From Candidatus Cybelea sp. (lineage in GTDB: Bacteria > Vulcanimicrobiota > Vulcanimicrobiia > Vulcanimicrobiales > Vulcanimicrobiaceae): 64,000 bases of DNA. Positions within the stretch are counted from its first letter, which is position 1; the number at the start of each line of letters is the position of its first letter. This document shows, in pieces, positions 1 to 64,000 of this stretch. Made by a program: the position numbers and the translations under genes. Location: NCBI GenBank assembly GCA_049585055.1, contig JBAUYZ010000068.1, positions 15,528 to 79,527 of the forward strand. Direction: 5' to 3'. Below the pieces are notes generated by a model, which had not been told where the DNA came from, did not search any database, and saw only the letters and a list, made by a program, of their open reading frames with translations.

Positions 1-279
1 GAGGACGTCGACTGCGAATTCGATCGAGCCGAGGTTGTCGTCGTTGAGAAAATTGCCGGCGACGCGAACGACGAAGAGCGCGCCGGGAGCTTGATCGAAG
101 ACCGTCTCGATCGGCACCCGCGAATCCGAGCAGCCGAGGACGGTCGCGAAAGGGCTCTGACCGCCGGCCAGCTCGGCGACGCGAGGCCCGTGCGGCTCGG
201 CCTGCGGCGTGCCGGCGACGAAGCGGGCGTTGCCGGCCTTGAGCAACTCGAGCGCTTCCGCGGGGGTGGTGCGAGGCAT
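1..279 (-). CDS. beta-class carbonic anhydrase, N-terminal 93 codons (gene runs off the left edge)
   Basis: My translation of the minus strand from the ATG at 277-279 gives MPRTTPAEALELLKAGNARFVAG...GQSPFATVLGCSDSRVPIETVFDQAPGALFVVRVAGN. The CSDSR and VxRxAGN motifs are beta-CA signatures. It is absent from the ORF track because there is no stop codon inside the window. Confidence 0.8.
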   Translation of the reverse strand, partial: MPRTTPAEALELLKAGNARFVAGTPQAEPHGPRVAELAGGQSPFATVLGCSDSRVPIETVFDQAPGALFVVRVAGNFLNDDNLGSIEFAVDVL

Positions 280-339
280 AGCAAGCGGCGCTTTCTCGCC
301 CGCACCCTTGCGCTCCCCGCCGTCCGTGTGGTAGTCTAA

Positions 340-522
340 CCGACGGCTCCAAAGACCGTAGCCGGCCGCAAGGCCTTAATGTTGACTACCGAGGAAGCGA
401 TCGTGAGAGTTTGCGGCATTGCAGGTGCGATGCGCAGTTCAAATGAGGCGCCCTCGAATGGGGCGCTTTTTGTTTAACCGCACATCTAACCGCACATCGC
501 TTTTTGCTGGAAACTAGGACGC
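340..522 (+). promoter_or_regulatory. rplJ 5' leader, possibly L10-leader-like with an attenuator
   Basis: A 180-nt untranslated region lies directly upstream of rplJ and contains a terminator-like hairpin. A tandem 12-mer, TAACCGCACATC x2, sits at about 474-497. Ribosomal L10 leaders occupy this position in many bacteria. Confidence 0.4.
446..475 (+). terminator. intrinsic terminator / attenuator hairpin upstream of rplJ
   Basis: The stem GCGCCC-tcgaatg-GGGCGC is followed by TTTTTGTTT. Confidence 0.55.
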
Positions 523-1053
523 ATGCCGACTACCCGTAAAGAGAGTACCGTCAACGAGCTGGCCGAAAAGCTCGCCGCAGCGAAGAATCTTTTCCTTACC
601 GACTACCAAGGGTTGACCGTCGACCAGATCACGCGCCTGCGCGGTGAGCTTCGTAAAGACGGAAATACCTACTCGGTGGTCAAGAACACGCTCTTCCGGA
701 TCGCGGCCGGCGATCTCGCCGGAGAATTGGAGCGGTTTCTTGCCGGTCCGACCGGCATCGTCTTTGCCGGTGCCGATCCGGTCGCGCCCGCGAAGGCGCT
801 CAAAACCTTCAGCGACACGGTCAAGAAAATAGCGGTCAAGGCCGCCTACATCGATGGCCGGGTCGTCGATGCCCAACAGGTCGAGAAGCTCGCTAAGCTT
901 CCGCCGAAGATCGAACTCATCGCAAGTCTCGTCGGCTCACTCGCCAATCCGCTTCGCGGGCTCGTTACGGTGCTCTCTGGAAATCAGAGCGGCCTCGTGC
1001 GCGTACTCGAGCGAATTCGCGAGCAAAAAACCGGCGCCACCGCAAACGCTTAA
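523..1053 (+). CDS. rplJ: 50S ribosomal protein L10
   Basis: A 176-aa ORF with the typical L10 N-terminus (VNELAEKLAAAKNLFLTDYQGLTVDQITRLRGELR). It lies immediately upstream of L7/L12. Confidence 0.95.
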   Translation: MPTTRKESTVNELAEKLAAAKNLFLTDYQGLTVDQITRLRGELRKDGNTYSVVKNTLFRIAAGDLAGELERFLAGPTGIVFAGADPVAPAKALKTFSDTVKKIAVKAAYIDGRVVDAQQVEKLAKLPPKIELIASLVGSLANPLRGLVTVLSGNQSGLVRVLERIREQKTGATANA

Positions 1054-1079
1054 TCGCTTAATAAGGATAACGACGTATC

Positions 1080-1448
1080 ATGGCAGTTGCCGAACTCATC
1101 GATCAAATCGATAAGCTCACCGTTCTCGAGCTGGCCGACCTGGTCAAACAGCTCGAAGAGAAATACGGCGTCTCCGCGGCCGCACCGGTCGCGATGATGG
1201 CCGCCGCTCCCGCGGCAGCCGCTCCGGAGGCCGAGAAGACCGAGTTCGACGTCATTCTCTCGGAGATCGGCGCGGAGAAGATCAAAGTCATCAAGGCCGT
1301 TCGCGAGCTCACGAGCCTCGGCCTCACCGAAGCCAAGGCATTCGTCGAGAGCGCTCCCAAGGCTGTGAAAGAGGGAGTCACTAAAGACGAAGCCGAGCAA
1401 GTGAAGAAGAAGCTCGAAGAAGCCGGCGCCAAGGTAGAGATCAAATAA
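1080..1448 (+). CDS. rplL: 50S ribosomal protein L7/L12
   Basis: A 122-aa ORF with an Ala/Pro hinge ([20 protein letters not shown]) and a conserved C-terminal domain ([34 protein letters not shown]). Confidence 0.97.
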
Positions 1449-1504
1449 CGCCGCAGGGCAACCAAGGCGTTCCGGCGTGGGCGCAACTGCTGCCGCTGCT
1501 GCTC

Positions 1505-1972
1505 GTGGCAGTGCTGCTCGCCTATCGCATGATACGTCCGCAGAAGATCAGCGTGACCCGTATGTGGATCACGCCGATCTTTCTCTGCGCATTAACGGGG
1601 TGGGCGATCTACGCCAACGACCTACTCAACCCGGCGCCGCTACTCGAGATCGCAGCCGGTCTCGCGATCGGCGCGATCGTCGGCATTCCGTTCGGGATAC
1701 TTCGCGGCATGCACACCGACGTTCGCCCGACCGAGCGGCGCGGCGTGATGTACCTCGGGTCATCGTGGGTAACGCTCGCGATTTTCATCGGCGCGTTCGG
1801 GCTGCGTTACGGCGTCCGCGAGCTGATGCCCCAGCGAGGAAGCCTCTCCGCCACGCTCGGCGACGGGCTGCTCGCGTTCGCGATTGCGTTCATCGTTGCG
1901 AGCTACGTGGTGATCTTGCGCAAGTACGAGCGCCTCGTGCCGAAAGCTGCGGCGGACGAACTAAAAGCGTAG
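1505..1972 (+). CDS. small multi-pass membrane protein (possibly DUF1453/CcdC-like)
   Basis: A 155-aa ORF with 4 hydrophobic segments and coding-like codon bias. The family assignment rests only on weak recollection. Confidence 0.5.
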   Translation: MAVLLAYRMIRPQKISVTRMWITPIFLCALTGWAIYANDLLNPAPLLEIAAGLAIGAIVGIPFGILRGMHTDVRPTERRGVMYLGSSWVTLAIFIGAFGLRYGVRELMPQRGSLSATLGDGLLAFAIAFIVASYVVILRKYERLVPKAAADELKA

Positions 1973-1985
1973 CCGGCGCTCCGAA

Positions 1986-2294
1986 TCACATAGCGAGGAG
2001 CAGCGACGCGAGCGGGCGCTGGATATTTCGATGGCCGTGGAGTACGCGCACTACATAGACGCGATTGCGCTCCGCGCGGTAGAAGATGACGTAGGGCAGC
2101 ACCGGAAAAGACCGGATGTCAGAACCAAACTCGGGCCGACGTCTGCCGGCGCCGGGGTTTCGCACAATGAGCCGTTCAAGCGTCGCGATGATTCGGTTCA
2201 TCAAACCTTCTGCGGCGCGGCTCCCTGCACGCTCCGTGTGATAAATCTCGATGTTATCGAGGTCGTCAGTCGCTTGCGCGCTGTACCGAATCAC
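1986..2294 (-). CDS. parE: ParE/RelE-family toxin
   Basis: A 102-aa ORF with YVIFYRAERNRVYVVRVLHGHRN, a typical ParE C-terminus. It overlaps the upstream antitoxin ORF. Confidence 0.8.
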   Translation of the reverse strand: MIRYSAQATDDLDNIEIYHTERAGSRAAEGLMNRIIATLERLIVRNPGAGRRRPEFGSDIRSFPVLPYVIFYRAERNRVYVVRVLHGHRNIQRPLASLLLAM

Positions 2295-2568
2295 CAGCGG
2301 TTTCTCTCTGCGAGGCAGATCTCGCCGTTCGGCGCCGGGCCAGCTCTGCGCGGAGCTCCGCGGAACTCAACGTCCTGCCGGCACGGATATCGGCTTCGCC
2401 TTCGGCGATAGCGTTGCGTAGCCACTCTAGCTTGCTCGCCTCTTCCTCCATCATCAGGCGTATGCCATCTCGGACGACTTCGCTTGCATGCGCGTATTCG
2501 CCGGAGGCAACCTTTGCATCGATGTAGGCTTCCAATTCCTCCGGAAGCGAGATGTTCTTTGTGCCCAT
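2266..2568 (-). CDS. parD: ParD-family antitoxin (PF03693-like)
   Basis: The 100-aa sequence MGTKNISLPEELEAYIDAKVASGEYAHASEVVRDGIRLMMEEE...LRNAIAEGEAD matches the ribbon-helix-helix ParD pattern. It is the first gene of the pair. Confidence 0.8.
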   Translation of the reverse strand: MGTKNISLPEELEAYIDAKVASGEYAHASEVVRDGIRLMMEEEASKLEWLRNAIAEGEADIRAGRTLSSAELRAELARRRTARSASQRETAGDSVQRASD

Positions 2569-2697
2569 GGAGCTACGGTAGCACTCTTGGCGTTTTTTGC
2601 CAAGTACCGCGGCTTTGTCTCCAAGATCAAAAAGAGACTGGGGTCAACAGCCTATAGCTGCGAGGCGGGGAGACATTCTACCGCGGGGAAGATTCGA

Positions 2698-4287
2698 ATG
2701 GGAGGAGACTGCGATAGCGCTATGCCACGTGCAAATCCCGCTGCTTCGTTCGAGGCTTCCGTGCGCCATCTCTTTCGTCATTTGGATGACGTTAAAGAGC
2801 TCAAGCGTAATCCATTAGTGCAACAAAGCGGGCTCGGCGTTATTCGAGCGCGGATCCAAGCTGGGGCGAAGGACTATTGCGACGCCGCTGGACCCGAAGA
2901 GCGGGTGCGAGTCCAGAGACGGCTCGCAATCTTGAATGGTTGCCTCCAAGGACGGTCGGTTAAAGAGGTGGCGACTCAGTTAGAAATGTCGCTGAGGCAA
3001 TGCTATCGCGAGCGTTCTCTAATCCATCGCTACGTCGCTGAGTTCTTGCGGCGCGATGATTTCAAAAGCGTTGAGCCAGTTGCGCATATTGAGAGTGCCT
3101 TCGAGATTCAAATGGAAAGGGCCGCAGCCCGCGCCGCAAACGGTGACTATCTTCCGGCAATGCGCAAATACAAATCATTAATCGATCAGGGCAGCGTTTG
3201 TCAAAAACTGCGGGCACTAATTGGCCGCGCCGAGCTTGAACTGGAGCTCGGAGACTTGCGGTCGGCCGAATCATCCGTCGCCGCTCTTTCGACGTGTTCT
3301 GCGCAAGCCGACGATCTCCCCATGGTTGAAAACAACGAGTCAGGAGTCTACCAGCAACTCCTTTCGGCGAGACTGGCCTGGGAGACGGGGTCATTTGGCG
3401 AAGCTTTACGCAAGCTTTCCTTGGCGAGGAGTGCTGCGGCTGAGTTCAGGGCAGCTCCCGCGGACTGCCTGAGAGCCCTTTATGCCGATATTACCATCGA
3501 ATCTGCAAATCGAGCGTTCGATTTAGGCGATTTTGAGGCCACTAAAGCGTTCCTCGCGATTGCCAGAGAGAGTAGCGATACGCTTTCGGGCCCAGCTCAA
3601 AGGACGGCCAATGTTTTGCTGATGGAGTCGACGTTGAGTTTTGTCAGCGTGCGCCCGGGTGAAGATATTCCGCTTCATGACCCGATCGCGTTGGCCAGCC
3701 GAGCGCATTCCGTTGCCCTGCAGTGCGGGTCCATAAAGTGGCGGTTGAGGGCGGAAATGTTTCTTACCGCCTTACAGCGAGCGACGGTTAACGTGATGCA
3801 GCGGGGCGAGCTAATTCTCTCCCTCGCGAAAAGCCTCCACAATCCGCGACTATTTGCCATGCTATCGCTCGAGCTCGCAGATATGCTTTTGGAGACGCCT
3901 TCTTGGCGGGAGGCCGATCGATTGATGCGGGTTACTCTGCCACGCGAGAGCTTTTACGCCGGCAGCTTCAGCATGCTCAAAGCCGTCTATCAACTAAAGG
4001 CGCGAGCTGCTCCGGCTGCTAAGAGACACGCACAAGTCGCTCATGCGGTCGCACGACGAGCCGCCGCCCCTAGATTTCAGGCCTCGACACTGCGTCTTCT
4101 GGGATGCTCGTCATACATGTTAGGCGAGCGCGAGCAGGCCGCGGACTACATTATCTCTGCTGTGTCGCTCGCCGAGCAGTACGGTAGCGCGCCGGCACGT
4201 CTGAAAACGTTTCGGACCGCCGCGCTGATTACGGGCAAACGAAAGTACGCGCGAGAGGCGGAGCGGCTCGCATCGGCCATTCAATAG
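2698..4287 (+). CDS. hypothetical regulator: N-terminal sigma-70 region-4/LuxR-like HTH plus about 400 aa of helical (TPR-like) repeats
   Basis: The track ORF is 2488-4287. I prefer the ATG at 2698, which clears parD. The segment GRSVKEVATQLEMSLRQCYRERSLIHRYV looks like an HTH, and the rest is Ala/Leu-rich helical repeat. Confidence 0.5.
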   Translation: MGGDCDSAMPRANPAASFEASVRHLFRHLDDVKELKRNPLVQQSGLGVIRARIQAGAKDYCDAAGPEERVRVQRRLAILNGCLQGRSVKEVATQLEMSLRQCYRERSLIHRYVAEFLRRDDFKSVEPVAHIESAFEIQMERAAARAANGDYLPAMRKYKSLIDQGSVCQKLRALIGRAELELELGDLRSAESSVAALSTCSAQADDLPMVENNESGVYQQLLSARLAWETGSFGEALRKLSLARSAAAEFRAAPADCLRALYADITIESANRAFDLGDFEATKAFLAIARESSDTLSGPAQRTANVLLMESTLSFVSVRPGEDIPLHDPIALASRAHSVALQCGSIKWRLRAEMFLTALQRATVNVMQRGELILSLAKSLHNPRLFAMLSLELADMLLETPSWREADRLMRVTLPRESFYAGSFSMLKAVYQLKARAAPAAKRHAQVAHAVARRAAAPRFQASTLRLLGCSSYMLGEREQAADYIISAVSLAEQYGSAPARLKTFRTAALITGKRKYAREAERLASAIQ

Positions 4288-4408
4288 AGTAGAGCGACTT
4301 TTTGCCAGAATGGGCCCGTTTGCCAAATACGTTCACTTTTTCGGCGCGGATTGTTAAGATGGTGAAGAGATCGCATTTAAGGTTAGAGTTGGCTCGCTTG
4401 GAGGAATC

Positions 4409-5713
4409 GTGACTATGGTCACCCGGATCATTTTGATTTTGTGCGCGGTCGTGATGGCCGGCTGCAGCGGCAGCGCACTTAATCGAGCTTTGCCAAACGG
4501 AGTGCCTTCGATTACGAGGACGCAGTTTGCCGGGCCAAATCGGGCGGCGTCGCCGGCGTTCGAACACCTCTTTAGCTTCAACGATACCAACGGCGCCCAG
4601 CCTGAAGGCGGCCTGGTTGAACTGGGTGGCGCATTATACGGCACGACGCAGCTGGGGGGCGATAGCGGGTGCTTCGGCGGCTATAGCACACCGGGGTGCG
4701 GAACGGTCTTTACAGTGTCGACCGCCGGCAAAGAAGTCGCGCTCTATAGTTTCAAGGGCGAGCCTGACGGCGCAATATCCTGGGCACCTCTCATAAGCGC
4801 TAATGGTAAGCTATTCGGCACGACGATTAAGGGTGGGAACAGTCCGTGCGACTCCAGTGACAACGTGCCGGGTTGCGGTACCGTTTTCGAAATTACGCCG
4901 TCGGGTGGGGAGACGGTACTTCATAGTTTTCAGGGTGGCAGCGACGGCGCGACGCCGTCATTTTGGTCTCCGCTCGTCTTCGTGAAAGGCGCGATTTACG
5001 GAGTCACAGAGCAGGGTGGGGCAAATAATGCAGGTACCTTTTTCAGAGTAACGATGTCGGGTAAGGAGAGCGTTCTTTACAGCTTCAAGGCCCAATCTTC
5101 CGAATCGGATCCACGCAGCATCGTTTTTAGTAACGGGGCCTTCTACGGCGTCTCATTTGGCCAGGGAAGGACGTACAGCCCGAACTATGGCAGCGTCTTC
5201 CGAGTCACCATGTTAGGTAAAGAAAAAATAATTCACAGTTTTCAGGGTGCACCGGACGGAGCGAATCCGACCGGGCAGCTCGTCGCATCGGGGAATATGC
5301 TCTACGGCGTGACGACCAGCGGAGGCACGGGTAAATGCTATCCCTACGGCTGCGGAACCGTCTTTGGTGTGACAATTGGCGGCAAGGAAAGAGTCTTACA
5401 TCGGTTTGACTATCTTCGAACGGCAGATGGCGCGCTGCCGTACTCGGGTCTGGTCTTGCTGCACGGCGCTCTCTATGGTGCGACGGCCTCCGGAGGAGAG
5501 AAGAACAATGACGGGGGCGTCGTTTTCAAGGTGACGACGTCGGGAGCGGAGACCATACTGTATCGTTTTGGATTGTACGATAGGAACGGCACGTCTCCGG
5601 ACGGGGGCGTGACGGCGGTCGGCAACACGCTCTACGGCACCACGAGCTACGGCGGGAAGGTTAAGTCCGGCAACAAGGTCGGATACGGAACCGTCTTTAA
5701 GCTAAGATCGTAA
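4409..5713 (+). CDS. GloVer (Gloeo_Verruco, TIGR03803-type) tandem-repeat lipoprotein
   Basis: It has a lipobox (VVMAGC) followed by about 7 repeats of GG...GCGTVF.V...G.E.VLYSF.G..DGA.P...L....G.LYGTT. Confidence 0.8.
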   Translation: MTMVTRIILILCAVVMAGCSGSALNRALPNGVPSITRTQFAGPNRAASPAFEHLFSFNDTNGAQPEGGLVELGGALYGTTQLGGDSGCFGGYSTPGCGTVFTVSTAGKEVALYSFKGEPDGAISWAPLISANGKLFGTTIKGGNSPCDSSDNVPGCGTVFEITPSGGETVLHSFQGGSDGATPSFWSPLVFVKGAIYGVTEQGGANNAGTFFRVTMSGKESVLYSFKAQSSESDPRSIVFSNGAFYGVSFGQGRTYSPNYGSVFRVTMLGKEKIIHSFQGAPDGANPTGQLVASGNMLYGVTTSGGTGKCYPYGCGTVFGVTIGGKERVLHRFDYLRTADGALPYSGLVLLHGALYGATASGGEKNNDGGVVFKVTTSGAETILYRFGLYDRNGTSPDGGVTAVGNTLYGTTSYGGKVKSGNKVGYGTVFKLRS

Positions 5714-6568
5714 CGTTGCCGGCGTGACGCCGGTAAGGCGTTTCATGCAGCGCGCCATGTGGCTCTGGTCGGCGAAACCGGCCTGCAGGGCGACGTCGCT
5801 GAGCGCAAGACGTTCACGGACGATTAGATCGGTTGCATACTCGACGCGACTGCGGATGACGTATTGATGGACCGGCATGCCCGCGGTTCGTTTGAAGACG
5901 ACGCGAAAGTGTGAGGGGCTCATATCGACGAGTTGCGCGAGTTGAGCCAGCGAGAGCTCGTCGCTCAGGTGCTCGTGGATGTAGTCGACGACGCGCTGCA
6001 GACGGCGGCGCGAAAAACGTTGGTCGCAGCGTGCCGCTCCGGCGGGGGCGTACGCGCGCAGCAGATGCGAGGCGAGCGCGAGGCCGAGGCTCTCGCCGTA
6101 AAGACGGCCGAGGGGTTCGGAGGTTTCCAACTCGGCCTTCACCGCCCAGCCGATGTGTTCGATGCGCGGATCGCGGACGTGCAGTTGCGGTGCGACGGCA
6201 ACGCGATCGAGATTCACGCCCATCGCTTCGGCGGCGGAGTGCATCAGCAGCGGTCCGAGATACATCGTGAGCTTGACCGTCGCCGACTCGGTCTCCCAGA
6301 TGCGCGGCACGCCGGGCGGAACGATCTTGACGTCGCCGGGCACCTGCAGACGCCGCAGCGTTTTGCCGTCGCAGCGGCTGGTAACCAAGAGCGGTCGCCC
6401 GACCTGCATGCTGACGTTGTGGCGTACGTACTGATCCTTGGAGAAGCCGGCCGACGCTTCGTAGAGAATCGCTTCGAAGCCATTCCAATGCCGATCTTTG
6501 CTCGACGCGCGCGCGCGAAAAAGCATCTCGCGATCCTCGTGCCGGGCCCAGGCGCGTTCTTGCCACAT
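5702..6568 (-). CDS. AraC-family transcriptional regulator
   Basis: The C-terminus is a double AraC HTH (LSLAQLAQLVDMSPSHFRVVFKRTAGMPVHQYVIRSRVEYA...FADQSHMARCMKRLTGVTP). I moved the start to the ATG at 6568 (MWQERAW). The longer track ORF has an Arg-rich N-terminal extension. Confidence 0.85.
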   Translation of the reverse strand: MWQERAWARHEDREMLFRARASSKDRHWNGFEAILYEASAGFSKDQYVRHNVSMQVGRPLLVTSRCDGKTLRRLQVPGDVKIVPPGVPRIWETESATVKLTMYLGPLLMHSAAEAMGVNLDRVAVAPQLHVRDPRIEHIGWAVKAELETSEPLGRLYGESLGLALASHLLRAYAPAGAARCDQRFSRRRLQRVVDYIHEHLSDELSLAQLAQLVDMSPSHFRVVFKRTAGMPVHQYVIRSRVEYATDLIVRERLALSDVALQAGFADQSHMARCMKRLTGVTPATLRS

Positions 6569-6624
6569 GTCGAGGACCAAGTAACGCAGCGGGGCGGTCG
6601 ATCGTGACCGCCCCGTTCGCGTTC

Positions 6625-7944
6625 TTACGGGGTCAATAGACGGCTGCGAAGCATCCGGCGTAGAGCGTCGGGCAGACGCGGCCGGCGTACCGGCGCGCCC
6701 GCACGAAGGCCGGCCATGCCGCCGGCCGGCGTTGCCATGAAGGCCGGCGATTCGCTGCCGCAAGCACCGCTCGAGAGAACGCACGCGCCCCCGGTGATCG
6801 CGCCGCTATCGTTAATGTCGTTGGCGAAGATCAGATAGAGCGGCGAACTCGGCGGGATCAGCGTGTTGAGATCGGTCATCGTGCCGTTTTGCCAGATGAA
6901 CGCGCGGGCGCTCGATGGCCCGAACGATTCGCCGACCACCTGTCCGGTGTTGTTGATGCCGAGTGCTTCGCTATTCGTATCGCCGGGAAGCGTGCCGAGG
7001 TTCTGCATTCCCCCGCTCTTCGTCCAGAGAAATGCGACCGGATTCGGCGTGCCGTCTTGGTCGCCCGGCAAGTCGGCGAATCCGACGACGACGCCGTGAT
7101 TGTTGATTGCCATCGGCGTATTCCAAGAAACGCCGCCCAGACTTCCAAGTCGATGCACGCGTCCGTTCTCCCAGATCACCGCGTGACGGGCGGTGAAACG
7201 CCCCACGGCTTGATCGCACTTTCCGGAGATGCCGACGATCTGTCCGCGATCGTTGATCTCGGTTGCCGCGCCGTCGAGATCGCCCGGGTAGGGTGGCAGC
7301 TCGCGAATCTTCGTTCGACCCCACGGCTGGTAGACGACCGCTTCGAATCCGAGCACTTGCGGGCTCGTGCAGGTGCGATCGTGCTTGCGCGTCTCGGCCC
7401 AGCCGACGATCCTTCCGGCGTTGTTGGCGCCGGCGGCGAATCCGTTGTTGCCGCCGAGGGTTGGAAGCTGCAGCATGCGCCCGAGATGCCACGCGAAACC
7501 GCGGCAGATGCGTCCGCTGGGCGGCGGCGGGAAGAAGGCGCCCGCACACGACCAGACTTCACCGAGCTGTTGCGGTGCGCTGGTTTCGGAGATGCCGCTG
7601 ATGAGGCCGTTGTCGTTCTTGACGGGCCACTCGACGGCGCTGTTCGGGCCGCCGAGCGTGCCGAGATCGGTGGGAGCGCCGCCGTTTTGCCAGAGCGCGG
7701 CGTGAATGTAGGCACTCGAGGTTAGGGTTGAGAGACCGGTCACCCAGCCCGGATTATTGATGCTGCTGCCGGCGGCAAACGAGCCGCCGAGCGGCTGGAG
7801 CTGCGTAACCGTGTATTGCGATGACGATTGCGCGGAGTTCGCCGGAGGCACGGTGCCCACTCCGGGCGGTCCTCCGCCCGCCGACGATTGGCATCCGGCC
7901 AGAATCGTCAGCGCCAACGTGCAAGCTGCAATGCGAAATTTCAT
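6625..7944 (-). CDS. HAF-family (TIGR02913-type) extracellular repeat lipoprotein
   Basis: It has a lipobox (TILAGC) and repeated motifs: INN.GQVVG / INDRGQIVG / INDSGAITG, AFLW..GGM.NLGTL and AFIWQNGTMTDLNTL. Confidence 0.8.
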   Translation of the reverse strand: MKFRIAACTLALTILAGCQSSAGGGPPGVGTVPPANSAQSSSQYTVTQLQPLGGSFAAGSSINNPGWVTGLSTLTSSAYIHAALWQNGGAPTDLGTLGGPNSAVEWPVKNDNGLISGISETSAPQQLGEVWSCAGAFFPPPPSGRICRGFAWHLGRMLQLPTLGGNNGFAAGANNAGRIVGWAETRKHDRTCTSPQVLGFEAVVYQPWGRTKIRELPPYPGDLDGAATEINDRGQIVGISGKCDQAVGRFTARHAVIWENGRVHRLGSLGGVSWNTPMAINNHGVVVGFADLPGDQDGTPNPVAFLWTKSGGMQNLGTLPGDTNSEALGINNTGQVVGESFGPSSARAFIWQNGTMTDLNTLIPPSSPLYLIFANDINDSGAITGGACVLSSGACGSESPAFMATPAGGMAGLRAGAPVRRPRLPDALRRMLRSRLLTP

Positions 7945-8139
7945 CGGACTCCTCCATTAACGAGTATGGGAGGAGCGTAGCAGTGGTTGGAGGCGCTGTC
8001 GCCCACGTTCCGACGCTTCGGAGTACAAACGGACGGAGTTCGGCTAATGCGACGATAAGTACGGTATCCGATGGAACTGACGGCGATCGCCCGAAGATCC
8101 TTAGGCGTCGATCCGTTCTCGGATCAAGGAGCAAGGCAA

Positions 8140-9126
8140 GTGAAGGGCTTGGATTTCGGCCGCTATGTGTTAGGCGGCTTTGCTGCTGCGGCGATACTCG
8201 CGGGATGCGCCCTTCCCCTGAGCCTGTCGAAGGGTCAGGGTGACACGCAACAGCCCCCAGGCGCGTGGCTCCCGACGGCTTCTCAATCGGCCAGCCCGAA
8301 CAGACACGCCGTTTTAGCTGTGGCGAAATCGTTGCTGTATGTGGCGGATAGAACGACCGGTAGCGTCTACGTTCGAGCACTGCCGGGCGGTGCGCTCGTC
8401 CAAACGCTCTCAGGATTCCTCGAACCATACGGCGACTGCACCGACACCAAGGGCGACGTTTATATTACGGATTACGGAACGAGGGTCATTCGCGAGTACG
8501 CCCATGGTGCGGCGAACCCGATTCGCATCTTAACCGAGAGATACAGACCTTGGAGCTGCGCCGTTGATCCGCTAACTGGAGACTTGGCGGCGGCGAATGC
8601 CACGAACGAAGGTAGTCGAGGAATCGTGGCCATTTATTCGAGCGCCAAAGGCAGACCGGTTTACCGTTTTCGCAAGGGCCTTAGTTTTTTCTATTGCGCA
8701 TACGACAGCCAGGGAAACCTATTTCTCGACGGCCTCGGCCCAAGCGGAACGAGTGACGTCGGCCTGGTCGAACTTCGCAAGGGTCAAAGCGCCTTTACGA
8801 CGATCGCCCTCAATCAGAGTTTCACTTCGATCGGAGGCCTCGCGTGGAGAGGCACGCAAATGGCGGTCGGCGATCCAAAAAGTCAAATCATTTACAGTTT
8901 CAAGATGAGCGGGCAAAAGGGGGTCAAAACGGGTGGTACGCTCCTTACCGGCTCGGGCGAGCTAGGAGCGTTTTCGATCGCAAACAACGACGTCTACGTG
9001 CCGGCGGAGATCAAGGAATATCAGGGAGTCGTTCGAGTTTATCATTACCCGGCTGGCGGCCGACCGTATAGTACGTGGTTCGGTTTCGCCCTACCCACCG
9101 GTGTAGCGGTCAGCACGGTCAAATGA
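8140..9126 (+). CDS. family-A propeller-like lipoprotein (copy A1)
   Basis: A GTG start lies 8 nt after AAGGAG and aligns at nucleotide level with the start of copy A4. Lipobox AILAGC is present. Hallmark motifs are EYAHGAANP...CAVDPLTGDLA and C-terminal YHYPAGG. Confidence 0.8.
   Translation: MKGLDFGRYVLGGFAAAAILAGCALPLSLSKGQGDTQQPPGAWLPTASQSASPNRHAVLAVAKSLLYVADRTTGSVYVRALPGGALVQTLSGFLEPYGDCTDTKGDVYITDYGTRVIREYAHGAANPIRILTERYRPWSCAVDPLTGDLAAANATNEGSRGIVAIYSSAKGRPVYRFRKGLSFFYCAYDSQGNLFLDGLGPSGTSDVGLVELRKGQSAFTTIALNQSFTSIGGLAWRGTQMAVGDPKSQIIYSFKMSGQKGVKTGGTLLTGSGELGAFSIANNDVYVPAEIKEYQGVVRVYHYPAGGRPYSTWFGFALPTGVAVSTVK
8209..8252 (+). repeat. in-frame hairpin element after the lipobox codon
   Basis: CCCTTCCCCTGAGCCTGTCGAAGGGTC at 8210-8236 is identical to 9199-9225 and 13050-13076. 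It is followed by AGGGTGACACG, which resembles the intergenic repeat end TCAGGATGACACG. Confidence 0.75.
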
Positions 9127-10568
9127 GTTGGAGCGCGAATTTCGGCCGCTTAGCGACCGGCTGCTGCGTGGCTGCGGCAATGCTAGGAGGGTGCGGTGCC
9201 CTTCCCCTGAGCCTGTCGAAGGGTCCGGATGACGTGCAGCCGCCGATCGGCGTGCCGGGTGCGATGCCGCCGCGCATTAAGGATGCAGAGATCAGCCGAC
9301 CGACGAGCACGCTGAAACACATTGTGGTTGTGATTCAGGAGAATCGAACTTTCAACGATTTGTTCGCGAAGTTTCCTGGTGCCGACGGAACGACTCGAGG
9401 TCGACTTAAGAATACAAGCGGTCGCGGTTACACGTACATCGCGCTCAAAGAAGTCAATCTAGACGAGCATTGTGATTTCGGCCACGGGTACCAGGGCTTT
9501 CTGAAAAACTACGACGAGGGCGCGATGGATGGCTTTGGCCTGGTGGGCAATAAGTGTAACGGTAATCACCGAGCAGCATACCAGTACGTAAATCCTTCGC
9601 AGATTCAACCCTATTGGGACATGGCCCAGCAATACGTTCTTGGCGATCATATGTTTCAGACACAAGGCAGCGGAAGCTTTACTGCCCATCAAGACTTGAT
9701 CGCCGGGGCAACCATTATCGATCCGTACAAGACTGTAAGTCTGGTGGACTTTCCGACGCACACGCCGTGGGGCTGTGACGCGCCGCCGGGAAGCACGACG
9801 CCGAAACTGATTTGGACTGGCTCGCAGATTGTGAGCGGCCAAGGGCCGTTTCCGTGCCTCGGCTACTCAACGCTGCGCGATCTCCTCGATGCTAAAGGCG
9901 TGACGTGGAGGTACTACTCGCCCCCGATTCTAGGCCATCAACAACCTGAGGGTCGACTCTGGAATGCATTCGACGCGATCGACGCCGTACGGCACAGCAA
10001 AGAATGGGGCACGAACGTCACGTTTTCGAACGCTCTAATCTTTAAAGACATAACGAAGAACCAACTGCCGGCAGTGTCGTGGGTGATTCCGGATCGCGAG
10101 GAATCGGACCATCCGCAGTCGCCGTTCGGCGACGACGGCCCGTCATGGGTGGCGAGCATCGTCAACGCCATCGGAACGACGGCCTATTGGAACAACACGG
10201 CAATCGTCGTCGTGTGGGACGATTGGGGCGGTTTTTACGATCAGGTTTCGCCGCCGCTCACCGATCACTGGGGCGGCCTCGGATTTCGCGTGCCAATGAT
10301 CGTCGTTTCGGCCTATGCGCGGGAGCATCATAAGGGACAGCCCGGTTACATTACGCATACCAATTATGAGTTCGGAAGCATCCTGAAGTTCATCGAGCAC
10401 ACATTCGATCTGGGCACGCTGCATACGACCGATGAACGCGCCACCGGCATCGGCGACTGCTTCGACTTCACGCAGTCGCCGCGCACGTTCACAAAGATTC
10501 CATCGAGCAAGACCACGGAGTACTTCCTGCACACGCCGCCGTCGCAACTGCCGGTCGACACGGAATAG
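9123..10568 (+). CDS. phosphoesterase-family lipoprotein (PF04185; phospholipase C / AcpA-like acid phosphatase), PE1
   Basis: Motifs present: IVVVIQENRTFNDLF, SDHPQSP, GPSWVASIVNAIG, VVWDDWGGFYDQVSPP and FRVPMIVVSAYA. The ATG at 9123 overlaps the A1 stop codon (ATGA). Confidence 0.9.
   Translation: MSWSANFGRLATGCCVAAAMLGGCGALPLSLSKGPDDVQPPIGVPGAMPPRIKDAEISRPTSTLKHIVVVIQENRTFNDLFAKFPGADGTTRGRLKNTSGRGYTYIALKEVNLDEHCDFGHGYQGFLKNYDEGAMDGFGLVGNKCNGNHRAAYQYVNPSQIQPYWDMAQQYVLGDHMFQTQGSGSFTAHQDLIAGATIIDPYKTVSLVDFPTHTPWGCDAPPGSTTPKLIWTGSQIVSGQGPFPCLGYSTLRDLLDAKGVTWRYYSPPILGHQQPEGRLWNAFDAIDAVRHSKEWGTNVTFSNALIFKDITKNQLPAVSWVIPDREESDHPQSPFGDDGPSWVASIVNAIGTTAYWNNTAIVVVWDDWGGFYDQVSPPLTDHWGGLGFRVPMIVVSAYAREHHKGQPGYITHTNYEFGSILKFIEHTFDLGTLHTTDERATGIGDCFDFTQSPRTFTKIPSSKTTEYFLHTPPSQLPVDTE
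9198..9237 (+). repeat. in-frame hairpin element after the lipobox codon
   Basis: The same 27-mer as at 8210 and 13050. It encodes ALPLSLSKGPDDV between GCG and QPPIG. Confidence 0.75.
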
Positions 10569-10604
10569 CTAGTCTTTGCACCGAGCGGCTAGGCCGCGGC
10601 GGGC

Positions 10605-10871
10605 TTACGGCGCGAAGCCGTTACCATAATAGGCCGCATTCGGTGTTTTGAGGTGCCCCGCGCCAAGCGCGGTTATCACTTTTCCGTGATCGACATCAAC
10701 CTCGAGAGCTTCTGCGGGCTCTGAAGAGCTTTGGACTACGGCCCAGACGTGGTTGTGGTAAGTATGAAAGTGGCAGTTACCATTTCCAAAGCCGTAGCCC
10801 GGTGGGAGATCAATCCTATGCGACGTTTTGTACCAGTCCTTGCCGATTGTGACATAGGCGATTTTGTTCAA
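10605..10871 (-). CDS. hypothetical 88-aa protein
   Basis: ORF only, with no recognisable motif. It could be a decayed tail of the gene at 10944-11525. Confidence 0.3.
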   Translation of the reverse strand: MNKIAYVTIGKDWYKTSHRIDLPPGYGFGNGNCHFHTYHNHVWAVVQSSSEPAEALEVDVDHGKVITALGAGHLKTPNAAYYGNGFAP

Positions 10872-10943
10872 TCGACCAAAGACTAGATGCCGATTCGATG
10901 TCGTGAAGCCGCATTACTTGTGGGGGAAATCCCGATTGCATTA

Positions 10944-11525
10944 CTATCGTTGTGTACAAAACTTTGCCACTGACGGGGATACCCGCCATGGTAGCGGTGC
11001 TAGGCGATTTCTTAGGACCTTGTAAGTATGCTCGAAGCGCGTTGAGCCATAGGGATACCTGACTATGGCCTGCTGGAACCCTCCGGCCGATTCACTTTCA
11101 ACGTAAAGGTTGTCGTCAACATCAACCGTCATCGTAGAAGAGAACCCGGGCGGATGATATTCGGCAATTTGGTAGTCAAGGCGATGCGTATACTCGCGCA
11201 CGGAGGAGAAGTTGTTCTTGGTGAACACGTCTGCGTAGACATGCCCTCGGCTGTCGGTGACGACGTCGACCGGGGCAAGAGTCTTGAAGGTCTTTTCGGC
11301 GACCTTATTGCCTGCTGGATCGAACGCGATGATAGCGTGCAGTCCAGGGTCGGCAACGTACAGGTAGCTGGAAACCGCGCCGGGCTCGGCGTGCGCTGCG
11401 ATCGCGGAGGTTTGCGGAACCTGGCCGGTCGCGCCGATCGGCGGCTGGGCTCCGGCGCAGCCCGCCAGCATCGCCACAGCCATACCGCTGCACAATGTGT
11501 AACGGCTAAAATGCAAGTTCTTCAT
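10944..11525 (-). CDS. short family-A-related lipoprotein (copy A2, 193 aa, possibly truncated)
   Basis: It has the leader AMLAGCAGAQPPIGATGQVPQ, followed by YLYVADPG...REYTH...VRYPYG blades. It ends at roughly half the family length. Confidence 0.55.
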   Translation of the reverse strand: MKNLHFSRYTLCSGMAVAMLAGCAGAQPPIGATGQVPQTSAIAAHAEPGAVSSYLYVADPGLHAIIAFDPAGNKVAEKTFKTLAPVDVVTDSRGHVYADVFTKNNFSSVREYTHRLDYQIAEYHPPGFSSTMTVDVDDNLYVESESAGGFQQAIVRYPYGSTRFEHTYKVLRNRLAPLPWRVSPSVAKFCTQR

Positions 11526-11579
11526 ATGCCTTGCTCATTGATCCGTGAATGGATCGGCGACCTCGAATTAGCGCGCATC

Positions 11580-12646
11580 CTATCCGTGCGGAGCGCGGCT
11601 GATCGTCACGCCCAATAAGCCGCTCAATTTGGGTACTTTTTTCGTTGGGCGGCCTGCTGCCGGATAATGCCAAAAGCCAAGTTGGCCTTCGACATGCCCC
11701 GTCGGTACGAGAACCGCATTTCCCTCGATCCAAGACTGAACTAGGCCATGCGCCAACCATTTCCTAAGTTTCGTGGTCCCCACTATCGTTGCCGTCGAGC
11801 CGGAAAAGCTCAAGCGATGAAGTTCGTATGATCTCTTATCTTGCTCCGCCAGGCTGATATACTTTCCATCCCATTGGATCTGTCTCGGTTCGGTGATGCT
11901 CTTGCGTAAGCTGAAGGTCGAAAACGAGCTGGAGCCTTTCGGAAGGTCCGCGAGATATATCTGATCGCCGCCTCCCGTACCGTCAACGAAGAGATTCCCC
12001 TTATCGTCGTAGCCGCAAAAATAGTAGTTTGAGAATTCGGGGTCCCGATAGACGGTTGGAGCGCCCGTTGCCTTCTTGTAGATCGCCACGTACCCTGGAC
12101 CACCGACGCTGTTGATGCTTGAGACTGCAAGGTTTCCGGTTAGTGAATCAACTGCGCATCCGAATGGCCACGTTTGCTTCTCAGGGAACGTTTGAATTGG
12201 TTGACTTCCGCCGTGCGCGTATTCGTAGACGTAGCCTTGCTTTCCGCCGTCGAGCGACGCCACGAAGACATCACCGGATGAGTCTGAGCACAGCCCCTGT
12301 TGGGACAGCGTATTGGCCGGCGCAAAGGACTCGATGAAGCGTCCTTCTGGGTACGATAAGATGTCAATAGCATCGCCCGAGGAGGCGGCGTAAATTAGGT
12401 CACCGGTGGTTTGACGAACAAGCTGAGGTTGCATTGGAGACGCCTGGAAGTAGTCTCTGCGCGCGCAGCGATCGGCGACTGCGTTCCCCCGCACCCTGCC
12501 AGAATTGCCGCAGCAGCAAAGCCGCGTAGATGAAATGAGAAGGCCGGTCCCCAAAAGGGCGACTTGCTAAAAGCGCCTTTGCGCACTCGAAGTGCATTGA
12601 AAGGGGACCGACGCATGAAGCAAAGCATAGCAGACCCGGGACGCAA
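11580..12646 (-). pseudogene. family-A lipoprotein (copy A3) with signal peptide and body in different frames
   Basis: The body ORF 11580-12554 contains YEYAHGGSQP...CAVDSLTGNLAV and WHYPAGG. The lipoprotein leader (GFAAAAILAGCGGTQSPIAA) sits in ORF 12395-12646. The two frames meet at a (GC)4 tract at 12459-12466. Confidence 0.7.
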
Positions 12647-12976
12647 AACAAAGCCTGCGCGGCGACCTGCAATTCAGCGAGCCGGGTTCGCGATCGGGGC
12701 CGACGTCAGCGACAATTCAGCGAAATCTGCGTGCTTGCCCGCGTCGCGCTCGAGGCGGGAACGCACTCCGAGCCGGTCACTAAGAGCAGCCAACGCTTGC
12801 TGCGAAAACCCCGTATAGCCAGCTATATGCCGAAAGCCGTGGCCAGCGTCGTTGCCGCCGCAAAGAGAAGCGAGGAAAAGGGCCGCGCCGCCACGCGCGA
12901 TGTCGCGCGGAGCCTGGGGGCTGAGCACCGAACGTTCTTAACCGCCGGTCCGTTCATGCAGCGAGGAGCAATGCAG

Positions 12977-13987
12977 ATGAAGAGCTTGGATTTTAGACAC
13001 TACGTGTTAGGCGGCTTTGCTGCTGCCGCATTGCTGGCAGGGTGCGGCGCCCTTCCCCTGAGCCTGTCGAAGGGTCAGAGTGACACCCAGCCGCCGATCG
13101 GCGCGCCGAGCGCGATGCGGCAAAGTCGCGCAATCGCTACGCACGCCGAGCGCAGCAGATCGTGGATGCTGCCGGAAGCGAAGAGCGAGGACTTGCTTTA
13201 CGTCTCAGACTATCAGAACGGAGTAATCGTCCTCTCCTACACACCGCCGCGGTTAAAGTACGTAGGATTCCTCTCTGAGCCGCAATGGGGCGAAGGCGAG
13301 TGCGTCGACAAAGCTCAGAACGTTTTTATCACCGGTAGCGCATATGACATTGTAGAGTACGCACACGGCGCGACGACCCCGAAAGCGATCCTAACCGATC
13401 CATTTGCTCTTCCCTTGAGTTGTTCTGTCGACCCAACGACCGGAAACCTCGCCGTCGTTGGCTACCCCGATCAGTTTCACAAAATTTACGGAGCTGCAAT
13501 CTTCAAAAAGGCGCGCGGGAAGCCCACGCTCTACGAGGACACAGGCTTCGCTGCTTTCGCGTGCACTTACGATAACGAAGGTAACCTGTTTCTCGACGGC
13601 AGCCTAACGAGCAGTGTCGCCATAGCTAAGTTGCAAAAAGGCAGTAGCACCTTTACAAACATTCCGCTCGAGCAATCGTTCAATGCGGTCGGCGGTATAC
13701 AGTGGGATGGTCAGTACGTCGCGGTTGGCGATTACTACAATGCAGTGATTTATGAGTTCGAGATCAACGGAAGCAGCGCGACGAAAGTTGGCTCCACGCC
13801 TTTAGGCGGCTCGGGTACGGTTCTACAGTTCTTCATTGACCGTGGCAGAGTGATCGTGCCCAGCACCTTTCAAAATTACTCCGGTTTCGTGAAGATCTTC
13901 GACTATCCAGCGGGCGGCGCAGCCAAGAGAACGCATGACGTTGGCAGCCCTAACGGAACCGTCGTTAGCCGCGCGCGACGCCACTAA
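12977..13987 (+). CDS. family-A propeller-like lipoprotein (copy A4)
   Basis: The ATG lies 8 nt after GAGGAG. The leader is MKSLDFRHYVLGGFAAAALLAGCG. Hallmarks EYAHGATTP...CSVDPTTGNLAV and FDYPAGG are present. Confidence 0.85.
   Translation: MKSLDFRHYVLGGFAAAALLAGCGALPLSLSKGQSDTQPPIGAPSAMRQSRAIATHAERSRSWMLPEAKSEDLLYVSDYQNGVIVLSYTPPRLKYVGFLSEPQWGEGECVDKAQNVFITGSAYDIVEYAHGATTPKAILTDPFALPLSCSVDPTTGNLAVVGYPDQFHKIYGAAIFKKARGKPTLYEDTGFAAFACTYDNEGNLFLDGSLTSSVAIAKLQKGSSTFTNIPLEQSFNAVGGIQWDGQYVAVGDYYNAVIYEFEINGSSATKVGSTPLGGSGTVLQFFIDRGRVIVPSTFQNYSGFVKIFDYPAGGAAKRTHDVGSPNGTVVSRARRH
13049..13088 (+). repeat. in-frame hairpin element after the lipobox codon
   Basis: The identical 27-mer (13050-13076) followed by AGAGTGACACC. 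It encodes ALPLSLSKGQSDT. Confidence 0.75.
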
Positions 13988-14151
13988 GTCTTAAAAGCAG
14001 GAGCAGCGAGTGGGCAAAGACCGATGAAGATTTCAAGCCTCGGCCGTTATGCACTCGTATCCCTTTCCGCAGAACGGGTACTGACACTACGTAAGAGCTC
14101 CGTCAAAAGTCAGGATGGAAGTAATGCTTGTGATAACCGAGCGCGATGACG

Positions 14152-14233
14152 TTATTGCCCTGAAGCCCAAATCTGACCGGGCCCGCCGATCGGTGGCTGC
14201 GATCCACCGCTATGCCCGAGCTCTGCAGACCGT
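14152..14233 (-). pseudogene. remnant of a family-A leader
   Basis: Directly 3' of copy A5, the minus strand reads ...GGSQPPIGGPGQ followed by a stop. This is the family's post-lipobox motif with no body attached. Confidence 0.35.
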
Positions 14234-15211
14234 TCACTTGAGGCTAACCGCTTCTCCGGACGGCGCTTGGTCGGAAAAGCTTTTGACCGGAGAACCACCG
14301 GCGGGAAACCGCCAGAACCCGAAGGCTCGTACCGAGTCATACGCGATCGGCCCGATAACCGTGCTACCCTGAATCCAAAATTGCGCGCGTGCGTACGAAA
14401 GTTGGAGCGTTGTCTTGCTGACTTTCGTTCCGGAGCTTCCACTCAGCGCGAAGCGATAGATGACCGATGGGCTAGAAGAGCCCGTGCCGAGGTCTGCGAT
14501 TGCGAGGTATTTCCCATCCCACTGCATCGAACCCGCGGCGCTGATAGTTTGATCGAGGGTTATCGTCGTAAAAGTCTTGCTGCCCTTTTGCAGCTCCGCG
14601 AGCCTAAAGCCTCCGCTGGAGCCCCCTCCATCAACAAAAAGGTCGCCGTTCTTGTCGTATGTACAAAAGGTAATGGATTGCATGTCGGGATCTGCGTACG
14701 ACTTGGCGTAGCGCCAGCCTCGCTTTTGGCTGTACGGGAAGATGACGATCCCGCCTCCGAAGCCCTCGGTGACGGCCAGAGTCTCGCTGGTCGGGTCCAC
14801 CGAGCAGTCAACAGCCGCGTACGGATCGTTGAGCGTAACCTTCGGCGTTATTGCACCATGAGCATAAACCAGTATCTGCGTCCCAAAGAGGCCTGCCGGG
14901 ATAAATACGTTATTCGCCCTATCAGTGCAAAGATAGAGCCCACCGACTCCGAGCGAGCCGAGCAGACCGCCGCGAGGATACGTGTAGACGTTGACTTCAT
15001 TCCCCAGTGCGATGTAGAGAAGGTCGCGTCCCTTCGCCTCGGGCCGCATCCACGATCCGCCATGCCCGGCGTGCATTGCGATCGTGCCGTTTTGCGGCAT
15101 CGAGCCTGATCCTACGATCGGCGGCTGCGATCCGCCGCACCCGGCCAGCATCGCCGTAGCGATGAAAATGCTGAGCGCAACGTGGCCACAATCTGAGCTC
15201 TTCACCTGCAT
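14234..15211 (-). CDS. family-A propeller-like lipoprotein (copy A5)
   Basis: The leader is AMLAGCGGSQPPIVGSGSMPQ. Hallmarks VYAHGAITP...CSVDPTSETLAV and WRFPAGG are present. Confidence 0.85.
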   Translation of the reverse strand: MQVKSSDCGHVALSIFIATAMLAGCGGSQPPIVGSGSMPQNGTIAMHAGHGGSWMRPEAKGRDLLYIALGNEVNVYTYPRGGLLGSLGVGGLYLCTDRANNVFIPAGLFGTQILVYAHGAITPKVTLNDPYAAVDCSVDPTSETLAVTEGFGGGIVIFPYSQKRGWRYAKSYADPDMQSITFCTYDKNGDLFVDGGGSSGGFRLAELQKGSKTFTTITLDQTISAAGSMQWDGKYLAIADLGTGSSSPSVIYRFALSGSSGTKVSKTTLQLSYARAQFWIQGSTVIGPIAYDSVRAFGFWRFPAGGSPVKSFSDQAPSGEAVSLK

Positions 15212-15548
15212 TGCTCCCTCGCTCCGATAAATCGATAGGCGGCTTGGAACATTCGGCGCTTAGCGCCGAGCCCCCGCAGGTAATGGGCATCGTGATCGCA
15301 TGTGTATTAAGTAGGCGCGTTCGTAGGGCAGGCTGTTCAAGCGATCGCAAGGGGTATCGCATGACGTTGTGCCAGCTGCGCGCCCGGAGGCTAAAAGCGC
15401 CGCGGAGCCCTGCGCGGCCATAGTCGCGGCTACTTATCGGATGTTGCGAATGGGGCCATTGTAAAGGCAGCGCTGCAATGCGACACGTTGAGATGCTTAG
15501 GCGAGCCGGCTCGTACGAACTGCGCGATCAACGCGTCGGTACAGGGCG

Positions 15549-15722
15549 TTACGTGGTGTGACCGGCGCCCGCGACGATTATCTGCCGAGCGTTGGTTAGG
15601 AATCGCAGTGCCTCCGTTGCGAATCGCGGCGGCGTCGTCGGATCATCCGAGCCGCTAATCAACAGGATGCGCAAGTCGCTGCGAACACCCTCGATCCTGA
15701 GCTGAACTACCGAGGGCCTTAT
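15549..15722 (-). pseudogene. C-terminal remnant of an alpha/beta hydrolase
   Basis: My translation is IRPSVVQLRIEGVRSDLRILLISGSDDPTTPPRFATEALRFLTNARQIIVAGAGHTT followed by a stop. This is the typical hydrolase tail carrying the catalytic His. An in-frame stop lies upstream and there is no N-terminal part. Confidence 0.45.
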
Positions 15723-15846
15723 CTAGTATGAGCGGCCTGCTCCATCCAGCATCTGCGGTAGAAGCGGGAAAGCAGGCGCGACCGGAAGTTCTTAAGCCCT
15801 TATGTCGTGACTTTCGTCTCGGGATAAGAGGATCAAGTGATCGGGC

Positions 15847-16410
15847 TTGAAACAACAAAATGGGATAGGCGGGGCGAAGCAAGGTCTGACCGCTGCATCA
15901 TTGGAGGCGACAAGCCGAATGGGAAGCGAGGAAACCCAAGGGGACTACATCGGCCGGGTTAAGCAGTATCAGAACTGGTACGATGGCAAGGCTGTGAAAT
16001 GCAAATCGCGGTATCTCTCCATGCGGGTTATCGCCGTTGTGGGAGCTCTGCTCGTTCCGGTAACCGTGAATTTACCCGACATCTCGCCTCACCTCGCCGT
16101 TGGTAAGCCTGTCAGCACGCTGTTGGGAATTGTAATCGCGGCCACCGTCTCTCTGGAAGGTGTGTATCACTACCGCGAACAGTGGAAGAACTACCGCTCG
16201 ACCGAACAGTACTTAGGTCGCGAGCTTGTCTATTACGAGACCGGTACCGGACCTTACGATCATATCACCGCCGAGATTGCATTCCGGCTTCTCGTAGATC
16301 GCGTCGAGAGGGCGATTGCTGCGGAGAACGCATCGACTTTGAGCGTGATGACACTGGCTAATACCCAGGGAGGGTCAGCGTCATCCTCTTTGACCCCGCC
16401 GGGCGGCTAG
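15847..16410 (+). CDS. DUF4231 / SLATT-family two-TM protein
   Basis: KQYQNWYDGKAVKCKSRYLSMRVIAVVGALLVPV is followed by a second TM segment and then YHYREQWKNYRSTEQYLGRELVYYETGTGPY, which fits the DUF4231 pattern. The real start may be the ATG at 15919. Confidence 0.65.
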   Translation: MKQQNGIGGAKQGLTAASLEATSRMGSEETQGDYIGRVKQYQNWYDGKAVKCKSRYLSMRVIAVVGALLVPVTVNLPDISPHLAVGKPVSTLLGIVIAATVSLEGVYHYREQWKNYRSTEQYLGRELVYYETGTGPYDHITAEIAFRLLVDRVERAIAAENASTLSVMTLANTQGGSASSSLTPPGG

Positions 16411-16550
16411 ATCCTCCGCCGATCTGCGGGCGCCACCAACTCAAATCTGATGTCGATCGCAGCCGAGCCAGTCAAGAAGGTATCTCGTCTTGAAAGCTGC
16501 GGCCTCACGCCTCGCACGTGGGCCGACGCTGCTCGTGTTAGAATCACGGA

Positions 16551-17063
16551 GTGGAAAACCACTCCATTAGTACCTCGACCGTGAACTGGAGGCCAAAGCA
16601 TGGGCTGATCGGGTTGGTAATCTGCGTCCTCTGTGCGGAAGGGGTAGTCGCCGGGTTGGACCGATCATGTATGCTTTCATTCAACCTTGGCATCTTGGCT
16701 GGACAACTGCTAGTTTTGAATATGTTTGGCGCTCCAGAAATAATGGGTATGGTGGCTGGAATTCCGGCATTCTTAATCGCGGCGTTCCCCGACAACGTGA
16801 ATTTACGTCGCGATGGACTCTTCCTTGCGTTTACTTTACTAGCGATCGTAGCGATCGCTCTTGTCGCAGCCATGCGCGCAGGTTGGCAGGGATTTCTACT
16901 CTTCGTCGCGCTCATTGGCGCAGGATCACTACTGGGCTTTTGGACGCGAGCGTTGGAAGAGTTCCGGCAGTTCTGGTTGCCCATTGGCATTTTGTTGGCT
17001 CTCTCAGTAGCGGGCGTCATTTTCTTATATGGACACTATGGCCAGAACAACTGTTGGCCGTGA
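16551..17063 (+). CDS. hypothetical multi-pass membrane protein
   Basis: A 170-aa ORF with 4-5 hydrophobic helices. Local GC content is visibly lower than in the flanks. Confidence 0.5.
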   Translation: MENHSISTSTVNWRPKHGLIGLVICVLCAEGVVAGLDRSCMLSFNLGILAGQLLVLNMFGAPEIMGMVAGIPAFLIAAFPDNVNLRRDGLFLAFTLLAIVAIALVAAMRAGWQGFLLFVALIGAGSLLGFWTRALEEFRQFWLPIGILLALSVAGVIFLYGHYGQNNCWP

Positions 17064-17561
17064 AGGCTCGCGCAGCCACCCCGTTTCGCCCCGCAGCGCA
17101 CCAAGCGGCAATGCGACCGGCGCCCCATGAACGTTCCCTCTTTTGTCTAGCGGTGCGCGACACTCACGGTTACGCCGTACGCCGACGTCACAGAGATCGT
17201 GTTCACCGGCGACCCGCCGGCCGGATAGTTTGCCCTGTATCCAGAACTGCGCTACCATCTTCACGCCCTTAAGGACCGCCGCGCAAACTGCGAGGTTCGC
17301 GATCAGTGGGTCCGCAGAGCAGCTCCCCCGGGCGCTCAAGGTCGCAATCGGGCTAGCGCCGTCGTGGGCGAACTCGTAAAGGCACTGGGACGTCGAGATG
17401 AAGACGTCACCGACCTTATTCGAACACGCATGATCCGGCGATGAAAAATATCCCAGCGTTCCGTGCGCTTTGGCTCTTGGGTAGCTGTACACGAAGACCG
17501 CTTCCGGAGAGGTTACCGCGTAAAGCAAGTCTTGGTCGTAGCCGTCCGGCCTGCTCGGCAA
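17025..17561 (-). pseudogene. decayed family-A copy with an internal deletion
   Basis: QDLLYAVT...YEFAHDGASPIATL...CSADPLIANLAV jumps directly to AQFWIQG, a late-family motif. There is no signal peptide and the tail is Arg-rich. Confidence 0.5.
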
Positions 17562-17780
17562 TCCGTCGCGATCGGCGTGCTTGGCGACCGCGCTCCGTGA
17601 CTCCTCGATCCGTGAACGGATCTGACTCGTAGAACGTTCGGACCTTAGCGCCGTGCTCCCGCGCAGCGTAGCTTTCGGTGGTCGGATCGCTACTCTAGCT
17701 CTTACGGCTGCGAAGCGAGTACGGCCGAGCCGCTGATGAAGCTGACGAGTGCCGCGAGGTTCGAGAGTGACATGGTTATC

Positions 17781-17877
17781 CGTTCGTCCTTCGTGGTTCG
17801 TCCTTCGTCCTTCGACTCCGGCGCTTCGCGCCTGCGCTCAGGATGACACAGCTTGGCGCCTGCGCTCAGATGACACA
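17781..17877 (+). repeat. REP/MITE-like intergenic element (CCTTCG xN, CCTTCGAC, hairpin, GCTCAGGATGACAC; 1.5 copies)
   Basis: The sequence reads ...TCCTTCGACTCCGGCGCTTCGCGCCTGCGCTCAGGATGACACAG CTTGGCGCCTGCGCTCAGATGACACAG. Confidence 0.85.
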
Positions 17878-17904
17878 GTCTGGCGGAGCTACGTCAGAGT
17901 TTCG

Positions 17905-20022
17905 CTAGCGGAGGAAGGCTACTAGTAGGAGGGCGACGATGTTGAGGACTTTGATCATTGGGTTGATTGCGGGGCCGGCGGTGTCTTTGTAGGGATCGCC
18001 GACCGTGTCGCCGGTGACGGCTGCCTGATGCGCGATCGAGCCTTTGCCGCCGTAGTTTCCGTCTTCGATGTATTTCTTGGCGTTATCCCAGGCGCCGCCG
18101 CCCGATGTAAACGAGATCGCGACGAAGAAGCCCGTGACGATCGAACCCAGGAGAATGCCGCCCATCATCTGCGCGCCGGTATCGCCGGGGAAGACGCCGG
18201 TGAATGAGAGGATGACGACGAGCAACGGAACGCCGACCGGAATCAATGCCGGAACGATCATCTCGCGCAGCGCCGCTCGCGTGACGATGTCGACGGTCGT
18301 TGCATAGTTCGGCCGCGCGGTGCCTTCCATGATGCCGGGAATCTCGCGGAACTGACGGCGCACTTCCTCGACGACCGAACTGGCGGCGCGTCCGACGGAC
18401 TGCATCGAGAGCGACGCGAAGAGATAGGGAAGGAGGCCGCCGATGAAGAGTCCGGTGAGCACGAACGGATTGCCGATTGCGAAGAGATTGCGAACGCCGT
18501 TGGTACAGGCGATCGTCGGCACGCCCGGGCACTTGTGGTTGATCAGTTGCTGCAGGAACGAGGCGAAGAGGACGATCGCGGCGAGCGCGGCCGAGCCGAT
18601 CGCGTAGCCCTTGGTGACGGCCTTGGTCGTATTGCCGACGGCGTCGAGCGGATCGGTGACGGCGCGCACGTCGTCCGGCATATCGGCCATCTCGGCGATG
18701 CCGCCGGCGTTGTCGGTGATCGGGCCGAACGAGTCGATCGCGACGATGATTCCCGCCATTGAGAGCATCGACATCACGGCGATGCCGACGCCGTAGACGC
18801 CCGCCATCGCGTAGCTGACCAGGATGCCCACCACGATGACGATTGCGGGTAGTGCCGTCGCCTGCATCGAGACCGCGAGACCGGCGATGATGTTCGTCGC
18901 GTGACCGGTGAGCGAAGCCTTTGCGATCGAGCGTACCGGTCCGAACTGCGTGCCGGTATAGTATTCGGTTATGAGCGTGATAAGCGCCGTGATAACGATG
19001 CCGACGACCGCACAGATGAATATGCTGTTCTGGCCGATGCCCGCGGCAACGGCCTCCGGCGCGCCGAAGACACGCTGCGTGGCAAAGTAGAAGCCGATCA
19101 GCGCGAGAATGCTGGCGACCACCATTCCACGGTAAAGCGCGGCCATGATCTTCGTTTTGCGGACCTGGCCGACGCCGACGAAGATGACGCCGACGATCGA
19201 AGCGACGATCGAGACTGCGCCGAGTAGGAGCGGGAACGTGGTTGCGTTCGGAATCGCCGCGCCGAAGAGCAGATTGCCGAGCAGCATCGCGGCGACCGTC
19301 GTAACGCAGTACGTCTCGAAGAGGTCGGCCGCCATGCCGGCGCAGTCGCCGACGTTGTCGCCCACGTTATCGGCAATGACGGCCGGGTTGCGCGGATCGT
19401 CTTCAGGAATTCCGGCTTCGACTTTTCCGACCAGGTCGGCGCCGACGTCGGCGGCCTTCGTATAGATTCCGCCGCCAAGACGCGCAAATACGGAGATCAG
19501 CGAGCATCCGAAAGCGAGCCCGACCATCGCGTTGAGCGACGTGGCGGAATCGCCGTTGTTGACGGCTTGGAGTATCGCGTAATACCCAGAGACGGCGAGC
19601 AGTCCCAGACCGACGACCAACATGCCGGTAACCGAGCCACCGCGAAATGCGACGTTGAGCGCCGGCGTAAGGCCGCCGCGCGCCGCTTCGGCCGTGCGAA
19701 CGTTCGCGCGCACCGACACGACCATCCCGATGAAACCGGCAGCTCCCGAAAGGATGGCGCCGATCAAGAAACCGATGGCGGCTTCCTTGCCGAGCGTCGG
19801 AGCGAAGAGTATCACGATCGCGAGAACGATTGCGACGATCCCGATCGTCATATACTGACGCTGGAGAAATGCCATCGCGCCTTCTTGGATCGCGAGGGCG
19901 ATCTCGCGCATGCGCTCGTTGCCGGCGGGCTGGGCGATCACCCAGAAGGTCAGCGCGATGCCGTAGAGCACCGCGAGGGCTCCGCCGATAAGTCCGGTGT
20001 CGATCGCTGTCTGTGCGGTCAT
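17905..20022 (-). CDS. hppA: membrane-bound H+-translocating pyrophosphatase (K+-independent type)
   Basis: A 705-aa ORF with [20 protein letters not shown] and [15 protein letters not shown] (Lys rather than Ala) is the published K+-independence signature. Confidence 0.95.
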
Positions 20023-20039
20023 GATTTTCCTTAAGTTTT

Positions 20040-20066
20040 AGTAAAAATACGGCCCGAAAGGGCCGA
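20040..20066 (-). terminator. terminator-like hairpin inside the hppA 5' leader
   Basis: The minus strand reads CGGCCC-tttc-GGGCCG then TATTTTTAC. It sits about 20 nt upstream of the hppA RBS/ATG, and there is no upstream co-oriented gene for it to terminate. Confidence 0.4.
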
Positions 20067-20192
20067 CTAGCCCGCCTACTCCCTTTGGTTGCGCAAGTCC
20101 TCGCAGGCGGTCGCCGAAAGTTCGGGTGATGCACGGAGGCGAGAGCACGGAACTCCTCATCGTCGGCCACGGCTCCGCGAGGGGGACCTGCC

Positions 20193-20906
20193 GTGGCTAA
20201 GCCGCTACCCGACCGCGAGCAGATCATCCATCAGTACTTGCACCTGGTGAAGTACGTAGCGGATCGGCTCTCGGCCAACCTCCCCGCGAACGTTGACACC
20301 AACGACCTCGTCAACGACGGTGTCTTCGGACTGATCGATGCGATCGAAAAGTTCGACGCTGCTCGAGCCGTCAAATTCGAAACCTACGCAATCGCGCGTA
20401 TCACCGGGGCGATGCTCGACGCGTTGCGCTCCCTCGACTGGGTTCCACGGACGGTTCGGCAACGGGTGCGCGAGGTTCGCCGAGCGTTCGAAGGTTTGGA
20501 GTTCGAGCTGGGACGCGATCCCACCGATGCAGAGCTCGCTTGCAGGCTGCACGTGTCGGTGCAAGAACTCGACCGCGTTCGCCAGCGCGCGCGCGCGACG
20601 AGCATGCTTTCGCTCGAAGAGCCGGTGCGCAGCGGCGACGACCGCGATCGCTTCGTCGGCGACACGCTCCCGGATATTGAGAGCGACGTCGAGCGGGCGC
20701 TCGAGCGCGTGGAATCCCTTCGCGAACTCGTCCGGGCGGTCGAAGCGCTGTCGGCTGACGAGCGTACGGTGATTCGCCGCTACTACTTTAAAGCGCAGAC
20801 GCTCAGGAAGATCCGGGACGAGCTCGGCATTTCGGAATCGCGCGTCTCACAGATCCACGCACAAGCCGTCGTGCGTCTTCGCCAATATCTCCAACAGGCA
20901 GAGTAG
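20193..20906 (+). CDS. fliA: FliA/WhiG-type (sigma-28 family) RNA polymerase sigma factor
   Basis: GTG start after GAGGGGGA. Regions 2, 3 and 4 are recognisable (DLVNDGVFGLIDAIEKFD..., RTVIRRYYFKAQTLRKIRDELGISESRVSQIHAQAV). Confidence 0.85.
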   Translation: MAKPLPDREQIIHQYLHLVKYVADRLSANLPANVDTNDLVNDGVFGLIDAIEKFDAARAVKFETYAIARITGAMLDALRSLDWVPRTVRQRVREVRRAFEGLEFELGRDPTDAELACRLHVSVQELDRVRQRARATSMLSLEEPVRSGDDRDRFVGDTLPDIESDVERALERVESLRELVRAVEALSADERTVIRRYYFKAQTLRKIRDELGISESRVSQIHAQAVVRLRQYLQQAE

Positions 20907-20981
20907 GGAACGCAGTCCGGCCAAAAAATGCTGCAAAATGCGCCTGAGAAACAATCGTCAATCCCAGGCGGTACTGCCAAT

Positions 20982-22049
20982 ATGAGGACATCGGTTTTCG
21001 GCATGCTTTTGGTCATGCTTTGTTGCGGGCAGACGCCGCCTATCAACGGTCTTGCTGCGGTAGCAGACCGCGCAGCCGAAAGGGCGATGACGATCAAGCT
21101 CGCTCCCGGCGTCGTCGTCCTCGTCGCATCCCATGGTCGAGTGATTTTCCTGCGCGGGTACGGGGTACGCGACCTGAAAAGCCGACGCCCGGTCACTCCG
21201 AACACGCACTTCGAGATTGGCTCGGTCACGAAGCAGTTTACTGCCGCGGCGATCATGCAGCTGCTCAACGCCGGTAAGCTATCGCTCGAGGACACCTTGA
21301 GCAAGTACGTCCCAACATATACCGCCGGCGCCTCAGTTACGATACAGCAGCTTCTTTGGCAAACGTCGGGTATTCCGAACTACGTCGAAAATCCCGATAT
21401 TATGAAGATAGCTTCGACGGTGCAACCGTCTCTTGCGGGCGTTTTGAACTTGATCGCGCACAAGCCATTACGATTCACCCCTGGGACAGAATGGGCGTAC
21501 AGTAACACAAACTATTTTCTATTGGCCCACATCATCGAGGTCACATCGGGCGAGACATACCAGCAATATCTTCGCGAATACATCTTCAAACGCGCTGGTA
21601 TGAGCGACACCGGCTTCGTCTCCGACGAACCTCGACTCGCCGACATGGCTCGTGGTTACCTGACGTCGGTTGGAGCAGTCGTGCCATCGCCGAGGTTCTT
21701 CAGCGGATGGGCCGCCGGAGCGGGTGATATTGTTTCAACGGCGCCGGACATGAACAGGTGGGACGATGCGCTTCTTGCCGGCAAGCTCGTTCCCATGCGC
21801 TACGTCGGTATGATGCGCACCTCGGGCAAGCTGAAATCGGGAAGCTCAACGGGTTACGGCATGGGCTGGTACATCCACGAGCCTAAAAACGGCGCGGTTA
21901 TCATATGGCACAACGGTGGGACCTTCGGATTCAGCGCCGACAACAACACCTACCCGAGTAGCGACGCAACGATCATTGTGATGGATAACAACATCGCGGC
22001 CGATGCCGAAAACGTAGCCGCAGAGATTTCTGTAGGAATACATTTGTAA
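20982..22049 (+). CDS. serine hydrolase, beta-lactamase/PBP (class C-like) family
   Basis: Motifs SVTKQF (SxxK) and YSNTNY (YxN) are present, with a signal peptide from the ATG at 20982. The track ORF starts at 20928. Confidence 0.85.
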   Translation: MRTSVFGMLLVMLCCGQTPPINGLAAVADRAAERAMTIKLAPGVVVLVASHGRVIFLRGYGVRDLKSRRPVTPNTHFEIGSVTKQFTAAAIMQLLNAGKLSLEDTLSKYVPTYTAGASVTIQQLLWQTSGIPNYVENPDIMKIASTVQPSLAGVLNLIAHKPLRFTPGTEWAYSNTNYFLLAHIIEVTSGETYQQYLREYIFKRAGMSDTGFVSDEPRLADMARGYLTSVGAVVPSPRFFSGWAAGAGDIVSTAPDMNRWDDALLAGKLVPMRYVGMMRTSGKLKSGSSTGYGMGWYIHEPKNGAVIIWHNGGTFGFSADNNTYPSSDATIIVMDNNIAADAENVAAEISVGIHL

Positions 22050-22102
22050 TGCGGCGCGCCCCGCGCTATGGTCAACGTTCCGCTGGGCACCGCGGTCAGC
22101 CG

Positions 22103-23164
22103 CTAGGTTTCGCCGTCGAAGTAGTCGAGGGTTGGACTCGCCCTCACGATGATCGAATCGGCGCCTTTGATGAACGGCGATAACGTGCCCAGCAGCAGCT
22201 TGTCGGAGTCGGGATAGTAGCAGGCTTCGACGTCTTCGGCTCGCGCGAGGAGCAGCACCGTCGCGGGAGCGCCGCTTTCGTTGAGGAGTTGATGCGTGCC
22301 GCTTTCACCGACCGGTAACGCGATGAAATCGCCCTTTCGGCAACGAATCGTTCCCGAGAGAGTGCGGACGCTCGGCTCGCCGTCGATCACGAAGAAGAGC
22401 TCCTCCTCACGCGCGTGGCCGTGCAGCGGGCAGAAGCGCTGCCCCGGATCGAGCGTGCTGACGCGATAGCCGAGCTTGCGGGCACCGATCGCGAAGCCGA
22501 CCTCGGCATCGAGGCATGCGAACTGCGTGGGCTGATCTGAATGCTCGGCGCGTTCGCCAAGAAACTCGAGCTCGTCGAGATTGATTCGCAGCACTTCGGC
22601 GCCGGCGCGAGCGTAGAGAAGCTCGTAGAGCGCCTCGTAGGCGCCGGAGAGCAACGAGTGGCCGCGACTCAATAGCAGCCGCTGCGGGTTCTCCCGGAGG
22701 ATCGCGCGCAGACCGAGCGCGGCTTTGCGCTGGTCGGCGTACGCGCCGGCGTCGGCCATTGCGAGCGCGCCGGCCGGTGCGCCGGCGAGCGAATCTCCGG
22801 CGACGACGGTGCGCCGTTCGGGAAGGCTGAGAACGAACTCATCCTCGCGCCACTGATCGGGAAGCCGGATCGCGACGACGCCCGAAGCGATGCATTCGCG
22901 GTGCCCCGGGCGAGCAACCACGGGAGCTCCGTATCGCTCGGCCAGCTCTTGCGCCGTCCGGGCGCGATCGGGCGACATGACCACGATGCAAGAAATGCCG
23001 CCGAGCCGTGTGATGGCCTCGTGCGTCGCTGCATCGAACGGCAGCGGATCGACGAGCACGTTGCCGTCCTCGGTGACGAGAAAATGGCTCGCGGCGACGA
23101 AAGGCGGCTCGGGCAAGAGGTGCGCGAAGAGGTAGATGCCGGGAATAGAAAGCGGTTGCAGCAT
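22103..23164 (-). CDS. two-domain protein: MBL-fold-like N-terminus plus C-terminal cupin
   Basis: The C-terminal sequence PLHGHAREEELFFVIDGEPSVRTLSGTIRCRKGDFIALPVGESGTHQL is a cupin motif. The N-terminal assignment is weak, as I saw no HxHxDH motif. Confidence 0.6.
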   Translation of the reverse strand: MLQPLSIPGIYLFAHLLPEPPFVAASHFLVTEDGNVLVDPLPFDAATHEAITRLGGISCIVVMSPDRARTAQELAERYGAPVVARPGHRECIASGVVAIRLPDQWREDEFVLSLPERRTVVAGDSLAGAPAGALAMADAGAYADQRKAALGLRAILRENPQRLLLSRGHSLLSGAYEALYELLYARAGAEVLRINLDELEFLGERAEHSDQPTQFACLDAEVGFAIGARKLGYRVSTLDPGQRFCPLHGHAREEELFFVIDGEPSVRTLSGTIRCRKGDFIALPVGESGTHQLLNESGAPATVLLLARAEDVEACYYPDSDKLLLGTLSPFIKGADSIIVRASPTLDYFDGET

Positions 23165-23186
23165 GGTGGGCGCAGTAGTACTACGT

Positions 23187-23846
23187 ATGCAAGAGACTCA
23201 CCCGCACCGCGAAACGCGCATTCTCCCGGCGCTCGCAGTACTCGTGCTTCCGGTCTTCTTCGCGGCGTTACCGGGACGGTACCAGCTGATGCCGCGGGGA
23301 ATCCCGTTCGCCACCGGCCTCGCGCTTGCGATCCCGATGCTGCTTGCTGGGTTCTTTCCAGCGAATCGGTCCTTCATGCGCCTCGAGCGTCTCACGGCGG
23401 CGATCCTAATTCCTCTTGCCGCGTGCGTCAGCATTGCGCTGCTGGCGCTGCTCTTCATCAATATGGTGAAAGCGCACTCGGAGATCAGCGGGATAACGCT
23501 GCTCACGACGTCGGTTGCGATTTGGGTCAACAACATCGTCATCTTCGCGTTGGCCTACTGGCAAATCGATCGCGGCGGGCCCGCGGGACGCTCGAGCGGC
23601 TGGCACGGCCGCTCGGATTTCACGTTTCCGCGCGGAGATCCGTGCGATAATTTTCCGGACGACTGGCAACCGCACTTTGCCGACTACTTGGCGCTTGCGT
23701 TCAATACGGCGACGGCGTTCAGTCCGACCGACGTGCTGCCGCTGCGGCCTCGCGCGAAGATGCTGATGATGACCGAGAGTTTCATCTCGCTCGTGACCGT
23801 CGTCGCGGTCGGAGCGCGCGCGATCAACATTCTCGGCAGCGGCTAG
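23187..23846 (+). CDS. DUF1345-like membrane protein
   Basis: Multi-TM protein with FALAYWQIDRGGP and ADYLALAFNTATAFSPTDV, which resemble DUF1345. I chose the start at ATG 23187 to avoid a head-to-head overlap. The track ORF begins at 23136. Confidence 0.55.
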   Translation: MQETHPHRETRILPALAVLVLPVFFAALPGRYQLMPRGIPFATGLALAIPMLLAGFFPANRSFMRLERLTAAILIPLAACVSIALLALLFINMVKAHSEISGITLLTTSVAIWVNNIVIFALAYWQIDRGGPAGRSSGWHGRSDFTFPRGDPCDNFPDDWQPHFADYLALAFNTATAFSPTDVLPLRPRAKMLMMTESFISLVTVVAVGARAINILGSG

Positions 23847-23894
23847 AAGAGTAATCCGTTAGGTGCTACGATGGAGTGTGAAAGGAGCTATCCG

Positions 23895-24425
23895 GTGAAC
23901 AGTTTGATTCTGAGCCGCTATGCATTGAGCGTTTGCGTCGCTGGGACACTGGCGGGATGCGGCGGATCGCAAGGAGCGATCGGCCAATCGGGGGGAGGAC
24001 GGACGCCGACGGGAGTCCCCGCAGTCTCGCCCCTCACCGCCACGCAAGAAGAGATGTACTCCAAACACTTCTACGCCGGGCAGTGCGTGCACAACGGCTC
24101 GCATACGAAGCTCGCGTTCAAAGCTCACGGCAGGGCCTCCGGTAAGTTTCCCGGTTCGTTCACGACCCATGGAACTATCTCATGTGTCGTTTACAGTTCC
24201 CAGAGTAGCAGTTGGAGCTTCAGCGAACGATTTACAGTTACATCCGGAAGTCAAACGGTCCACGGGACGATCCAAGGAAGCGGGCGTCATAGCTTTCAAT
24301 GGAGCCCATGCAACGATTTTAGGAATGCCAACTTGAGATACGAGATCGGAAGCGAAAAAGGAAGAGCCGAAGTTGGCATTGTTTATGGTAATAGGGAGCA
24401 CTTCAAGGCGATACTGCTGTTCTAG
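23895..24425 (+). CDS. small hypothetical lipoprotein
   Basis: GTG lies 7 nt after AGGAG. The leader is VCVAGTLAGCGGSQGAIG. The body has lower GC content and no known motif. Confidence 0.55.
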   Translation: MNSLILSRYALSVCVAGTLAGCGGSQGAIGQSGGGRTPTGVPAVSPLTATQEEMYSKHFYAGQCVHNGSHTKLAFKAHGRASGKFPGSFTTHGTISCVVYSSQSSSWSFSERFTVTSGSQTVHGTIQGSGRHSFQWSPCNDFRNANLRYEIGSEKGRAEVGIVYGNREHFKAILLF

Positions 24426-24502
24426 AACGCGCGCAAGCTTGGTTTAGAGACTCCTCGAGCCCGGCGAGGGCGGCGTGGAGATCGGCGGCCTCAGGGACTC
24501 AC

Positions 24503-25006
24503 TTAGGGTCTTGACATGAAGTCGGGTTTGAGGCTAGTGAAGTCGATCGGCACGGAAACGTGCTCTTGAACGATCAGCCATTTGCCGTTGATTTTTCGCA
24601 GAACGTCGGTAACGCGAACCGTCATCGCGTGCAAGTTACCCATGCTTCCGGTAATCGATTGAATACTGCGGGTGTAAGCAACGTCGCCACTTACCGTCAC
24701 GGAGAGGTCCGCGATCGAAAAGGTTGGATTGCCTTTGATCGAAGCAAAGAATGCCTTCCAATCAGCACGATAATCATCCCAGCCCACGTGCTCGCGCGGG
24801 GTGCCAACGTCGAAGACAAAGAGCGTATTGTCATGGATGTAAGGTAACATTAGGGCTTCGAGGTCTTTGTGCCGAAACGCGATGGCAAACTGCTGGTAGA
24901 GCGCGGCGATCGCGGCATTGTCGTTCGACTGCGCGTCGGCGCGCGATGCAATCGCACTTCCGGCAATGGCCATGGCAAGAAAGGAAAAGAGAAGCAGTTT
25001 CTTCAT
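24503..25006 (-). CDS. secreted NTF2-like (SnoaL/DUF4440-type) protein
   Basis: The signal peptide is MKKLLLFSFLAMAIAGSAIASRADA, followed by AIAALYQQFAIAFRHKDLEAL...INGKWLIVQEHVS. The ATG at 25006 is preceded by GGAGGC. Confidence 0.65.
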   Translation of the reverse strand: MKKLLLFSFLAMAIAGSAIASRADAQSNDNAAIAALYQQFAIAFRHKDLEALMLPYIHDNTLFVFDVGTPREHVGWDDYRADWKAFFASIKGNPTFSIADLSVTVSGDVAYTRSIQSITGSMGNLHAMTVRVTDVLRKINGKWLIVQEHVSVPIDFTSLKPDFMSRP

Positions 25007-25200
25007 GAGGTAGCCTCCGAACGTAAGGAAACGTAGTCTGACCCTTCGCATTCGCGAGGCAAGTTCTGAGCTCCCGGAAGCACCTTGGATCTGGGCCGGG
25101 CGCGACGAACATTGCATTTACGCAGCATGGCCAGCGCCGGCGCTGCCGCCAGCAGCATCGGCACGGTGGCTAGCCCGATCAATTGTAGCAGCAACTTGCC

Positions 25201-25246
25201 CGTCCTTCGACTGCGCTCGCTTCGCTCGCTCCGCTCAGGATGACAC
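25201..25246 (+). repeat. REP/MITE-like intergenic element
   Basis: The sequence is CGTCCTTCGACTGCGCTCGCTTCGCTCGCTCCGCTCAGGATGACAC. Confidence 0.85.
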
Positions 25247-25351
25247 GAGGGAAATTCCGCGGCTAGTCAGGCCTTACGTAGAGGAGGGCCACTAAGCTGT
25301 ATGCTGGCTCAGGACGACTAAGGCGCACGCTGCGCTGCGATAATCGCGCGT

Positions 25352-27814
25352 TTATTGCTTAGCATCGGCGATGATCGAGGCGGCCATGTCCCAAGCTTCG
25401 TCTTCGTCGAGCCGTGCTCCGGCCTCGGTCAAGCGCACGAAGTCGTCGGCGCTGAGACGGTCGCGCAACAACGCTTCGAGGTCGCGGCGCTCGCGCTCGT
25501 CGGAGGGATCGTGAAAGCGACGCGCTTCGAACCAGGCGGCGGAGTATCCGAGCAGTTCCGCGGCCGCTTCGAAATCGTGTTGCATTGCGCTCAATCGCGC
25601 CGTATTCCGCACCGCTCGGGCCACCATCAAGCCGTCATCGCCGGCGCGCTGCGCTGCGTCGACCGCCGCACTGAGATCCTGCGCCGCGCCGCGGGGATCG
25701 TTTACGTGCAGCCGGTAGACCGCCATGTTGTTGAGCGTCGTCGCCTCGAGATACGTCAAATTCTCGCGCCGAAAAACAGCGAGGCATTCACCGGCGTGGC
25801 GCAAGGCACTCTCGAGGTCCCCTTCCAAGAAGAAGGCTTCGGCGATGTTGTTCTGTGTGACCGCGGCGCGCCCGGTGTCGCCGCGCGCCGTCGATATTTC
25901 GCGGGCCTTCCCCCACGCGGTGCGCGCGGCTTCGAGCTGCCATTGATAGTTGAGCAGGTAGCCTTCTTGAAAGTAGAGCGAACCCAAGAAATCGGAATCG
26001 TCGAGACCGAGCTCGTGGTAGAGTGCGCGAGCGAGGCGGTGCGCTTCTAGCGCTTCGGGAGTGCGCCCAAGCTGCGCGAGGGCATAACTGCGTCGCTGGT
26101 AGGCTTGCAGCAGCGTCTTGCTTCGCAAACCGGCGCCCCCCAGCACTTTTATGGCGCCCTCCGCCGCGTCGAGAGCTTCGGCTCCGAGCGTCACCAGCGC
26201 AACTTCGATCAGCATCTCGGCTTTGAGCTCCGGACCGATGCGCGCGATTGCCAATACTTCCCGAGTGTGTTTCACGAGCTCGTGGCGAAAGTTTTGAACC
26301 AAGAACTCGCGCGCATCTCTGAGAATGCCGGCCGCAATCTCCGGTGCGTTTGCATTCGTCAGAGACCAGGTGAGCGCTGCGCGGATGTTTTCGGCATCCG
26401 CGCGCAAGAGCGAGAGGCGGTGTTTAGAGCCGGCGATCGAGCGACTTCGCTGCGCCAACGCCGCTACGAACTCGGCGTGGCGCCGGGCGATCGCTTCTCG
26501 CTCGTTTAACTCGTCGAGTCGTTCGGCGGCGTAGGCGCGTGTCGACTCGAGAAGATCGTAGCGCTGCGCGTCGTCGCCGATCTGAGCGACCACGAGAGAC
26601 TTGTCGACGAGGGAACCGAGCAGATCCAAGACCTCGTGAGATTCGGCCATCTCGCCGCTTAGAGGAGGCAGATCGTCGAAGAGGCTCGTGGCGCCCGTCA
26701 AGGTCCAGCCGCCGGCGAAGAGCGAGAGCCGCCGGAGCAGGCGTCGTTCTTCGTCGGTGAGCAAGTCGTAGCTCCAGTCGATCAGGGCGCGCATCGTTTT
26801 CTGGCGCGGTAACGCGTCTTCGCCGGCCGCAATCAGCACGCGAAAACGTTCGTCGAGCTCGCGGAGGAGCCGCGCGGCTGGGAGATCGGTCACCCTGGCC
26901 GCGGCAAGTTCGATCGCCAACGGAATGCCGTCCAAACGCTTACAGATCGCAGCGATCGTTTCGCCGTCGCCGTCGGTGGCGTCGAACGACGGATCGGCCG
27001 AGCGCGCGCGCCGGTTGAAGAGCGCGACGGCGTCGTCGACCGCGAGTGGCGGCATGCGATAGACGTACTCGCCGGAGACGTGAAGCTGCTCTCGACTCGT
27101 CGCCAGAACCCTCACGAGCGGGCATTGGATGAGAATCGCTTTGGTTACGCGAGCCGCTTCGTCGACGAGGTGCTCGCAGTTGTCCAAGACGAGGAGCAGC
27201 TCCTTATTGCGAAGCCGCCGCTGCAGCGTTTCCACCACCGGTGTATCGGCCTGTTGCGCCACGCCGGCGGCAAAGGCAACGGCTCCAGCAACCAGCTTTG
27301 GATCGGCCAGAGACGCAAGTTCGACGAACCAGACGCCATCGCGAAATCGTTCGACGAGCCCGGCCGCGACCTCGACGGCCGTGCGGCTCTTCCCGATGCC
27401 TCCCATACCGGCCAGCGTTACGAACCGCTTTTCAGCCAGGAGCGAACGAAGGCTCGTGACGATATCGTCGCGCCCGATCAGCTCTGGAAGCTGCCGCGGA
27501 AGATTATCTCGACGGGCGGCGGGGCGTTCGCTCGAGGGGCTCCGGTCGGGCAAGCGTTGCCGCCCGGGTCCGCGGAGCCGCCCGCGCTCGGCGGCAATGC
27601 GCAGGCGGTTGTACTCTTCGCCTTGGATCTTGAGTGCCTCGACGATCAGCACGAACGTGTCGCGCTGCGGCGCGCGGCGCGTGCCGCGCTCGTAGGCTCC
27701 AACGGCTTGCACGCTGATGCGTGCGCGCTTGGCGAGTTGTTCTTGCGAGAGACCGGCTTGGGCCCGCAGCTTCTTGAGCAGCGTTCCGAAGTCCGGAGCG
27801 AGAGCGTCGAGCAC
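25352..27814 (-). CDS. STAND NTPase: XRE-type HTH + NB-ARC-like P-loop + TPR array
   Basis: Recognisable parts: HTH (LRAQAGLSQEQLAKRARISVQAVGAYERG), Walker A (GMGGIGKS), Walker B (LLVLDNCEHL), and a long C-terminal TPR-like region. Confidence 0.85.
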   Translation of the reverse strand: MLDALAPDFGTLLKKLRAQAGLSQEQLAKRARISVQAVGAYERGTRRAPQRDTFVLIVEALKIQGEEYNRLRIAAERGRLRGPGRQRLPDRSPSSERPAARRDNLPRQLPELIGRDDIVTSLRSLLAEKRFVTLAGMGGIGKSRTAVEVAAGLVERFRDGVWFVELASLADPKLVAGAVAFAAGVAQQADTPVVETLQRRLRNKELLLVLDNCEHLVDEAARVTKAILIQCPLVRVLATSREQLHVSGEYVYRMPPLAVDDAVALFNRRARSADPSFDATDGDGETIAAICKRLDGIPLAIELAAARVTDLPAARLLRELDERFRVLIAAGEDALPRQKTMRALIDWSYDLLTDEERRLLRRLSLFAGGWTLTGATSLFDDLPPLSGEMAESHEVLDLLGSLVDKSLVVAQIGDDAQRYDLLESTRAYAAERLDELNEREAIARRHAEFVAALAQRSRSIAGSKHRLSLLRADAENIRAALTWSLTNANAPEIAAGILRDAREFLVQNFRHELVKHTREVLAIARIGPELKAEMLIEVALVTLGAEALDAAEGAIKVLGGAGLRSKTLLQAYQRRSYALAQLGRTPEALEAHRLARALYHELGLDDSDFLGSLYFQEGYLLNYQWQLEAARTAWGKAREISTARGDTGRAAVTQNNIAEAFFLEGDLESALRHAGECLAVFRRENLTYLEATTLNNMAVYRLHVNDPRGAAQDLSAAVDAAQRAGDDGLMVARAVRNTARLSAMQHDFEAAAELLGYSAAWFEARRFHDPSDERERRDLEALLRDRLSADDFVRLTEAGARLDEDEAWDMAASIIADAKQ

Positions 27815-27849
27815 GTCCGAGCCTACTGCGGCGCGCTGACGGGTCCTGC

Positions 27850-28206
27850 TTGCCCGTCTTGCGAGCAGGGCAGCAAACGTGTGGCTTAGTTGTTTCGTTG
27901 GGTGTGCTTACGTCACACGTCCTGCTGGCGATCAGCGAGTTCGATGCCAAACTCTACGTTTATAAGGGGTGCGCTCCCGCGTGTACGCTGGCCGCGGGCC
28001 TATACTCGCTGGAAGGCGAGTCGGTCTATGGGCATTTGAACGAGAAATCGAATACCTTTGCAACGGCTGATTTTGAATCCGGTAGCGTCGACGTGTATGC
28101 TTACACGCCGAGCAGCCTCACGTATCAGTAAAGTTTCAATAACGGTCTCTCGGGGTCGACCCTTTATCCCATCGGCATTACGTATAACCGGCGTCCGAAA
28201 GAGTAG
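27850..28206 (+). pseudogene. C-terminal remnant of a propeller-type lipoprotein with an in-frame stop
   Basis: The sequence ...GSVDVYAYTPSSLTYQ is followed by TAA at 28129-28131, then continues in frame as SFNNGLSGSTLYPIGITYNRRPKE. There is no credible N-terminus. Confidence 0.35.
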
Positions 28207-28211
28207 GGAGC

Positions 28212-28290
28212 GTCCTTCGCCCTTCGACTACGCGCCTGTGGCGCTACGCTCAGGATGACACGCGGCTGTGGCGCTACGCTCAGATGACGC
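28212..28290 (+). repeat. REP/MITE-like element (1.5 copies)
   Basis: The sequence is GTCCTTCGCCCTTCGACTACGCGCCTGTGGCGCTACGCTCAGGATGACACG CGGCTGTGGCGCTACGCTCAGATGACGCG. The core GCGCC-tgt-GGCGC forms a hairpin. Confidence 0.85.
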
Positions 28291-29514
28291 GAAACTAAGG
28301 CCGCGCGTTTCTTTGCGCACGAGATAACCGAGCAGCGCGAGCACGAAGACCGAGGCGAAGACGCCGGCGGTAACGATGGCCATCGCGGCGGCGTAGTTCG
28401 GAGCGCCGTTGGATAGCGGGATTTTGGTCGCGAGAATAGCTTCCATCTGCGCGACGCCCGCGACGAGCAGGTTCCCAAGCTGATACGTGAAGCCGGGAAA
28501 CGTGCCGCGTACTTCGCCCGGCGAGAGTTCGTTCAGATGCGCGGGAATAACGCCCCAGCATCCTTGCACGGCAAGTTGGATGAGGAAGGCGCCGAGCGCG
28601 AGCGACGCGATCGTCGAGCTGAAGATCCAGAGCGGTATCACGCAGGCGCCGGCCACCGAGCAGAATATGACCGCGATGCGGCGGCCGAAGCGCTCCGAGA
28701 GCGTGCCGAAGCCGATGCTACCGATGATCGCACCGATCGCGCCGACGATCGGGAGCAGCGACGTGGTGCCGGTCGAGAAGCCGTGCTGCTTTTGCAGAAA
28801 CGTTGCGTAGAGATCTTGGGTGCCGTGCGACATCGCGTTAAGCGCGGCCATGAAAGCGATCGCGTAGAGGAAGAGCGGCCAATGCGCCAGGATCGATTTC
28901 AGCAGGAAGTTCGGCGCGACGGCGATGCGCTGCGCACGCCCTTCGAGCCAGACGGGCGACTCCGGGACTCCGGTGCGGATGTAGAAGATGAGCAGCGCCG
29001 GCAGCGCGCCGATGATGAAGAGCGCGCGCCAATCCCAATGCGTGAAGGTGAAGACGAAATAGTAAACCCCGGCAGCGAGGAGAAAGCCCCACATGTAGCC
29101 GCTCTGCAGCATGCCGCCGATCAGCCCGCGGCGGTGGGGCGGCAGCATTTCCATCGTGAGCGCCGCACCCAATCCCCACTCGCCGCCCATCGCAACGCCG
29201 TAGAGCGCGCGTAAGACGAGAAAGACGGTGAAGTTCGGCGAAAAGGCCGTGGCCAACTGGATTATCGAGTAAAAGCCGATGTCGATCATCAGCGGCGTGC
29301 GCCGTCCGTAGCGGTCGCCGAGCCATCCGAAGATGAGCGCGCCGATCGGCCGGCACATGAGCGTAAGCGTGAGCGCGAACGCGACCTCGGCGACGGTTTT
29401 ATCGAAGGTCGTCGCGATGCGCGTGATGACGAAGGTGAGAAGAAGAAAGTCGAACGCGTCGAGCATCCATCCAAGGAAGCTCGCGACGAACGTTCTGCGG
29501 GCGGCGGAAGTCAC
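28228..29514 (-). CDS. MFS transporter
   Basis: A 428-aa, 12-TM-like protein with GDRYGRR and ERFGRR loop motifs. The last roughly 20 codons and the stop codon lie inside the repeat at 28212-28290. Confidence 0.85.
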   Translation of the reverse strand: MTSAARRTFVASFLGWMLDAFDFLLLTFVITRIATTFDKTVAEVAFALTLTLMCRPIGALIFGWLGDRYGRRTPLMIDIGFYSIIQLATAFSPNFTVFLVLRALYGVAMGGEWGLGAALTMEMLPPHRRGLIGGMLQSGYMWGFLLAAGVYYFVFTFTHWDWRALFIIGALPALLIFYIRTGVPESPVWLEGRAQRIAVAPNFLLKSILAHWPLFLYAIAFMAALNAMSHGTQDLYATFLQKQHGFSTGTTSLLPIVGAIGAIIGSIGFGTLSERFGRRIAVIFCSVAGACVIPLWIFSSTIASLALGAFLIQLAVQGCWGVIPAHLNELSPGEVRGTFPGFTYQLGNLLVAGVAQMEAILATKIPLSNGAPNYAAAMAIVTAGVFASVFVLALLGYLVRKETRGLSFASSERSATAACHPERSATGA

Positions 29515-29690
29515 CGGGCTCGCTGAGCTAAAGCTTCAGCGCAAAGACGGAGCCGCCCCAGCTATATTTGACCGTGCGCGCCGCGATCGCGAGGCACGCC
29601 GAGAAAATCTGGAAATGCAGCACGGGTCTTCCTCCAATGCAGTAGGGCCGAGGAGGTTCTGCGTGCGCTTGGCGACTCCGCTCCCGGGTT

Positions 29691-29930
29691 TGTGGTTCGT
29701 GGTTCGACTACGCTCCCTGCGGTCGCTGCGCTCACCATGACACGGCTGCGGTCGCTGCGCTCACCATGACACGTTGGGGGTCGCTGCGCTCACCATGACG
29801 CGGCTGCGGTCGCTGCGCTCACCATGACACGTTTGGAGCTATGCGCTCCTTCGACTACGGCGCTGCGCGCCTACGCTCAGGATGACACATGCGGTACTTC
29901 AGCGCTGCGCGCCTACGCTCAGGATGACAC
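29691..29930 (+). repeat. compound repeat: about 4 tandem units of variant GGTCGCTGCGCTCACCATGACAC, then 2 standard GCGCCTACGCTCAGGATGACAC units
   Basis: Read directly from the sequence. The units abut one another with no unique spacers. Confidence 0.85.
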
Positions 29931-29950
29931 CTCAGCGGGCGCTGCGGGTG

Positions 29951-30886
29951 TTAGGGGGAGCTGGCGGGAGAGGTTGTTGGGGAGGGGGTTGGTGAGGGCG
30001 TGGGCGTTGTGCCGGGCGGGATCTGCGCGCCGTAGAGCGCGAGCAGCCAAATCTGAGTGTGGCGCACGGTGACCTTCGGAACGTTGAAGGCAAACTGTAC
30101 CGTGTTGCCCTGCGGCGTCGTGAACTTCTGATAGCTCGCGATGAGTTGATCCATGCGCTTGCCGCGCTGCACCGTCTCGTTAAAAAGCTGGAGTGCGAAG
30201 ACGCGGCCGTTATACTGCAACGTCGGAAGCGTGTACTGCGTCGAGGCGCCACCATTGAGGACGAAGTCCGTGTTGCTCTGCAGACGGATCGCCACGACCG
30301 GCGTGATGTGCATGAAGAGCGGATTCGGATTGCTCATGTTCGGCACGTCGTGCGGCAGCGTTTCGACTTGTAGCGTCATCATGCCGGCGGGTGCGGGTGT
30401 GGGCGTTGCGCTGTCGCTATTATCGTCGCTGCTGTCGTCCGACGAATCCGATGACGAGCTTGGCTGGGGCGTCGGGCTCGCGGTCGGCGCCGCGCTGCTC
30501 TTCGCGCCGGGTGAACCTTTGGGGGCGGGCGTCGGCATGTTGAAGGCAAGCGTACAGTTGTACTGCTGGTTGAACTGCTGGATGGCGGGGCACTTCATGC
30601 CGCTGGGGCCTTGGCCGATCGGATATTGCGCTTCGTTGGGCGCGAGCGTTGCGCCGGGATTGGTGAGCTCTTCTTGTCCGTTGGCGCCGACGTTTGGACC
30701 GGCCATTTGATTGCCTAAGCCGTTGCCCATACCGCCTGCACCGGGCATACCGCCGTTCGACATTGAGCCGGGTTGCGAAACGGGCGGGGTCATGTCACCC
30801 ATCCCGCCGCTGTCAAGGCCTTGTCCTTGGCAGGAAGCCAATAGTAGTGCGAGTCCAGCCAATACGGCGCGAGCGTCCAACTTCAT
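29951..30886 (-). CDS. hypothetical lipoprotein with Gly/Met-, Ser/Asp- and Pro/Thr-rich low-complexity linkers
   Basis: Lipobox LLLASC is present. The start lies 4 nt downstream of the thrS stop, so co-transcription is likely. Confidence 0.6.
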   Translation of the reverse strand: MKLDARAVLAGLALLLASCQGQGLDSGGMGDMTPPVSQPGSMSNGGMPGAGGMGNGLGNQMAGPNVGANGQEELTNPGATLAPNEAQYPIGQGPSGMKCPAIQQFNQQYNCTLAFNMPTPAPKGSPGAKSSAAPTASPTPQPSSSSDSSDDSSDDNSDSATPTPAPAGMMTLQVETLPHDVPNMSNPNPLFMHITPVVAIRLQSNTDFVLNGGASTQYTLPTLQYNGRVFALQLFNETVQRGKRMDQLIASYQKFTTPQGNTVQFAFNVPKVTVRHTQIWLLALYGAQIPPGTTPTPSPTPSPTTSPASSP

Positions 30887-30890
30887 CGTT

Positions 30891-32612
30891 TTATTGTTTC
30901 GCCTCGATGACTCTCTGCAACTCTTCGACGAATGCGTCGACCAAAACCGTGCGCTTCTCTTCCACGCCGCGCTGATTCACGTTCACCGTACCGTCCGAAA
31001 CCTCTTGTTTGCCAGCAACTAAGATGTACGGCACTTTCTGAGTCTTCCAATGCCTGATCTTATACCCGAGCTTCTCGTTGCTTTCGTCAACCTCGACCCG
31101 AAAGCCCGCTCCTTGCAGTCTTGCTTCCACCTCACGAGCATAGGCCACTTGATCCTGGGAAATGGCTGTGACGACGACTTGAATCGGTGCCAACCAGGCG
31201 GGGAACGCCCCTCCGTAGTGCTCGATGAGGATACCGAATAAACGTTCCAGGGAGCCTGCAAGTGCCCGATGGATCATGACCGGCCGGTGGTCTTGACCGT
31301 CGGCGGCTCGGAACTTGAGGCCGAAGCGAGCGGGCAAAATAAAGTCGACCTGTACGGTCCCCAGCTGCCACCAGTGCCCGATCGCGTCGCGAACGTTGAT
31401 ATCGAGCTTCGGCCCGTAGAAGGCGCCGCCGGCCTCGTCGACGTCGTACGGCAAGGCGTAACGAGCGAGTGCTTTGCGAATCGCTTCTTCGGCGACCGCG
31501 TCGGTCTGCATGCGATCGCGCTCTTCGCGGCGCGAGAGCACGTATTGCATCTCGGCGAAGCCGAACGCGTCCATCAAGCGCCGCGCTTCGTCGAGCGTGC
31601 GCTCGAACTCGTTCTGGAGCTGGTCGGGCGTGCAGAAGATGTGCGCGTCGTCTTGCGTGAAGCCGCGCACCCGCGTGAGGCCGTGCAGCACGCCGGAGCG
31701 CTCGAAGCGATAGACCGTGCCGAACTCAGAGTAGCGCAGCGGAAGATCGCGATAACTGCGCAGCCGGCTTTCGTAGATGAGAATGTGACCGGGGCAGTTC
31801 ATCGGCTTGAGCCGGAACCGCTGCGTCTCGACTTCGATCGGGCCGAACATATTCTCAGCAAAGTTTTCGAGGTGTCCCGAGATCTCGTAAAGACGTTCGC
31901 TGACGACGTGCGGCGTGACGACGGGTTGATAGCCGCGCTCGCGCAAGCCTTGGCGAATGAAGTCTTCGACGATGCCGCGCACGATCGCGCCCTTGGGATG
32001 CCAGAAAACGAGTCCGCCGCCGGCCTGCTCTTCGATCGAGAAAAGGTCGAGTTCGGCGCCGAGCTTGCGGTGGTCGCGGCGTTGCGCTTCTTCGACCCGC
32101 GCGAGATGGGCGGCGAGGTCGGCCTCCGAACGCCAGGCCGTGCCGTAGATGCGCTGCAGCATCGGTTTGCGTTCGTCGCCGCGCCAGTAAGCGCCGGCGA
32201 CGCTGGTGAGCTTGAATGCGCCGATGGCGCCGGTCGAGTCGGCGTGGCCGCCGCGGCAGAGATCGGTGAACTCGCCGATCGTGTAGAGCGTGACCGGTTG
32301 GTCGTCGGGGATCTCGCGGGCGATCTCGACCTTATACGAATTGCGGGCGAAGGCGTCGATCGCTTCGGCTCGAGTGACGGTTCGCCCGGTCATCGGGTAA
32401 TCGGCCGCAACGATCTCGTCCATGCGTTTGCGCAGGCGTTCGAGGTCTTCGGGCGTGAACGGCTCGGCGCGGTCGAAATCGTAGTAAAAGCCGTTCTCGA
32501 TCGCGGGACCGATCGTCGGCCTCGCATCGGGAAAGAGGTCCTGGACCGCGTAAGCGAGCACGTGAGCGGCCGTGTGGCGCAGCTCCGCAAGGGAAGGCCT
32601 CTGGTCATCCAT
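30891..32612 (-). CDS. thrS: threonine--tRNA ligase (no TGS domain)
   Basis: Motifs FRLKPMNCPGH, RVRGFTQDDAHIF and an anticodon-binding tail are present. The protein starts about 12 aa before the HTAAH editing-domain motif. At 573 aa it is about 60 aa shorter than the canonical enzyme. Confidence 0.93.
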   Translation of the reverse strand: MDDQRPSLAELRHTAAHVLAYAVQDLFPDARPTIGPAIENGFYYDFDRAEPFTPEDLERLRKRMDEIVAADYPMTGRTVTRAEAIDAFARNSYKVEIAREIPDDQPVTLYTIGEFTDLCRGGHADSTGAIGAFKLTSVAGAYWRGDERKPMLQRIYGTAWRSEADLAAHLARVEEAQRRDHRKLGAELDLFSIEEQAGGGLVFWHPKGAIVRGIVEDFIRQGLRERGYQPVVTPHVVSERLYEISGHLENFAENMFGPIEVETQRFRLKPMNCPGHILIYESRLRSYRDLPLRYSEFGTVYRFERSGVLHGLTRVRGFTQDDAHIFCTPDQLQNEFERTLDEARRLMDAFGFAEMQYVLSRREERDRMQTDAVAEEAIRKALARYALPYDVDEAGGAFYGPKLDINVRDAIGHWWQLGTVQVDFILPARFGLKFRAADGQDHRPVMIHRALAGSLERLFGILIEHYGGAFPAWLAPIQVVVTAISQDQVAYAREVEARLQGAGFRVEVDESNEKLGYKIRHWKTQKVPYILVAGKQEVSDGTVNVNQRGVEEKRTVLVDAFVEELQRVIEAKQ

Positions 32613-32741
32613 CCGCTCGCCCTTCGCCCTGTGCGAAGCGCAGTCCTGAGCGGCGCCTGGTGAGACCGCTTCAGGCAGGGCCTTAACGTGGCGTTAATCG
32701 GCATGACGATAAACTAGAGCGTACCTACTCTCTATAAGGAG

Positions 32742-33776
32742 TTGTCTGTGAGAGCATTCCTGGTTCGCTGCTTCACCACGGTCGTCGTTGCCGCGGCCCT
32801 GACCCTGCCGGCCGTCGCGGCAACCCAGCTCACCGGTGCCGGATCGAGCTTCGACTACCCGTTTTTCTCGAAAGCCTTCTACATCTATAGTGAGAAGAAT
32901 CCGGAGGCGACGGTCAACTACCAGTCGATCGGCAGCGGCGGCGGCATCCAGCAGTTCACCGCCAAGAACGTCGACTTCGGTGCGACGGACGTGCCGATGA
33001 ACGCCGCGGAGCTCGCGCGCGCCGGTCAACCGGTGCTGCAGATACCGGTGGCGCTCGGCGGCGCGGCGGTCGCTTACAACGTACCCGGCGTGACCGCGAC
33101 GATTCGGTTGACCCGCCAGGTGCTCGTCGACATCTACCTGGGCAAGGTGCTCAAGTGGAACGATCCGCAGATCGCCAAACTGAACCACGGGGTCAATCTT
33201 CCCGACATGCCGATCGTCGTCGTGCACCGTTCCGATGGCTCGGGAACCAGTTATATCTTCACCGATTTCTTGAGCCGGGTTTCGGCCGAGTGGAAGAACA
33301 AGGTCGGCGTCGGTAAGAGCGTTTCGTGGCCGGCCCCAAGCGCGATCGGCGCCAAAGGGAACGAAGGTGTCGCGGGCCAGATTCGCAGCACCCCGGGAGC
33401 GATCGGTTACGTCGAACTGGCGTACGTCCTGGAAAATCATATGCCGGCGGCGATCTTGCAGAATCGCGCCGGGAAGTGGGTTGGCTGCACTCCCGAGAAC
33501 GTCGCGGCCGCCGCGGCTACCAAACCGAACGTGAGTCCCACGAACTTCTCGATCACCGACGCAGCGGGCGCGAGCTCGTATCCTATCTCGGGCTACTCCT
33601 GGGTCGTAGTCTACAAGAAACCGGCGGACGCAACGCGCGCCAAGGCACTCTACGACGTGCTCTCCTGGCTGGTCGGTCCCCAGGGACAATCGAATGCGAA
33701 GTCGGTCGACTACGTACCGTTGCCGGTAAACGTGCAGAACGCGGCCTCGGCAACGCTACGCCAAATGCAGCGCTGA
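32742..33776 (+). CDS. pstS: phosphate ABC transporter substrate-binding protein
   Basis: Motifs GAGSSFDYPFF, GSGGGIQQF and RSDGSGTSYIFTDFL are present. The likely start is the GTG at 32748, 6 nt after AAGGAG. Confidence 0.93.
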   Translation: MSVRAFLVRCFTTVVVAAALTLPAVAATQLTGAGSSFDYPFFSKAFYIYSEKNPEATVNYQSIGSGGGIQQFTAKNVDFGATDVPMNAAELARAGQPVLQIPVALGGAAVAYNVPGVTATIRLTRQVLVDIYLGKVLKWNDPQIAKLNHGVNLPDMPIVVVHRSDGSGTSYIFTDFLSRVSAEWKNKVGVGKSVSWPAPSAIGAKGNEGVAGQIRSTPGAIGYVELAYVLENHMPAAILQNRAGKWVGCTPENVAAAAATKPNVSPTNFSITDAAGASSYPISGYSWVVVYKKPADATRAKALYDVLSWLVGPQGQSNAKSVDYVPLPVNVQNAASATLRQMQR

Positions 33777-33780
33777 TTGC

Positions 33781-33976
33781 CGTTCGCCCTTCGTCCTTCG
33801 CCCTTCGACTTCGCTCGCTACGCTCGCTGCGCTCAGGATGACACAATTCGAGGTGACACGTTCGAGATGACACGTTTGGGATGACACGTTTGGGATGATA
33901 CGTTTGGGATGATACGTCCGAGATGACTGGTCCTTCGACTCCGCATCGCTTCGCGATGCTACGCTCAGGATGACAC
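33781..33976 (+). repeat. REP/MITE-like compound element filling the pstS-pstC gap, including about 7 tandem 14-nt GATGACACGTTTGG-type units
   Basis: A standard unit at 33781-33845 is followed by GGTGACACGTTCGA GATGACACGTTTGG GATGACACGTTTGG GATGATACGTTTGG GATGATACGTCCGA GATGACTGG, then a second standard unit ending at 33976. Confidence 0.9.
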
Positions 33977-33977
33977 G

Positions 33978-34916
33978 GTGGTAGAGCCGCAGTTTAGGCG
34001 CGTAGCGCGTTTCGTTAGTCCCGCCGATCGCGGCTTTGCTGCGGTGGTCTACGGCGGAAGCATTCTCTTTGCAGTGTTGATCGTCGGCCTCTTTGTCGAG
34101 CTGGTGCTCGGATCGTGGCCCTCGATTGTGACGTTCGGGCCCTCGTTCATTTGGAAGAGTTCCTGGGATCCGATAACGAGTAAGTTCGGGGCGCTCCCGA
34201 TGATCTACGGGACCGTGGTGACGTCGTTCATCGGGATCATCCTGGCCGCATTCGTCGGGATCATGGCGGCCGTCTTTCTCGCCGACTTCGCGCCGCGGTG
34301 GCTCGCGACGCCGCTCTCGTTCTTGATCGAGCTGCTGGCGGCGGTCCCGAGCGTCGTCTACGGCTTGTGGGGGCTCTTCGTGCTCTCGCCGTTCGTACGC
34401 ACCGTCATCGGACCGGCGCTCCAACACGTCCTGGGATGGACTCCGCTCTTCTCGGGGCCGATCTACGGCGTGGGCCTGCTGACCGCGGGCATTATTCTCG
34501 CCTTGATGATCGTTCCGACCGTCACGGCGATCTCGCGCGACGTGATCGCGGCGATACCGCGCGACCTGCGCGAAGCCTCAATGGCGCTCGGCTCGACGAG
34601 ATGGGAGACCGCGACGCGCGTGGTACTGCCCGCCGCGCGCGTGGGAATCTTCGGAGCTTGCGTACTCGCGCTGGGCCGCGCGCTCGGCGAGACGATCGCG
34701 GTGACGATGGTGATCGGCAACCGGCCGGAGATCTCCGCCTCACTCTTCGCGCCGTCGTATACGCTGGCTAGCGTAATCGCCAACGAGTTCACCGAGGCGA
34801 CGACCAGCATTTACATCAGCGCGCTGATCGAGTTGGGTCTGATCCTCTTCGTGGTGAGCATCGTCGTCAACGCGCTCGCGCGGTTCATGATCTGGAGCGT
34901 TCGGGGATCGCGATGA
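33978..34916 (+). CDS. pstC: phosphate ABC transporter permease PstC
   Basis: SWPSI lies near the N-terminus and the EAA-type loop [14 protein letters not shown] is present. The GTG start is 7 nt after AGGA, which belongs to the last repeat copy. Confidence 0.92.
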
Positions 34917-35773
34917 GCCTGCGCTATCAGCGGCTCGGTTACCGGAGGGCATACGGGTCGATCGGAACGGCGCTCGCTCTTTGCTGCGCGGCGCTTGCCG
35001 CCGGCGCGCTGCTCGCGATTCTCGGTTACGTCGTGGTGCAGGGCGCGGGCGCGATCAACTGGGCCTTTCTCACGCAGCTGCCGCACCCGATCGGCGTGCC
35101 GGGCGGGGGCGTCGGCAACGGCATACTCGGAACGATCATCATCATCGGCCTCGCGACGGCGATGGCCGTGCCGGTCGGCTTGCTCACCGGAATCTATCTC
35201 GCGCTCTTCGGACGAGGTGCGATTCCCGAAGCGCTGCGGTTTCTCTCCGACGTGCTCTCGGGTGTGCCGAGTATCGCAATCGGGCTCTTCGCGTACGCGG
35301 TGCTCGTCGCGCCGCTCAAACACTTCTCCGCAATCGCCGCGTCGTTCGCATTCATGATGCTGATGCTGCCGCTGCTCGTGCGGACGTCCGAGCAGGCGAT
35401 TCGCTCGGTGCCGCAGACCGTTCGCGAAGGCGCGCTCGCGCTGGGCATGTCAAACTTTCGCGCAACGGTTCACATCGTGCTGCCGACTGCGCGACCGGCG
35501 ATCATCACGGCGCTCTTGTTGGCGATCGCGAGAGTAACCGGCGAGACGGCGCCGCTGCTCTTTACCGCATTCGGCACTCAGTTCTGGGAGACGAATCCGA
35601 ACCACCCGATGGCGGTGCTCGCGCTGCAAGTCTTCAACTACGCGATCTCGCCCTATCCCAGCTGGCAGGCGCAGGCGTGGGCCGGCGCGCTCCTGCTCGT
35701 GGTCGCGGTCTTCATCTTGAGCTTGGGAGCACGCCTGATGCTCCGGCGCGCCATGCGGGGGCTCGACAGTTGA
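34913..35773 (+). CDS. pstA: phosphate ABC transporter permease PstA
   Basis: ATGA overlap with pstC. The EAA loop [15 protein letters not shown] is present. Confidence 0.92.
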
Positions 35774-35805
35774 CGGTCACCGAGGCGGCGGTCGGCGGTG
35801 CGGTG

Positions 35806-36576
35806 ATGAGCGATGCAGTGATGGCGACGCAGGAGTTGAGCGCGTATTACGGCGAGCGCAAAGCCGTCGGCGACGTCTCGATCGGATTCACGCGCAAGGC
35901 CGTGACGGCGCTGATCGGTCCGTCGGGGTGCGGGAAGACGACGCTCTTGCGATGCCTGAACCGGATTCATGAAGTGGGATTCGACGCGCGCGTGCAGGGG
36001 CGCGTGCTGCTCGACGGCCAGGATATCTATGCCGGCGGGATCGATCCGATGTCGATCCGCCGGCGCGTCGGAATGGTTTTTCAGCGCCCGAATCCCTTTC
36101 CGACGCTCTCGATTCTCGACAATACGCTGGTATGCGCGGCGAAGGGTCTCAATCGCCGGCAGAGGCTCGAATGCGCGGAGAAGGCCCTGCGAGCGGCGGC
36201 GCTCTGGGAAGAGGTAAAAGACAAGCTGCGCAGCAGCCCGTTGCGTCTCTCGGGCGGACAGCAGCAGCGGCTCTGCATTGCGCGCGCGGTCGCCGCGGAG
36301 CCGGATGTCTTGCTGATGGACGAGCCGACCGCCTCGCTCGACCCGATTGCGACGGCGATCATCGAGGAGCTGATGGCATCGCTCGCCGAGGAGTTTACAA
36401 TCGTGGCCGTGACGCATAACATGCAGCAAGCCGCACGCGTCTCAGATCGCACGGCGTTCATGCTCGCCGACGAAAGCGGCGTGGGAAAGTTGATCGAGAT
36501 CGACGACACGGCGAAGCTCTTCACCAAACCCAGCGACCGCAGAACCGAAGACTACATCACGGGCCGGTTCGGCTAA
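35806..36576 (+). CDS. pstB: phosphate ABC transporter ATP-binding protein
   Basis: Motifs [23 protein letters not shown] and LLMDEPTSALD-like are present. The in-frame ATG at 35806 gives 256 aa. The track ORF 34981-36576 is an artefactual 5' extension across pstA. Confidence 0.93.
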
Positions 36577-36610
36577 AAGGCGCGGTCCCACGTCCCGCGA
36601 ACCGCCGTGC

Positions 36611-36655
36611 CGCCCTTCGACTGCGCGCCTGCGGCGCTACGCTCAGGATGACACG
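36611..36655 (+). repeat. REP/MITE-like intergenic element (single consensus-like copy)
   Basis: The sequence is CGCCCTTCGACTGCGCGCCTGCGGCGCTACGCTCAGGATGACACG. Confidence 0.85.
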
Positions 36656-36683
36656 GGGTGAGCGAGCGCTAAATCGGGGGGCG

Positions 36684-38075
36684 TTAGAAGTCGTCGTCGG
36701 GGGTGTTGTAGTCGATGGGCTGGTTTTCGAAATACGAGGCTGAGTATTTTGTTCGGATTTGCGTGAACGGACGCGGTTTGCGGTTGAAGCTGAAGCAGTC
36801 CGTGAGATCGTGCGAACGAACGTCGGTTCGTCCGAGCGATCCGAGATCGAACGTCTTCTCGATGAACTTCAGAATGCTGCCGAACTCGTAACGGACGTGA
36901 GAGACGTGCCCTTGCTTCGCATACGGCGAGATTACGATCAGCGGCACACGGAAGCCGTCCTCATAAGAGTTGTAGACCGTCGGCGGGACGTGGTCGTACC
37001 ATCCGCCCCAGTCATCCCAGATCACGAAAATCGCCGTGTTGCTCCAATACGGACTGTTGCCGATCGCGTTCACGATCGAGGCTACCCACGATGGACCGGT
37101 GCCGTTATTCTTAGCGGGATGATCCGACTCGTCCGAGCTCGGAGTGACGAACGTGACGTCGGAGAGTTGGCCGGCTGCGACGTCTTTCAAGACCTTCGAC
37201 GAGGGCCAAACTACGTTCTGGTACGACCGGCCTTGCCAGATTGGCTTGAGCGCGTCGACCGCGTGCCACTCTCCGGAGCCGTGAAACTCCTGATAGTAGT
37301 GCCAACTGACGCCCTTGACGTTCATTAGCCGGAAGATCGAGTCGCGAACGAAGCAGGGAAATACGGCCGTCGCTTCGTTTCCTTTCGGGTCGATCGTCAC
37401 GACCGTCGCGTCTTGTAGCGAATCGCATCCGCCTTGACGCTGACGCCCTTGCGGGTCGCTGGGGTTCTCGGCGGCCTTGAGGTTGGATCGATCGCTGATT
37501 GCCGACGTTGCGCTGACGATATACTGGTGCGCCGGGAAACTGGGACCCTGATTCGTCTGGAACATCCGGTCGCCGAAGGTGTACTGCCCGGCGAGGTCCC
37601 AGTACGGCTGGACGTCGCCGCGCGGCACGTACCCGTATGAAGCGACGTCGGCTCGCGGGCACTTGTAGCTGCTCTTCGAGTAACAGTTTTCGGTCTCGGT
37701 GTCAAAGCCGTCCATCTGCCCGTTGGCGTCGTCCTGCACCCAGGCCGAATGCTTGTGCGAGATATCGTAGGGTGCGGTCAGCGGAGTCGAGACGAGCTGC
37801 ACCGTCTGCCCGCGCGAGTTCTTCCCGGACTGCACGGTGTCGGCGCCCGGAAATCCGTTGAAGAGATTATCGACCGACCGATTCTCTTGAACGATGACAA
37901 CGACGTGCTTGATGCGATGCGCGTCGGGCTGTACGTCGGGCCGCAGTTGGATCAGCTGCGGGACGTTCTGCGGGGTGCCGAGCGGCGTTCCAAACGGAGA
38001 AGAACATCCGGCCGTCGCGAGCATCGCGGCAACGAGAACTGCTCCCGCTAGTCTACTTACACGGAATTGGATCAT
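36684..38075 (-). CDS. phosphoesterase-family lipoprotein (PF04185), PE2
   Basis: Lipobox ATAGC is present, with IKHVVVIVQENRSVDNLF, SDESDHP, GPSWVASIVNAIG, IWDDWGGWYDHVPP and FRVPLIVISPYA. Confidence 0.9.
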   Translation of the reverse strand: MIQFRVSRLAGAVLVAAMLATAGCSSPFGTPLGTPQNVPQLIQLRPDVQPDAHRIKHVVVIVQENRSVDNLFNGFPGADTVQSGKNSRGQTVQLVSTPLTAPYDISHKHSAWVQDDANGQMDGFDTETENCYSKSSYKCPRADVASYGYVPRGDVQPYWDLAGQYTFGDRMFQTNQGPSFPAHQYIVSATSAISDRSNLKAAENPSDPQGRQRQGGCDSLQDATVVTIDPKGNEATAVFPCFVRDSIFRLMNVKGVSWHYYQEFHGSGEWHAVDALKPIWQGRSYQNVVWPSSKVLKDVAAGQLSDVTFVTPSSDESDHPAKNNGTGPSWVASIVNAIGNSPYWSNTAIFVIWDDWGGWYDHVPPTVYNSYEDGFRVPLIVISPYAKQGHVSHVRYEFGSILKFIEKTFDLGSLGRTDVRSHDLTDCFSFNRKPRPFTQIRTKYSASYFENQPIDYNTPDDDF

Positions 38076-38135
38076 CGCCGTAAGATTTGCGTCGCGAACG
38101 GCCCGATGCCCTGCGTTACGGTTGCGAGCGAGCGG

Positions 38136-39206
38136 TTACTTTGTGCTCACGGCTGCACCGAGCGGTTCGACGAGGCCGGCGCCGGCGTTGTAGTTGGTCG
38201 GTGTGCCGCCCGCATCGTATGGCCAGCGGTTCGCCGTGGTCGCGGTATAACCGCACGATTCATAATCGGAACCGGCGATATATCGCTGACCGTTCGCGGC
38301 GATGACGCCTCCGGCGAGGTCGCAGACCGCGCCGCCCTGGTAGTTGGTAAGGTTGGTCGTGCCGGTAATCGTTGCGGTCGAACCCGAGAGGGAGAGCCAA
38401 TAGATGCACGAGGATGGGCTGCCGCCGCACGCCTGATCGCCGAGCGCAAGGTAATTGCCGCTGCGGTACCACTGAATCATGCCCGATACATGGAGCGTCC
38501 CGCCGCTCAGGCTTATCAACTGCGTGGTGCTGCCGCCGGCCGGAAGTTCGGCGAAATAGCTGGTGACGCGGCTCGAATCCATTCCGTCGAAGAAGAGGTT
38601 GCCCGCGTTATCGTAGCCGACGAAGAAGTAGAGATAAAAGCTGGGGTTCGTATAGGTCGTGGGGGTGCCCGACGCGTTGGCGAAGACCATCAGGTTGCCG
38701 GCGCCTCCGCTCGTGCTTTCGATATTCGTGACGGCGAGGTCGTTGGTCGATTTGTTGACCGCGCAGCCGGCCGGATACTCGCCGTACACGCTGAGCGTCT
38801 TGAGCAGCGCTCCGGTGCGCGAGTAGAGCTGCATCGCCGAAGCGCCGGTGTTTGCGACCCAGATGTTCCCGCCGGCATCGGCGCAGTCGCCTTCGGGGAA
38901 ACTGAGCCCGGTGAGTTGCCCCTTGAGTGCCATGCCCGGCATGGTAAAGATGTCGACGTCGCCGGCGCCATAATCGGAAATGAAGAGCAAGCGCGGCGCG
39001 AGCTTCGCGTCGGGCGCTATCCAACTGGCGCGGTGATTCAGGCGCGCGGCGGAGACGGATCGCGGCGCCGGTGCCGGCGCCATTGCGCCGCGGATAGTCG
39101 CGGGCGAGACGGCGGCGGGCGTGGACCCTTGCTGCGAGGCGTTGCCGCAGGCCGCGAGCATGGCTGCGGCGGCGGCGAGTGAGATCGAAATGGCGAGCTT
39201 CTTCAT
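38136..39206 (-). CDS. family-A-related propeller-like lipoprotein (copy A7, divergent)
   Basis: Lipobox MLAACG is present. The blocks CAVNKSTNDLAVTN, FFVGYDNAGNLFFDG and AELPAGGSTTQLISL align with the A-family blocks. It lies 60 nt upstream of PE2 on the same strand. Confidence 0.75.
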   Translation of the reverse strand: MKKLAISISLAAAAAMLAACGNASQQGSTPAAVSPATIRGAMAPAPAPRSVSAARLNHRASWIAPDAKLAPRLLFISDYGAGDVDIFTMPGMALKGQLTGLSFPEGDCADAGGNIWVANTGASAMQLYSRTGALLKTLSVYGEYPAGCAVNKSTNDLAVTNIESTSGGAGNLMVFANASGTPTTYTNPSFYLYFFVGYDNAGNLFFDGMDSSRVTSYFAELPAGGSTTQLISLSGGTLHVSGMIQWYRSGNYLALGDQACGGSPSSCIYWLSLSGSTATITGTTNLTNYQGGAVCDLAGGVIAANGQRYIAGSDYESCGYTATTANRWPYDAGGTPTNYNAGAGLVEPLGAAVSTK

Positions 39207-39281
39207 GCATAAGGATTCAATTAGACGACCGCTTCCCCTGTATGGGCGGCAGCATCGTCCGTAGGAGTCGCGTCGTTCGTT

Positions 39282-40730
39282 TTGGAAGCCGGGATACAGG
39301 AGGAAACGCTGGTTTCCAAGCTGTTGCTCGTACCGATTCTCGCCGGTCTCGTGTTCTGCGCGGGCTGCTCGTCATACGGCAGCCTCTCGCCCCGCGGCGC
39401 GGCCTCGCTGCCCATGCGGGGAGAGCGTTCCGCGGCGCGGGCAACCGGGGATGTGGTGCGGCGGCATATCAAGCACGTCATCGTGATCATCCAGGAGAAC
39501 CGAAGCTTCGAGAACCTCTTCGCCGGATATCCCGGAGCCGACGCGCCGATGACCGGCTGTGCGCGGGGAAGCGCCCCCGATTTCGTAGAGCACTCCGGCG
39601 CTATGGTTCATTGTCCAAAAGGCGATACGGCCGTGCCGCTCCACCAAGTGACCTTTAAGAACAACCCCGATCTTCCGCATAACTGGGGCGCTGCGATCCG
39701 GGATTGGGACGACGGCAAGATGGATGGCTTCTCCGAGTTTGGGAAGAAACCGGACGCGGCCTACGCGTATCTCGAGCGCTCCCAGGTTGCGCCGTACTGG
39801 ACGATGGCCGCGCAGTACGTGCTCGCCGACAAGATGTTTCCGACCGAGTTCGGCGGGAGCTTCACCGCGCATCTGACCCTGGTCGCCGGCACCGACGATC
39901 TCGAGCTTCCGTCGACCGCCGAAGTCGATTTTCCCAATGCCGCGCCCGACGACTGCGATTCACCGCCCGGCACGAAGAGCTCGTACATTACCGAAAACCG
40001 CACGGTCCATTACTACAAGGGCCCGTTCCCGTGCTTCGATCAGTTCAATACGATCGCCGAGGTGCTCGATAAGGCGAGCGTTTCGTGGAAGATCTACGCG
40101 ACGCGCGTGCTCGACGGCGGATTCTGGGAGCCGTTCGAGGGGATCAAGTACGTGCGCTACGGTCCCGACTGGCCGGGTGATATCGTCGCTCCGCAGACGA
40201 GGATTTTGACGGATCCGGCGAGCGGCAACTTGGCCGACGTAAGCTGGGTGACGCCCGACTACGCCGACTCCGATCACCCGGCGCATCATAGCGATCGAGG
40301 ACCGTCGTGGGTTGCCTCGATCGTGAACGCAATCGGCGAGAGTTCCTACTGGCGTTCGAGCGCGATCGTGATTCTGTGGGACGATTGGGGCGGCTTTTAC
40401 GATGACGCCTCCCCGCCGCAGCTCGACTATCGCGGGCTTGGCATTCGGGTGCCCTGTCTAATCGTGTCGCCGTATGCGAAGCAGGGTCACGTTTCGAGCG
40501 CGCAATACGAGTACGGCAGCATTCTTCGATTCATCGAAGAGGTTAACGGCCTCCGCGCGGGCAGCATCGGACCGGTTAAAAAGGGCTATACGGACGGCCG
40601 CGCGACCGGCCTCGAAGATGCCTTCGACTTCAACCAAAAACCGCGCGCGTTCTCGCCGATTCCGACGAAGTATCCGGCCTCGTATTTCCTGCACGAGCGG
40701 CCCTCGAACGAACCGCTCGATACGGAGTAG
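39282..40730 (+). CDS. phosphoesterase-family lipoprotein (PF04185), PE3
   Basis: Lipobox FCAGC is present, with IKHVIVIIQENRSFENLF, ADSDHP, GPSWVASIVNAIG, LWDDWGGFYDDASPP and IRVPCLIVSPYA. The exact start is uncertain: TTG at 39282 or CTG at 39309 after AGGAGG. Confidence 0.88.
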   Translation: MEAGIQEETLVSKLLLVPILAGLVFCAGCSSYGSLSPRGAASLPMRGERSAARATGDVVRRHIKHVIVIIQENRSFENLFAGYPGADAPMTGCARGSAPDFVEHSGAMVHCPKGDTAVPLHQVTFKNNPDLPHNWGAAIRDWDDGKMDGFSEFGKKPDAAYAYLERSQVAPYWTMAAQYVLADKMFPTEFGGSFTAHLTLVAGTDDLELPSTAEVDFPNAAPDDCDSPPGTKSSYITENRTVHYYKGPFPCFDQFNTIAEVLDKASVSWKIYATRVLDGGFWEPFEGIKYVRYGPDWPGDIVAPQTRILTDPASGNLADVSWVTPDYADSDHPAHHSDRGPSWVASIVNAIGESSYWRSSAIVILWDDWGGFYDDASPPQLDYRGLGIRVPCLIVSPYAKQGHVSSAQYEYGSILRFIEEVNGLRAGSIGPVKKGYTDGRATGLEDAFDFNQKPRAFSPIPTKYPASYFLHERPSNEPLDTE

Positions 40731-40733
40731 GCC

Positions 40734-42065
40734 GTGCGTCTCTACCTCATGCTGATCGTCGCTTTGAGCCTCTCCGCTTGCAGCGGCCCGTCGCGCTCGG
40801 TCCCGCCGGCAGAGGACGCGAGCCGCGGCGAGGTGCGCCGTCTCGACGCCGCGACGCCGATCAAGCACGTCGTGATCATCGTTCAGGAGAACCGAACCGT
40901 CGACAATCTTTTCAACGGCTTTCCCGGTGCCGATACGGTTCGCAGCGGTCGAACCTCGGAGGGGCGCGTCGTCGCGTTACGGCCGATCCACCTGGACGGC
41001 TACGTTGCGATCGCGCACGCACACGACACGTTCGTCACCGAGTACGCGGCCGGGAGAGTCGACGGCTTCAATCTTGCCAAGACCTGGTGCTCGCACCACG
41101 CGCAGTGTCAGCCGACGCCCTACGGGTACGTTCCGAAGACGGACGTCGAGCCGTACTGGGATATGGCGCGCGAGTACACGCTGGCGGATCATCTCTTTCA
41201 AACCAACCAAGGCCCGAGTTTCCCCGCGCACCAGTACTTGGTGAGCGGGACGTCGACGATCAGCAACGACTCGCTGCTTCGCGCCGCCGAGAACGCGTCG
41301 ATGCCAAACGGAAAAGGCACGGGCGGCTGCGATTCACCGACGGGATCGCACGTTGCGGTGATCGATCCGCAAGGAGAACAGCGGTGGAGGGTCTACCCCT
41401 GTTTCGACCGCCTTTCGCTGATGGGAGAAGCGAACCACGACGCACTTAGCTGGCGATACTATCAGGCGGTCAAAGGCGCGGGCATATGGAACGCGCCCGA
41501 TGCGCTACGAGCCATACGATACAGCAACTCGTACGAGAACGTGGTCGCGCCGTCGAAACGCATTCTGGAGGACGTTGCTCGGGGAGATTTGGCGAATATT
41601 ACGTGGGTGACTCCGACGCTGCACGAGTCGGATCACGCGGGGTCGAATAAGGGAACCGGCCCGTCGTGGGTAGCCTCGGTCGTGAACGCGATCGGTGAGA
41701 GCCCGTATTGGAAGTCGACCGCGATCTTCGTTCTCTGGGACGATTGGGGCGGTTGGTACGATCACGTCGCACCGAAACAGGAGAACTCGTACGAGCTCGG
41801 TTTTCGCGTGCCGCTGCTCGTTATCTCGCCATATGCCAAGCCGCACTACGTCTCGCACGTTCCGCACGAATTCGGAAGCATCTTGAAGTTCGCGGAAGAG
41901 ACGTTCGGCCTGCCCTCGATGAAAACGACCGACGAACGGTCGGACGATCTTTCGGACTGCTTCAACTTTCACGCGCTCCCGCGCAAGTTTACGAAAATCC
42001 GCGCCAAGTACTCATCGCAGTACTTTCTGCACCAGCCGGCGGACCGAGAATCCCCCGCCGATTAG
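40734..42065 (+). CDS. phosphoesterase-family lipoprotein (PF04185), PE4
   Basis: GTG start 3 nt after the PE3 stop. Lipobox LSLSAC is present, with IKHVVIIVQENRTVDNLF, HESDHA, LWDDWGGWYDHVAP and FRVPLLVISPYA. Confidence 0.9.
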   Translation: MRLYLMLIVALSLSACSGPSRSVPPAEDASRGEVRRLDAATPIKHVVIIVQENRTVDNLFNGFPGADTVRSGRTSEGRVVALRPIHLDGYVAIAHAHDTFVTEYAAGRVDGFNLAKTWCSHHAQCQPTPYGYVPKTDVEPYWDMAREYTLADHLFQTNQGPSFPAHQYLVSGTSTISNDSLLRAAENASMPNGKGTGGCDSPTGSHVAVIDPQGEQRWRVYPCFDRLSLMGEANHDALSWRYYQAVKGAGIWNAPDALRAIRYSNSYENVVAPSKRILEDVARGDLANITWVTPTLHESDHAGSNKGTGPSWVASVVNAIGESPYWKSTAIFVLWDDWGGWYDHVAPKQENSYELGFRVPLLVISPYAKPHYVSHVPHEFGSILKFAEETFGLPSMKTTDERSDDLSDCFNFHALPRKFTKIRAKYSSQYFLHQPADRESPAD

Positions 42066-42204
42066 GAGCTTCTCTACCTAGGCCGCCGCGGCGCGGTGAC
42101 GTTTTCGAACGGATTATGCGGTAGAGTGGCATCTGGCCGCTTCCTTTCGCCCCGGCGAGGGAGAATGGGCCAAGGCAAACGACTCTACTTTTTGGAGGAA
42201 ACCA

Positions 42205-43170
42205 GTGAAAATCATCAGCTCGATCGTTGCCGCCACGCTCCTGGCGGGCTGCGGCGCCGGATTGAATCCCGCTCCCCCGGCAACGACCGTCGCGGACTCC
42301 TCGCTCTCGAGGCCCGACGCAGGCGTGCACGTCTTCACCGCCAACCGCGACAACCCGGGCGTTCTCTCGTTCTCCAACAAGGCGAACGGGAACGTCGCGC
42401 CGGCGCATACGATTGCGGGTTCGAAGACGAAGCTCAATTCACCCGACGCGCTCGCCCTCGATTCGAAGGGCAACATTTACGTGGCAAACGACGGCGCGAA
42501 CACCGTGCAGGTCTTTGCTTCGAACGCCAACGGCAACGTCAAACCGAAGCGGCAGATCGGTGGGACGAAGTCCCAGCTCGGGCCGACCGAGGGTCTTACA
42601 ATCGATCACTCGGGGAATCTCTGGGCATCGAACTACCAAGGGAACGCGGTTACCGAGTACGCCGCGGGCGCGCATGGGAACGTTGCGCCGATCGATACCA
42701 TCAGCGGGAACAAAACGCAGCTCGCTACCCCAGTCGGAATGGCGATAGATAAGAGCGGCCGGCTTTGGGTGGCCAACAAAGGCTCGAGCAGCGTCACCGC
42801 CTTCGCGAATGGCGCGAGCGGCAACGTCGTGCCGGTGGTAACCATCAGCGGCAACAACACGGGTTTGAGCGGTCCGTTCGCGATTGCGTTCGATTCGACC
42901 GGGCGGCTTTTGGTTGCCGACGAAGGCGCCGGCGTCTTCGTCTTCGCAAAGGGCGCGAGCGGCAACGTCGCGCCGGTGCAGCACATCACCGGGCTTCTCT
43001 ATCCGACCGGCGTCACCGCCGACGCAAAAGACCGCATCTGGGCGGCCGATTTCTCCGGCAACGCGATCGTCGAATATGCCAAGAACGCCAACGGAAGCGC
43101 GACGCCGATGAGGACGATCCAAGGCTCGAGCACGGGCCTCGATGCGCCCTGCTACATCGCGTTATTCTAA
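42205..43170 (+). CDS. six-blade propeller-like lipoprotein, 'GNVAP' repeat family (B1)
   Basis: GTG start after GGAGGA, with lipobox LLAGC. It contains six repeats of about 48 aa, each with [NHS]G[ND][VA].P....I.G..T.L..P.G...D..G...VA. Confidence 0.8.
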   Translation: MKIISSIVAATLLAGCGAGLNPAPPATTVADSSLSRPDAGVHVFTANRDNPGVLSFSNKANGNVAPAHTIAGSKTKLNSPDALALDSKGNIYVANDGANTVQVFASNANGNVKPKRQIGGTKSQLGPTEGLTIDHSGNLWASNYQGNAVTEYAAGAHGNVAPIDTISGNKTQLATPVGMAIDKSGRLWVANKGSSSVTAFANGASGNVVPVVTISGNNTGLSGPFAIAFDSTGRLLVADEGAGVFVFAKGASGNVAPVQHITGLLYPTGVTADAKDRIWAADFSGNAIVEYAKNANGSATPMRTIQGSSTGLDAPCYIALF

Positions 43171-43195
43171 GCCAACTGGAATACAGGAGCAGCCG

Positions 43196-44170
43196 ATGAG
43201 AATCTTCATTGCATCGATGGTCGCTCTGGCGTTGACGGGATGCGGCGGGGGTGCCACCCCCGCCCTTCTCGGCGCCGATTCGACGGCGCGGTCGCAGGCC
43301 GCGCGGCCGAATGCCGGGATGCGAATCTACACCGCAAATCGCAACACCGGGAGCGTCATCGCCTTCGCCGCGAACGTCTCCGGCAACGTCTCGCCGGTGG
43401 TGACGATCGCCGGATCGAGCACGACGTTGACGAACCCCGATTCGATCGCATTGGATGCCGCGGGAAATATCTATACCGCAAACGACAGCGGCACGACGGT
43501 TGCCGTTTTCTCGCCGCACGCCAACGGCAACGTCGCGCCGAAAAGAACCATCGGCGGATCGAAGTCGCATCTCGGGCCGACCGAAGGGCTCTTGATCGAT
43601 CCCTCCGGAAACCTTTGGGTAACCGATTTTCGCGACAATGCGATTACCGAGTATGCGGCCGGAGCACACGGAAACGTGACCCCGATCGACACCATCAGCG
43701 GCAGCGACACGCAACTCGACACGCCGACCGGGATGGCAATGGACTCAAGCGGCCGTCTCTTCGTCGCGAATCCGTATGGGCCGTACGCCGGATCGATCGT
43801 CGCATTTGCAAGCGGGGCGAGCGGCGATGCGACGCCGGTCGTTTCCATTAGCGGCAGCAACACGGGCCTCAGCCGGCCGTACGCGCTCTCCTTCGACTCG
43901 ACCGGCCGGCTGCTGGTCGCCGATGAAGATAACGGCGTGCTGATCTTCGCAAGCGGTGCGAATGGGAACGTGGCGCCGGTAGCGACGATCTCGGGGATGT
44001 CCATGGTCGACGGGATCGCGACCGACGCGCAGGACCACGTCTACGCGGCGGGATACCTCGGCCCGATAAACGAGTATCATTCGAATGCGCACGGCAACGC
44101 GACGCCGATTCGCTCGATTGCGGGTTCGAACACAACCATCAACGGAGCGGCGCATTTGGTCGTTCGCTAG
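43196..44170 (+). CDS. six-blade propeller-like lipoprotein, 'GNVAP' repeat family (B2)
   Basis: ATG after CAGGAG, with lipobox LALTGC. It has the same six-repeat layout as B1, blade for blade. Confidence 0.8.
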   Translation: MRIFIASMVALALTGCGGGATPALLGADSTARSQAARPNAGMRIYTANRNTGSVIAFAANVSGNVSPVVTIAGSSTTLTNPDSIALDAAGNIYTANDSGTTVAVFSPHANGNVAPKRTIGGSKSHLGPTEGLLIDPSGNLWVTDFRDNAITEYAAGAHGNVTPIDTISGSDTQLDTPTGMAMDSSGRLFVANPYGPYAGSIVAFASGASGDATPVVSISGSNTGLSRPYALSFDSTGRLLVADEDNGVLIFASGANGNVAPVATISGMSMVDGIATDAQDHVYAAGYLGPINEYHSNAHGNATPIRSIAGSNTTINGAAHLVVR

Positions 44171-44231
44171 AATCTAAGGATGACACGCGGGGCCGCTCCG
44201 CGAATTGCTCCCAGTCAAGGAGGACGCGGCT

Positions 44232-44972
44232 GTGTTTGAAGGTCGAGTAGCAGTGGTTACCGGCGGTACTCGTGGCATCGGTGCCGCCATTACCGAGTGT
44301 CTTGTGGATAATGGGGCTTCCGTCGCGGCCGGCTACAACCGCGGCCGCGAGAGCGCCGAAAAGTTCGCAGGGCAGATGACGGAAAAGGGCGCGAAGGTTT
44401 CGATCCATCAGGGCCGGGTCGACGACCGCGACGATTGCAATCGCGTCGTCAAAGAGGTGATGGACCGCTTTGGGCGCGTCGACTACCTGATCAACAATGC
44501 GGGCATTACCGTCGACAAGACGGTGCGCAAGATGACGATCGCCGATTGGCGTCAGGTGCTCGAGGTCAACCTCTCGGGCGCCTTTCAAATGACCAAGGCG
44601 GTGCTCGAGCACATGATCGAACGCGGCTCGGGGCGGATTGTGAACATCAGCTCGGTCATCGGCGAGACCGGCAATATCGGGCAGGCGAACTACGCTGCGT
44701 CGAAGGCCGGTTTGTTCGGATTCAGCAAGAGCCTGGCCCTGGAGATGGCGCAGCGCGGAATCACCGTAAACTGCGTCGCGCCGGGTTTCATCGCGACCGA
44801 GATGGTCGCGGCAATCCCCGAAGCCGCGCTTGCAAAGGTGGTCGAGAAGATTCCGCAGCGGCGTCTCGGACGCCCCGATGAGGTCGCGCGAGTCGTTCGT
44901 TTCTTGCTCGAGGACGACTCGAGCTATATTACCGGCGCGGTCTTCAGCATCAACGGCGGGCTCGATATGTGA
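44232..44972 (+). CDS. acetoacetyl-CoA reductase-like SDR (PhaB/FabG type)
   Basis: Motifs TGGTRGIG, NNAGIT, GQANYAASKAG and ITVNCVAPGFIATEM are present. GTG at 44232 lies 8 nt after AAGGAGG. Confidence 0.85.
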   Translation: MFEGRVAVVTGGTRGIGAAITECLVDNGASVAAGYNRGRESAEKFAGQMTEKGAKVSIHQGRVDDRDDCNRVVKEVMDRFGRVDYLINNAGITVDKTVRKMTIADWRQVLEVNLSGAFQMTKAVLEHMIERGSGRIVNISSVIGETGNIGQANYAASKAGLFGFSKSLALEMAQRGITVNCVAPGFIATEMVAAIPEAALAKVVEKIPQRRLGRPDEVARVVRFLLEDDSSYITGAVFSINGGLDM

Positions 44973-45036
44973 CTCGGCGAGCTCACGCCGGCCGGCCCTA
45001 GAGGTTTTGGAAGGCGGCGTTGGGTAAATCTAGCGC

Positions 45037-45792
45037 GTGGATAGTTTACCTCTCAGAGAACGCGTTGGAGTCGTCACCGGGGGATCGCGCGGCATCGGCG
45101 GGGCGATCAGCACCCTACTCGCCGAGGATGGAGCGACGGTCGCCATACTCGGATTACCCGAAGACAAAGCTCGGACCCAGCATCTCGCGGCGCGCCTCAA
45201 CGGCGCTGCCCCGAGGCTGCACTTCTACGAAACGGACGTCGCGAACTACGATCGCTGTCAGGAGGCGGTGGCGGCGGTGCTGCGCGAGCACGGTCGCATC
45301 GACATGCTCGTGAACAATGCGGGCATCACCCGAGATCACACCGTCCGCAAGATGACGGTCGACGAATGGGAAGCGGTCCTGCAGGTGAATCTGTCGGGGC
45401 CGTTTTTTATGATCAAGGCCGTGCTGGATTCGATGGTCGAGCGAGGATACGGGCGGATCGTCAACATTAGCTCGGTCGTGGGGGTGAGCGGGAACTTCGG
45501 CCAGGCAAACTACGCCGCCGCCAAGGCCGGGCTGATCGGCCTGACCAAGACCGTCGCGCGGGAGGTCGCCAAGCGCGGAATCACCGTCAACGCGGTCGCG
45601 CCCGGTTTCATCGACACCGACATGACTCGCGCGATGCCGCTGGCAGCGATTGAGAACGCCATCGAGCAGACGCCGCGAGCGAGGCTCGGAAAGCCCGACG
45701 AGGTAGCGCAGCTGGTGCGCTTCCTGCTCGACGAAAAGGCCGGCTACATCACGGGCGCGGTGTACAATATCAACGGCGGATGGTACATGTAG
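45037..45792 (+). CDS. acetoacetyl-CoA reductase-like SDR (PhaB/FabG type), second copy
   Basis: Motifs TGGSRGIG, NNAGITRD, GQANYAAAKAG and ITVNAVAPGFIDTDM are present. Confidence 0.85.
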   Translation: MDSLPLRERVGVVTGGSRGIGGAISTLLAEDGATVAILGLPEDKARTQHLAARLNGAAPRLHFYETDVANYDRCQEAVAAVLREHGRIDMLVNNAGITRDHTVRKMTVDEWEAVLQVNLSGPFFMIKAVLDSMVERGYGRIVNISSVVGVSGNFGQANYAAAKAGLIGLTKTVAREVAKRGITVNAVAPGFIDTDMTRAMPLAAIENAIEQTPRARLGKPDEVAQLVRFLLDEKAGYITGAVYNINGGWYM

Positions 45793-45793
45793 C

Positions 45794-47554
45794 GTGATGA
45801 ACCAAACGATGGCGCCGGAAGAGCTGAGCTACGGCATCGACGTCACCGGGCTCGATCCCGCGTCGCTGACCGATGCGCTTCGGGCGGTGATCGCCGACGT
45901 GATGATGGATCCGATGCGGATGAGCACCTGGCTCGCCGGCTTCGCACTCGCGGAACAGAACGTCGGGCTGCGAATGCTGCAGCGTTTGAGCGGGATGCCG
46001 TCCTTCGACAGCGGCCCCTTCGACGGGCTCAGGAGCCGCGCTCAGGATGACAAGGTCTCAGACAAACGGTTCGCGGATGCGGAGTGGAGCAGCAATCCAT
46101 TTCTGGCCGGGCTGGTGGAAGATTACAAGGCGCGTACGCAGGCGGCTCTGCAGCTGGTCGATTCCGCGCGGCTGCCCGAGGCGACGCGCCGTAAGGCGCG
46201 CTTCGCGATGCAGCTCATGTGCGACGCCGTTGCGCCGAGCAACGTGCCGTGGATAAACCCGGGCGTCGTCAAAGAGGCGACCGAGACCGGCGGTATGAGT
46301 CTCGTACGCGGCTTGCAGAATTTTCTCGACGACGTCAAAAACAACGGCGGGTATCCGCGTCAAGTCGACAAGTCGGGTTTTCGTTTGGGCGAACAACTGG
46401 CGGCGACCCCGGGGCGAGTCGTGATGCGCAACGAGCTGATAGAGCTCATTGCCTACGAGCCGCAGACGCCGCAAGTGCACGAGATCCCGCTGCTCTGCAG
46501 CCCGCCCTGGATCAACAAGTACTACATCATGGATTTGGCTCGGGGGCGCTCGTTCGTCGAGTGGGCCGTGCAACACGGTCATCAGACGTTCATGATCTCC
46601 TACCGGAACCCCGACGAAACGATGTCGCACTACACGATGGATCACTACCTGCGCGAGGGCGTGCTCGCCGCGATCGACGCCGTGCAGGAGATCACCGGAG
46701 CGCCTCAGCTCAACATCACCGCGCTCTGTCTTGGCGGCACGCTCGCGCTGATCGCGATGGCCTACCTTGCGGCGCACGGTCAAGGGAACCGCGTCGCGTC
46801 GGCGACGCTCACCAACACGCTGGTCGATTTCAGCATTCCCGGAGAGCTCGGGGTTTTCACCGACGAGGACACGATCGCGCGCCTCGAAAAACGGATGCGC
46901 GAGCGCGGGTATCTGGAGCCCGCGGAAATGGCGCGGACGTTCGATTGGATGCGTTCGAGCGATTTGATCTGGAGCTACGTCGTGAATAACTGGTTCAAAG
47001 GCAAGCAGCCCTCGGCGTTCGACATTCTGGCTTGGAACAACGATTCGACGCGAATGCCGGTCGAGATGCATTCGGAGTATCTGCGGGCCTGCTACCTGTA
47101 TAACGCAATCGTGAAGCCGGGAGCTTTCGTGATCGGCGACACGCCGATCGATCTGGGAAAGGTCGTCGCGCCGCTCTACGTACTCGGTGCGGAGAACGAC
47201 CATATCGCGCCGTGGCGCGCGACGTATCTGACGACGCAGCACGTCGGCGGCGAGTCGAAATACGTGCTGACCAATGCGGGGCATATCGCCGGCATCGTCA
47301 ATCCTCCCGGCGGCAAGAAGACTTGGCACTACGTAAAGCCGCGGGTTGCGCGGGGCGAGACGGCGGACGAGTGGCTGGAGAGCGCCGACCGCTACCAGGG
47401 CTCGTGGTGGCAGGATTGGGCGGAGTGGGCGCAGACGCACGGCGGCGCGATGCGCGCGCCGTACTCTATCCCGGATGGAGAACCGGCTCCCGGGCGTTAC
47501 GTGGCCAACGAGTCGGGCGACTTGTTCGCACCGCGCATTGAGGCGAAATCATGA
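45794..47554 (+). CDS. phaC: class I poly(R)-hydroxyalkanoate synthase
   Basis: Motifs DKRFADAEWSSNPF, PLLCSPPWINKYYIMDL and FMISYRNPD are present, with a lipase-box-like ALCLGGT carrying the catalytic Cys. The protein is 586 aa. Confidence 0.92.
   Translation: MMNQTMAPEELSYGIDVTGLDPASLTDALRAVIADVMMDPMRMSTWLAGFALAEQNVGLRMLQRLSGMPSFDSGPFDGLRSRAQDDKVSDKRFADAEWSSNPFLAGLVEDYKARTQAALQLVDSARLPEATRRKARFAMQLMCDAVAPSNVPWINPGVVKEATETGGMSLVRGLQNFLDDVKNNGGYPRQVDKSGFRLGEQLAATPGRVVMRNELIELIAYEPQTPQVHEIPLLCSPPWINKYYIMDLARGRSFVEWAVQHGHQTFMISYRNPDETMSHYTMDHYLREGVLAAIDAVQEITGAPQLNITALCLGGTLALIAMAYLAAHGQGNRVASATLTNTLVDFSIPGELGVFTDEDTIARLEKRMRERGYLEPAEMARTFDWMRSSDLIWSYVVNNWFKGKQPSAFDILAWNNDSTRMPVEMHSEYLRACYLYNAIVKPGAFVIGDTPIDLGKVVAPLYVLGAENDHIAPWRATYLTTQHVGGESKYVLTNAGHIAGIVNPPGGKKTWHYVKPRVARGETADEWLESADRYQGSWWQDWAEWAQTHGGAMRAPYSIPDGEPAPGRYVANESGDLFAPRIEAKS
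45999..46052 (+). repeat. REP/MITE-like sequence in frame inside phaC
   Basis: The sequence GTCCTTCGACAGCGGCCCCTTCGACGGGCTCAGGAGCCGCGCTCAGGATGACAAG encodes SFDSGPFDGLRSRAQDDK, just upstream of the conserved DKRF...W..NP motif. Confidence 0.65.
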
Positions 47555-47922
47555 GCGACGATGAAAAGAACGCCGCCGGCGGCGCCTGGCGCAGCCTTGG
47601 CGACTTCATACGCGGCCAGCGGGAGCTGGCGAATCTCTCGATGCGGCAGCTCGCCGAAATCGCGAAGATTTCGAACCCGTATCTGAGCCAGGTCGAACGC
47701 GGCCTCTACAAGCCTTCAGCCGACGTTCTCAAGAACATCGCCAACGCGCTGCAGATCTCGGCCGAGACGATGTACACGCAGGCGGGGCTGCTCGACGACT
47801 CGCCAACCCGCGAAGAGAGCCATCACGGCGTCGAGCATGCGATAAAAATCGATCCGCGCCTTACCACCGACCAGAAAGAAGCGATCATCCGCATCTACCG
47901 GAGCTTCGTCGGAAGAGAGTAG
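47551..47922 (+). CDS. XRE-family HTH protein translationally coupled to phaC
   Basis: ATGA overlap with the phaC stop. The HTH is LSMRQLAEIAKISNPYLSQVERGLYKPSADVLKNIANAL. Confidence 0.8.
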   Translation: MSDDEKNAAGGAWRSLGDFIRGQRELANLSMRQLAEIAKISNPYLSQVERGLYKPSADVLKNIANALQISAETMYTQAGLLDDSPTREESHHGVEHAIKIDPRLTTDQKEAIIRIYRSFVGRE

Positions 47923-47932
47923 TCGTCGTCGA

Positions 47933-48277
47933 TCAAAGGCGCTTTCTACGTCTGCGCGGACGTGATCTGTCGGATTCTTTGATGGCTTGGTATTGCGGAT
48001 AGCCTTCGGCGAGGCGAAGGAGAAGAGCTCGTAATTCTTTGGCTGCCGGGTAGAGCGGGTCGAGCGTGAGAGTACGGACCGCCCGCTGACTCGAAGCGAT
48101 CAGGCCCTCGCGTTCCAAGTTATCGAGCGCTCGCTGTATCGACGAAATGGGCGTACCTGAATGCCTCGAGAGTTCCGCAGGGTAGGTTTCCCCCAGGACA
48201 GCGATGAGGAGGAGGAGCCGCGTGCGCAACTCGCTGCCGAAGATCGACGAGGCGGGAAGATTGGAGGTTCGGTCCAT
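47933..48277 (-). CDS. winged-helix (ArsR/MarR-like) transcriptional regulator
   Basis: The sequence is RTRLLLLIAVLGETYPAELSRHSGTPISSIQRALDNLEREGLIAS. It is divergent from the phasin-like gene. Confidence 0.7.
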   Translation of the reverse strand: MDRTSNLPASSIFGSELRTRLLLLIAVLGETYPAELSRHSGTPISSIQRALDNLEREGLIASSQRAVRTLTLDPLYPAAKELRALLLRLAEGYPQYQAIKESDRSRPRRRRKRL

Positions 48278-48279
48278 AC

Positions 48280-48319
48280 GTATACTGATTAGTATAGCGG
48301 ACTATACTGAGGTGTATAG
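48280..48319. promoter_or_regulatory. operator-like array of GTATA[CG]/CTATAC hexamers
   Basis: Hexamers: GTATAC at 48280, GTATAG at 48292, CTATAC at 48302, GTATAG at 48314. They form the inverted repeats GTATAG-N4-CTATAC and CTATAC-N6-GTATAG. A fifth GTATAC overlaps the -10 element at 48391. Confidence 0.5.
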
Positions 48320-48367
48320 CTATGCTGCCTGAGTACGCAAGTGGAGCAAAATTCGGCATGCCATCAG

Positions 48368-48397
48368 TTGACAGATGCAGCATGTGCTTGGTATACT
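48368..48397 (+). promoter_or_regulatory. sigma-70-like promoter for the phasin-like gene
   Basis: TTGACA (48368-48373), an 18-nt spacer ending in TGg, then TATACT (48392-48397). Confidence 0.55.
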
Positions 48398-48440
48398 TAG
48401 CACAACCAATAAGGATACCGATGAGGAGAATCAGTTCACC

Positions 48441-48779
48441 ATGGCCGTCAACGTTTCAGAGTACATGAACAAGTTTCAGCAAGAGAGTCTCGCCGCGATG
48501 AAAGAGACGCAAGAGGCGGGCCTCAAGGCGATGAGCTCGTTCCGCGAGTTCGGCAAGGAGCTCAACGAGAAGCCCGGCACGATGCCGACGTTCGAGAACA
48601 TGCCGACCCCGACCCAGCTCGTCGAGTTCTCGTTCGGCTTCGCCAGCCAGCTGCTCGAGATGCGCAAGACCTTCGCGCTTCGCATCGCCGAGATGATGGT
48701 TGAGACGCAGAAGCAGACCGAGGCAACCTTCAACGCCGCGACGATGGCGAACAAGCCGTCCTCGGCTCCCGTCAAGTAA
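48441..48779 (+). CDS. phasin-like small helical protein
   Basis: A 112-aa Ala/Glu/Lys/Met-rich amphipathic sequence located next to phaC. The ATG at 48441 lies downstream of the predicted promoter, and the track start at 48375 falls inside that promoter. The assignment rests on context rather than a motif. Confidence 0.5.
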   Translation: MAVNVSEYMNKFQQESLAAMKETQEAGLKAMSSFREFGKELNEKPGTMPTFENMPTPTQLVEFSFGFASQLLEMRKTFALRIAEMMVETQKQTEATFNAATMANKPSSAPVK

Positions 48780-48804
48780 ATCGTTCGAGCCCTCTCTATC
48801 GAGC

Positions 48805-48839
48805 GACCGCCCGGCAAACGCCGGGCGGTCTTTTCTTTT
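48805..48839 (+). terminator. intrinsic terminator
   Basis: GACCGCCCGGC-aaac-GCCGGGCGGTC followed by TTTTCTTTT. Confidence 0.85.
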
Positions 48840-48858
48840 GCCCCACGAAGAGCGCGCG

Positions 48859-49749
48859 ATGAACGCGTCAACGACGATCACGATCGGCAACGAGCTCTCC
48901 GTCAAGCGCCTCGGCTACGGGGCGATGCGGCTCTGCGGACCACTGATCATGGGCTGGCCGCAAGATCGCGAGAATGCGCTGCGCGTGCTGCGGCGCGCGA
49001 TCTCACTCGGCGTGAATTTCATCGATACGGCCGATGCGTACGGCCCGCACATCAACGAGGAGCAGATCGCGCAGGCGCTCCATCCGTATCCGAGCGATCT
49101 CGTTATCGCAACCAAGGGCGGCTGCACGCGTCCCGATGGGCGCTGGGAACGTGACGGGCGGCCGGAGCACCTGAAAGAAGCGTGCGAGGGGAGTCTGCGG
49201 CGCTTACGGGTCGATCGCATCGACCTCTATCAGCTCCACGCGGTCGATACGGAGGTTCCGCTCGAAGAACAGGCCGGTGCGTTGAAGGAGCTGCAAGAGG
49301 CCGGGAAGATCCGTTTCGTCGGGCTTTCGAACGTGGATCTGGAGCAGGTGCAGCGAGCGCAGCGCGTCGTGAAGATCGCGTCGGTGCAGAACAACTACAA
49401 CGTCGGCCATCGTCTCAGCGAGCCGGTTCTGGAGTATTGCGAGCGCAACGGGATCGTTTTCATCCCGTACTTTCCGCTCGACGGCGGGGACTTGGCGGAG
49501 GTCGAAATGCTGACCGCAATCGCGCAAGCTCACGGCGCGACGATCTGGCAGGTCGGGTTGGCGTGGCTGCTCGCGCACTCGCCGGCGTTGGCGCCGATAC
49601 CGGGAACGTCGTCGCTCGATCATCTCGAGGAGAACGTCGCTGCGTCGGCATTAAAGCTGAGTGACGAGGAGGTGGCGATGCTCGATGCGCCCTTCGCCCT
49701 TCGTCCTTCGTCCTTCGACTCGCTGACGCTCGCTCAGGATGACACGTGA
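48859..49749 (+). CDS. aldo/keto reductase
   Basis: Motifs GYGAMRL, IDTADAYG, LVIATKGG and LRRLRVDRIDLYQLH are present. The C-terminal sequence APFALRPSSFDSLTLAQDDT and the stop codon are encoded by the repeat. Confidence 0.88.
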   Translation: MNASTTITIGNELSVKRLGYGAMRLCGPLIMGWPQDRENALRVLRRAISLGVNFIDTADAYGPHINEEQIAQALHPYPSDLVIATKGGCTRPDGRWERDGRPEHLKEACEGSLRRLRVDRIDLYQLHAVDTEVPLEEQAGALKELQEAGKIRFVGLSNVDLEQVQRAQRVVKIASVQNNYNVGHRLSEPVLEYCERNGIVFIPYFPLDGGDLAEVEMLTAIAQAHGATIWQVGLAWLLAHSPALAPIPGTSSLDHLEENVAASALKLSDEEVAMLDAPFALRPSSFDSLTLAQDDT

Positions 49750-49817
49750 GACGCTCGCTCAGGATGACACGGGGGGCTACGCTCGTGATGACACGGGGGC
49801 TACGCTCGCGATGACAG
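49688..49817 (+). repeat. REP/MITE-like compound element (CCTTCG x4, then about 4 GCTC[AG][GT]GATGACA units)
   Basis: Read directly from the sequence. It fills the whole convergent gap between the AKR gene and PE5. Confidence 0.85.
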
Positions 49818-49820
49818 GTG

Positions 49821-51281
49821 TTACTGGGTGTCGGGGGGGTCGGTCGAGAGGGGTTGGTGTAGGAAGTATGGTTGCGGGTACTTTGACGGGATCACTTTGA
49901 ACTTGCGCGGGGGCATGCTGAAGTTGAAGGCGGTGCCGATGCTGGTGGAACGCGCGTCGTTGCGGCCGAGCGTGCCGAGGTTCCAGTTGTCTTCGATGAA
50001 GTGAAGGATGCTGCCGAACTCGTAGACCGTGTGCTCGACGTGCGGTTTGACGTAGGGCGAAACGACGAGCATCGGAACCCGAAATCCCGGGCCACCCTGC
50101 CAGTTTCGCGGGCGGGGCGGAGCGACGTGGTCGTAGAGGCCGCCCCAGTCGTCCCAGACGACGACGACCGCGGTCGAGTTCCAATAGCTGCTCTTGCCGA
50201 TCGCGTTGACGATCGATGCGACCCACGAGGGTCCCGTATCTTTACTCGCGCCGGGATGATCGGAGTTGGGCGTGTTCGGCGTAATCCACGATACCGCCGG
50301 GAGCCGATGCTTGGAGATATCGGTGAAGATGTCGACCGGCGTTCGTGTGACGTTCGTTTGCCACTGCGAGCTGTACCGGACGGCGTGAATGGCGTCGAAG
50401 GCGCTCCAGATGCCGGGCGTATTGCCGCGGCCCGGATCGCTCTTTTCGTACTTTAGAACCTTCACGGCATAAAACTTCCACGAGACGGATTTGGCGTCGA
50501 GCAGATCGCGCAGCGTCGTGTAGGTAAAGCATGGGAAGGGTCCGGCGTAAGGATGGACGGTGCCGTCGCGCTTAATGACTGCCGTGACGAGGCGATGCGA
50601 TCCCGTTTTGAGTCCGTCGCAGCCCCACGGGAACCAGGTCGGATTATCGATTAGCGCCTCGTCGGACGAGAGCTTGGTGCCGCCGGCGATGAGCTCTTGA
50701 TGCGCGGTAAAGCTCCCGCTGCCTTGGTCTTGAAAGGTGTGATCGGCCAGAACGTATTGCTTGGCCATGTCCCAATACGGTGCGATGTCGGCCGGATTGA
50801 CGTATTGGTAGGGATAGGTGCATGCGGGCCCGCCGCCGCCGCCGGCACCGATCTGTTCTTTGTCGAATCCGTCCATCTTGTTCTTATCGCGCTCGGTTTG
50901 AAATCCGCTGTAATTATGATTGAGATCTTTTCCGGTTTGCAGTCCAAAGCCGCTCGGAAATCCCACACCGAGCAGACTTACCTCAGTGAGCGGGACCGTG
51001 GTCTCTCGCGGTACGGGCGTGGGACAACCCCAGGATGACGGGATCGGCTCGGCTTTACCGACTTTCGTACCGTCGGCGCCGGGAAACGTCGCGAAGAAGT
51101 TGTCGAAACTGCGGTTCTCCTGAATGACGATGATGACGTGCGCGATCGGCGTGCTCGCCGCGGCGTCGCGCATTGCGGGAAGCACCGTGCTTCCTTGGGA
51201 GAACTTGCTGCCCGAGCAAGCGAGGACGCCGCCGGCTACGCCGGCAAGGAGAAGCAAAAAGCTCGCGCGGGGTGGTCTCAT
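49821..51281 (-). CDS. phosphoesterase-family lipoprotein (PF04185), PE5
   Basis: Lipobox VLACSG is present, with IAHVIIVIQENRSFDNFF, NSDHP, GPSWVASIVNAIG, VVWDDWGGLYDHVAPP and FRVPMLVVSPYV. It is most similar to PE1. Confidence 0.9.
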   Translation of the reverse strand: MRPPRASFLLLLAGVAGGVLACSGSKFSQGSTVLPAMRDAAASTPIAHVIIVIQENRSFDNFFATFPGADGTKVGKAEPIPSSWGCPTPVPRETTVPLTEVSLLGVGFPSGFGLQTGKDLNHNYSGFQTERDKNKMDGFDKEQIGAGGGGGPACTYPYQYVNPADIAPYWDMAKQYVLADHTFQDQGSGSFTAHQELIAGGTKLSSDEALIDNPTWFPWGCDGLKTGSHRLVTAVIKRDGTVHPYAGPFPCFTYTTLRDLLDAKSVSWKFYAVKVLKYEKSDPGRGNTPGIWSAFDAIHAVRYSSQWQTNVTRTPVDIFTDISKHRLPAVSWITPNTPNSDHPGASKDTGPSWVASIVNAIGKSSYWNSTAVVVVWDDWGGLYDHVAPPRPRNWQGGPGFRVPMLVVSPYVKPHVEHTVYEFGSILHFIEDNWNLGTLGRNDARSTSIGTAFNFSMPPRKFKVIPSKYPQPYFLHQPLSTDPPDTQ

Positions 51282-51422
51282 AACGGGACCTTCGACGCGT
51301 ATCGGGCGCGTGCTGCACGATATTATGATTCAAAGGTGACTTCGGTTACTTGCCCGTGCAGGCTGGGTACGAAGGTCCGCGAAACCGAGGCAGACGCATC
51401 CCGGCTCTTTGGTGAGGTAAGC

Positions 51423-52580
51423 ATGGTTTATCTGAACAAAATTGCGATGTCGTTCATCGCAGGCTCGCTGCTCGTCTTGACGGCGTGTAACGCGCACAGC
51501 ATTCCGTCGACGGCTACGTCGATGTCGTCGTTTTCGTCGGCCGACTCATCGGTCGTTACGAACGTCGACACGACCTCGATGTTAAAGAAGTTTAAGAAGA
51601 ACGTCCCGATCGGATCGACGGTCGATCCGAAGAACGGCGATATGGGGCCGCGCGGAGCCTCCATCGTCGCTACCGGATTTGGCGGTTTGAAGAAGGGCCA
51701 AGTTCTGAACTGTAATTTCGACGATAAGACCGGTGCCGCCGCTAAGGGCATGACGATCGAAAAACTTGGTCCGAGCCCCGGAAAACCCGCTACGTTTGCG
51801 ACGAATACGAAGATGTTGGGCTGCGCCGACGATTCGGTGAGTCCGGCCAGCGACGACGTGTACGCGGCCGGTTTCGGCAGCGGGCTCATCGTGCAGTTCA
51901 AGCCGAGCGGCAAGGTCGGAAAGACCTGGGGCAAGCCGATGGTACATCCGATCTCGGTTGTGGATGCGGCCTGTACGGGCGGCGTCTCGCACTGCGGCTA
52001 CTCGGCGGAGTACGTTTACGCCAGCGACGCGGCTATCGGGGGCATCGTTTCGTTCAGCGTCAACTTTTACGGAAACCGAAAGGCGACCGAAGTGATCAGC
52101 GGCTTCGCCGTCAACAAGAAGAGCGGTTGGAGCGCGCTCGGGCCGGCCGGCCTTGCCTTCGATTCGAACAAGAAAGGCACGCTCTACGCGGTCGACGGCG
52201 TCGACAACACGGTCGTCACGTTCAACAATGCGACCGAACTGCTCGTCCCCAGTGAAATCGTCGTAAAAAAAGGCGGCAAGACGTTCACTTGCAAGTATCC
52301 CAAGACGACGTGCGGTAAGCTAATCCATGCGGGTGCGCCGCTCAACGCGCCGGTGGCGATGACGCTGCTTCCCAACGGAAATCTGATCGTGGCGAACTCA
52401 AAGGGCGGTAACACGCTGGTAGAACTGACGCCGACGGGTAAGATCCTCGCGACGAAGGTGGTGGACACGAGCACGACGGCGGGTATCTTCGGCCTGCGCG
52501 CTTCCGGAACGAACGACAGCGACACGGTGCTGTACTACACGGATAGGAACGACAACAAACTGCACGAGCTCGAGCAGTAG
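51423..52580 (+). CDS. hypothetical lipoprotein, propeller/NHL-like C-terminal half
   Basis: The ATG follows GGTGAGG. The leader is MVYLNKIAMSFIAGSLLVLTAC. Segments TLYAVDGVDNTVVTF, NGNLIVANSKGGNTLVELTPTG and VLYYTDRNDNKLHELE are present. Confidence 0.65.
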   Translation: MVYLNKIAMSFIAGSLLVLTACNAHSIPSTATSMSSFSSADSSVVTNVDTTSMLKKFKKNVPIGSTVDPKNGDMGPRGASIVATGFGGLKKGQVLNCNFDDKTGAAAKGMTIEKLGPSPGKPATFATNTKMLGCADDSVSPASDDVYAAGFGSGLIVQFKPSGKVGKTWGKPMVHPISVVDAACTGGVSHCGYSAEYVYASDAAIGGIVSFSVNFYGNRKATEVISGFAVNKKSGWSALGPAGLAFDSNKKGTLYAVDGVDNTVVTFNNATELLVPSEIVVKKGGKTFTCKYPKTTCGKLIHAGAPLNAPVAMTLLPNGNLIVANSKGGNTLVELTPTGKILATKVVDTSTTAGIFGLRASGTNDSDTVLYYTDRNDNKLHELEQ

Positions 52581-52581
52581 G

Positions 52582-53841
52582 TTACGGCGTCAAAGCAAAG
52601 ATCGTTCCGTAACCGCGGTGGCCGCCGAAAATGGTGGCGCCGTATAACGCGCCGTTGAGCGTGAGCAGCCCGGGTGCCGGTACCTTGCCGCCCGAATTGC
52701 AGTCGAAGGCATACGCGATGCGTTCGGCACCCGATTGGCTGACTTGAAATACCGTCCCGCCGTCGCTCCCCGAGACGCCGCAGACGTTGCCTCCTGAGGA
52801 GGTACCGTAGAGCATTCCGCCGTCGGCAACCAACGTACCCTGCGGGTAGAGACCGTCGGGCGCTCCTTTGAAGGCATAGAGCACCGACTCGGAACCCGAA
52901 GCACTCGTCTCGAAGACGGTTCCGCAGTTGCATGCCGACCCGCCCTGCGTCGTCGTTCCGTAGAGCCGGCCTTTACGCAGGATCAATCCGCCTGACGGAT
53001 TGCCGCCGTCGGGTCCGCCCCCGAACCGATAGAGCACCGTCTCGTTGCCCGCAGCACTCACTTGGAAGATCGTCCCGCAGTCGTTGCCGCAACCGTTTCG
53101 GCCGCCAAGGTAGGTGGTTCCGTACAGAGTACTGCCGACCGCGAGCAGCGCTCCTTCGGGGAGCGCGCCGTCGTCGCCGCCGGTGAAGCGGTGCAGTACG
53201 CGTTCGTGACCTGCGGTGTCGATTGCGAAGAGCGTGCCGCACCCGTTGGCAAAGAAGTTGCGGCACATTCGGTTTCGTCCGCCGACCCAAGTGACGCCGT
53301 AAAGCGTATGGTCGAGCCGAGTTAGGCCGACGATCGGCGCGACGCCGTCGGAGCCACCTTTGAAACGGTAGAGCACTCGCTCTTGACCGGAGGTCGTGAC
53401 CGAAAAGACAGTTCCGCATCCAGGGATGCCGAACGGAGTCTGCGGGCAGTGGCGCCCTCCGGCGCCGGTCGTTCCATAGAGCGCGCCCTTCACGGCGATA
53501 AGCCCACCGTTAGGCGATCGTCCATCGGAGCCGCCCGCAAAACTATAGATCACGCGCTCCACACCCGAAATGCTGATGGAAAAGATGGTGCCGTCGTCGT
53601 GCGTACCGCCGTGTTGCGTCGTGCCGTAGAGGGCGCCGTTAAATGCGGTGAGCGCACCGGTCGGCGTGGACCCATCTTTGGTCGGGCTCTTGAAGTCGTA
53701 GAGGTTGACGTAGCCGCCGCTCGTTAGCAACCGCGCCGCGGACGAGTCGGCCGAGACGGGTGGAGTTGAGTTCGCGCGATCCGCGCAGCCTCCGAGCATT
53801 ATCGCTGCGACGCAGACGGCGCCGAATCGGAAGGATTGCAT
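52582..53841 (-). CDS. GloVer tandem-repeat lipoprotein (second copy)
   Basis: The ATG at 53841 gives MQSFRFGAVCVAAIMLGGC. About 7 repeats of GCGT(V/I/L)F.(V/I)...G.ERVLY.F.GG.DG..P.G.L....G.LYGTT follow. Confidence 0.8.
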   Translation of the reverse strand: MQSFRFGAVCVAAIMLGGCADRANSTPPVSADSSAARLLTSGGYVNLYDFKSPTKDGSTPTGALTAFNGALYGTTQHGGTHDDGTIFSISISGVERVIYSFAGGSDGRSPNGGLIAVKGALYGTTGAGGRHCPQTPFGIPGCGTVFSVTTSGQERVLYRFKGGSDGVAPIVGLTRLDHTLYGVTWVGGRNRMCRNFFANGCGTLFAIDTAGHERVLHRFTGGDDGALPEGALLAVGSTLYGTTYLGGRNGCGNDCGTIFQVSAAGNETVLYRFGGGPDGGNPSGGLILRKGRLYGTTTQGGSACNCGTVFETSASGSESVLYAFKGAPDGLYPQGTLVADGGMLYGTSSGGNVCGVSGSDGGTVFQVSQSGAERIAYAFDCNSGGKVPAPGLLTLNGALYGATIFGGHRGYGTIFALTP

Positions 53842-53925
53842 GGGGGTCGGTACCTTCGAGCAGACTGCGCGCCGTTCCCCGAGGGGTGCGAAACCCCGGT
53901 CGCGGGTGAGCCGGTCGTTAGCAGT

Positions 53926-54792
53926 ATGAAGATTCGCATCGTGCCCGCGCGGCAATTACTCGAAGGCGGCGGCTTCGTCGTCCATCGCCCGTTCCCGGTC
54001 GACGGCCTCTCGTACGTCGATCCGTTTCTCTTGGTCGACGAGATGGGACCGGCGGAGTACGGCCCCGGTGAGGCAATCGGAGCTCCGGACCACCCGCATC
54101 GCGGCTTCGAAACGGTGACGTACATGATCGACGGCGCGATGCAGCACGAGGATTCGCACGGACATCGCGGTGAGATCCGCAGCGGAGACGTGCAGTGGAT
54201 GACGGCGGGCGCGGGCGTGGTTCATTCGGAGATGCCGGCGCCAGACATCCTCGAGCGGGGCGGGAAGATGCACGGCTTTCAGATTTGGGTGAATCTTCCG
54301 AGAGAGCGGAAGATGGCGCAGCCGCGTTATCAGGAGTACGCCAGCGCGCAGCTCCCGGAATACCGGCAAGGCGGGCGCTGGGTGCGCGTGATCGCCGGGG
54401 AAGCCGACGGACGCCGCTCGCCGATCGAGACGAGCATTCCGACGACGATGCTGCACGTGCGGCTCGATGCCGGAAGCTCGGCCTCGTTTGCGATCGCGCC
54501 GGGCTCGAACGCAATCGTCCACGTGATCTCCGGCGCCGGAACGGTGTCGAACGACGAGGTGAGCGCGCACGAGGTGGCGATCGTCGAAGATTCGCCGGCG
54601 CAGCTCGAGCTTGCGGCGGGCCAGGACGGTTTCGAGTTTCTGCTGTTGGCGGGCCTGCCGATCGGCGAACCGGTTGCGAGATACGGACCATTCGTGATGA
54701 ACACTGTCGACGAGGTGAGGCGCGCGTTTGACGATTTTCACGCGGGGCGGTTTGGTGAAATCGGGACGTCTGCCCCGGGAGCGCCGTCGTGA
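53926..54792 (+). CDS. pirin-family protein
   Basis: Motifs HPHRGFETVTYMIDG and GDVQWMTAGAGVVHSEMP are present. The ATG at 53926 gives MKIRIVPARQ. Confidence 0.9.
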   Translation: MKIRIVPARQLLEGGGFVVHRPFPVDGLSYVDPFLLVDEMGPAEYGPGEAIGAPDHPHRGFETVTYMIDGAMQHEDSHGHRGEIRSGDVQWMTAGAGVVHSEMPAPDILERGGKMHGFQIWVNLPRERKMAQPRYQEYASAQLPEYRQGGRWVRVIAGEADGRRSPIETSIPTTMLHVRLDAGSSASFAIAPGSNAIVHVISGAGTVSNDEVSAHEVAIVEDSPAQLELAAGQDGFEFLLLAGLPIGEPVARYGPFVMNTVDEVRRAFDDFHAGRFGEIGTSAPGAPS

Positions 54793-54837
54793 GCCGCAGA
54801 GGCTAACGCATGGCCGCTCCGAAGCAATTCGGCGACG

Positions 54838-55233
54838 ATGCGGCGACAGTGGAGATTCGACCCGTGCGCCTCCGAAGCGGCCGATCGAGTTCGCTCGGAG
54901 ATCCGGCAGGCCCTGGAGACCCACGAGCGCGAGGACGCGATCGTGCGCTTGGACATCATCTACGCAGAGATCGTTTCCAATGCGGTTCGCCACGCGCCGG
55001 GCGTATTGGAAGTGCGCGTAGAGTGTGGGGCGCGCGGCGGCGACGTGACGCTGCACGTGATGGATCGTGGACCGGGATATCGCGTAAACCCGAGGCTTCC
55101 CAGCGATCTCTTTAGCGAGACCGGACGCGGCCTCTTCATCATTTCGATGCATGCCGATCACTTCACCGTGGAGCGGCGCCACGGCGGCGGCAGCCACGCG
55201 CGCATTGTGCTGCGGGCGCTTTCGGTCGTGTAA
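54838..55233 (+). CDS. RsbW/SpoIIAB-like anti-sigma-factor kinase (HATPase_c_2)
   Basis: The sequence is IYAEIVSNAVRHAPG...LHVMDRGPGY...TGRGLFIISMHADHFTVE. Confidence 0.7.
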   Translation: MRRQWRFDPCASEAADRVRSEIRQALETHEREDAIVRLDIIYAEIVSNAVRHAPGVLEVRVECGARGGDVTLHVMDRGPGYRVNPRLPSDLFSETGRGLFIISMHADHFTVERRHGGGSHARIVLRALSVV

Positions 55234-55245
55234 AGGAGGGAGTTC

Positions 55246-56127
55246 ATGGATTTCGCCTACCATGTGGTCGACGTCTTTACGACGACGCCAATGCAGGGCA
55301 ACGCGCTCGCCGTATTTCCGGATGCAACCGGAATGGAGAGCGCGACGATGCAGCGCGTCGCTCGCGAGCTCAACCTTTCGGAGACGACGTTCGTCCTTCC
55401 GCGAGAATCGCAGGACGGCGCGACGCGGGTGAGGATCTTTACGCCGGCCGCGGAGCTGCGGTTTGCGGGCCACCCGACGATCGGCACGGCCTTCGTGATG
55501 CGCCGGCTCGGCATCGTCGACCGGCACGTCGAGTCGTTCGCGTTGAACGAGAACGTGGGGCGCGTGCCGATTCGCGTCGACGCGGGCGAAGACCCGATTC
55601 TGTGGCTGACGACGCCGCCGATTCGGAAGCTTGCGGAGTTTTCGCGCGATCGCTGCGCCAGGGCGCTGAGCTTGAGCCCCGACCGGCTGGCGGCGGGCGT
55701 TCCGTGCGAACAGCTCTCGGCGGGAAGCCCGCTGATCTTCGTGGCGGTCAAGGATCGCGCGGCCGTCGACGCAGCGCAGCTCGATGGTGCCGTGTACACG
55801 GATTTGCTGCGAGCATCGAGAGAGGCCACGTCGATCTTCGTCTTCGCAGCGACCGAGCACGGCGCGTACTCGCGCATGTTCGCACCGCAGTTCGGCATTA
55901 TCGAGGATCCTGCGACGGGAGGCGCGACCGGGCCGCTCGCGGCCTTTATGATGAAGCACGGCATCGTCGGGAGCGCAGACGGGACCAAGTTCGTCAGCGA
56001 GCAGGGAGTGAAGATGGGGCGCCGCAGCCTGCTGCACGTGTTCGTCCACGGCGAGAGCGGACGCGACGGGATCGAAGTCGGCGGGAACGTGGTGCACGTC
56101 GCCGAGGGGACGATGCGGCTGCCATGA
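55246..56127 (+). CDS. PhzF-family isomerase
   Basis: The sequence is HVVDVFTTTPMQGNALAVFPDA...RELNLSETTFV...FAGHPTIG. Confidence 0.88.
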   Translation: MDFAYHVVDVFTTTPMQGNALAVFPDATGMESATMQRVARELNLSETTFVLPRESQDGATRVRIFTPAAELRFAGHPTIGTAFVMRRLGIVDRHVESFALNENVGRVPIRVDAGEDPILWLTTPPIRKLAEFSRDRCARALSLSPDRLAAGVPCEQLSAGSPLIFVAVKDRAAVDAAQLDGAVYTDLLRASREATSIFVFAATEHGAYSRMFAPQFGIIEDPATGGATGPLAAFMMKHGIVGSADGTKFVSEQGVKMGRRSLLHVFVHGESGRDGIEVGGNVVHVAEGTMRLP

Positions 56128-57449
56128 TCGCGGTTGTCGCTCTCGTAGCCGCCGTAGCTTCGCCGGTGCAGAGCGGCGAGTGGGCCGGATACATGCAACG
56201 CGGCGCATCACGGCTGCAAGTTACGATCGAAATGCCGTCCGGGGAAACGGCCTCGGCGTTCTTCTCGGCGCCCGCCCTTGGGGCGATCGAGATACCGTTA
56301 CGCAACGTAACGCTGAGGCAAAGCGTGCATTGGGAGCTGACCGGCGATACATCGACGACTGAGTTCGACGGCACGGTAAACGGCACGACGATCACGGGGA
56401 CGTTCCGCGATCCGGCGGGTAATGGGAGCTTCTTGCTGCAGCTCGCGTCTTTGTCGACCGAGAAGCCTTACCAAAAGCAGGAAGTGAATTTTCAAAACGG
56501 GCCGGTTACTCTCGCCGGAACCGTCTATGCACCGAAGGGCACCGGGAAGCATCCGGCGATGATCTTCGTTCACGGGTCGGGTGCCGAAGGGCGCTGGGGC
56601 GCGGCCTATTTGGCCGATTACGTCGCAAGACGCGGAATCGTGGCGCTAATTTATGACAAGCGCGGCGTCGGCGCCTCGACGGGCGATTGGCGTGCTTCGA
56701 CGATGGAGGACCTTATCGGTGACGCGCGCGCCGGCGTTGCCCTCCTGGCGCGCCGCGCGGACGTCGACCAGAATAACATCGGCGTGTACGGTCACAGTCA
56801 AGGCAGTACCATAGCGCCCGCAATTGCGCAAAACAATCCCAACGTCGCATGGATCATCGCCGCCGACGGTTACGTCGGGCCCAACTACCAACAGGATCTC
56901 TATCGCGTCGATCGCATGCTTTCGAAGCGCTACTCCGGTACGGACCTTGCGCAGGCGGAGCGCGTCTACGCGGAGATGGTGGATCTCGCGCGTTCCGGCG
57001 CGTCACTGCAGCCCCTGTACTCCGACGTGCAACGATACAAGAACGCGCCCTGGCTCGCGGACCTCGGCATTCCGTCGGAGGACAACTGGGTGTGGGCTTG
57101 GTATCGCAAAACCGGCAACTACAACAACCAATCCGCGTGGGCCACCGTCCGCGTTCCCGTGCTGATCATCTTCGGCGCCGACGACCAACTCGTTCCCCTG
57201 CAAAGCATCGCCGCGACGACTGCGATCTTACGGGAGAACGGCGACCGCAACGTTCTCGTGCACGTCTTTCCAAAAGCCGACCACACGTTGCACGTTCCGC
57301 CTGCATCCTCGTCAGGATGGCCGAGCCTCCCCGATGGCTTTCCACAGATCATTGTGGATTTCGCAACGCACGCTTCGGCCGCGACCTCGTCAGTGCCGGC
57401 TCTTGGCGCAGGTTACGCCGTCGCCCGCGGCTACGCAGAGCTCGCATGA
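56124..57449 (+). CDS. alpha/beta hydrolase (S9/dienelactone-hydrolase-like)
   Basis: ATGA overlap with phzF. Motifs HGSGAEGR, the nucleophile elbow GHSQGS and a late DH are present. The track ORF 55602-57449 is an artefactual 5' extension. Confidence 0.8.
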   Translation: MIAVVALVAAVASPVQSGEWAGYMQRGASRLQVTIEMPSGETASAFFSAPALGAIEIPLRNVTLRQSVHWELTGDTSTTEFDGTVNGTTITGTFRDPAGNGSFLLQLASLSTEKPYQKQEVNFQNGPVTLAGTVYAPKGTGKHPAMIFVHGSGAEGRWGAAYLADYVARRGIVALIYDKRGVGASTGDWRASTMEDLIGDARAGVALLARRADVDQNNIGVYGHSQGSTIAPAIAQNNPNVAWIIAADGYVGPNYQQDLYRVDRMLSKRYSGTDLAQAERVYAEMVDLARSGASLQPLYSDVQRYKNAPWLADLGIPSEDNWVWAWYRKTGNYNNQSAWATVRVPVLIIFGADDQLVPLQSIAATTAILRENGDRNVLVHVFPKADHTLHVPPASSSGWPSLPDGFPQIIVDFATHASAATSSVPALGAGYAVARGYAELA

Positions 57450-57785
57450 CGCTGAAATCGTTAAAGCCGCTCAACCTCCTTGGGATGCCGATATGGGCAG
57501 GCCTACCGAGGATTTGTTTTGCGATCGTTGCCGTGCGCATTGGATCCGACGGGTCGATTGAGAACGCGCAGATTTTTCGCTCCAGCGGCGACCTCCATTT
57601 TGACCAGTCTTTTAGTTCGGGCTGCGCGTCACTCGACTTACAAAGCCAAAGTGAGCGGTTGCAAACCTGTTGAAAACACGATTCTTTTTAAGACGAGCCT
57701 TACCGGAGGTTATGCGCCCGGTCCCAATGATAAGCCGACGCCTCCGCGTTGGCTGGCCGACCTCACCCCATCCCCGCCTCCCTAA
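57446..57785 (+). pseudogene. frameshifted TonB C-terminal-domain remnant
   Basis: Frame 1 reads VAVRIGSDGSIENAQIFRSSGDLHFDQ. Frame 2 continues AARHSTYKAKVSGCKPVENTILFKTSL. Together they resemble a TonB_C domain split by a frameshift. Confidence 0.4.
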
Positions 57786-57815
57786 GCATTCCGCGGCGAA
57801 ATCCAAATGCAGCGG

Positions 57816-58238
57816 CTAGTGGGGATTAGCATTCGGCGCCTTTGAACGTCGCAGGTTCCATAACCCGTGCGCTGAGACGATAGCGGAGAAGACGGAGGTC
57901 ACGGCGAGCGCGAGGAGAGTCCAAACGAAGAAGAACGCTCCACTGGACTCAGCGAGCGTGCCGGCCAGTCCTCCTGCTCTGTTCACGTGAACGGTGAAAA
58001 CCACCATGCCCGCGAGCGATCCGAGGAGCATGATCGCGTACCCCGACCGCCGCTCGGCGAGCACCAGCGCCCCGTATAGCCAGATGACGAGGATAGCGAT
58101 TACCACGACGTTTGAGACCGGTGACCTATCGGTGCCATAGACGATGTCATCCGTCAAGTGAAGGGAGAGGAGGATGATCGAGAGCAGAGACATGATGGTT
58201 AAGAGATTGTTGCGCTTCATACGGGATAAGATTAGCAT
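57816..58238 (-). CDS. hypothetical 4-TM membrane protein
   Basis: A 140-aa hydrophobic ORF in a lower-GC stretch. Confidence 0.5.
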   Translation of the reverse strand: MLILSRMKRNNLLTIMSLLSIILLSLHLTDDIVYGTDRSPVSNVVVIAILVIWLYGALVLAERRSGYAIMLLGSLAGMVVFTVHVNRAGGLAGTLAESSGAFFFVWTLLALAVTSVFSAIVSAHGLWNLRRSKAPNANPH

Positions 58239-58331
58239 ATTTTAGCTGCGGACTTTTTCACCCCATTTGCGATCGGATACGCGCTCTTGAGCCGGTCGCG
58301 GTTCTCCTCACCAAGTGGAGAGTGTACGGAC

Positions 58332-58613
58332 TCAGGCGGGGACGTCTTCATCATCGACACGGGGCAGCTCAGATCTGGGAGTATGGTCACGGCGCGAAAA
58401 GCCCGAAGAACATCCTGGACGATAGTCTAAGATGTACGTGTTGCCCGTCGTCACGACGTAGAGCAGGTCGCCACTTGACCCCGACGGTTGATGTGCTCGG
58501 CTTTGCGTTGACGTGGCCGGCGGTACGGCATCGCTCTGCGTCCCGCCACATCCGGCGAGAAGCGCGACGCTGAGGGCAGTTACTAGGCCCCGGATGATCG
58601 ACGCTGATCGCAT
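58332..58613 (-). pseudogene. N-terminal fragment of a family-A lipoprotein
   Basis: The sequence LSVALLAGCGGTQS...SSGDLLYVVTTGNTYILDYRPG then diverges and stops after 93 aa. Confidence 0.5.
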
Positions 58614-58724
58614 GGTATCGCTCCTACGGCCTCCCGTTGAATGCCGCTAAGCATCTGTGCGGGGGCTTGAGCCTGAATCCCGAACGGTCTAAGCCGGTGC
58701 GGTTGCATCAGAGGAGTAAGGCAG

Positions 58725-59726
58725 ATCAGGAGCTTGGATTTTGGGCGCTGCATATGCGGCTTTGCTGCTGCGGCGATGCTTGCCGGTTGCGGTGGATTGC
58801 AGGCGCCGATAAACGTGCCGGGCGCGATGCCGCAAAGCCGGACGGTCGCACATCGCGCCGGGCGCGCCGGATCGTGGATGGCGCTGGAAGCGAAGGGCGA
58901 GGACCTGATTTATCTTTCCGAATACGCGAGCGGCACCAACGCGGTCTACGTTTATGCGTATCATTCGGGTAAGTTTGTAGGACAACTCACCGGATTCGAC
59001 ACGGCCCAGGGGCTGTGTGTTGATCGAGCCGGGGACGTCTTCGTGACTGAATTATATGGTCAGGATATCGTCAAATATGCGCATGGAGGCACGAAGCCTA
59101 AGGCACGTTTGAAAGATGCAGGTTTCGCTCCGGGTGCGTGTGACGTTGATCCGACAACTGGTGACCTCGCAGTGGCGAACTATTGCGGACAATCCGTTTC
59201 CGATTGCATTGGATCAAACGCTGGGGATCTCGTCGTCTACCCGAAAGCGCGAGGGACGCCCGAAAGCTATCACAATAAGGCCGTGTCGACTTATTTGTTC
59301 TGTGGGTACGACTCGATGGGAAACCTTTACGCTGATGGCGGCGGATCACCGGGCTATCCCGGATTCGAATTTGTAGGCCTCCGCCACCGAACCAAGAAGC
59401 TGCGTACCATTACGCTGGATCAGAGTATTTCGGGGACGGGAGGCGTTCAATGGGACGGATCTCATGTGGTGGTCGGTGACGCTTCGTATCGAATCCTCTA
59501 TCAGTTTTCGATCAATGGATCGAGGGGAACCAAGATCGGTTCGACTACTCTTCGGAATACTTCATTCGAGCAGTTTTGGATCACCCAAAACAAAGTGCTG
59601 TCGACGGCTGCTACGTACCGCAGGTCCTGGGTTCAGTTCTTCGACTATCCAGCGGGCGGCGATTACACAGGGCGATTCAACGCCCATCGCGCCTACGGGA
59701 TTACGGTTAGTCGCGCAGGGCGCTGA
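58725..59726 (+). CDS. family-A propeller-like lipoprotein (copy A9) with a non-canonical start
   Basis: Hallmarks FAAAAMLAGCGGLQAPINVPGAMPQ, KYAHGGTKP...CDVDPTTGDLAV and FDYPAGG are present. ATC occupies the position where copy A4 has ATG, 8 nt after GAGGAG. The next candidate start is TTG at 58734. Confidence 0.7.
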   Translation: MRSLDFGRCICGFAAAAMLAGCGGLQAPINVPGAMPQSRTVAHRAGRAGSWMALEAKGEDLIYLSEYASGTNAVYVYAYHSGKFVGQLTGFDTAQGLCVDRAGDVFVTELYGQDIVKYAHGGTKPKARLKDAGFAPGACDVDPTTGDLAVANYCGQSVSDCIGSNAGDLVVYPKARGTPESYHNKAVSTYLFCGYDSMGNLYADGGGSPGYPGFEFVGLRHRTKKLRTITLDQSISGTGGVQWDGSHVVVGDASYRILYQFSINGSRGTKIGSTTLRNTSFEQFWITQNKVLSTAATYRRSWVQFFDYPAGGDYTGRFNAHRAYGITVSRAGR

Positions 59727-59814
59727 TTGTCGAGGCCCCACGCTCACGCTGATGGCAACGTGATCAAGACGGTCAAGGATTTGGCAGTGCTGTAAATGGC
59801 GAGATGGTTACAAT

Positions 59815-59848
59815 AATGAGAGGCGACGCATATGCGCCGCCTCTCATT
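59815..59848. repeat. 34-nt near-perfect palindrome
   Basis: AATGAGAGGCG-a-CGCATATGCG-c-CGCCTCTCATT. No T-tract follows it. Confidence 0.8.
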
Positions 59849-59861
59849 ACTTAACGGTTAC

Positions 59862-59940
59862 GCTCCGCGTTTTTATTGACGATCTTGGCTACCTGCCGTT
59901 CTCACTGGAGGAGGCCAGCTACTTCTTCTTAGCAGAGCGC
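59862..59940 (+). mobile_element. short remnant resembling the IS21-family IstB Walker-B region
   Basis: It translates to RVFIDDLGYLPFSLEEASYFF, compared with the IstB pattern LLI(L/I)DELGYLPF. Only about 25 codons remain and no intact transposase is present. Confidence 0.35.
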
Positions 59941-60154
59941 GCCTGGAAATCTGGCGCGCTTTTGCTACTCGGCGGCATGCGTGGACGGGACCTCGGGCTC
60001 GATTCTCGGCGCTCTCGGGAGAAACGATGTCGGACAGCGAATCGACCTGGCCAAGGGACGGCGTTTGTTAATGAGAAGAGCAGGGTGCAAGGCAATGCGA
60101 CGAATCTTTAACAATATGAGCCGGAGACAATCGTCGGGTAAGTCGTAGGGCGCT

Positions 60155-61882
60155 ATGGCCTTTGAGGATGATAACCCCACGATCGACTGCGCGTACTGCG
60201 GTCATAAGATAAGCGCTCAGGCTCGCTTCTGTAGGCGCTGTGGCAACGCGACGAACAGCGCGCCTCCAACTTGTGCGAAGTGCGGCGCTGTCGCTGAGGC
60301 CACCGATGCCCGCTTTTGCTCAGAATGCGGTGCCGCGCTGCATTCGTCGGTGCCAGACTCTGAAACGAGGCCATTGATTGTAGCGACGCCGGTTCGAAGA
60401 AGCGCGCCCGCCGAGCCCCTGCCGATCTCCTCGCTATCGCCCGCACCGCCAAAGTACAACCTTTGGCTGTGGGTTCTCGCCTTAGTCATCGTTGCTGCTG
60501 GCGCTTTCGCTGCCACACACACCGACAAAGTCGCGGCTTGGTTACACGCCCCTAGCGGTCAACAAGCGCGCGTCAACCAAAAAAGCCCAGCGGCGATGCG
60601 GGCTGCAGTACAGAGTTTCTATAACGCGATAAACCACAGGGACTTCCAGCGCGCATATTCGCTGGTATCCCAGTCGTTTCGTGCGTTCAAGCCGTACGAC
60701 CAATTTGTTGAAGGTTACTTCGCGACTCAAAGCATTAGCATCTCAACCGGCACGCCTACTGGCGATTTTGTGCCGACTACCATTAATGCTACGGATAAAG
60801 CCCCAAGTGGAACGAGATCACGAACTTTCGAGGGCGGTTGGCATGTCATTTGGAGCAATGGGAGCTATCGTCTCGACAGTGGCGCATTCCGCACCGTGGC
60901 TGACACGGCGCCACAACCTACGTCCTCGGGCGTTGAAGGAGCCACGAATAAGACGGGTCTGACGTTAGGTAGTGCTGGCGACGAATCCGTAGCTATGGTT
61001 GCGACACCGGATACGGAATGTGCCGTGCTTAAAGAGTTGGTGGTGCTCCACGATGAATTCGCGAACGGTTCTATCGATGAGCAAACGGCCTCACGACGCC
61101 TGCGTAGCGTTCCAGGATACGCCGAAGTGAAAGCTGGCTCAAGCATTGAGCGGACGGGGCCGGAGACAAGCATCACGTGCGCTGGCATGGAAGGGATACC
61201 GCTGGAACTCGTGCCCGTCCGAGTTCTTGACGGACCGCAGGCAGGCACTAGCGGATTTGCGGTGCCTGCGAATATACAAACCCACAACGACGGCTTGGGC
61301 AGCAGTTCTGAAGCGATCAACGCCGCTGTCTCTACAGAGAGCGCTACTCCGCAGAGTGCGTCGCAAGGTGCATCTACCGGAGCTAACAGCAATTGCCCGG
61401 AGCAGCAGCATATTAAAGACTTCATCCTCGACCACCCGCCCGTTCCGGCGCCACCGTCCGACACCGGGCTCGGCTACTTCGCACAGCGGGTGTCTCAACT
61501 AAGCGTCGCACAACAGCAGATTGTGTACCAGCGGTCCGTAGCCTATAACCCCTTGTCGGCTACGGGGGATGACATCGTTAAGGTGCTTGCAAACCACTGC
61601 AGACTTGCGGATCTGGAGTCGCTCGCCGGGCGGACGAAGAACCCGACGGCGGCCTGGAAAACCGCCGACTATGCGCCCAACGTGCAAAACGCGGACGATG
61701 TGAGTAAGGCGTCTGCTGACTTGGTCGGTGGAGAGATGGCGGCTGAACTCGCGGTCGAAGCCCGCGGTCTTGTCAGCGAAGTCGTCGTAGAACGCCTGTA
61801 CGCTGCATTTGAACCCGTGATTCCACTTTCAACTATTCCGATGAAGTTCAGGGAGGGTTCGGTCACAGCGCTTACGCGCTAA
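60155..61882 (+). CDS. double zinc-ribbon, single-pass membrane protein with a large C-terminal domain
   Basis: Two CxxC...CxxC ribbons are present (CAYCGHKISAQARFCRRCG and CAKCGAVAEATDARFCSECG). One TM segment (LWLWVLALVIVAAGAFAA) follows, then a roughly 430-aa domain with no motif I recognise. Confidence 0.7.
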   Translation: MAFEDDNPTIDCAYCGHKISAQARFCRRCGNATNSAPPTCAKCGAVAEATDARFCSECGAALHSSVPDSETRPLIVATPVRRSAPAEPLPISSLSPAPPKYNLWLWVLALVIVAAGAFAATHTDKVAAWLHAPSGQQARVNQKSPAAMRAAVQSFYNAINHRDFQRAYSLVSQSFRAFKPYDQFVEGYFATQSISISTGTPTGDFVPTTINATDKAPSGTRSRTFEGGWHVIWSNGSYRLDSGAFRTVADTAPQPTSSGVEGATNKTGLTLGSAGDESVAMVATPDTECAVLKELVVLHDEFANGSIDEQTASRRLRSVPGYAEVKAGSSIERTGPETSITCAGMEGIPLELVPVRVLDGPQAGTSGFAVPANIQTHNDGLGSSSEAINAAVSTESATPQSASQGASTGANSNCPEQQHIKDFILDHPPVPAPPSDTGLGYFAQRVSQLSVAQQQIVYQRSVAYNPLSATGDDIVKVLANHCRLADLESLAGRTKNPTAAWKTADYAPNVQNADDVSKASADLVGGEMAAELAVEARGLVSEVVVERLYAAFEPVIPLSTIPMKFREGSVTALTR

Positions 61883-62010
61883 GGACGCCGTTAGACGGGG
61901 CCGCAACAGCAGCGCGCTTGTCGAAGCGTTGCTACCCGTGCGCGAAATCGACTCTCTTCCAGCAACCAAAAAAAGCGCGCATCGCCTTATTTCGCGGGCC
62001 TTTTTAAACT

Positions 62011-62082
62011 TGGGCGGTATAAGGATTGAACTTATGACCTCTTCCGTGTCAAGGAAGCGCTCTCCCACTGAGCTAACCGCCC
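62011..62082 (-). tRNA. tRNA-Val (anticodon GAC)
   Basis: The reverse complement folds as a cloverleaf: GGGCGGT-TA-GCTC-AGTGGGA-GAGC-G-CTTCC-TTGACAC-GGAAG-AGGTC-ATAAG-TTCAATC-CTTAT-ACCGCCC-A. CCA is not encoded. Confidence 0.9.
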
Positions 62083-62135
62083 GAAAACGTTCCACCAGAT
62101 TCGCAGCAGAGCGCCGCGACCCTCCAACCGAGCGT

Positions 62136-62164
62136 TTGACAAGGCAATCTCGGCATGATAGAGT
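62136..62164 (+). promoter_or_regulatory. near-consensus sigma-70 promoter with extended -10
   Basis: TTGACA, a 17-nt spacer ending in TGa, then TAGAGT. Confidence 0.55.
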
Positions 62165-62197
62165 GGCGCGTATTACTCGCTCGTCAAAGGAGGCTCG

Positions 62198-62284
62198 ATG
62201 AACAATATGCGTCAGTTCACCTCCACCACGCCGTTCAACGGTGTGGGGTCGGCGTGCGTTGGACCTTCGTCCTTGAAACCTTAA
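62198..62284 (+). CDS. 28-codon mini-ORF (MNNMRQFTSTTPFNGVGSACVGPSSLKP)
   Basis: AAGGAGG lies 4 nt upstream of the ATG. The ORF sits between a strong promoter and a strong terminator. It is below the track's size cut-off. Confidence 0.4.
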   Translation: MNNMRQFTSTTPFNGVGSACVGPSSLKP

Positions 62285-62315
62285 GTACGGCTCGAGCGGC
62301 GAGCTCGTTAGGACG

Positions 62316-62350
62316 AAGGCCTCCGCGATCGACCGGAGGCCTTTTCATTT
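62316..62350 (+). terminator. intrinsic terminator
   Basis: AAGGCCTCCG-cgatcgac-CGGAGGCCTT followed by TTCATTT. Confidence 0.8.
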
Positions 62351-62385
62351 CTCAATTTCTGCACTCATGCTTATCGAGGTGAATC

Positions 62386-62583
62386 ATGGAACTCTGGCTA
62401 GAGGCCGAGATCCGGATTCGCCGTGACGACGCCTTGGAAAACGCCCGCTGGAGGCGGTCGGCTCGCCTCGCGCGCAGCGGACGAAGTTCAGGGGCCCGCA
62501 CTCGTCTTGCCGACGGTGCGCAGGCGGTGAGTGAAGCGCTGGCAGTGCTGGCGCGCAACTTGCGGAACGGCGAAGCCGCGTAA
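62386..62583 (+). CDS. hypothetical 65-aa Arg/Ala-rich protein
   Basis: An ORF with GAGGTG 4-5 nt upstream. No motif is recognisable. Confidence 0.3.
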   Translation: MELWLEAEIRIRRDDALENARWRRSARLARSGRSSGARTRLADGAQAVSEALAVLARNLRNGEAA

Positions 62584-62588
62584 ACGGC

Positions 62589-63995
62589 TTACGGGAGGGC
62601 GTGCTCGACGTTGGTGTCGGCGCCCTCCCATTCTTTTTCGAAGCGAGCGCGAACCGTCGCGGCTCGATCGCTCTGACCGCTCGCGGCGAGCGCTTGCGAT
62701 AAGCCGAAGAGCGCGCGAGGATCGTTGCGATAGGCAGCCAGCGCATCGCCGAACGCCGCGATCGCTCCGGCGGCGTCGTTGCGGCGAAGTCTCATCGCGC
62801 CGAGAGCTTCATCGGCGGGAAAGATCGGAATCAACTCGCCGCTAAAGGCATCGCGTTGGTTCGCGGCACTTTCCTCGATCAGGCGTTCCGCCTCGTCGTA
62901 TTTTGCGTCGGCTTCGGAGAGCCGCGCAAGAAAGAGTTGCGGCATGTAGCCTTGGGCTGCGTTTGAAGCTGGAATCTTTGCGGCGAGGGCGTGCGCCTCC
63001 GCGACGCGGCCTAAGTGCAGCGCCGCGAGCCCGCGGACGCTCGTTGCGGCGAATTCGTTTCCGTCGGCAGCGTACGCCGTGTCGTAGCGACCGAACCGCA
63101 GCGCGGTAAAGGCGTCGAAACTCGTTTCAAAAGCGGCGCTCATGCGACCGCTCCAGCGTTGAGCAACCGCGTAGTTCCCGAGCATCATCGCGGCGGAGTA
63201 ACCGACGGCGACGTCGTGTTTGGCGTACTGCTCGGAATGATCGGCGCCGCCTCCGTCCGCAGTGAGCTGCGACATGAGCAGGAAGGCGCGTTCGCTGGAG
63301 CGCAAGGCGGCGGCGTAATTTCCTGTCTCGAGCCAGTAATGCGCGGGCATGTGCGCGAGGTGCTCGGCTTGCGGCGGGAATGCATCGGCATCGAGCCGTT
63401 CTGCACAAGGCAGCGCGGGCGTTCGGTCCGGCGCGAGATCGTAGAGGTGGATGCAGAGATGGTTGGCCATCACGTTCACGGGGTCGTCGCGCAGAACTTT
63501 GGCGACGAGCGAGAGCGCCTGGCGCGACTCGTCGCTGGCCGGCGCGCCACTCTGCCACCCGAGGCCGCCGTGCTCGAGAAGCGCTTCGGCGGCAAGGAGG
63601 TCCACGTTTTCGTCCCGGGACGTCTGCGCAAAGGCGAGCATCGCTCCGCGATACGTCGCATCGTTCGCCGTCCAGTTTCGAAAGGAGCCCGCATAACGCG
63701 ACGCCATGATTTCGACGAGCCGGCGTTCTCCCGGCGGCAGAGCTTCCGCGAGCGCGGAGGCTTTCCGGATTGCGGCGGCCGCACGCGCGAAACGCTCGCC
63801 GGAAAGCGGCGTATTCAAATCGGGACCCGCTGCAAGCGCTTCACCCCAATAGGCCATCGCGAGCTGCGGGTCGAGTGCCGCAGCTTGGGAGAACGCTTGC
63901 GTTGCATCCGTGCCGTCGTACGCATAATAGAGGAAAAGCCCGCGATCGATCGCGGCTTGCGCTTGCGGATTGGCCGTGGGGACCGCAAGGTGCAC
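62589..63995 (-). CDS. TPR-repeat protein (N-terminus probably beyond the right edge)
   Basis: At least 468 aa of Ala/Leu-rich TPR-like helices. The track start is a GTG 5 nt from the window end, so the gene is probably truncated by the window. Confidence 0.6.
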   Translation of the reverse strand: MHLAVPTANPQAQAAIDRGLFLYYAYDGTDATQAFSQAAALDPQLAMAYWGEALAAGPDLNTPLSGERFARAAAAIRKASALAEALPPGERRLVEIMASRYAGSFRNWTANDATYRGAMLAFAQTSRDENVDLLAAEALLEHGGLGWQSGAPASDESRQALSLVAKVLRDDPVNVMANHLCIHLYDLAPDRTPALPCAERLDADAFPPQAEHLAHMPAHYWLETGNYAAALRSSERAFLLMSQLTADGGGADHSEQYAKHDVAVGYSAAMMLGNYAVAQRWSGRMSAAFETSFDAFTALRFGRYDTAYAADGNEFAATSVRGLAALHLGRVAEAHALAAKIPASNAAQGYMPQLFLARLSEADAKYDEAERLIEESAANQRDAFSGELIPIFPADEALGAMRLRRNDAAGAIAAFGDALAAYRNDPRALFGLSQALAASGQSDRAATVRARFEKEWEGADTNVEHALP

Positions 63996-64000
63996 CGACG

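Follow-up and report, generated by a model that had tools for sequence, protein, structure and literature searches.

A candidate palindromic-repeat unit in frame behind the lipobox of unrelated lipoprotein genes of Candidatus Cybelea

The locus and its lipoprotein genes

The window analyzed here, a 64,000-nt stretch of a Candidatus Cybelea sp. contig, holds three lipoprotein genes, A1, PE1, and A4, which carry the same short DNA unit in frame downstream of the signal peptide and lipobox (Table 1). A1 has no Pfam match and clusters with other A-family proteins in the tree. PE1 starts at ATG 9123, overlapping the A1 stop codon (ATGA), which corrects its earlier placement, and the NCBI annotation of this gene (P0005) begins only at the GTG right behind the unit. 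As predicted, four paralog leaders (A5, A3, A2, and A9) run from GC(G/A)G straight to Q(P/S/A)PI.

The 27-mer CCCTTCCCCTGAGCCTGTCGAAGGGTC had been reported as identical at three sites, and an exact search places it at 8210-8236, 9199-9225, and 13050-13076, all on the + strand and with none expected; the window holds no extra copy at 1-3 mismatches, and 100 shuffles gave 0 matches. The original prediction described a 27-nt element and a full unit of roughly 40 nt. The full "long-form" unit measures 39 nt, with the 27-mer as its conserved core, and is located one to two codons past the lipobox Cys. The leaders read ...ILAGC-ALPLSLSKGQGDT-QQPPG in A1, ...MLGGCG-ALPLSLSKGPDDV-QPPIG in PE1, and ...LLAGCG-ALPLSLSKGQSDT-QPPIG in A4, so that the proposed position between lipobox GCG and QPPIG holds for PE1 and A4, where the unit follows Cys-Gly, but not for A1, where it directly follows Cys. 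The flanks of the three copies, described as diverged, are only 73-76% identical to each other. Read directly from the sequence, the other two + strand frames of the unit run into TGA; with one stop-free frame on this strand, all surviving copies therefore read ALPLSLSKGQDDx.

Table 1. Coordinates of the genes, units, and empty sites in the window.
Feature	Position	Strand	Remarks
A1, family-A lipoprotein gene	8140..9126	+	beta-propeller-like; GTG start, signal peptide, lipobox LAGC
Long-form unit copy 1 (A1)	8209..8247	+	GCCCTTCCCCTGAGCCTGTCGAAGGGTCAGGGTGACACG = ALPLSLSKGQGDT; directly after Cys codon TGC 8206-8208
PE1, PF04185 phosphoesterase lipoprotein	9123..10568	+	PF04185 match E=8e-54
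Long-form unit copy 2 (PE1)	9198..9236	+	GCCCTTCCCCTGAGCCTGTCGAAGGGTCCGGATGACGTG = ALPLSLSKGPDDV; after TGC GGT; orthologous empty site in L020
Paralog without unit	10944-11525	-	GCAGAQPPIG
Empty site in paralog 10944-11525	11448..11453	-	codons GGA GCC (Gly-Ala) between GCA and QPPIG
Paralog without unit	11580-12554	-	GCGGTQSPIA
A4 leader module	12905..13187	+	5'UTR, signal peptide, lipobox, QPPIG...SWMLP
A4, family-A lipoprotein gene	12977..13987	+	NCBI annotation P0125 has leader and insert in frame
Long-form unit copy 3 (A4)	13049..13087	+	GCCCTTCCCCTGAGCCTGTCGAAGGGTCAGAGTGACACC = ALPLSLSKGQSDT; after TGC GGC; clean 33-nt indel vs. empty leaders of L046, L047, L050
Paralog without unit	14234-15211	-	GCGGSQPPIV
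Empty site in paralog 14234-15211	15128..15133	-	codons GGA TCG (Gly-Ser), replaced by unit in filled leaders
Intergenic unit	17809-17849	+	
Intergenic unit	25204-25246	+	
Intergenic unit	28220-28261	+	
Intergenic unit	29848-29888	+	
Intergenic unit	33801-33844	+	
Intergenic unit	33932-33976	+	
Intergenic unit, example	36613..36654	+	CCCTTCGAC, GC-rich hairpin, GCTCAGGATGACAC
Intergenic unit	46002-46053	+	
Intergenic unit	49712-49745	+	
Family-A paralog, empty leader	58734..59726	+	GCGGLQAPIN; same strand as filled genes

A repeat family behind the unit

Judging by its sequence, the unit is a member of a short palindromic repeat family common to several bacterial phyla. A short form, the 27-nt GCCCTTCGACARGCTCAGGATGACATG, fills the same post-lipobox site in other genes, and in L048, L049, and L031 the identical site holds GCCCTTCGACA(A/G)GCTCAGG(A/G)TGACATG. 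This short form is the exact join of the two ends of the window's intergenic CCTTCGAC...GCTCAGGATGACAC repeats (n=9, 34-52 nt), and alphaproteobacterial plasmids have it as well, there as the terminal inverted repeat of hairpin elements between genes. The family's basic unit of ~25 nt, GCCCTTCGACARGCTCAGGATGAC, borders intergenic hairpin elements of ~110-130 nt outside this genome, where it serves as their terminal inverted repeat; the ~25-mer is present in inverted pairs on plasmids of Nitratireductor and Phyllobacterium as well as in IMG/VR contigs, and the long 25-mer lies in repeat arrays of Anaeromyxobacter and of Proteobacteria and Actinomycetota MAGs. Throughout the family the ends are constant and the interior is variable. 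In the long form, the core of the short form lies reversed and nested within its own ends, CCCTTC + rc(CCCTTCGACAGGCTCAGGG) + TCAGGATGACA. The claimed match between insert ends and intergenic repeats holds, and more strongly than first proposed: the unit tail TCAGG(G/A)TGACA agrees with the 3' end of the intergenic repeats, and CCTTCGACAGGCTCAGG, contained in the reverse-complemented 27-mer, fits the intergenic pattern CCTTCGACNNGCTCAGG.

Derived state of the filled leaders

Leader comparisons support the insertion proposed originally, in that the filled state is a derived insertion of a discrete DNA unit and not an ancestral peptide. The closest orthologs of PE1 (L020) and A4 (L050), each at 82% identity, lack the insert and have a matching leader in which GGC TCG or GGA TCG occupies the place of the unit. 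Filled and empty leaders align with a clean 33-nt indel, the unit replacing two codons between Cys-Gly and QPPIG, where the DNA specifies the start of the mature lipoprotein. In the A-family tree the 9 filled genes (7 long, 2 short) are scattered, every one a lone tip beside an empty sister, against 91 empty genes, and among PF04185 homologs the unit was found in PE1 and no other. Among close orthologs the leader is long, short, or empty: the orthologs L031 (short) and L008a (long) have flanks that are ~97% identical, and A4 (long), L058 (short), and L050 (empty) all share mature-domain identity of at least 82%. The filled state is both derived and unstable. The opposite polarity, with ALPLSLSKG ancestral and the other copies arising by deletion, could be suggested by the absence of Gly-Ser codons from all filled leaders if this were taken alone. 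It is scarcely credible, being contradicted by the nesting of every filled tip among empties, by the unfilled PF04185 homologs, by a unit that is near-identical across genes with flanks ~25% different, and by the same DNA outside leaders and outside the phylum.

Distribution and mobility

Across Eremiobacterota the unit was found at 28 distinct post-lipobox sites, distributed over at least 12 protein families, and further in-frame copies lie in YbeY, a tricorn protease, and DUF885. Beyond the three genes of the window, dozens of filled lipoprotein genes belong to related soil bacteria. Most copies came from searches requiring the core or its peptide, which biases counts of intact copies upward, and a representative search reveals copies carrying 1-3 amino-acid changes. 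All lipoprotein copies (28/28) are located at +1/+2 after Cys, including those in leaders without QPPIG homology (F4 family, L042, L009). A final GACATG or GACGTG is present in 20 of these 28 vs. 1 of 8 non-lipoprotein copies, and GACAC is the ending of the intergenic units in the window. This concentration suggests either that the lipoprotein copies form a lineage of their own or that the final codon is under selection.

The unit had been described as a mobile or recombining mini-element. Of this, an inserted, discrete DNA unit of a repeat family is supported, but active mobility is not, as no target-site duplication was found and the ~46 window ORFs scanned contain no transposase or recombinase domains. 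An active site-specific element, with an end-recognizing transposase or recombinase encoded elsewhere that inserts or swaps units 3' of TGC or TGC-GGC, would make each filled gene an independent event and the tether a safe harbor, because an in-frame insert there is harmless. We regard this as unlikely, even though it would accommodate the identical site despite great differences in signal peptide and downstream sequence, no fewer than 8-9 separate gains within one family, the mixture of states among close orthologs, the constant ends of the family, the use of one site by its short and long members, and the ready-made long form in other phyla, owing to which an origin inside the leader is not required. 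Besides the missing duplication and enzymes, non-lipoprotein copies have no conserved left flank beyond C|G, and those in the three other genes and between genes indicate that insertion is not limited to lipoboxes. Moreover, two codons are absent in every filled leader, for which inheritance from a donor leader is the simpler account, and 27-39 nt is very small for recognition sites at two ends.

Conservation of the unit as DNA

The pattern of change supports conservation of the unit at the DNA level rather than as a peptide. In a sample collected by mature-domain homology, the core is changed at 4/189 sites (2%), compared with 16/84 in the tail and 93/378 in the flanks (19-25%; p=3e-6 and 6e-14). 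Third-codon positions are variable at 10/264 in the unit vs. 13/62 in conserved flanking codons (p=3e-5), and in a peptide-degenerate scan that left ~14 positions free, 24/24 matches were at most 3 mismatches from one 36-mer. Two unlike peptides, ALPLSLSKGQDDM and ALRQAQDDM, occupy one site, which argues against a selected peptide and counters the suggestion that the unit was domesticated as a lipoprotein tether. Lipoprotein sorting signals act at +2/+3 (Lol sorting), the position of the insert, and its presence in frame every time and in so many protein families could be read as the spread of a useful sorting signal or tether-length cassette. Such true domestication is very improbable, however, as peptide selection does not predict conserved synonymous sites or a quite different peptide at the same position, the same DNA recurs in intergenic arrays and other phyla, most paralogs and orthologs have no insert, and most copies keep Gly as the +2 residue.

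The predicted pairing of CCCTTC with GAAGGG makes a hairpin possible, but the fold is not significant against shuffles (z-scores of -1.9 when the unit is folded by itself and of -1.2, +0.3, and -0.8 with surrounding sequence). No compensatory changes were seen in the stem, in which, by reading of the sequences, half of the changes preserve wobble pairs and half are disruptive. The short form has no hairpin, its motif lies on the opposite strand, and Rfam gave no match. A meaningful hairpin structure was therefore not borne out. The core may still be a cis-acting nucleic-acid signal under selection, either a dsDNA site bound by a conserved protein or an mRNA feature immediately past the signal-peptide codons. 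The latter might be a pause hairpin, or else an internal ribosome-binding site (GAAGGG) whose ATG/GTG would give a leaderless isoform. This is consistent with a 27-nt core ~10 times slower to change than its own tail and flanks, with rare codons (CTT, GGT, GAT) kept despite a 60% GC genome, with the coincidence of the hairpin and the conserved core, with the final ATG/GTG codon of most lipoprotein copies, one of which the NCBI pipeline picked as the PE1 start, and with conservation of the motif across phyla. We nonetheless find it quite doubtful in view of the folding, Rfam, and stem results; a short form that has no hairpin and its motif on the opposite strand makes a shared RNA function unlikely and leaves only a dsDNA site to suit both forms, and it is hard to see a use for a leaderless, cytoplasmic version of a secreted phosphoesterase or propeller protein.

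Probable spread through leader modules

A leader module of ~230-280 nt is 70-83% identical on unrelated gene bodies, both in this window and in genomes elsewhere. A4 and L046 have closely similar leaders but unrelated downstream ORFs, and L058, with a different signal peptide, shares 86% identity with A4 over the gene body. The alternative offered originally, a leader cassette exchanged between unrelated genes, is supported by this recurrence of a ~230-nt module. Leader-module exchange is probably the route of the unit's spread, and the insertion and leader-cassette readings thus complement each other.

With a confidence somewhat better than even, we favor an explanation that combines a repeat-family unit, leader-module spread, a passenger peptide, and DNA-level constraint or homogenization. 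The unit would be embedded in a leader module carried by many lipoprotein genes, its main route of spread, and the module would recombine between genes via leader exchange or gene conversion, with occasional fresh insertions elsewhere, such as those in YbeY, the tricorn protease, and DUF885. The unit's 11 encoded residues (7 in the short form) may be a passenger that provides a longer disordered tether and has no function of its own, and the slow change of the 27-nt core may reflect DNA-level constraint or homogenization against the repeat family, not peptide selection. Counting against this explanation are the replacement of 6 nt instead of a clean addition and the search for an insertion mechanism, which gave neither a target-site duplication nor, in the window ORFs scanned, a transposase. 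The distinctive ending of most lipoprotein copies and the upward bias in the counts of intact copies also weigh against it. The fixed site, even where QPPIG homology is missing, strains conversion as the only process and fits a site preference. It should also be noted that the core is far more conserved than its own tail, which could mean that it has a function; that would contradict the passenger status. Overall, repeat DNA now forms part of the flexible tether of these lipoproteins.

Comparison with known systems

REP/REPIN elements are mobilized by RAYT transposases (PMC3116915, PMC3337134). Like the unit, they are GC-rich imperfect palindromes of 20-45 nt with many copies per genome and no target-site duplication, and their inverted doublets form long hairpins, as this family does on alphaproteobacterial plasmids and in IMG/VR contigs. 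However, REPs are extragenic by definition and tied to one lineage and its RAYT, whereas the unit is intragenic, in frame, and cross-phylum, and no RAYT was found in the window. MITEs and the intragenic small mobile sequences of enterobacteria, ERIC and RU-1/2/3 (PMC2759123, PMC2229807), are likewise non-autonomous, have inverted terminal repeats, and are sometimes translated within ORFs. MITEs usually measure 50-500 bp and have target-site duplications and a recognizable parent IS; the unit has neither duplication nor known parent, and inside genes its short form amounts to one terminal repeat and its long form to a nested pair.

PARCELs are also palindromic coding DNA in membrane-targeted proteins and lipoproteins, subject to horizontal transfer and intragenomic shuffling, but in them a 25-residue structural domain is repeated in tandem within the mature protein, unlike the single 9- or 13-residue unit from a non-coding repeat at a fixed tether site. 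The Mycoplasma variable lipoprotein genes (vsa/vrs) have site-specific recombination sites in the 5' coding region, and these systems work with a single expression site, a set of silent cassettes, and a dedicated invertase. They share with the unit a short conserved DNA site past the lipoprotein signal peptide of many genes, which could permit 5'-end exchange; here, in contrast, promoter and leader are separate for every gene, the three copies in the window are directly repeated, and no recombinase is encoded nearby among the window ORFs scanned.

The original work on Rickettsia palindromic elements (RPEs) is reportedly that of Ogata et al. in 2000. RPEs are selfish palindromic repeats found in frame inside protein-coding genes (PMC10969869). 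Like the unit, they form palindromes, are also intergenic, lie in frame in many unrelated genes, and add a conserved peptide where the protein tolerates it, with presence varying between orthologs. RPEs are, however, ~100-150 bp, Rickettsia-specific, and placed on surface loops of many enzymes, whereas the unit is 27-39 nt with a cross-phylum motif, and about three quarters of the Eremiobacterota copies found share one position, after the lipobox Cys. Our verdict is that the unit is an in-frame palindromic-repeat insertion akin to the RPEs of Rickettsia.

An insert directly after the lipobox cysteine

The window holds exactly three copies of the 27-mer CCCTTCCCCTGAGCCTGTCGAAGGGTC, and each lies, as the original prediction had it, in frame directly after the lipobox cysteine of a lipoprotein gene, two of them from family A (A1 and A4) and one a PF04185 phosphoesterase (PE1). 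Further copies with 1-3 mismatches are absent from the window, 100 shuffles gave no match, and the leaders flanking the 27-mer share only 73-76% identity. The complete unit, hereafter the long form, is 39 nt in length. By the pattern [LVI][ASTVI][GAS]C a lipobox is read from the sequence in A1 (ILAGC), PE1 (MLGGC) and A4 (LLAGC), in each case downstream of a basic N-terminus and a hydrophobic stretch. In four window paralogs without the unit, GC(G/A)G(S/A/T/L) directly joins Q(P/S/A)PI.

Features in the window (positions without prefix) and in loci from other genomes or metagenomes (L-handles)
Feature	Position	Strand	Remarks
A1 gene	8140-9126		ILAGC, then ALPLSLSKGQGDT, then QQPPG; unit in frame after lipoprotein signal peptide
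Unit in A1	8209-8247	+	27-mer from 8210
PE1 gene	9123-10568		PF04185, E=8e-54; MLGGCG, then ALPLSLSKGPDDV, then QPPIG; unit in frame
Unit in PE1	9198-9236	+	27-mer from 9199
A4 gene	12977-13987		LLAGCG, then ALPLSLSKGQSDT, then QPPIG; unit in frame
Unit in A4	13049-13087	+	27-mer from 13050
A1 stop/PE1 start	9120-9129		ATGA
Paralog A3	11580-12554	-
Other PF04185 paralogs	39282-40730, 40734-42065
Other PF04185 paralogs	36684-38075, 49821-51281	-
NHL/SGL propeller genes	42205-44170		two genes
DUF4231/SLATT_1 gene	15847-16410
Leader module	8091-8260, 9131-9270, 12905-13187, 58655-58880
Leader module	11378-11559, 15020-15277	-
Leader module, other loci	L046; L047; L020:2386-2536
Intergenic units	17809-17849, 25204-25246, 28220-28261, 29848-29888, 33801-33976, 36613-36654, 46002-46053, 49712-49745	+
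Amplified repeat ends	33780-33930, 49690-49820
Unit in aconitase gene	L001:6800-6838		reverse orientation
Short-form copies	L049:300-320, L049:415-445		one reverse-oriented
A-family gene, then PF04185 gene	L050:305-2788

The window belongs to a Candidatus Cybelea sp. MAG (Eremiobacterota), and the NCBI proteins P0005 and P0125 are identical (100%) to PE1 and A4, respectively. The A4 annotation includes leader and unit in frame, and that of PE1 (444 aa) starts at a GTG directly 3' of the unit, so that signal peptide and lipobox are lost (window 9123-9236). JGI calls for the near homologs P0006, P0007 and P0128 are also N-terminally truncated. The overlap of A1 stop and PE1 start suggests translational coupling, and the A-family/PF04185 pair may be a conserved operon because the same order is seen in L050. 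In paralog A3 the leader (..AAAILAGCGGTQSPIAA) is out of frame with the body and a clear start codon is absent; a pseudogene or a frameshift of the assembly is the probable reason. Within the 64 kb, secreted or lipoprotein families are strongly expanded: PF04185 paralogs number five, family-A propeller-like genes at least six and NHL/SGL propeller genes two. A DUF4231/SLATT_1 protein (SMODS-associated 2TM effector), which may be defence-related, is encoded beside the lipoprotein cluster.

The filled leader as the derived state

P0006 (locus L020), at 82% identity the closest ortholog of PE1, encodes ...FLAGCGGSQAPIGAQGAM and has an empty site, reading TGCGGC GGCTCG CAGGCGCCGATCGGC where PE1 reads TGCGGT, the 39 nt and CAGCCGCCGATCGGC. 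The unit is absent from all 119 further PF04185 homologs listed, and among these P0083, P0099 and P0107 have a PE1-type leader without it. Likewise, the A4 ortholog P0126 (82%, L050) has an orthologous signal peptide followed by the empty TGCGGC GGATCG CAGGCG, and alignment of the A4 leader with the clearly similar leaders of L046 and L047 leaves a single clean 33-nt gap and then six diverged bases. A neighbour-joining tree built from the mature domains of 100 A-family proteins shows seven genes with the long form and two with a 27-nt short form at the same site as single tips among 91 empty ones, each with an empty sister. Because filled genes are scattered singly among empties and have empty orthologs, parsimony calls for a minimum of 8-9 gains or for losses in far greater number. 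The orthologs without insert and the nine filled tips thus show an insertion, as had been proposed, and not an ancestral ALPLSLSKG.

Distribution across genes and genomes

An exact 25-mer scan of one genome per species returned 19 loci, of which approximately 12 are Eremiobacterota lipoprotein genes with the unit directly after the lipobox, three are Eremiobacterota loci of other context and five are repeat arrays in Anaeromyxobacter, Proteobacteria and Actinomycetota MAGs, where the 25-mer reads ...CCGCTCGCCCTTCCCCTGAGCCTGTCGAAGGGTCAGGGCGAGCGG with an 11-bp outer stem. A metagenome scan with the peptide pattern A-L-P-L-S-L-S-K-G-Q-[G/D]-D only, in any codons, gave 24 loci; in 18 the match directly follows a lipobox cysteine. 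Pooled and de-duplicated, these amount to 42 distinct copies across genomes and metagenomes: 28 at +1/+2 of lipoproteins, joined to at least 12 unrelated mature regions, and 14 elsewhere. In-frame insertions outside lipoproteins were found in YbeY (PF02130), a tricorn protease and the tether of a DUF885 protein; the same repeat therefore occurs in frame in several unrelated ORFs and in non-coding DNA (intergenic copies, arrays). One reverse-orientation copy (..VALTLRQAQGKG..) lies inside an aconitase gene of L001, on the opposite strand, and the aconitase frame shifts directly after it, which may reflect a disrupted gene or a homopolymer error; from its name, we take this MAG to be a Nanopore assembly.

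A first protein search with a 71-aa leader query gave five candidates only, and DNA scans were therefore used. Searching 31 residues of A4 with phmmer against 1.84 billion representative proteins yielded 23 real hits with at least five kinds of mature domain, several with 1-3 amino-acid changes within the insert. From the representative library, P0246 (669 aa) appears to be a gene fusion across a leader, its two A-family-like bodies being joined via an internal leader remnant (...GPHCGAFPLSLSKGQNDTQPPTGAPGA..., residues 327-351) that retains the unit. Around the unit of L002 (DATMKR010000098.1, labelled Candidatus Acidoferrum), the ~100 nt compared are identical to metagenome contigs L029 and L033. 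The matching contigs carry a gene of F4, another lipoprotein family (leader MNTTGFVK...SACG, unit, VAVAPS) without QPPIG homology, whose other copies come from Eremiobacterota MAGs; the L002 contig is likely mis-binned. Our literature search found no description of the insert, whether by sequence, by peptide or in work on Eremiobacterota lipoproteins or repeats, and no paper naming the motif.

Conservation of the core as DNA

The degenerate peptide scan left ~14 positions free, and every hit lay 0-3 mismatches from one 36-mer, with the rare codons CTT, GGT and GAT retained in the copies. Third-codon positions vary at 10/264 in the unit vs. 13/62 in the adjacent conserved QPPIG and AGCG codons (p=3e-5). 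Mature-domain homology led to seven long copies, which so form a sample not selected on unit DNA; here changes number 4/189 in the first 27 nt, 16/84 in the 12-nt tail and 45/189 and 48/189 in the 27-nt flanks (core vs. tail p=3e-6, core vs. flanks p=6e-14). Because the core changes far less than tail and flanks, it is either constrained as nucleic acid or repeatedly renewed; the tail drifts as any leader sequence would. Selection for the encoded peptide is an unlikely explanation, given the conserved synonymous sites, the presence of two different peptides at one site and the lack of the insert in most relatives.

A nucleic-acid function of the core is in our estimate quite improbable. The unit can, as had been predicted, fold through CCCTTC/GAAGGG pairing, but an RNA hairpin has poor support: fold z-scores of -1.9 for the unit alone and -1.2, +0.3 and -0.8 in genomic contexts are no better than shuffles, compensatory changes were not seen, and the short form has no hairpin and bears the motif on the other strand. 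At gathering score, Rfam 15 finds one tRNA only in the window, and E-value scans of 8150-8300 and 33700-34000 yielded no meaningful match. RNA structure was accordingly rejected as the main explanation. The original prediction is thus partly supported: insertion, membership of a repeat family and leader exchange stand, and the hairpin has poor support.

Short form, long form and a wider repeat family

Two A-family homologs carry the short form, GCG-ALRQAQDDM-QPPIG in L048 (TGCGGC GCCCTTCGACAAGCTCAGGATGACATG CAGCCGCCG) and C-APRQAQGDM- in L049 (TGC GCCCCTCGACAGGCTCAGGGTGACATG); L049 has a second, reverse-oriented short-form copy ~50 nt upstream of the start codon. The intergenic repeat of the window (nine units, 34-52 nt) has the structure CCCTTCGAC, a ~20-nt GC-rich hairpin and GCTCAGGATGACAC; linking its two ends through two bases gives exactly the short form. 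In the long form, CCCTTC + CCCTGAGCCTGTCGAAGGG + TCAGGATGACA, the central part is the short core CCCTTCGACAGGCTCAGGG in reverse complement, which explains the match between the minus strand of the 27-mer and the intergenic pattern. The suspected kinship with the intergenic repeats is thereby confirmed. At two places in the window the repeat ends are tandemly amplified, with up to four CCTTCGN heptamers 5' and about seven 14-nt GATGACACGTTTGG-like units 3'.

Beyond the window, plasmids from cultured Nitratireductor and Phyllobacterium carry unannotated ~110-130-nt elements between convergent genes, with the ~25-mer as their inverted ends. The ~25-mer also occurs as inverted doublets in AT-rich IMG/VR contigs. 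A viral vector for the unit was rejected, the long core being absent from IMG/VR and the short form present in two AT-rich contigs only (three stretches), as was plasmid carriage of the 44-nt proteobacterial long form, which has no match in PLSDB. Translations of the motif (PFDKLRMT, LRQAQDD, LSLSKG) are presumably common in spurious ORFs of many phyla, which we treated as a lead; a possible resemblance of the motif to hammerhead sequences or Tn3 ends was set aside. In the window, where GC skew is positive throughout, GATGACAC occurs 16 times on the + strand and never on the - strand, whatever the direction of neighboring genes. This count suggested a replication-strand bias and thereby a mechanism that uses single-stranded DNA, as in IS200/IS605 or RAYT, an idea dropped because other loci do not repeat the pattern: intergenic units are rare there, and in the two loci that have them their orientation is opposite to that of the in-gene copy.

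An unstable site and exchangeable leaders

The post-lipobox site is unstable, with three states polymorphic among close homologs. A4 has the long form, its closest homolog P0128 (86% identity, L058) a decaying short form (GCCCTTCGACCAGCTCAGGACTACGCACTG) and the next closest, in L050, an empty site. In L031, two tandem F4-type paralogs (SACG, unit, VAVAPS...) carry one long and one short form, and the short-form paralog is the ortholog of the long-form L008a, with flanks ~97% identical over 215 nt.

A leader module of ~230 nt, comprising a 5'UTR with GAGGAG, MKSLDFGRY..., signal peptide, lipobox and QPPIGAPGAMPQ...SWMLPEAK, recurs at 70-83% DNA identity on unrelated genes in the window and in other genomes. 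The A4 leader is close to those of L046 and L047, where a frameshift and an unrelated ORF come next (in L046 with its own signal peptide), and the A4 body is 86% identical to L058 with a different signal peptide. By these comparisons leader and body have separate histories, which makes the exchange of a leader cassette between unrelated genes, offered earlier as an alternative to insertion, also true.

Possible routes of insertion and spread

The derived state, repeat-family membership, DNA-level conservation of the core, three-state polymorphism and leader exchange are directly supported. We infer that a leader first received the unit in one or a few events, because two codons, always the same, are missing from every filled leader and 20 of the 28 lipoprotein copies end in GACATG or GACGTG (non-lipoprotein copies 1/8; local intergenic units end in GACAC). 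Spread and loss would then proceed via recombination among the many leader modules, and the peptide would be a passenger lengthening the tether by 11 (long) or 7 (short) residues. The reading frame of the unit is constant because only one + frame is open and the other two meet TGA.

The main rival is a site-specific, end-recognising mechanism, which was retained because the position is identical in leaders without flanking homology (F4 family, L042, L009) and two members of the repeat family, short and long, occupy one site. We consider it unlikely: Pfam scans of ~46 window ORFs found no transposase or recombinase domain, and flanking direct repeats are absent from all 42 copies, the unit replacing 6 nt in leaders. 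An apparent target-site duplication, TGCGGC (left)/TGCAGC (right), was rejected as the right copy is merely the (S/M)Q codons of the leader, and a shared target motif likewise, non-lipoprotein copies having only C-G in common. The loci examined showed no insertion sequence whose ends match. One-step template switching from short to long was also discarded, as no priming microhomology was found and other phyla already contain the complete long form.

A broader proposal, which we regard as rather doubtful, is that the unit belongs to a cross-phylum family of 27-45-nt cassettes, defined by their ends only (GCCCTTC(GAC)... and ...(GC)TCAGGATGACA) and maintained by a putative end-recognising machinery. 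The post-lipobox DNA would be a dedicated harmless landing site in Eremiobacterota, the 27-nt core the recognition site, and empty/short/long switching within species a (semi-)programmed variable tether on surface lipoproteins.

Significance and comparison with known systems

Post-lipobox repeat insertion is a real and well-supported finding. If our reading is true, it would be to our knowledge the first case beyond Rickettsia-type elements of a non-coding repeat systematically written into proteins, and this with striking precision, at the very N-terminus of the mature lipoprotein. It also accounts for an oddity that annotators meet repeatedly, e.g., NCBI's PE1 start after the unit with the signal peptide dropped. 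Eremiobacterota lipoprotein leaders act as exchangeable modules, and the in-gene insert is tied to a very widespread, apparently unnamed motif (CCCTTCGACARGCTCAGG) kept across phyla. Empty, short and long alleles can be tracked in metagenomes, providing a handle on the movement of tiny repeats and on lipoprotein tether tolerance.

In effect, the closest system is that of the Rickettsia palindromic elements (RPEs), repeats inserted in frame in many genes (PMC10969869). Like these, the unit occurs in frame in unrelated ORFs and in non-coding DNA, and orthologs without insert exist; it is set apart by length (27-39 nt in Eremiobacterota vs. ~100-150 bp). By analogy it would work like an RPE, of which it is not a member. 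Structurally, REP/REPIN units or solo MITE ends come closest (PMC3116915). REPs are short (20-40 nt) imperfect palindromes, and the unit has the internal inverted repeats CCCTTC/GAAGGG and CCTGA/TCAGG, although its fold reaches z=-1.9 at best. REP-like inverted doublets are seen for this family on plasmids and viral contigs and not in the window. REPs are extragenic, as are the related 34-52-nt window units, whereas the three window copies and most Eremiobacterota copies lie inside coding sequence; the REP/REPIN hallmark, a cognate RAYT (Y1/HUH) flanked by repeats, was not seen among the ~46 window ORFs scanned, none of which has a transposase domain. As to MITEs, the ~110-130-nt plasmid elements have ~25-mer ends as terminal inverted repeats, but the in-gene unit is a single end or nested pair and lacks a target-site duplication. 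The unit therefore belongs to none of the three, being too short for an RPE or MITE and not extragenic, with no target-site duplication, known transposase or Rfam family. New are its constant position in lipoprotein genes, immediately behind the lipobox cysteine, the fact that empty, short and long alleles exist side by side, the way in which the long form is nested in inverted order, and the tie to a cross-phylum motif.

What the first reader, a model, noticed from the sequence alone, without database searches (positions are those of the whole stretch)
8140..10568. Recurrent, translationally coupled gene pair: family-A propeller-like lipoprotein followed by a PF04185 phosphoesterase
A1 (8140-9126) and PE1 (9123-10568) overlap by ATGA. 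The same order and orientation recur on the other strand, with A7 (39206-38136) followed 60 nt later by PE2 (38075-36684). Both partners are lipoproteins, and in the first pair they share the same leader cassette. The same uncharacterised partner sits upstream of two different phosphoesterase subtypes. This suggests a functional two-component surface module, for example substrate capture or presentation plus hydrolysis. I do not know of such a module being described for PLC/AcpA-type enzymes.
Basis: partly seen in the sequence, partly recalled or inferred. Interest (0 to 1): 0.68.

Follow-up and report, generated by a model that had tools for sequence, protein, structure and literature searches.

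The report
Propeller lipoprotein beside phosphoesterase genes
Two side-by-side pairs of a beta-propeller lipoprotein gene and an AcpA-type phosphoesterase gene are really present in this Eremiobacterota (Candidatus Cybelea) genome, but about 175 related loci show two expanded gene families that cluster loosely in any order, not a conserved two-part machine.

Summary
A1 (8140-9126) and PE1 (9123-10568) overlap by ATGA. A7 (39206-38136) is followed 60 nt later by PE2 (38075-36684). All four have lipoboxes. The PEs are PF04185 proteins with the AcpA catalytic residues. A1 and A7 model as six-bladed NHL/YWTD-type propellers.

The pairing is not a conserved unit.
- The window holds 5 PE and 8 family-A genes, and only 2 form A->PE pairs.
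- In 80 family-A loci from about 50 Eremiobacterota genomes and 86 PE-anchored loci, A-PE adjacency recurs. Family A is the commonest non-self neighbour of PE, with 10 of 129 slots. The order is as often PE->A as A->PE, and convergent and divergent pairs also occur.
- Five of the six closest PE1 relatives have no upstream A. In the sixth, the upstream A is not orthologous to A1.
- A7 orthologs keep one position beside pstSCAB, while PE genes there are present, reordered or absent.
- Paired members do not cluster phylogenetically.

Best reading: these are co-transcribed neighbours inside fast-turnover regions of exported-lipoprotein paralogs. The PEs most likely scavenge phosphate. A facultative partnership is not excluded. 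Interest is low to moderate.

The parts
8140..9126 (+). A1: family-A lipoprotein, six-bladed NHL/YWTD-type beta-propeller
   Evidence: ORF. GTG start after AAGGAG and lipobox ILAGC. AF2 pLDDT 85.5. Foldseek top hits are Pizza6/NHL, nidogen and LRP6. No Pfam or NCBIfam hit.
9123..10568 (+). PE1: PF04185 AcpA-type phosphoesterase lipoprotein; its start overlaps the A1 stop (ATGA)
   Evidence: Pfam E 7.7e-54. Best PDB match is 2D1G, Francisella AcpA, E 6e-22. Catalytic-site equivalents E73, N74, S185, H330, D366 and D367 are invariant.
38136..39206 (-). A7: conserved subfamily of family A (orthologs 60-81% identical), six-bladed NHL-type propeller lipoprotein
   Evidence: AF2 pLDDT 84.3. Foldseek top hits are Pizza6, TRIM71, LRP6 and TolB. 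Profile against PDB: Pizza6 6e-24, PknD sensor 6e-11.
36684..38075 (-). PE2: PF04185 phosphoesterase lipoprotein, 60 nt downstream of A7 and convergent with pstB
   Evidence: No terminator or structure in the spacer.
39282..40730 (+). PE3: PF04185 lipoprotein, divergent from A7 across a 75-nt intergenic region
40734..42065 (+). PE4: PF04185 lipoprotein, 3 nt after PE3
42205..44170 (+). Two canonical NHL-repeat propeller lipoproteins (42205-43170 and 43142/43196-44170) following PE4
   Evidence: Pfam NHL E 1.5e-18 and 4e-12. Distant similarity to family A.
49821..51281 (-). PE5: PF04185 gene, the closest paralog of PE1 (48%), with no family-A neighbour and a different leader
12977..13987 (+). 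Unpaired family-A paralog, closest to A1 (43%), carrying the same 28-nt leader segment
14234..15211 (-). Unpaired family-A paralog
58734..59726 (+). Unpaired family-A paralog
10944..12646 (-). Decayed family-A copies: a truncated copy (10944-11525), and a copy (11580-12554) whose leader lies in another frame (12395-12646)
   Evidence: ORF translations. BLASTP.
17025..17561 (-). Truncated family-A fragment
32742..36576 (+). pstS-pstC-pstA-pstB phosphate ABC transporter operon, convergent on PE2
   Evidence: ORFs. Orthologs are 78-95% identical and sit in the same backbone in seven other loci (L027, L069, L100, L140, L171, L172/L173, L176); L175 retains only pstB.
8209..8236 (+). 28-nt leader segment (part of a 33-nt in-frame insert encoding ALPLSLSKGQ). 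Identical copies lie at 9198-9225 (PE1) and 13049-13076.

Best explanation
The two pairs are genuine adjacent genes and are probably co-transcribed in this Candidatus Cybelea genome. They are not a dedicated two-component module.

Each PE is a lipid-anchored, extracytoplasmic AcpA-type phosphoesterase of PF04185 with an intact metal and nucleophile site. It most likely releases phosphate, or phosphorylated head groups, from organic phosphorus compounds. For PE2, PE3 and PE4, the product would be taken up by the PstSCAB transporter encoded next door.

Each A protein is a lipid-anchored six-bladed NHL-type beta-propeller with no conserved catalytic motif. It most likely acts as a binding scaffold.

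Both families are greatly expanded in Eremiobacterota and accumulate in the same variable, fast-turnover regions. Those regions show tandem arrays, pseudogenes, lower G+C and a shared recombining 5' leader module. As a result the two families often end up side by side, in any order and orientation.

Shown: the gene structures, the folds, conservation of the catalytic residues, and the neighbourhood statistics. Inferred: co-transcription, the phosphate-scavenging role, a non-catalytic role for A, and recombination or duplication as the cause of clustering.
For: Enzyme identity:
- Pfam PF04185 for five genes.
- The best solved relative is AcpA, 2D1G.
- E/N, S, H and DD positions are invariant.

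Propeller:
- The AF2 models are confident.
- Foldseek and profile hits go to binding propellers, not enzymes.
- The A1-type motif EYAHGG is not shared by the A7 type. Only structural residues are invariant across the family.

Family expansion:
- At least 588 family-A genes occur in GTDB Eremiobacterota genomes.
- 3,491 cluster representatives match at E <= 1e-30.
- PE genes cover 24% of the bases next to other PE genes.

No fixed pairing:
- Orientations are evenly mixed.
- PE coverage around A genes has no adjacency peak: 3.6% adjacent against 4.6-5.9% at 1.2-4 kb.
- A-gene neighbours are otherwise very diverse.
- The closest PE1 and A1 relatives are unpaired.
- A7 orthologs occur in the conserved adh|A7...pstB slot with a variable number of PE genes, or none.
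- Paired members show no phylogenetic clustering.

Turnover:
- Three decayed A copies are present.
- G+C is 56-58% at 8-18 kb against 61-65% elsewhere.
- The PE1 leader is homologous to family-A leaders, unlike the leader of its closest paralog PE5.
Against: - Family A is nonetheless the single most common non-self neighbour of PE genes. It shows a 2-3-fold adjacency peak on the PE side, and a purely passive model does not require that peak.
- The 4-nt overlap suggests selection for coupled expression in this genome.
- A and PE co-occur near pst in several genomes.
- Genome-wide copy numbers could not be measured, so enrichment over a true genomic background is only estimated.
- The PE-anchored loci come from metagenomes of unknown taxonomy. 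That dilutes the adjacency rates.
- No expression or biochemical data exist.
Confidence: 0.6

Rival explanations
1. Facultative, mix-and-match partnership. Propeller lipoproteins bind or present organic-phosphorus substrates, or dock the enzyme at the envelope, for AcpA-type phosphoesterases. Any A can serve any PE, so selection keeps them close but not in a fixed order.
For: - A is the top non-self neighbour of PE (10 of 129 slots). The next most frequent families are sulfotransferase (4) and GNAT (3).
- A coverage is 6.2% within 1.2 kb of PE, against 2-3% beyond.
- Spacing is tight in both orders in other genomes.
- PE4 is followed by other NHL propellers.
- A and PE genes recur beside the pst operon.
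- The PF04185 superfamily already has one enzyme-partner precedent, PlcH-PlcR (PMC3601568).
Against: - About 88% of PE genes and about 92% of A genes lack the other family next door.
- A7 orthologs persist without any PE within 8 kb.
- PE1 orthologs persist without A.
- Partners are not co-inherited.
- No A-PE fusion was seen among the best family-A hits. The long proteins among them are propeller-propeller tandems.
- The conserved pstS upstream motif is absent from A and PE promoters.
Confidence: 0.25
2. Obligate two-component surface module. A and PE act as a fixed, translationally coupled capture-plus-hydrolysis unit.
For: - ATGA overlap.
- The same order appears twice in the window.
- The arrangement is conserved in the closest relatives: L171 for A7-PE2, with both proteins about 80% identical, and L091 for PE1.
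Against: - The order is reversed or the pairing is absent at only slightly greater divergence.
- Orientations are evenly mixed across about 170 loci.
- The upstream A in L091 is not A1's ortholog, at 34% identity.
- 3 of 5 PE genes and 6 of 8 A genes in the window itself are unpaired.
Confidence: 0.05
3. Sequential-enzyme pathway. The propeller is itself a calcium-dependent hydrolase of the SMP-30/gluconolactonase/DFPase kind. It would convert phosphotriesters, phosphodiesters or lactones into substrates for the phosphoesterase.
For: - A7 has weak PF08450 (SGL) similarity, 22.4 bits.
- Some A7 orthologs are named SMP-30/gluconolactonase/LRE in NCBI.
- Regucalcin appears weakly in the profile search, E 0.013.
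Against: - The SGL score is below Pfam's cut-off, and A1 has no hit at all.
- No SGL-type enzyme is among the top 50 structural matches for either model.
- No acidic or histidine motif is conserved across the family.
Confidence: 0.05

Closest known systems
Francisella tularensis AcpA (PDB 2D1G) and Burkholderia-type acid phosphatases, PF04185
   Same: - Same Pfam family and the best solved-structure match.
- Similar length, about 445-485 aa, with no Pfam hit to the extra C-terminal domain of the larger PLCs.
- The residues aligned to AcpA E43, N44, S175, H350, D386 and D387 are invariant in all five PE genes. Their catalytic roles are recalled from Felts et al. 2006, which I could not read here.
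   Different: - Scores are far below the NCBIfam cut-offs for acid_phos_Burk (132-143 bits against 362) and PC_PLC (104-138 against 580). These genes therefore form a separate subfamily whose substrate is unknown.
- They are predicted lipoproteins.
- They are present in five copies per 64 kb, often in tandem.
Pseudomonas aeruginosa PlcH-PlcR1/R2 (plcHR)
   Same: A PF04185-superfamily enzyme is co-expressed with a neighbouring, overlapping accessory gene, and the two products form a complex (PMC3601568). A partner module for this enzyme superfamily is therefore already described.
   Different: - PlcR lies downstream of the enzyme. It is a 17-23 kDa putative calcium-binding chaperone, not a propeller.
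- PlcH is exported folded through Tat. Here the partner lies upstream, is a 33-kDa propeller, and both proteins carry Sec/SPII lipoprotein leaders.
- No complex is shown here.
[quoted passage not shown]
   Same: - Same fold and one recognisable NHL blade.
- pknD is a predicted operon partner of pstS2 (PMC3322341), which loosely parallels A7's conserved position beside pstSCAB.
   Different: - Family A proteins are free-standing lipoproteins with no kinase.
- Pfam NHL is below threshold for A7 and absent for A1.
- The pst parallel is an analogy only. A7 is convergent with pstB, not in its operon.

Membership tests
PF04185 phosphoesterase (AcpA / PLC superfamily) | Pfam domain above the gathering score over the full domain | tested here: met
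   PE1 to PE5 score 167-199 bits against a cut-off of 23, covering profile positions 1-356.
PF04185 phosphoesterase (AcpA / PLC superfamily) | Active-site residues equivalent to AcpA E43, N44, S175 (nucleophile), H350, D386 and D387 | tested here: met
   The HMMER alignment to 2D1G places them at PE1 E73, N74, S185, H330, D366 and D367. All six are invariant in the five paralogs. The roles of these residues are recalled from the literature and were not re-read here.
NCBIfam TIGR03397 acid_phos_Burk / TIGR03396 PC_PLC | Score above the curated cut-off | tested here: not met
   132-143 bits against 362.75, and 104-138 bits against 580.25. The genes are not members of either named subfamily, so monoesterase versus PLC activity stays open.
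PF04185 phosphoesterase (AcpA / PLC superfamily) | Phosphoesterase activity | not testable with these tools
   Requires an enzyme assay.
NHL-repeat beta-propeller (PF01436) | Pfam NHL repeats above the gathering score | tested here: not met
   A1 has no hit. A7 scores 17.5 bits against a cut-off of 20. By contrast, the two propellers at 42205-44170 pass clearly.
NHL-repeat beta-propeller (PF01436) | Six-bladed propeller fold resembling solved NHL/YWTD propellers | tested here: met
   AF2 pLDDT is 85.5 and 84.3, with about 24 strands. Foldseek probability is 1.00 to Pizza6, Brat/TRIM71 NHL, nidogen and LRP6. The profile hits the PknD sensor at 6e-11.
SMP-30/gluconolactonase/LRE (PF08450) | Pfam score above the cut-off, and a metal-binding site in the central tunnel | tested here: not met
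   A7 scores 22.4 bits against 26.3, and A1 has no hit.
Bacterial lipoprotein (SPII substrate) | N-terminal hydrophobic segment ending in a lipobox L-[AS]-[GA]-C | tested here: met
   Read directly from the sequence: A1 ILAGC, PE1 MLGGC, A7 MLAAC, PE2 ATAGC, PE3 FCAGC, PE4 LSAC and PE5 VLAC. No dedicated predictor was available. Surface versus periplasmic location was not testable.
Operon with translational coupling | Same strand, with stop-start overlap or a short spacer lacking a terminator | tested here: met
   ATGA overlap. The 60-nt spacer has no terminator-like site and no stable fold. Whether the genes are actually co-transcribed was not testable.
   - A-anchored loci give 3 A->PE, 3 PE->A, 2 convergent and 2 divergent pairs.
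- PE anchors give 4 A->PE, 5 PE->A and 1 convergent.
- The closest PE1, A1 and A7 relatives are mostly unpaired or re-ordered.
- Paired members do not cluster phylogenetically.
PlcH-PlcR type enzyme-chaperone pair | A small calcium-binding partner encoded downstream, and a Tat-exported enzyme | tested here: not met
   The partner here is upstream, is a 328-356 aa propeller, and both proteins carry lipoprotein leaders without a twin-arginine motif.

The most novel reading that the evidence does not exclude
Eremiobacterota may use a modular envelope system for organic-phosphorus acquisition. In it, members of a huge, lineage-specific family of NHL-type propeller lipoproteins would act as interchangeable substrate-binding or docking partners for AcpA-type phosphoesterase lipoproteins. 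The genes would be kept near each other, and often near pstSCAB, but freely shuffled. A shared recombining 5' UTR, leader and 33-nt insert module would drive the shuffling.
Probability: 0.15. Interest if true: 0.6.

Novelty: new member of a known kind. Interest (0 to 1): 0.3.

Why it matters
If the loose association reflects function, it would assign a first role to a very large uncharacterised protein family: about 3,500 clusters at 50% identity, with no Pfam or NCBIfam model for A1-like members. That family belongs to a globally abundant and barely cultured soil and peat phylum. It would also add an accessory-protein concept to AcpA-type phosphatases.

As it stands, the useful result is negative. 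The tidy 'translationally coupled module' seen in one genome dissolves when related genomes are compared, so it should not be propagated as a conserved system. The multiple lipid-anchored AcpA-type enzymes beside pstSCAB fit phosphate scavenging in phosphorus-poor acidic habitats, which is an ordinary explanation.

Tried and rejected
- **Family-A alignment scan.** The genome scan with the 30-sequence family-A alignment failed because no stretch was conserved enough. It was repeated with 8 closer sequences.
- **Gene callers.** Two home-made gene callers mis-called starts or split genes. I used tblastn-anchored A and PE features plus a simple composition-based caller for the other neighbours. 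Counts of neighbours other than A and PE are therefore approximate.
- **Pho box.** A strongly conserved direct-repeat motif, CTTAAC-N5-GTTAATCG, lies upstream of pstS in 7 genomes. Its only copy in the window is at pstS itself. The other two matches, each with 3 mismatches, are at chance level. There is thus no evidence that A and PE genes share that control.
- **Known RNA elements.** Rfam finds only tRNA-Val at 62011-62082.
- **Promoter and terminator scans.** They gave nothing informative.
- **Enzyme-like propeller.** This reading was considered and set aside.
- **A-PE fusion proteins.** None was found among the longest of the best 150 family-A hits; these long hits are propeller tandems. 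Only the best 150 hits could be inspected.
- **Literature.** No paper in the library links Eremiobacterota to these phosphatases. The AcpA structure paper is not held.
- **Complex prediction.** This was not possible with the tools, which predict single chains only.
Full report
**1. Observation**

The window has 61% G+C. A1 is 100% identical to a hypothetical protein of a Candidatus Cybelea sp. MAG (Eremiobacterota, Baltobacteraceae).

A1 runs from GTG 8140, preceded by AAGGAG, to TGA 9126. PE1 starts at ATG 9123, so stop and start share ATGA. On the other strand A7 (39206-38136) is followed after 60 nt by PE2 (38075-36684). That spacer has no terminator-like site, and its fold is no more stable than shuffled sequence (z = +0.65).

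All four proteins begin with a hydrophobic segment ending in a lipobox. The coordinates and the description are therefore correct.

GenBank's gene calls for A1 (261 aa) and PE1 (444 aa) start downstream of the leaders. The longer starts are supported because the leader is homologous at the DNA level across several paralogs.

**2. What the proteins are**

PE1 and PE2 are PF04185 proteins, as are three further genes: PE3 39282-40730, PE4 40734-42065 and PE5 49821-51281. The best solved relative is Francisella AcpA, 2D1G (E 6e-22). The residues aligned with AcpA's E43/N44, S175, H350 and D386/D387 are invariant in all five paralogs. The roles of those residues are recalled from Felts et al. 2006, which I could not read.

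The five genes fall well below NCBIfam's cut-offs for both the Burkholderia-type acid phosphatase and the phosphocholine-specific PLC. Monoesterase versus PLC specificity is therefore open. They split into two subtypes, PE1/3/5 and PE2/4, so 'two different subtypes' is right.

A1 has no Pfam or NCBIfam hit, and A7 has only sub-threshold SGL and NHL hits. AlphaFold2 models of both are confident (pLDDT 85.5 and 84.3) and show six-bladed propellers. Foldseek and profile searches match NHL/YWTD binding propellers: the PknD-derived Pizza designs, Brat/TRIM71, nidogen, LRP6 and TolB. They do not match propeller enzymes.

The A1-type motif EYAHGG is not shared with the A7 subfamily, and only structural residues are invariant across the family. 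I therefore regard family A as a divergent NHL-type binding propeller.

**3. Context inside the window**

Family A has eight copies:
- Five are intact: A1, 12977-13987, 14234-15211, A7 and 58734-59726.
- One has its leader in a different frame: 11580-12554, with the leader at 12395-12646.
- Two are truncated: 10944-11525 and 17025-17561.

Only two copies precede a PE. Of the five PE genes, only two follow an A.

A7 is also divergently adjacent to PE3. PE3-PE4 is followed by two canonical NHL propellers (42205-44170). The central cluster therefore reads PE2 <- A7 | PE3 -> PE4 -> NHL -> NHL, and it abuts pstSCAB (32742-36576).

The A1 region (8-18 kb) has 56-58% G+C, against 61-65% elsewhere.

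With 8 A and 5 PE genes among about 60, at least two directed A->PE pairs arise by chance with P = 0.036. At least three adjacencies of any kind arise with P = 0.13. What stands out is that both families are enriched in the same region. The pairing itself does not.

**4. Survey anchored on family A**

A motif scan of GTDB species genomes found at least 588 family-A genes. The 80 loci kept come from about 50 assemblies, all labelled Eremiobacterota/Vulcanimicrobiota except one labelled Babeliales.

tblastn with the window's PE proteins finds PE genes in 22 of 80 loci. It finds ten A-PE adjacencies closer than 400 nt: 3 A->PE, 3 PE->A, 2 convergent and 2 divergent.

Of 144 close neighbour slots around the anchors, 13 hold another A and 6 hold a PE. 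The remaining neighbours are highly diverse: TPR/AAA regulators 6, Na/H exchanger 4, SGL/NHL 4, then a long tail.

PE coverage is 3.6% of bases next to the anchor, 4.6-5.9% at 1.2-4 kb and 0.7-2.4% beyond. This is a neighbourhood effect with no adjacency peak.

**5. Survey anchored on PE**

I examined 86 loci: five close PE1 relatives looked up individually, plus 80 metagenome loci.

Of 129 close neighbour slots, 28 hold another PE and 10 hold a family-A gene. The ten split as 5 PE->A, 4 A->PE and 1 convergent. The next most frequent families are sulfotransferase (4) and GNAT (3).

Family-A coverage is 6.2% within 1.2 kb and 2-3% further out. Family A is thus the commonest non-self neighbour of PE. 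About seven in eight PE genes nevertheless lack one, and the reverse order is at least as common as the order seen in the window.

**6. Closest relatives of each partner**

- **PE1.** Its relatives at 66-78% identity have unrelated upstream genes: an alpha/beta hydrolase, a holin-like protein, an MFS transporter, DUF6582 and a 2OG-Fe(II) oxygenase. One close relative in a different locus, L091 (77% identical; 76%), has an upstream A. That A is only 34% identical to A1 and is equally distant from all window paralogs.
- **A1.** Its best relatives are only 50% and 46% identical. They are followed by a convergent TPM phosphatase and by a GNAT gene. In the second case a truncated PF04185 gene lies one gene further on.
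- **A7.** It belongs to a much better conserved subfamily, with many hits at 60-81% identity. It occupies a conserved backbone: phaC-adh-adh | A7 ... pstB-pstA-pstC-pstS-thrS. Within that slot the arrangements are:
  - window and L171 (81%): PE4 <- PE3 | A7 -> PE2;
  - L172/L173 (73%): a non-orthologous PE upstream of A7;
  - L175 (66%) and L176 (71%): no PE within 8 kb.
- A further relative, L174 (71%), lies elsewhere and has no PE.

A7 is the stable resident of this slot, and the PE genes come and go.

A nearest-relative test shows that paired members are not phylogenetically clustered. For A, 3 were observed against 3.1 expected (P = 0.59). For PE, 5 against 3.5 (P = 0.29).

**7. The shared leader**

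The exact 28-mer GCCCTTCCCCTGAGCCTGTCGAAGGGTC occurs in A1, in PE1 and in the unpaired paralog at 12977. Aligning the leaders shows it to be part of a 33-nt in-frame insert directly after the lipobox cysteine. The insert is absent from other, otherwise homologous leaders.

The same insert, with one mismatch, is present in a family-A gene of another species (L052). Its peptide also occurs in two more homologs.

PE1's first 50 or so residues are homologous to family-A leaders (E 2e-7), while its closest paralog PE5 has a different leader. The shared leader therefore shows that unrelated lipoprotein genes of this lineage exchange 5' modules. It is not evidence for a pair-specific function.

**8. 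Interpretation**

The most likely account (about 0.6) is as follows. The pairs are co-transcribed neighbours. The PEs are lipid-anchored phosphoesterases that most plausibly liberate phosphate for uptake by Pst. The propellers are binding proteins of unknown ligand. The adjacency reflects the accumulation of both expanded families in the same fast-turnover regions.

A facultative, mix-and-match partnership remains possible (about 0.25), because A is the top non-self neighbour of PE with a 2-3-fold adjacency peak. An obligate module, and a two-enzyme pathway, are each unlikely (about 0.05).

No evidence links the A and PE promoters to the conserved pstS upstream motif. No A-PE fusion was seen among the best family-A hits.

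'Surface' location is unproven. The one cultured member of the phylum is diderm (PMC9758169).

**9. Comparison with what is known, and verdict**

The PEs are new members of PF04185 close to AcpA. Family A is a very large, unmodelled branch of NHL-type propellers, with 3,491 cluster representatives at E <= 1e-30.

A partner module in this enzyme superfamily is already known, PlcH-PlcR (PMC3601568), but it differs in every structural respect. An NHL propeller next to pst genes has a loose precedent in M. tuberculosis pknD-pstS2 (PMC3322341).

The module interpretation is at most partly supported. Interest is low to moderate (0.3).

Noticed in passing
window 8209-8241, 9198-9230, 13049-13081; L052 about 2301-2345: A 33-nt in-frame insert sits immediately after the lipobox Cys codon. 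Its core is CCCTTCCCCTGAGCCTGTCGAAGGG, it encodes ALPLSLSKGQ, and it has 6-nt terminal inverted repeats CCCTTC/GAAGGG. It is identical in three genes of two unrelated families and absent from otherwise homologous leaders. It also occurs with one mismatch in a family-A gene of another species. Conservation at the DNA level across species suggests a mobile or converted mini-cassette, or selection on the nucleotide sequence.
   Followed up: partly
window 8060-8139, 12900-12976, 58650-58733, 15212-15290 (-), 11526-11600 (-): Family-A paralogs that are only 30-43% identical as proteins share a conserved block of about 75 nt upstream of the start: ...GGGGCT.AGC.CCGAAyGTTCTAAGCCGCCGATCCGTTCAC..CAAGGAGCAAGGCAGATGAAG. 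The 5' UTR and leader evolve in concert, or carry a regulatory element. Rfam finds nothing there.
   Followed up: partly
window 32682-32700; the same position in L027, L069, L100, L140, L172, L176: A direct-repeat motif CTTAAC-N5-GTTAATCG, followed by ATTACAACTAGAAC, is conserved upstream of pstS in seven genomes. It is a candidate Pho-box and promoter for this lineage. No other significant copy occurs in the window.
   Followed up: partly
window 36684-47554; L171, L172/L173, L175, L176, L027: There is a conserved backbone phaC-adh-adh ... pstBACS-thrS, with a variable slot between adh and pstB. The A7 ortholog is the constant occupant of the slot. PE genes, other propellers, an epoxide hydrolase and DUF4331 vary between genomes.
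   Followed up: yes
window 10944-12646 (-), 17025-17561 (-): Decayed family-A copies are present. Two are truncated. One has a leader (12395-12646) and a propeller (11580-12554) in different frames, which is either a pseudogene or an assembly frameshift.
   Followed up: partly
window 8140-8340 and 9123-9233: The deposited annotation (P0001 261 aa; P0083 444 aa) starts A1 and PE1 downstream of their signal peptides. The public records therefore miss the lipoprotein leaders and the gene overlap.
   Followed up: partly
window 25352-27814 (-); neighbours in L001-L080: Large HTH_31 / NB-ARC-AAA / TPR (STAND-type) regulators, like the 820-aa protein in the window, are among the most frequent neighbours of family-A genes in other genomes (6 of 117 scanned neighbours).
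   Followed up: no
L033 (DASRXM010000058.1); P0137, P0150, P0164: A contig labelled Candidatus Babeliales carries typical Eremiobacterota family-A and PE genes. Close PE1 homologs (about 60% identical) are labelled Acidoferrales, Binatia and Nitrosotalea. Either binning or labelling is wrong, or this PE subfamily spreads beyond the phylum.
   Followed up: no
P0323-P0334, P0348, P0453: Many family-A representatives are 550-920 aa proteins holding two or three propeller units in tandem. These are either fused genes or merged gene calls of tandem arrays.
   Followed up: partly
window 6625-7944 (-), 4409-5713 (+), 5702-6580 (-): Just upstream of A1 lie a DUF3466-like lipoprotein, an AraC-family regulator and another 434-aa lipoprotein with no Pfam match. 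All sit in the low-G+C segment.
   Followed up: no

Follow-up and report, generated by a model that had tools for sequence, protein, structure and literature searches.

A lineage-restricted multigene family of predicted lipoprotein beta-propellers in Candidatus Cybelea

A DNA stretch of 64,000 nucleotides (the window) from Candidatus Cybelea sp., an uncultured soil bacterium of the Eremiobacterota represented by a metagenome-assembled genome (MAG) of 3.11 Mb in 115 contigs, was found to carry several members of a real, lineage-specific and previously undescribed multigene family (family A), whose shared features are not chance similarity. On balance, we favour the reading that family A consists of lineage-restricted lipoprotein propellers with paralogue-specific binding in the cell envelope, which evolve by gene-level birth-and-death. 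The family is of moderate interest; related species each hold a largely different set of copies.

Copies were placed using an open reading frame (ORF) listing together with a family HMM run on all six frames of the window. Six full-length genes, one truncated gene and three remnants were located, the full-length genes matching the HMM at E 3e-77 to 4e-144. A first-pass annotation had described five clustered copies and two more at 38136 and 58725; these positions were borne out, but only six copies are full-length, the second in the cluster being truncated. A1 (ORF 8140-9126, HMM match 8143-9120, plus strand) is full-length (HMM 2-324, E 2.5e-101) and has a GTG start, the lipobox LAGC and an in-frame REP-like insert, ALPLSLSKG. 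A2 (10944-11525, minus strand; HMM match 11154-11525) is a 193-amino-acid ORF matching HMM 1-129 only (E 1.6e-16); its recognisable part comprises the leader and about two blades, and a homologous C-terminal half was not found downstream. A3 (ORF region 11580-12646, minus strand) retains a full propeller body (11589-12521, E 2.8e-77), while its signal peptide and lipobox lie at 12446-12535 (leader E 4.5e-05) in a different frame. The frame switches at a (GC)4 tract (12459-12466), the only repeat-tract candidate, and loss of a single GC unit would bring both frames together. A4 (ORF 12977-13987, HMM match 12977-13978, plus strand, E 3.8e-144) is full-length and is the copy that was modelled, and A5 (ORF 14234-15211, HMM match 14240-15202, minus strand, E 3.1e-105) is a full-length lipoprotein. 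Two further full-length copies are A6 (ORF 38136-39206, HMM match 38142-39197, minus strand, E 6.5e-81) and A7 (ORF 58725-59726, HMM match 58737-59717, plus strand, E 5.4e-119), in which the canonical ATG of MKSLDF is now ATC at 58725, placing the ORF start at the TTG at 58734. The window copies are mutually divergent (31-44% amino acid identity), the five other full copies being 32-41% identical to A1, with 29 invariant columns; the motifs previously listed as shared were all present in the alignments.

Intact, truncated, frameshifted and internally deleted copies had been reported side by side, and all four kinds were located with the HMM and ORFs, as was each of the three remnants reported at 14152, 17025 and 58332. 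The orphan remnant at 14152-14215 (minus strand; LGHSGGSQPPIGGPG; repeat D4, 78% to the A2 leader region) is a decayed leader only, in which the lipobox Cys is replaced by Ser and which ends after ∼20 codons, directly past the A5 stop. The pseudogene of the 17025 region (17153-17641, minus strand) matches HMM 37-153 at 17274-17603 and HMM 299-325 at 17153-17230 in another frame; blades 3-5 are missing through an internal deletion, a frameshift is present, and because the shared 5'UTR (17600-17641) abuts HMM position 37 the leader was also deleted. The remnant of the 58332 region (58299-58613) occupies both strands: its leader and first blade (HMM 7-67) read from the minus strand at 58449-58595 and its HMM 89-133 part from the plus strand at 58299-58432, an arrangement which would fit a small internal inversion within a truncated pseudogene.

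Lipobox leaders are general throughout the family, a simple pattern search detecting a lipobox in 37 of 47 family A ORFs. The 5'UTR and leader are conserved at 72-90% nucleotide identity upstream of the divergent bodies. The similarity between A1 and A4 noted earlier across the ribosome-binding site and first codons was reproduced, amounting to 79% over 168 nt (-49 to +116).

A profile search of the genome identified 117 places, with ∼45 full-length family A copies, and ∼41 distant NHL-like ones. Paralogues in the genome are typically 33-48% identical, the closest pair 65%, and pseudogenes and fragments occur elsewhere in the genome as well as in the window. Family A genes are mostly singletons flanked by unrelated genes, and adjacency of two family A genes was observed six times genome-wide against 0.8 expected. 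At E<=1e-30 each of the 24 congeners searched first had the family, and none of 16 genomes representing other families in the order and class did. Of the 71 genera sampled in the phylum, four had it: Candidatus Cybelea itself and three sister genera, all in one Eremiobacterota family. The same threshold returned 3,316 clusters from a 50%-identity library. Comparison of copy number across relatives, as the earlier annotation had proposed, gave between 20 and at least 53 copies per near-complete congener (E<=1e-30); first-look candidate counts follow genome size (rho 0.87-0.90).

The fold predicted with confidence for family A is a six-bladed propeller of the NHL/YWTD type, which follows a lipobox and a disordered tether. 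The beta-propeller guessed at from recurring motifs was upheld by the AlphaFold2 model of A4 (pTM 0.81), in which 24 strands form six blades; over residues 61-330 no ten-residue block had a pLDDT below 91 and most reached 96-98, and the first 60 residues stayed below 55. The architecture would thus run from a Sec/SPase-II signal peptide with the lipobox Cys, through a disordered Pro/Gly/Ser-rich tether of ∼35-45 residues, to a single propeller, the first blade of which, as strand and motif register suggest, is completed by the C-terminal strand. Strand order and motif register also place two nearly invariant cysteines (C109 and C149, each 97% conserved in the family alignment) on the innermost strands of adjacent blades, where they probably form a disulfide. 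No Pfam or NCBIfam model scored above cut-off for the window copies (NHL 11.9-17.5 bits, cut-off 20; SGL 22.4 bits, cut-off 26.3), and only seven of 64 family members touched NHL or SGL at E<=0.01. What the PDB profile search and Foldseek matched were six-bladed propellers of a generic kind (Pizza/PknD, LDLR-type YWTD, nidogen), with identity no higher than 21%. The claim of novelty therefore held, since searches of Pfam, NCBIfam, PDB and Foldseek yielded no confident match to a characterised enzyme family.

The best sequence-profile matches were the NHL propellers (PF01436), namely Pizza (E 1e-22), a set of designs derived from PknD, and the sensor domain of Mycobacterium tuberculosis PknD itself (E 2e-16; PDB 1RWI/1RWL), which were also among the top structural matches. 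These have six four-stranded blades and are extracytoplasmic, as in family A, and their blade motif G-x-a-v-D..G-N-l-y-V-a-D is recognisable in family A blades 1-4. However, identity is <=21%, Pfam NHL is under cut-off in every window copy, and the PknD propeller is a kinase sensor domain whereas family A proteins are stand-alone lipoproteins with motifs of their own (SWM, YAHG, QW-DG and YPAGG), the conserved Cys pair and blades that are not near-identical. Foldseek with the A4 model gave a probability of 1.0 to the YWTD (LDL-receptor class B) propellers of LRP2/megalin and LDLR, to Pizza6/PknD and to nidogen; YWTD propellers, including LRP4/6, were the top matches (E 3e-9), with a TM-score normalised to target of up to 0.81 for nidogen (1NPE). 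YWTD propellers are six-bladed, non-catalytic modules that bind ligands or partners, but they are eukaryotic, belong to multidomain receptors with EGF modules and are only 11-15% identical; the fold is in common, and common family membership is not demonstrable.

Propeller faces were assigned from strand order and motif register. The face formed by the A-B and C-D loops, with the motifs D-x-x-G-N, YAHG and YPAGG, is conserved and common to all paralogues (2.3-2.5 bits, ∼0.6 inserted residues per loop class per sequence; 95 sequences), whereas that formed by the B-C and D-A loops is hypervariable (0.9-1.3 bits, ∼10 inserted residues in all; Mann-Whitney p 1.7e-10). The latter side is the usual ligand face of propellers. 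It differs between paralogues and is kept within an orthologue group, being 74-88% identical among A4 orthologues on metagenome contigs; in the family alignment no residue of its loops besides G107 reached >=80% conservation. The asymmetry is partly generic to NHL/YWTD repeats, in which a structural motif sits in the A-B turn. Given one conserved face opposite one that is hypervariable between paralogues only, and given no conserved candidate active site, non-catalytic, paralogue-specific binding in the cell envelope appears the most likely function. The phylum is diderm (PMC9758169, PMC6664022), and a periplasmic location is therefore as possible as a surface one.

An enzymatic role is unlikely by comparison with such binding. 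Family A proteins might be extracytoplasmic Ca2+-dependent lactonases or phosphotriesterases of the SGL/DFPase/PON type, with substrates differing by paralogue, perhaps acting upstream of AcpA-like phosphoesterases. The SMP-30/gluconolactonase/LRE-like (PF08450) and DFPase/paraoxonase hydrolases belong to the same propeller clan, A6 accounts for the sub-threshold SGL match, the PDB profile search included DFPase matches (E 5e-4 to 0.16), JGI annotates one homologue as 'sugar lactone lactonase YvrE', and the genes are set among phosphate-scavenging genes with PF04185 neighbours. Yet all of these matches, the seven members at E<=0.01 included, are under curated cut-offs and cover one or two blades only, which amounts to repeat-level similarity, and the top structural matches are non-enzymatic. 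No conserved Glu/Asn/Asp/His constellation, and no conserved candidate metal ligands or catalytic His, were seen on the variable (ligand) face or at the starts of the innermost strands, and the conserved Asp residues belong to the structural D-x-x-G-N turns.

The clustered copies lie in a variable slot (7945-17904) between a HAF-repeat lipoprotein gene (6625-7944) and hppA (17905-20022), which besides family A holds a phosphoesterase gene (PE1, below), a DUF4231/SLATT gene (15847-16410) and a small membrane ORF. Seven of eight compared congeners keep HAF beside hppA; in these the interval measures 20 bp to 2.8 kb, against 10 kb here, and contains no family A remnants, and therefore the cluster is a lineage-specific insertion. 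In a closer relative (L061/L062) the same slot is filled with other copies, only A4 being common (78% amino acid identity). Of the window copies, A4 alone has clear orthologues, at 76-86% in four metagenome contexts and 61% in one congener (G013); these lie in five different contexts, with nucleotide homology confined to the gene itself. One-to-one conservation of the copies among relatives was thus refuted. In a three-genome tree A4 was again the only window copy with a supported orthologue; about 27 of 45 copies had no well-supported partner, ∼14 cross-species clades were supported and genome labels were randomly spread (41 changes against 40.4 when shuffled), although turnover in the tree may be overstated because some best matches at 40-50% may be unrecognised orthologues. 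Syntenic non-housekeeping orthologues in the genus are only 42-64% identical. The synteny result is independent of this problem.

Turnover is of the gene-level birth-and-death type and not rapid or accelerated sequence diversification. The description of the copies as a rapidly diversifying or contingency family was not supported at the sequence level, where the paralogues are old and dN/dS among A4 orthologues, the one orthologue group for which it was calculated, was 0.10-0.26, indicating purifying selection; the single control gene, rplJ, gave 0.13 between the window and the L061/L062 organism. Family A evolves through old paralogues, frequent loss, pseudogenisation and relocation, single genes moving between sites and the rplJ-hppA slot being one of the hotspots.

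That family A forms a variable coat on the surface or a contingency system, its repertoire or expression being switched by recombination or slipped-strand mispairing for escape from phages, predators or competitors, is decidedly improbable. In the mycoplasma vsp/vlp/vsa systems the mature parts diverge behind a conserved 5'UTR and lipoprotein leader, clustered genes point both ways and repertoires vary by strain; the mature parts are low-complexity repeats and switching relies on defined machinery (invertases, homopolymer or SSR tracts). Family A resembles these in its conserved leaders, divergent bodies, both orientations and differing repertoires between species, and the leader inverted repeats (e.g. 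40 nt at 90% around the A3-A4 intergenic region), the A3 frameshift at (GC)4, the pseudogenes and the inverted-looking remnant would agree with switching. Nevertheless, family A proteins are predicted to be folded propellers, the cluster showed no recombinase, invertase or other switching machinery, (GC)4 falls short of a convincing contingency tract in length, near-identical silent cassettes are absent from this genome, A4 orthologues are under purifying selection with the variable face kept, and surface exposure is putative in a diderm phylum. It is highly improbable that the cluster is a binning or assembly artefact, such as collapsed or chimeric repeats. The MAG is fragmented, multicopy families with shared leaders misassemble easily and a sequencing error could explain the A3 frameshift, but the copies are too divergent for collapse, the backbone on both sides (rplJ, AraC, HAF, hppA, sigma factor) is collinear with eight congeners, similar clusters are seen in congeners with closed or near-closed genomes and in ENA and JGI assemblies made independently, and G+C (0.56-0.58 over the cluster, 0.57-0.66 in the rest of the window) shows no break.

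A1 is followed by PE1 (9123-10568, plus strand, E 8.6e-54), a PF04185 phosphoesterase lipoprotein of the AcpA/PLC type which is a neighbour and not a family member. The A1 TGA stop overlaps the PE1 ATG (ATGA), one leader module with a 25-26-nt insert is common to A1, A4 and PE1 (PE1 against A4, 140 nt at 76%), A6 sits between two PF04185 genes (36684-38075, minus strand; 39282-40730, plus strand), and in congeners G021 and G017 a family A gene lies 20 nt upstream of a phosphoesterase gene on the same strand. These observations could point to dedicated PF04185 partners (chaperones, inhibitors, self-protection factors or substrate presenters) encoded in translationally coupled pairs, as could the correlation between candidate counts of the two families in 25 genomes (rho 0.70). 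We regard such partnership as quite unlikely, given that immediate adjacency is at chance level genome-wide (4 observed, 2.6 expected), that most of the ∼78 PF04185 genes in the genome form phosphoesterase-only tandem arrays (30 such adjacencies) while family A genes are mostly solitary, and that the correlation is largely lost when genome size is controlled (partial r 0.29).

Binding in the cell envelope would place family A within a greatly expanded extracytoplasmic lipoprotein set of this lineage, along with the PF04185 phosphoesterases, GloVer- and HAF-repeat proteins and S53-like peptidases; from their co-occurrence, the set probably serves nutrient capture in oligotrophic soil or peat. 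ScyE/ScyF-like NHL (42100-44170), GloVer-repeat (TIGR03803; 4409-5713) and HAF-repeat (TIGR02913; 6625-7944) proteins are matched by existing NCBIfam models, unlike family A, and share with it a lipobox leader, the same islands and lineage-specific expansion. Genome-wide, the distant NHL-like class lies next to a phosphoesterase gene six times, against 2.3 expected.

The copies in the window were located from ORF lists and a six-frame search with a family HMM, and every copy, truncation and remnant named in the first-pass annotation was confirmed. Six copies of the lipoprotein family under study (family A) were full-length, with E 3e-77 to 4e-144 against the family HMM: A1 (8143-9120, + strand), A3 (full-length body, 11589-12521, - strand), A4 (12977-13978, + strand), A5 (14240-15202, - strand), A6, the copy at 38136 (38142-39197, - strand), and A7 (58737-59717, + strand). 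The other five shared 32-41% identity with A1, and 29 alignment columns were invariant. All of the shared motifs that had been described were found in the family-A alignments, and the nucleotide similarity reported between A1 and A4 was reproduced, at 79% over 168 nt (-49 to +116).

Four degraded copies were detected in the window with the family HMM, and elsewhere in the source genome (G000) copies were split or had internal stops. A2 (10944-11525, - strand, 193 aa) is truncated and retained HMM positions 1-129 alone, and no homologous continuation was found downstream of it. The remnant at 17025 kept HMM positions 37-153, had lost blades 3-5 and carried its C-terminus in another frame; the 5'UTR common to the copies (17600-17641) was joined straight to the mature part, and the leader has therefore been deleted. 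The remnant at 58332 (58299-58595), upstream of A7, matched HMM positions 7-67 on the - strand and 89-133 on the + strand, which suggests an inversion of ∼135 bp within the pseudogene; the inverted repeat around it was merely 10 nt long (58312-58321 and 58468-58477). At 14152-14215 a decayed leader alone was present (LGHSGGSQPPIGGPG). The body and signal peptide of A3 lay in different frames, the switch falling at a (GC)4 tract (12459-12466).

A lipobox fitting [LVI][ASTVI][GAS]C was found, as LAGC, LAAC or similar, in A1, A2 and A4-A7 and in the leader frame of A3. By pattern it was present in 37 of the 47 family-A copies in G000 and was followed by a Pro/Gly/Ser-rich tether. On these leaders the proteins are predicted substrates of SPase II, that is, bacterial lipoproteins. 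The Eremiobacterota are diderm (PMC9758169, PMC6664022), so the family-A proteins would be located in the periplasm or on the cell surface. No account of the family was found in the literature on Eremiobacterota lipoproteins or outer membrane, Baltobacteraceae and Cybelea.

No Pfam or NCBIfam model reached its cut-off for the window copies. NHL (PF01436) scored 11.9, 15.6 and 17.5 bits in three of them and gave no match in the others (gathering cut-off 20), and SGL (PF08450) scored at best 22.4 bits against a cut-off of 26.3, with the last 60 model positions alone covered; just 7 of 64 family members touched NHL or SGL at E<=0.01. A profile of six copies searched against PDB matched the PknD sensor domain and the Pizza designer propellers derived from it (E 2e-16 to 1e-22), and DFPase weakly. 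A confident AlphaFold2 model of A4, generated from a 64-sequence alignment (pTM 0.81), contained 24 strands arranged as six four-stranded blades. Within residues 61-330 no ten-residue block had a pLDDT below 91 and most had 96-98; the first 60 residues, comprising signal peptide and tether, were disordered. Foldseek against PDB returned the six-bladed YWTD propellers of LRP2, LDLR, LRP4/6 and nidogen (target-normalised TM 0.81) and Pizza/PknD, with an identity never above 21%. Model, profile and Foldseek all indicated a six-bladed propeller of four-stranded blades with the NHL blade motif. Both the beta-propeller fold and the uncharacterised status proposed for these lipoproteins were thereby upheld, and family A is a new branch, without an existing model, of the NHL/YWTD six-bladed propeller class. 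That fold is very common, and what is new here is a branch of it rather than a type of system; the result is descriptive and moderately surprising, and the structure and evolution of the family are well supported.

Conservation was assessed by aligning 95 full-length family members drawn from three genomes, with strand order and the register of the blade motifs used to assign loops to the two propeller faces. The A-B and C-D loops, which include D-x-x-G-N, YAHG and YPAGG, carried 2.3-2.5 bits and hardly any indels, compared with 0.9-1.3 bits and ∼10 inserted residues per sequence in the B-C and D-A loops (Mann-Whitney p 1.7e-10). G107 (A4 numbering) was the sole residue of the variable face conserved at 80% or above, and no conserved acidic, Asn or His residues were found in the variable-face loops or at the innermost-strand starts of the 95 aligned sequences. 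C109 and C149, on the innermost strands of adjacent blades, were 97% conserved and presumably form a disulfide. Among A4 orthologues on metagenome contigs the variable face was itself 74-88% conserved. As judged from sequence conservation, this pattern fits a scaffold with stable, paralogue-specific binding surfaces and does not fit a common active site; the members of family A are most likely binding modules that lack catalytic activity. The identity of the ligands would reveal what these bacteria capture or sense.

G000 is 3.11 Mb in 115 contigs and is 96% complete. It contained 45 full-length family-A copies under a strict domain filter, and a crude gene set gave 47 family-A genes plus ∼41 more distant NHL-like lipoproteins, equivalent to ∼1.5% of the genes, or ∼3% with the distant relatives counted. 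At E<=1e-30 the family was present in 24 of 24 congeners and absent from 16 of 16 genomes of other families of the order and class. A survey of 151 genomes of the phylum located it in 4 of 71 genera, all of one family, and the public homologues with a named source came exclusively from Candidatus Cybelea or Baltobacteraceae. Copy number, when compared across related genomes, ranged from 20 to at least 53 in near-complete congeners (E<=1e-30), with 45, 32 and 18 full-length copies in G000 and the related genomes G021 and G013, respectively. First-look candidates numbered 95-386 in genomes at least 90% complete and tracked genome size within the genus (rho 0.87-0.90). In a 50%-identity library, 3,316 clusters matched at E<=1e-30 and 8,722 at E<=1e-10, among them fusions of two or three propellers. 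Fused proteins of 550-920 aa are represented by library proteins P0121-P0130, and G000 encodes two tandem propellers in one open frame (C10:38838-40772). Peat, tundra and other oligotrophic soils harbour abundant Eremiobacterota, nearly all of them uncultured, and large paralogue families specific to one lineage are a common feature of soil bacteria. More than 3,300 clusters are now without a Pfam or NCBIfam model, and a model for the family would give thousands of 'hypothetical proteins' an annotation.

The backbone rplJ - o1477 - AraC - HAF - hppA - sigma factor was common to eight congeners, a few of which were without individual genes. The A1-A5 cluster is situated between the HAF-repeat lipoprotein gene and hppA. 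The distance between these two genes was 20 bp to 2.8 kb in the seven congeners that keep HAF beside hppA, against 10 kb in the window, and no family-A fragments were found in the gaps of those seven. The A1-A5 cluster is therefore a lineage-specific insertion, and it also takes in PE1 (the PF04185 phosphoesterase lipoprotein gene directly after A1), a DUF4231/SLATT gene and the remnant at 17 kb. On two ENA contigs of a closer relative (L061/L062, hppA 89% nt identity) the same interval holds 17 kb of family-A, NHL, GloVer and PF04185 genes. A4 alone was common to the two slots (78% aa), the other L061/L062 copies being 31-38% identical to any window copy. Orthologues of A4 (76-86% aa) were found in five distinct genomic settings, and nucleotide homology ended with the gene. 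Inspection of the cluster revealed neither a recombinase nor a tRNA or IS element, the first 25 kb of the window contained no tRNA, and promoter and terminator scans for island landmarks gave background levels.

Two further features of this region were recorded. The DUF4231/SLATT_1 gene (15847-16410) lies within the variable slot and no partner genes were recognised nearby; SLATT_1 is a SMODS- and SLOG-associating 2TM effector domain, and SLATT-type domains are typical of defence islands. Relative to congeners, 2488-5713 is an insertion between o1477 and the AraC-family gene, consisting of a 599-aa ORF with a weak HTH_23 match and a GloVer-repeat lipoprotein gene (TIGR03803, E 4e-55). There are ∼30 GloVer-type genes in G000, and they also adjoin family-A copies in two related genomes (G024 and G169) and at loci L001, L061 and L065.

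A maximum-likelihood tree of the full-length copies from G000, G021 and G013 was star-like with randomly distributed genome labels (41 changes vs 40.4 when shuffled). Approximately 14 cross-species clades had support, ∼27 of the 45 G000 copies were without a well-supported partner, and A4 was the sole window copy to have one (G013, 61%). Non-housekeeping syntenic orthologues are only 42-64% identical in the genus, so that some true orthologues may have escaped the tree; the evidence for turnover from synteny is independent of any such omission. Nearest-paralogue identity within G000 was typically 33-48%. Species-specific recent expansions were ruled out, as no G000 pair exceeded 65% identity and the tree showed no clustering by genome. 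In G021 one near-identical family-A pair was observed (L046; C1:855344-856342 and 870421-871419; branch lengths 0.006 and 0.02); these genes, 15 kb apart in opposite orientation, are a recent duplication, and births still occur.

The paralogues were too divergent for meaningful dS; pairwise dN/dS (NG86) was calculated for five A4 orthologues, representing one orthologue group, with rplJ as the sole control. The hppA gene was unusable as a control because the L062 copy is frameshifted or misassembled, being called in two pieces of 118 and 203 aa (L062 19919-20883). The A4 orthologues gave dN/dS of 0.10-0.26 at dS of 0.68-1.18, and rplJ gave 0.13 in the same genome pair. Positive selection, which would show as elevated dN/dS, was rejected for the A4 orthologues on these values. 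Given old paralogues and a low A4 dN/dS, the family evolves through the gain, loss, relocation and decay of genes; accelerated substitution is not its mode of change. Old divergent paralogues stand alongside pseudogenes and fragments, copy number varies, and one-to-one orthology and synteny are lacking. The birth-and-death process put forward in the first-pass annotation is thus supported by the degraded copies, the spread of copy number, the slot without a cluster in seven congeners and the random labels of the tree. The rapid diversification and the contingency character that it also attributed to the family found no support at the sequence level, given the low A4 dN/dS and the age of the paralogues. 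Candidate phase-variation features at the cluster were limited to the leader inverted repeats and to the (GC)4 tract where A3 is frameshifted, and no recombinase was found there.

Nucleotide-level repeats among the copies were restricted to the 5'UTR and leader regions (40-140 nt, 72-90% identity), in both direct and inverted orientation, and were found in PE1 also. A 5'UTR of ∼55 nt, CCGAAnGTTC..CGATCCGTTCAnGGATCnAGGAGCAAGGCAn-ATG, precedes A1, A2, A4, A5, the 17-kb remnant and A7 (8085-8139, 11526-11580, 12922-12976, 15206-15260, 17600-17641 and 58670-58724, respectively). A regulon-wide 5'UTR was ruled out: beyond the window copies, an nhmmer model (-55 to -1) matched just two or three others, and most of the ∼40 other family copies were without this sequence. 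Within the 5'UTR of A1, A2, the 17-kb remnant and a copy on C83 is a 16-nt palindrome, GATCCGTKMWCGGATC, a possible operator or small RNA hairpin. An exact 25-mer, CCCTTCCCCTGAGCCTGTCGAAGGG, encoding ALPLSLSKG, occurred five times in G000 (window 8209-8233, 9198-9222 and 13049-13073; C10:73188-73212 and C10:72111-72135), on all five occasions in frame directly after the lipobox Cys or Cys-Gly. Its hosts belong to family A and PF04185, with an unclassified remnant ORF in addition, and two further lipoprotein genes carry it with one or two mismatches. The 25-mer contains the reverse complement of motifs from a REP-like element of G000 (CCTTCGAC, GCTCAGG).

The leader similarity could have arisen by recombination or gene conversion of a leader cassette. 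The leader repeats and the 25-mer are the basis of a wider reading, in which a modular lipoprotein system specific to the lineage would have family A as its main cargo, with a portable recombination-handle module for swapping, moving and re-promoting propeller genes between hotspots and Cybelea species. Such a module would comprise promoter, 5'UTR, lipobox leader and tether, with DNA-level similarity kept across unrelated protein families, and the REP-derived in-frame insert of 25-26 nt directly after the lipobox Cys would belong to it. We regard this wider reading as improbable. If true, it would constitute a gene-cassette mechanism for rapid re-tooling of the envelope-binding repertoire, and we know of no such mechanism in bacteria beyond the mycoplasma-type variable lipoproteins. 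The A3 and A4 leaders contain a 40-nt inverted repeat of 90% identity (12489-12528 and 13008-13047) flanking a 479-bp divergent promoter region, and recombination there would invert the promoter segment.

A functional partnership with the PF04185 (AcpA/PLC-type) phosphoesterase lipoproteins was also considered. The stop codon of A1 overlaps the start of PE1 (ATGA), and family-A/phosphoesterase gene pairs were found in G021 and in a further related genome, G017. PF04185 was expanded in 25 of 25 genomes of the genus searched (34-116 first-look candidates). Immediate adjacency of the two families was at the chance level in a G000 gene-adjacency permutation test (4 observed vs 2.6 expected), and the enriched adjacencies were those within each family (A-A, 6 vs 0.8 expected; phosphoesterase-phosphoesterase, 30 vs 2.1 expected). 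The partial correlation of the two copy numbers given genome size was 0.29, genome size accounting for most of the correlation between them. Dedicated coupling to PF04185 as a general rule is ruled out by these data, and family A is therefore not a dedicated phosphoesterase partner. The recurrent neighbours of family A were large LuxR/LAL-type regulators, GloVer-repeat lipoproteins (TIGR03803), XRE-ATPase-TPR regulators and an S53-like peptidase. With family A and ∼78 PF04185 paralogues in G000, the lineage devotes much of its accessory genome to envelope lipoproteins. Five PF04185 genes lie in the window (9123-10568, 36684-38075, 39282-40730, 40734-42065 and 49821-51281). Many of the G000 copies are in tandem arrays, and contig C46 carries ∼20 in tandem.
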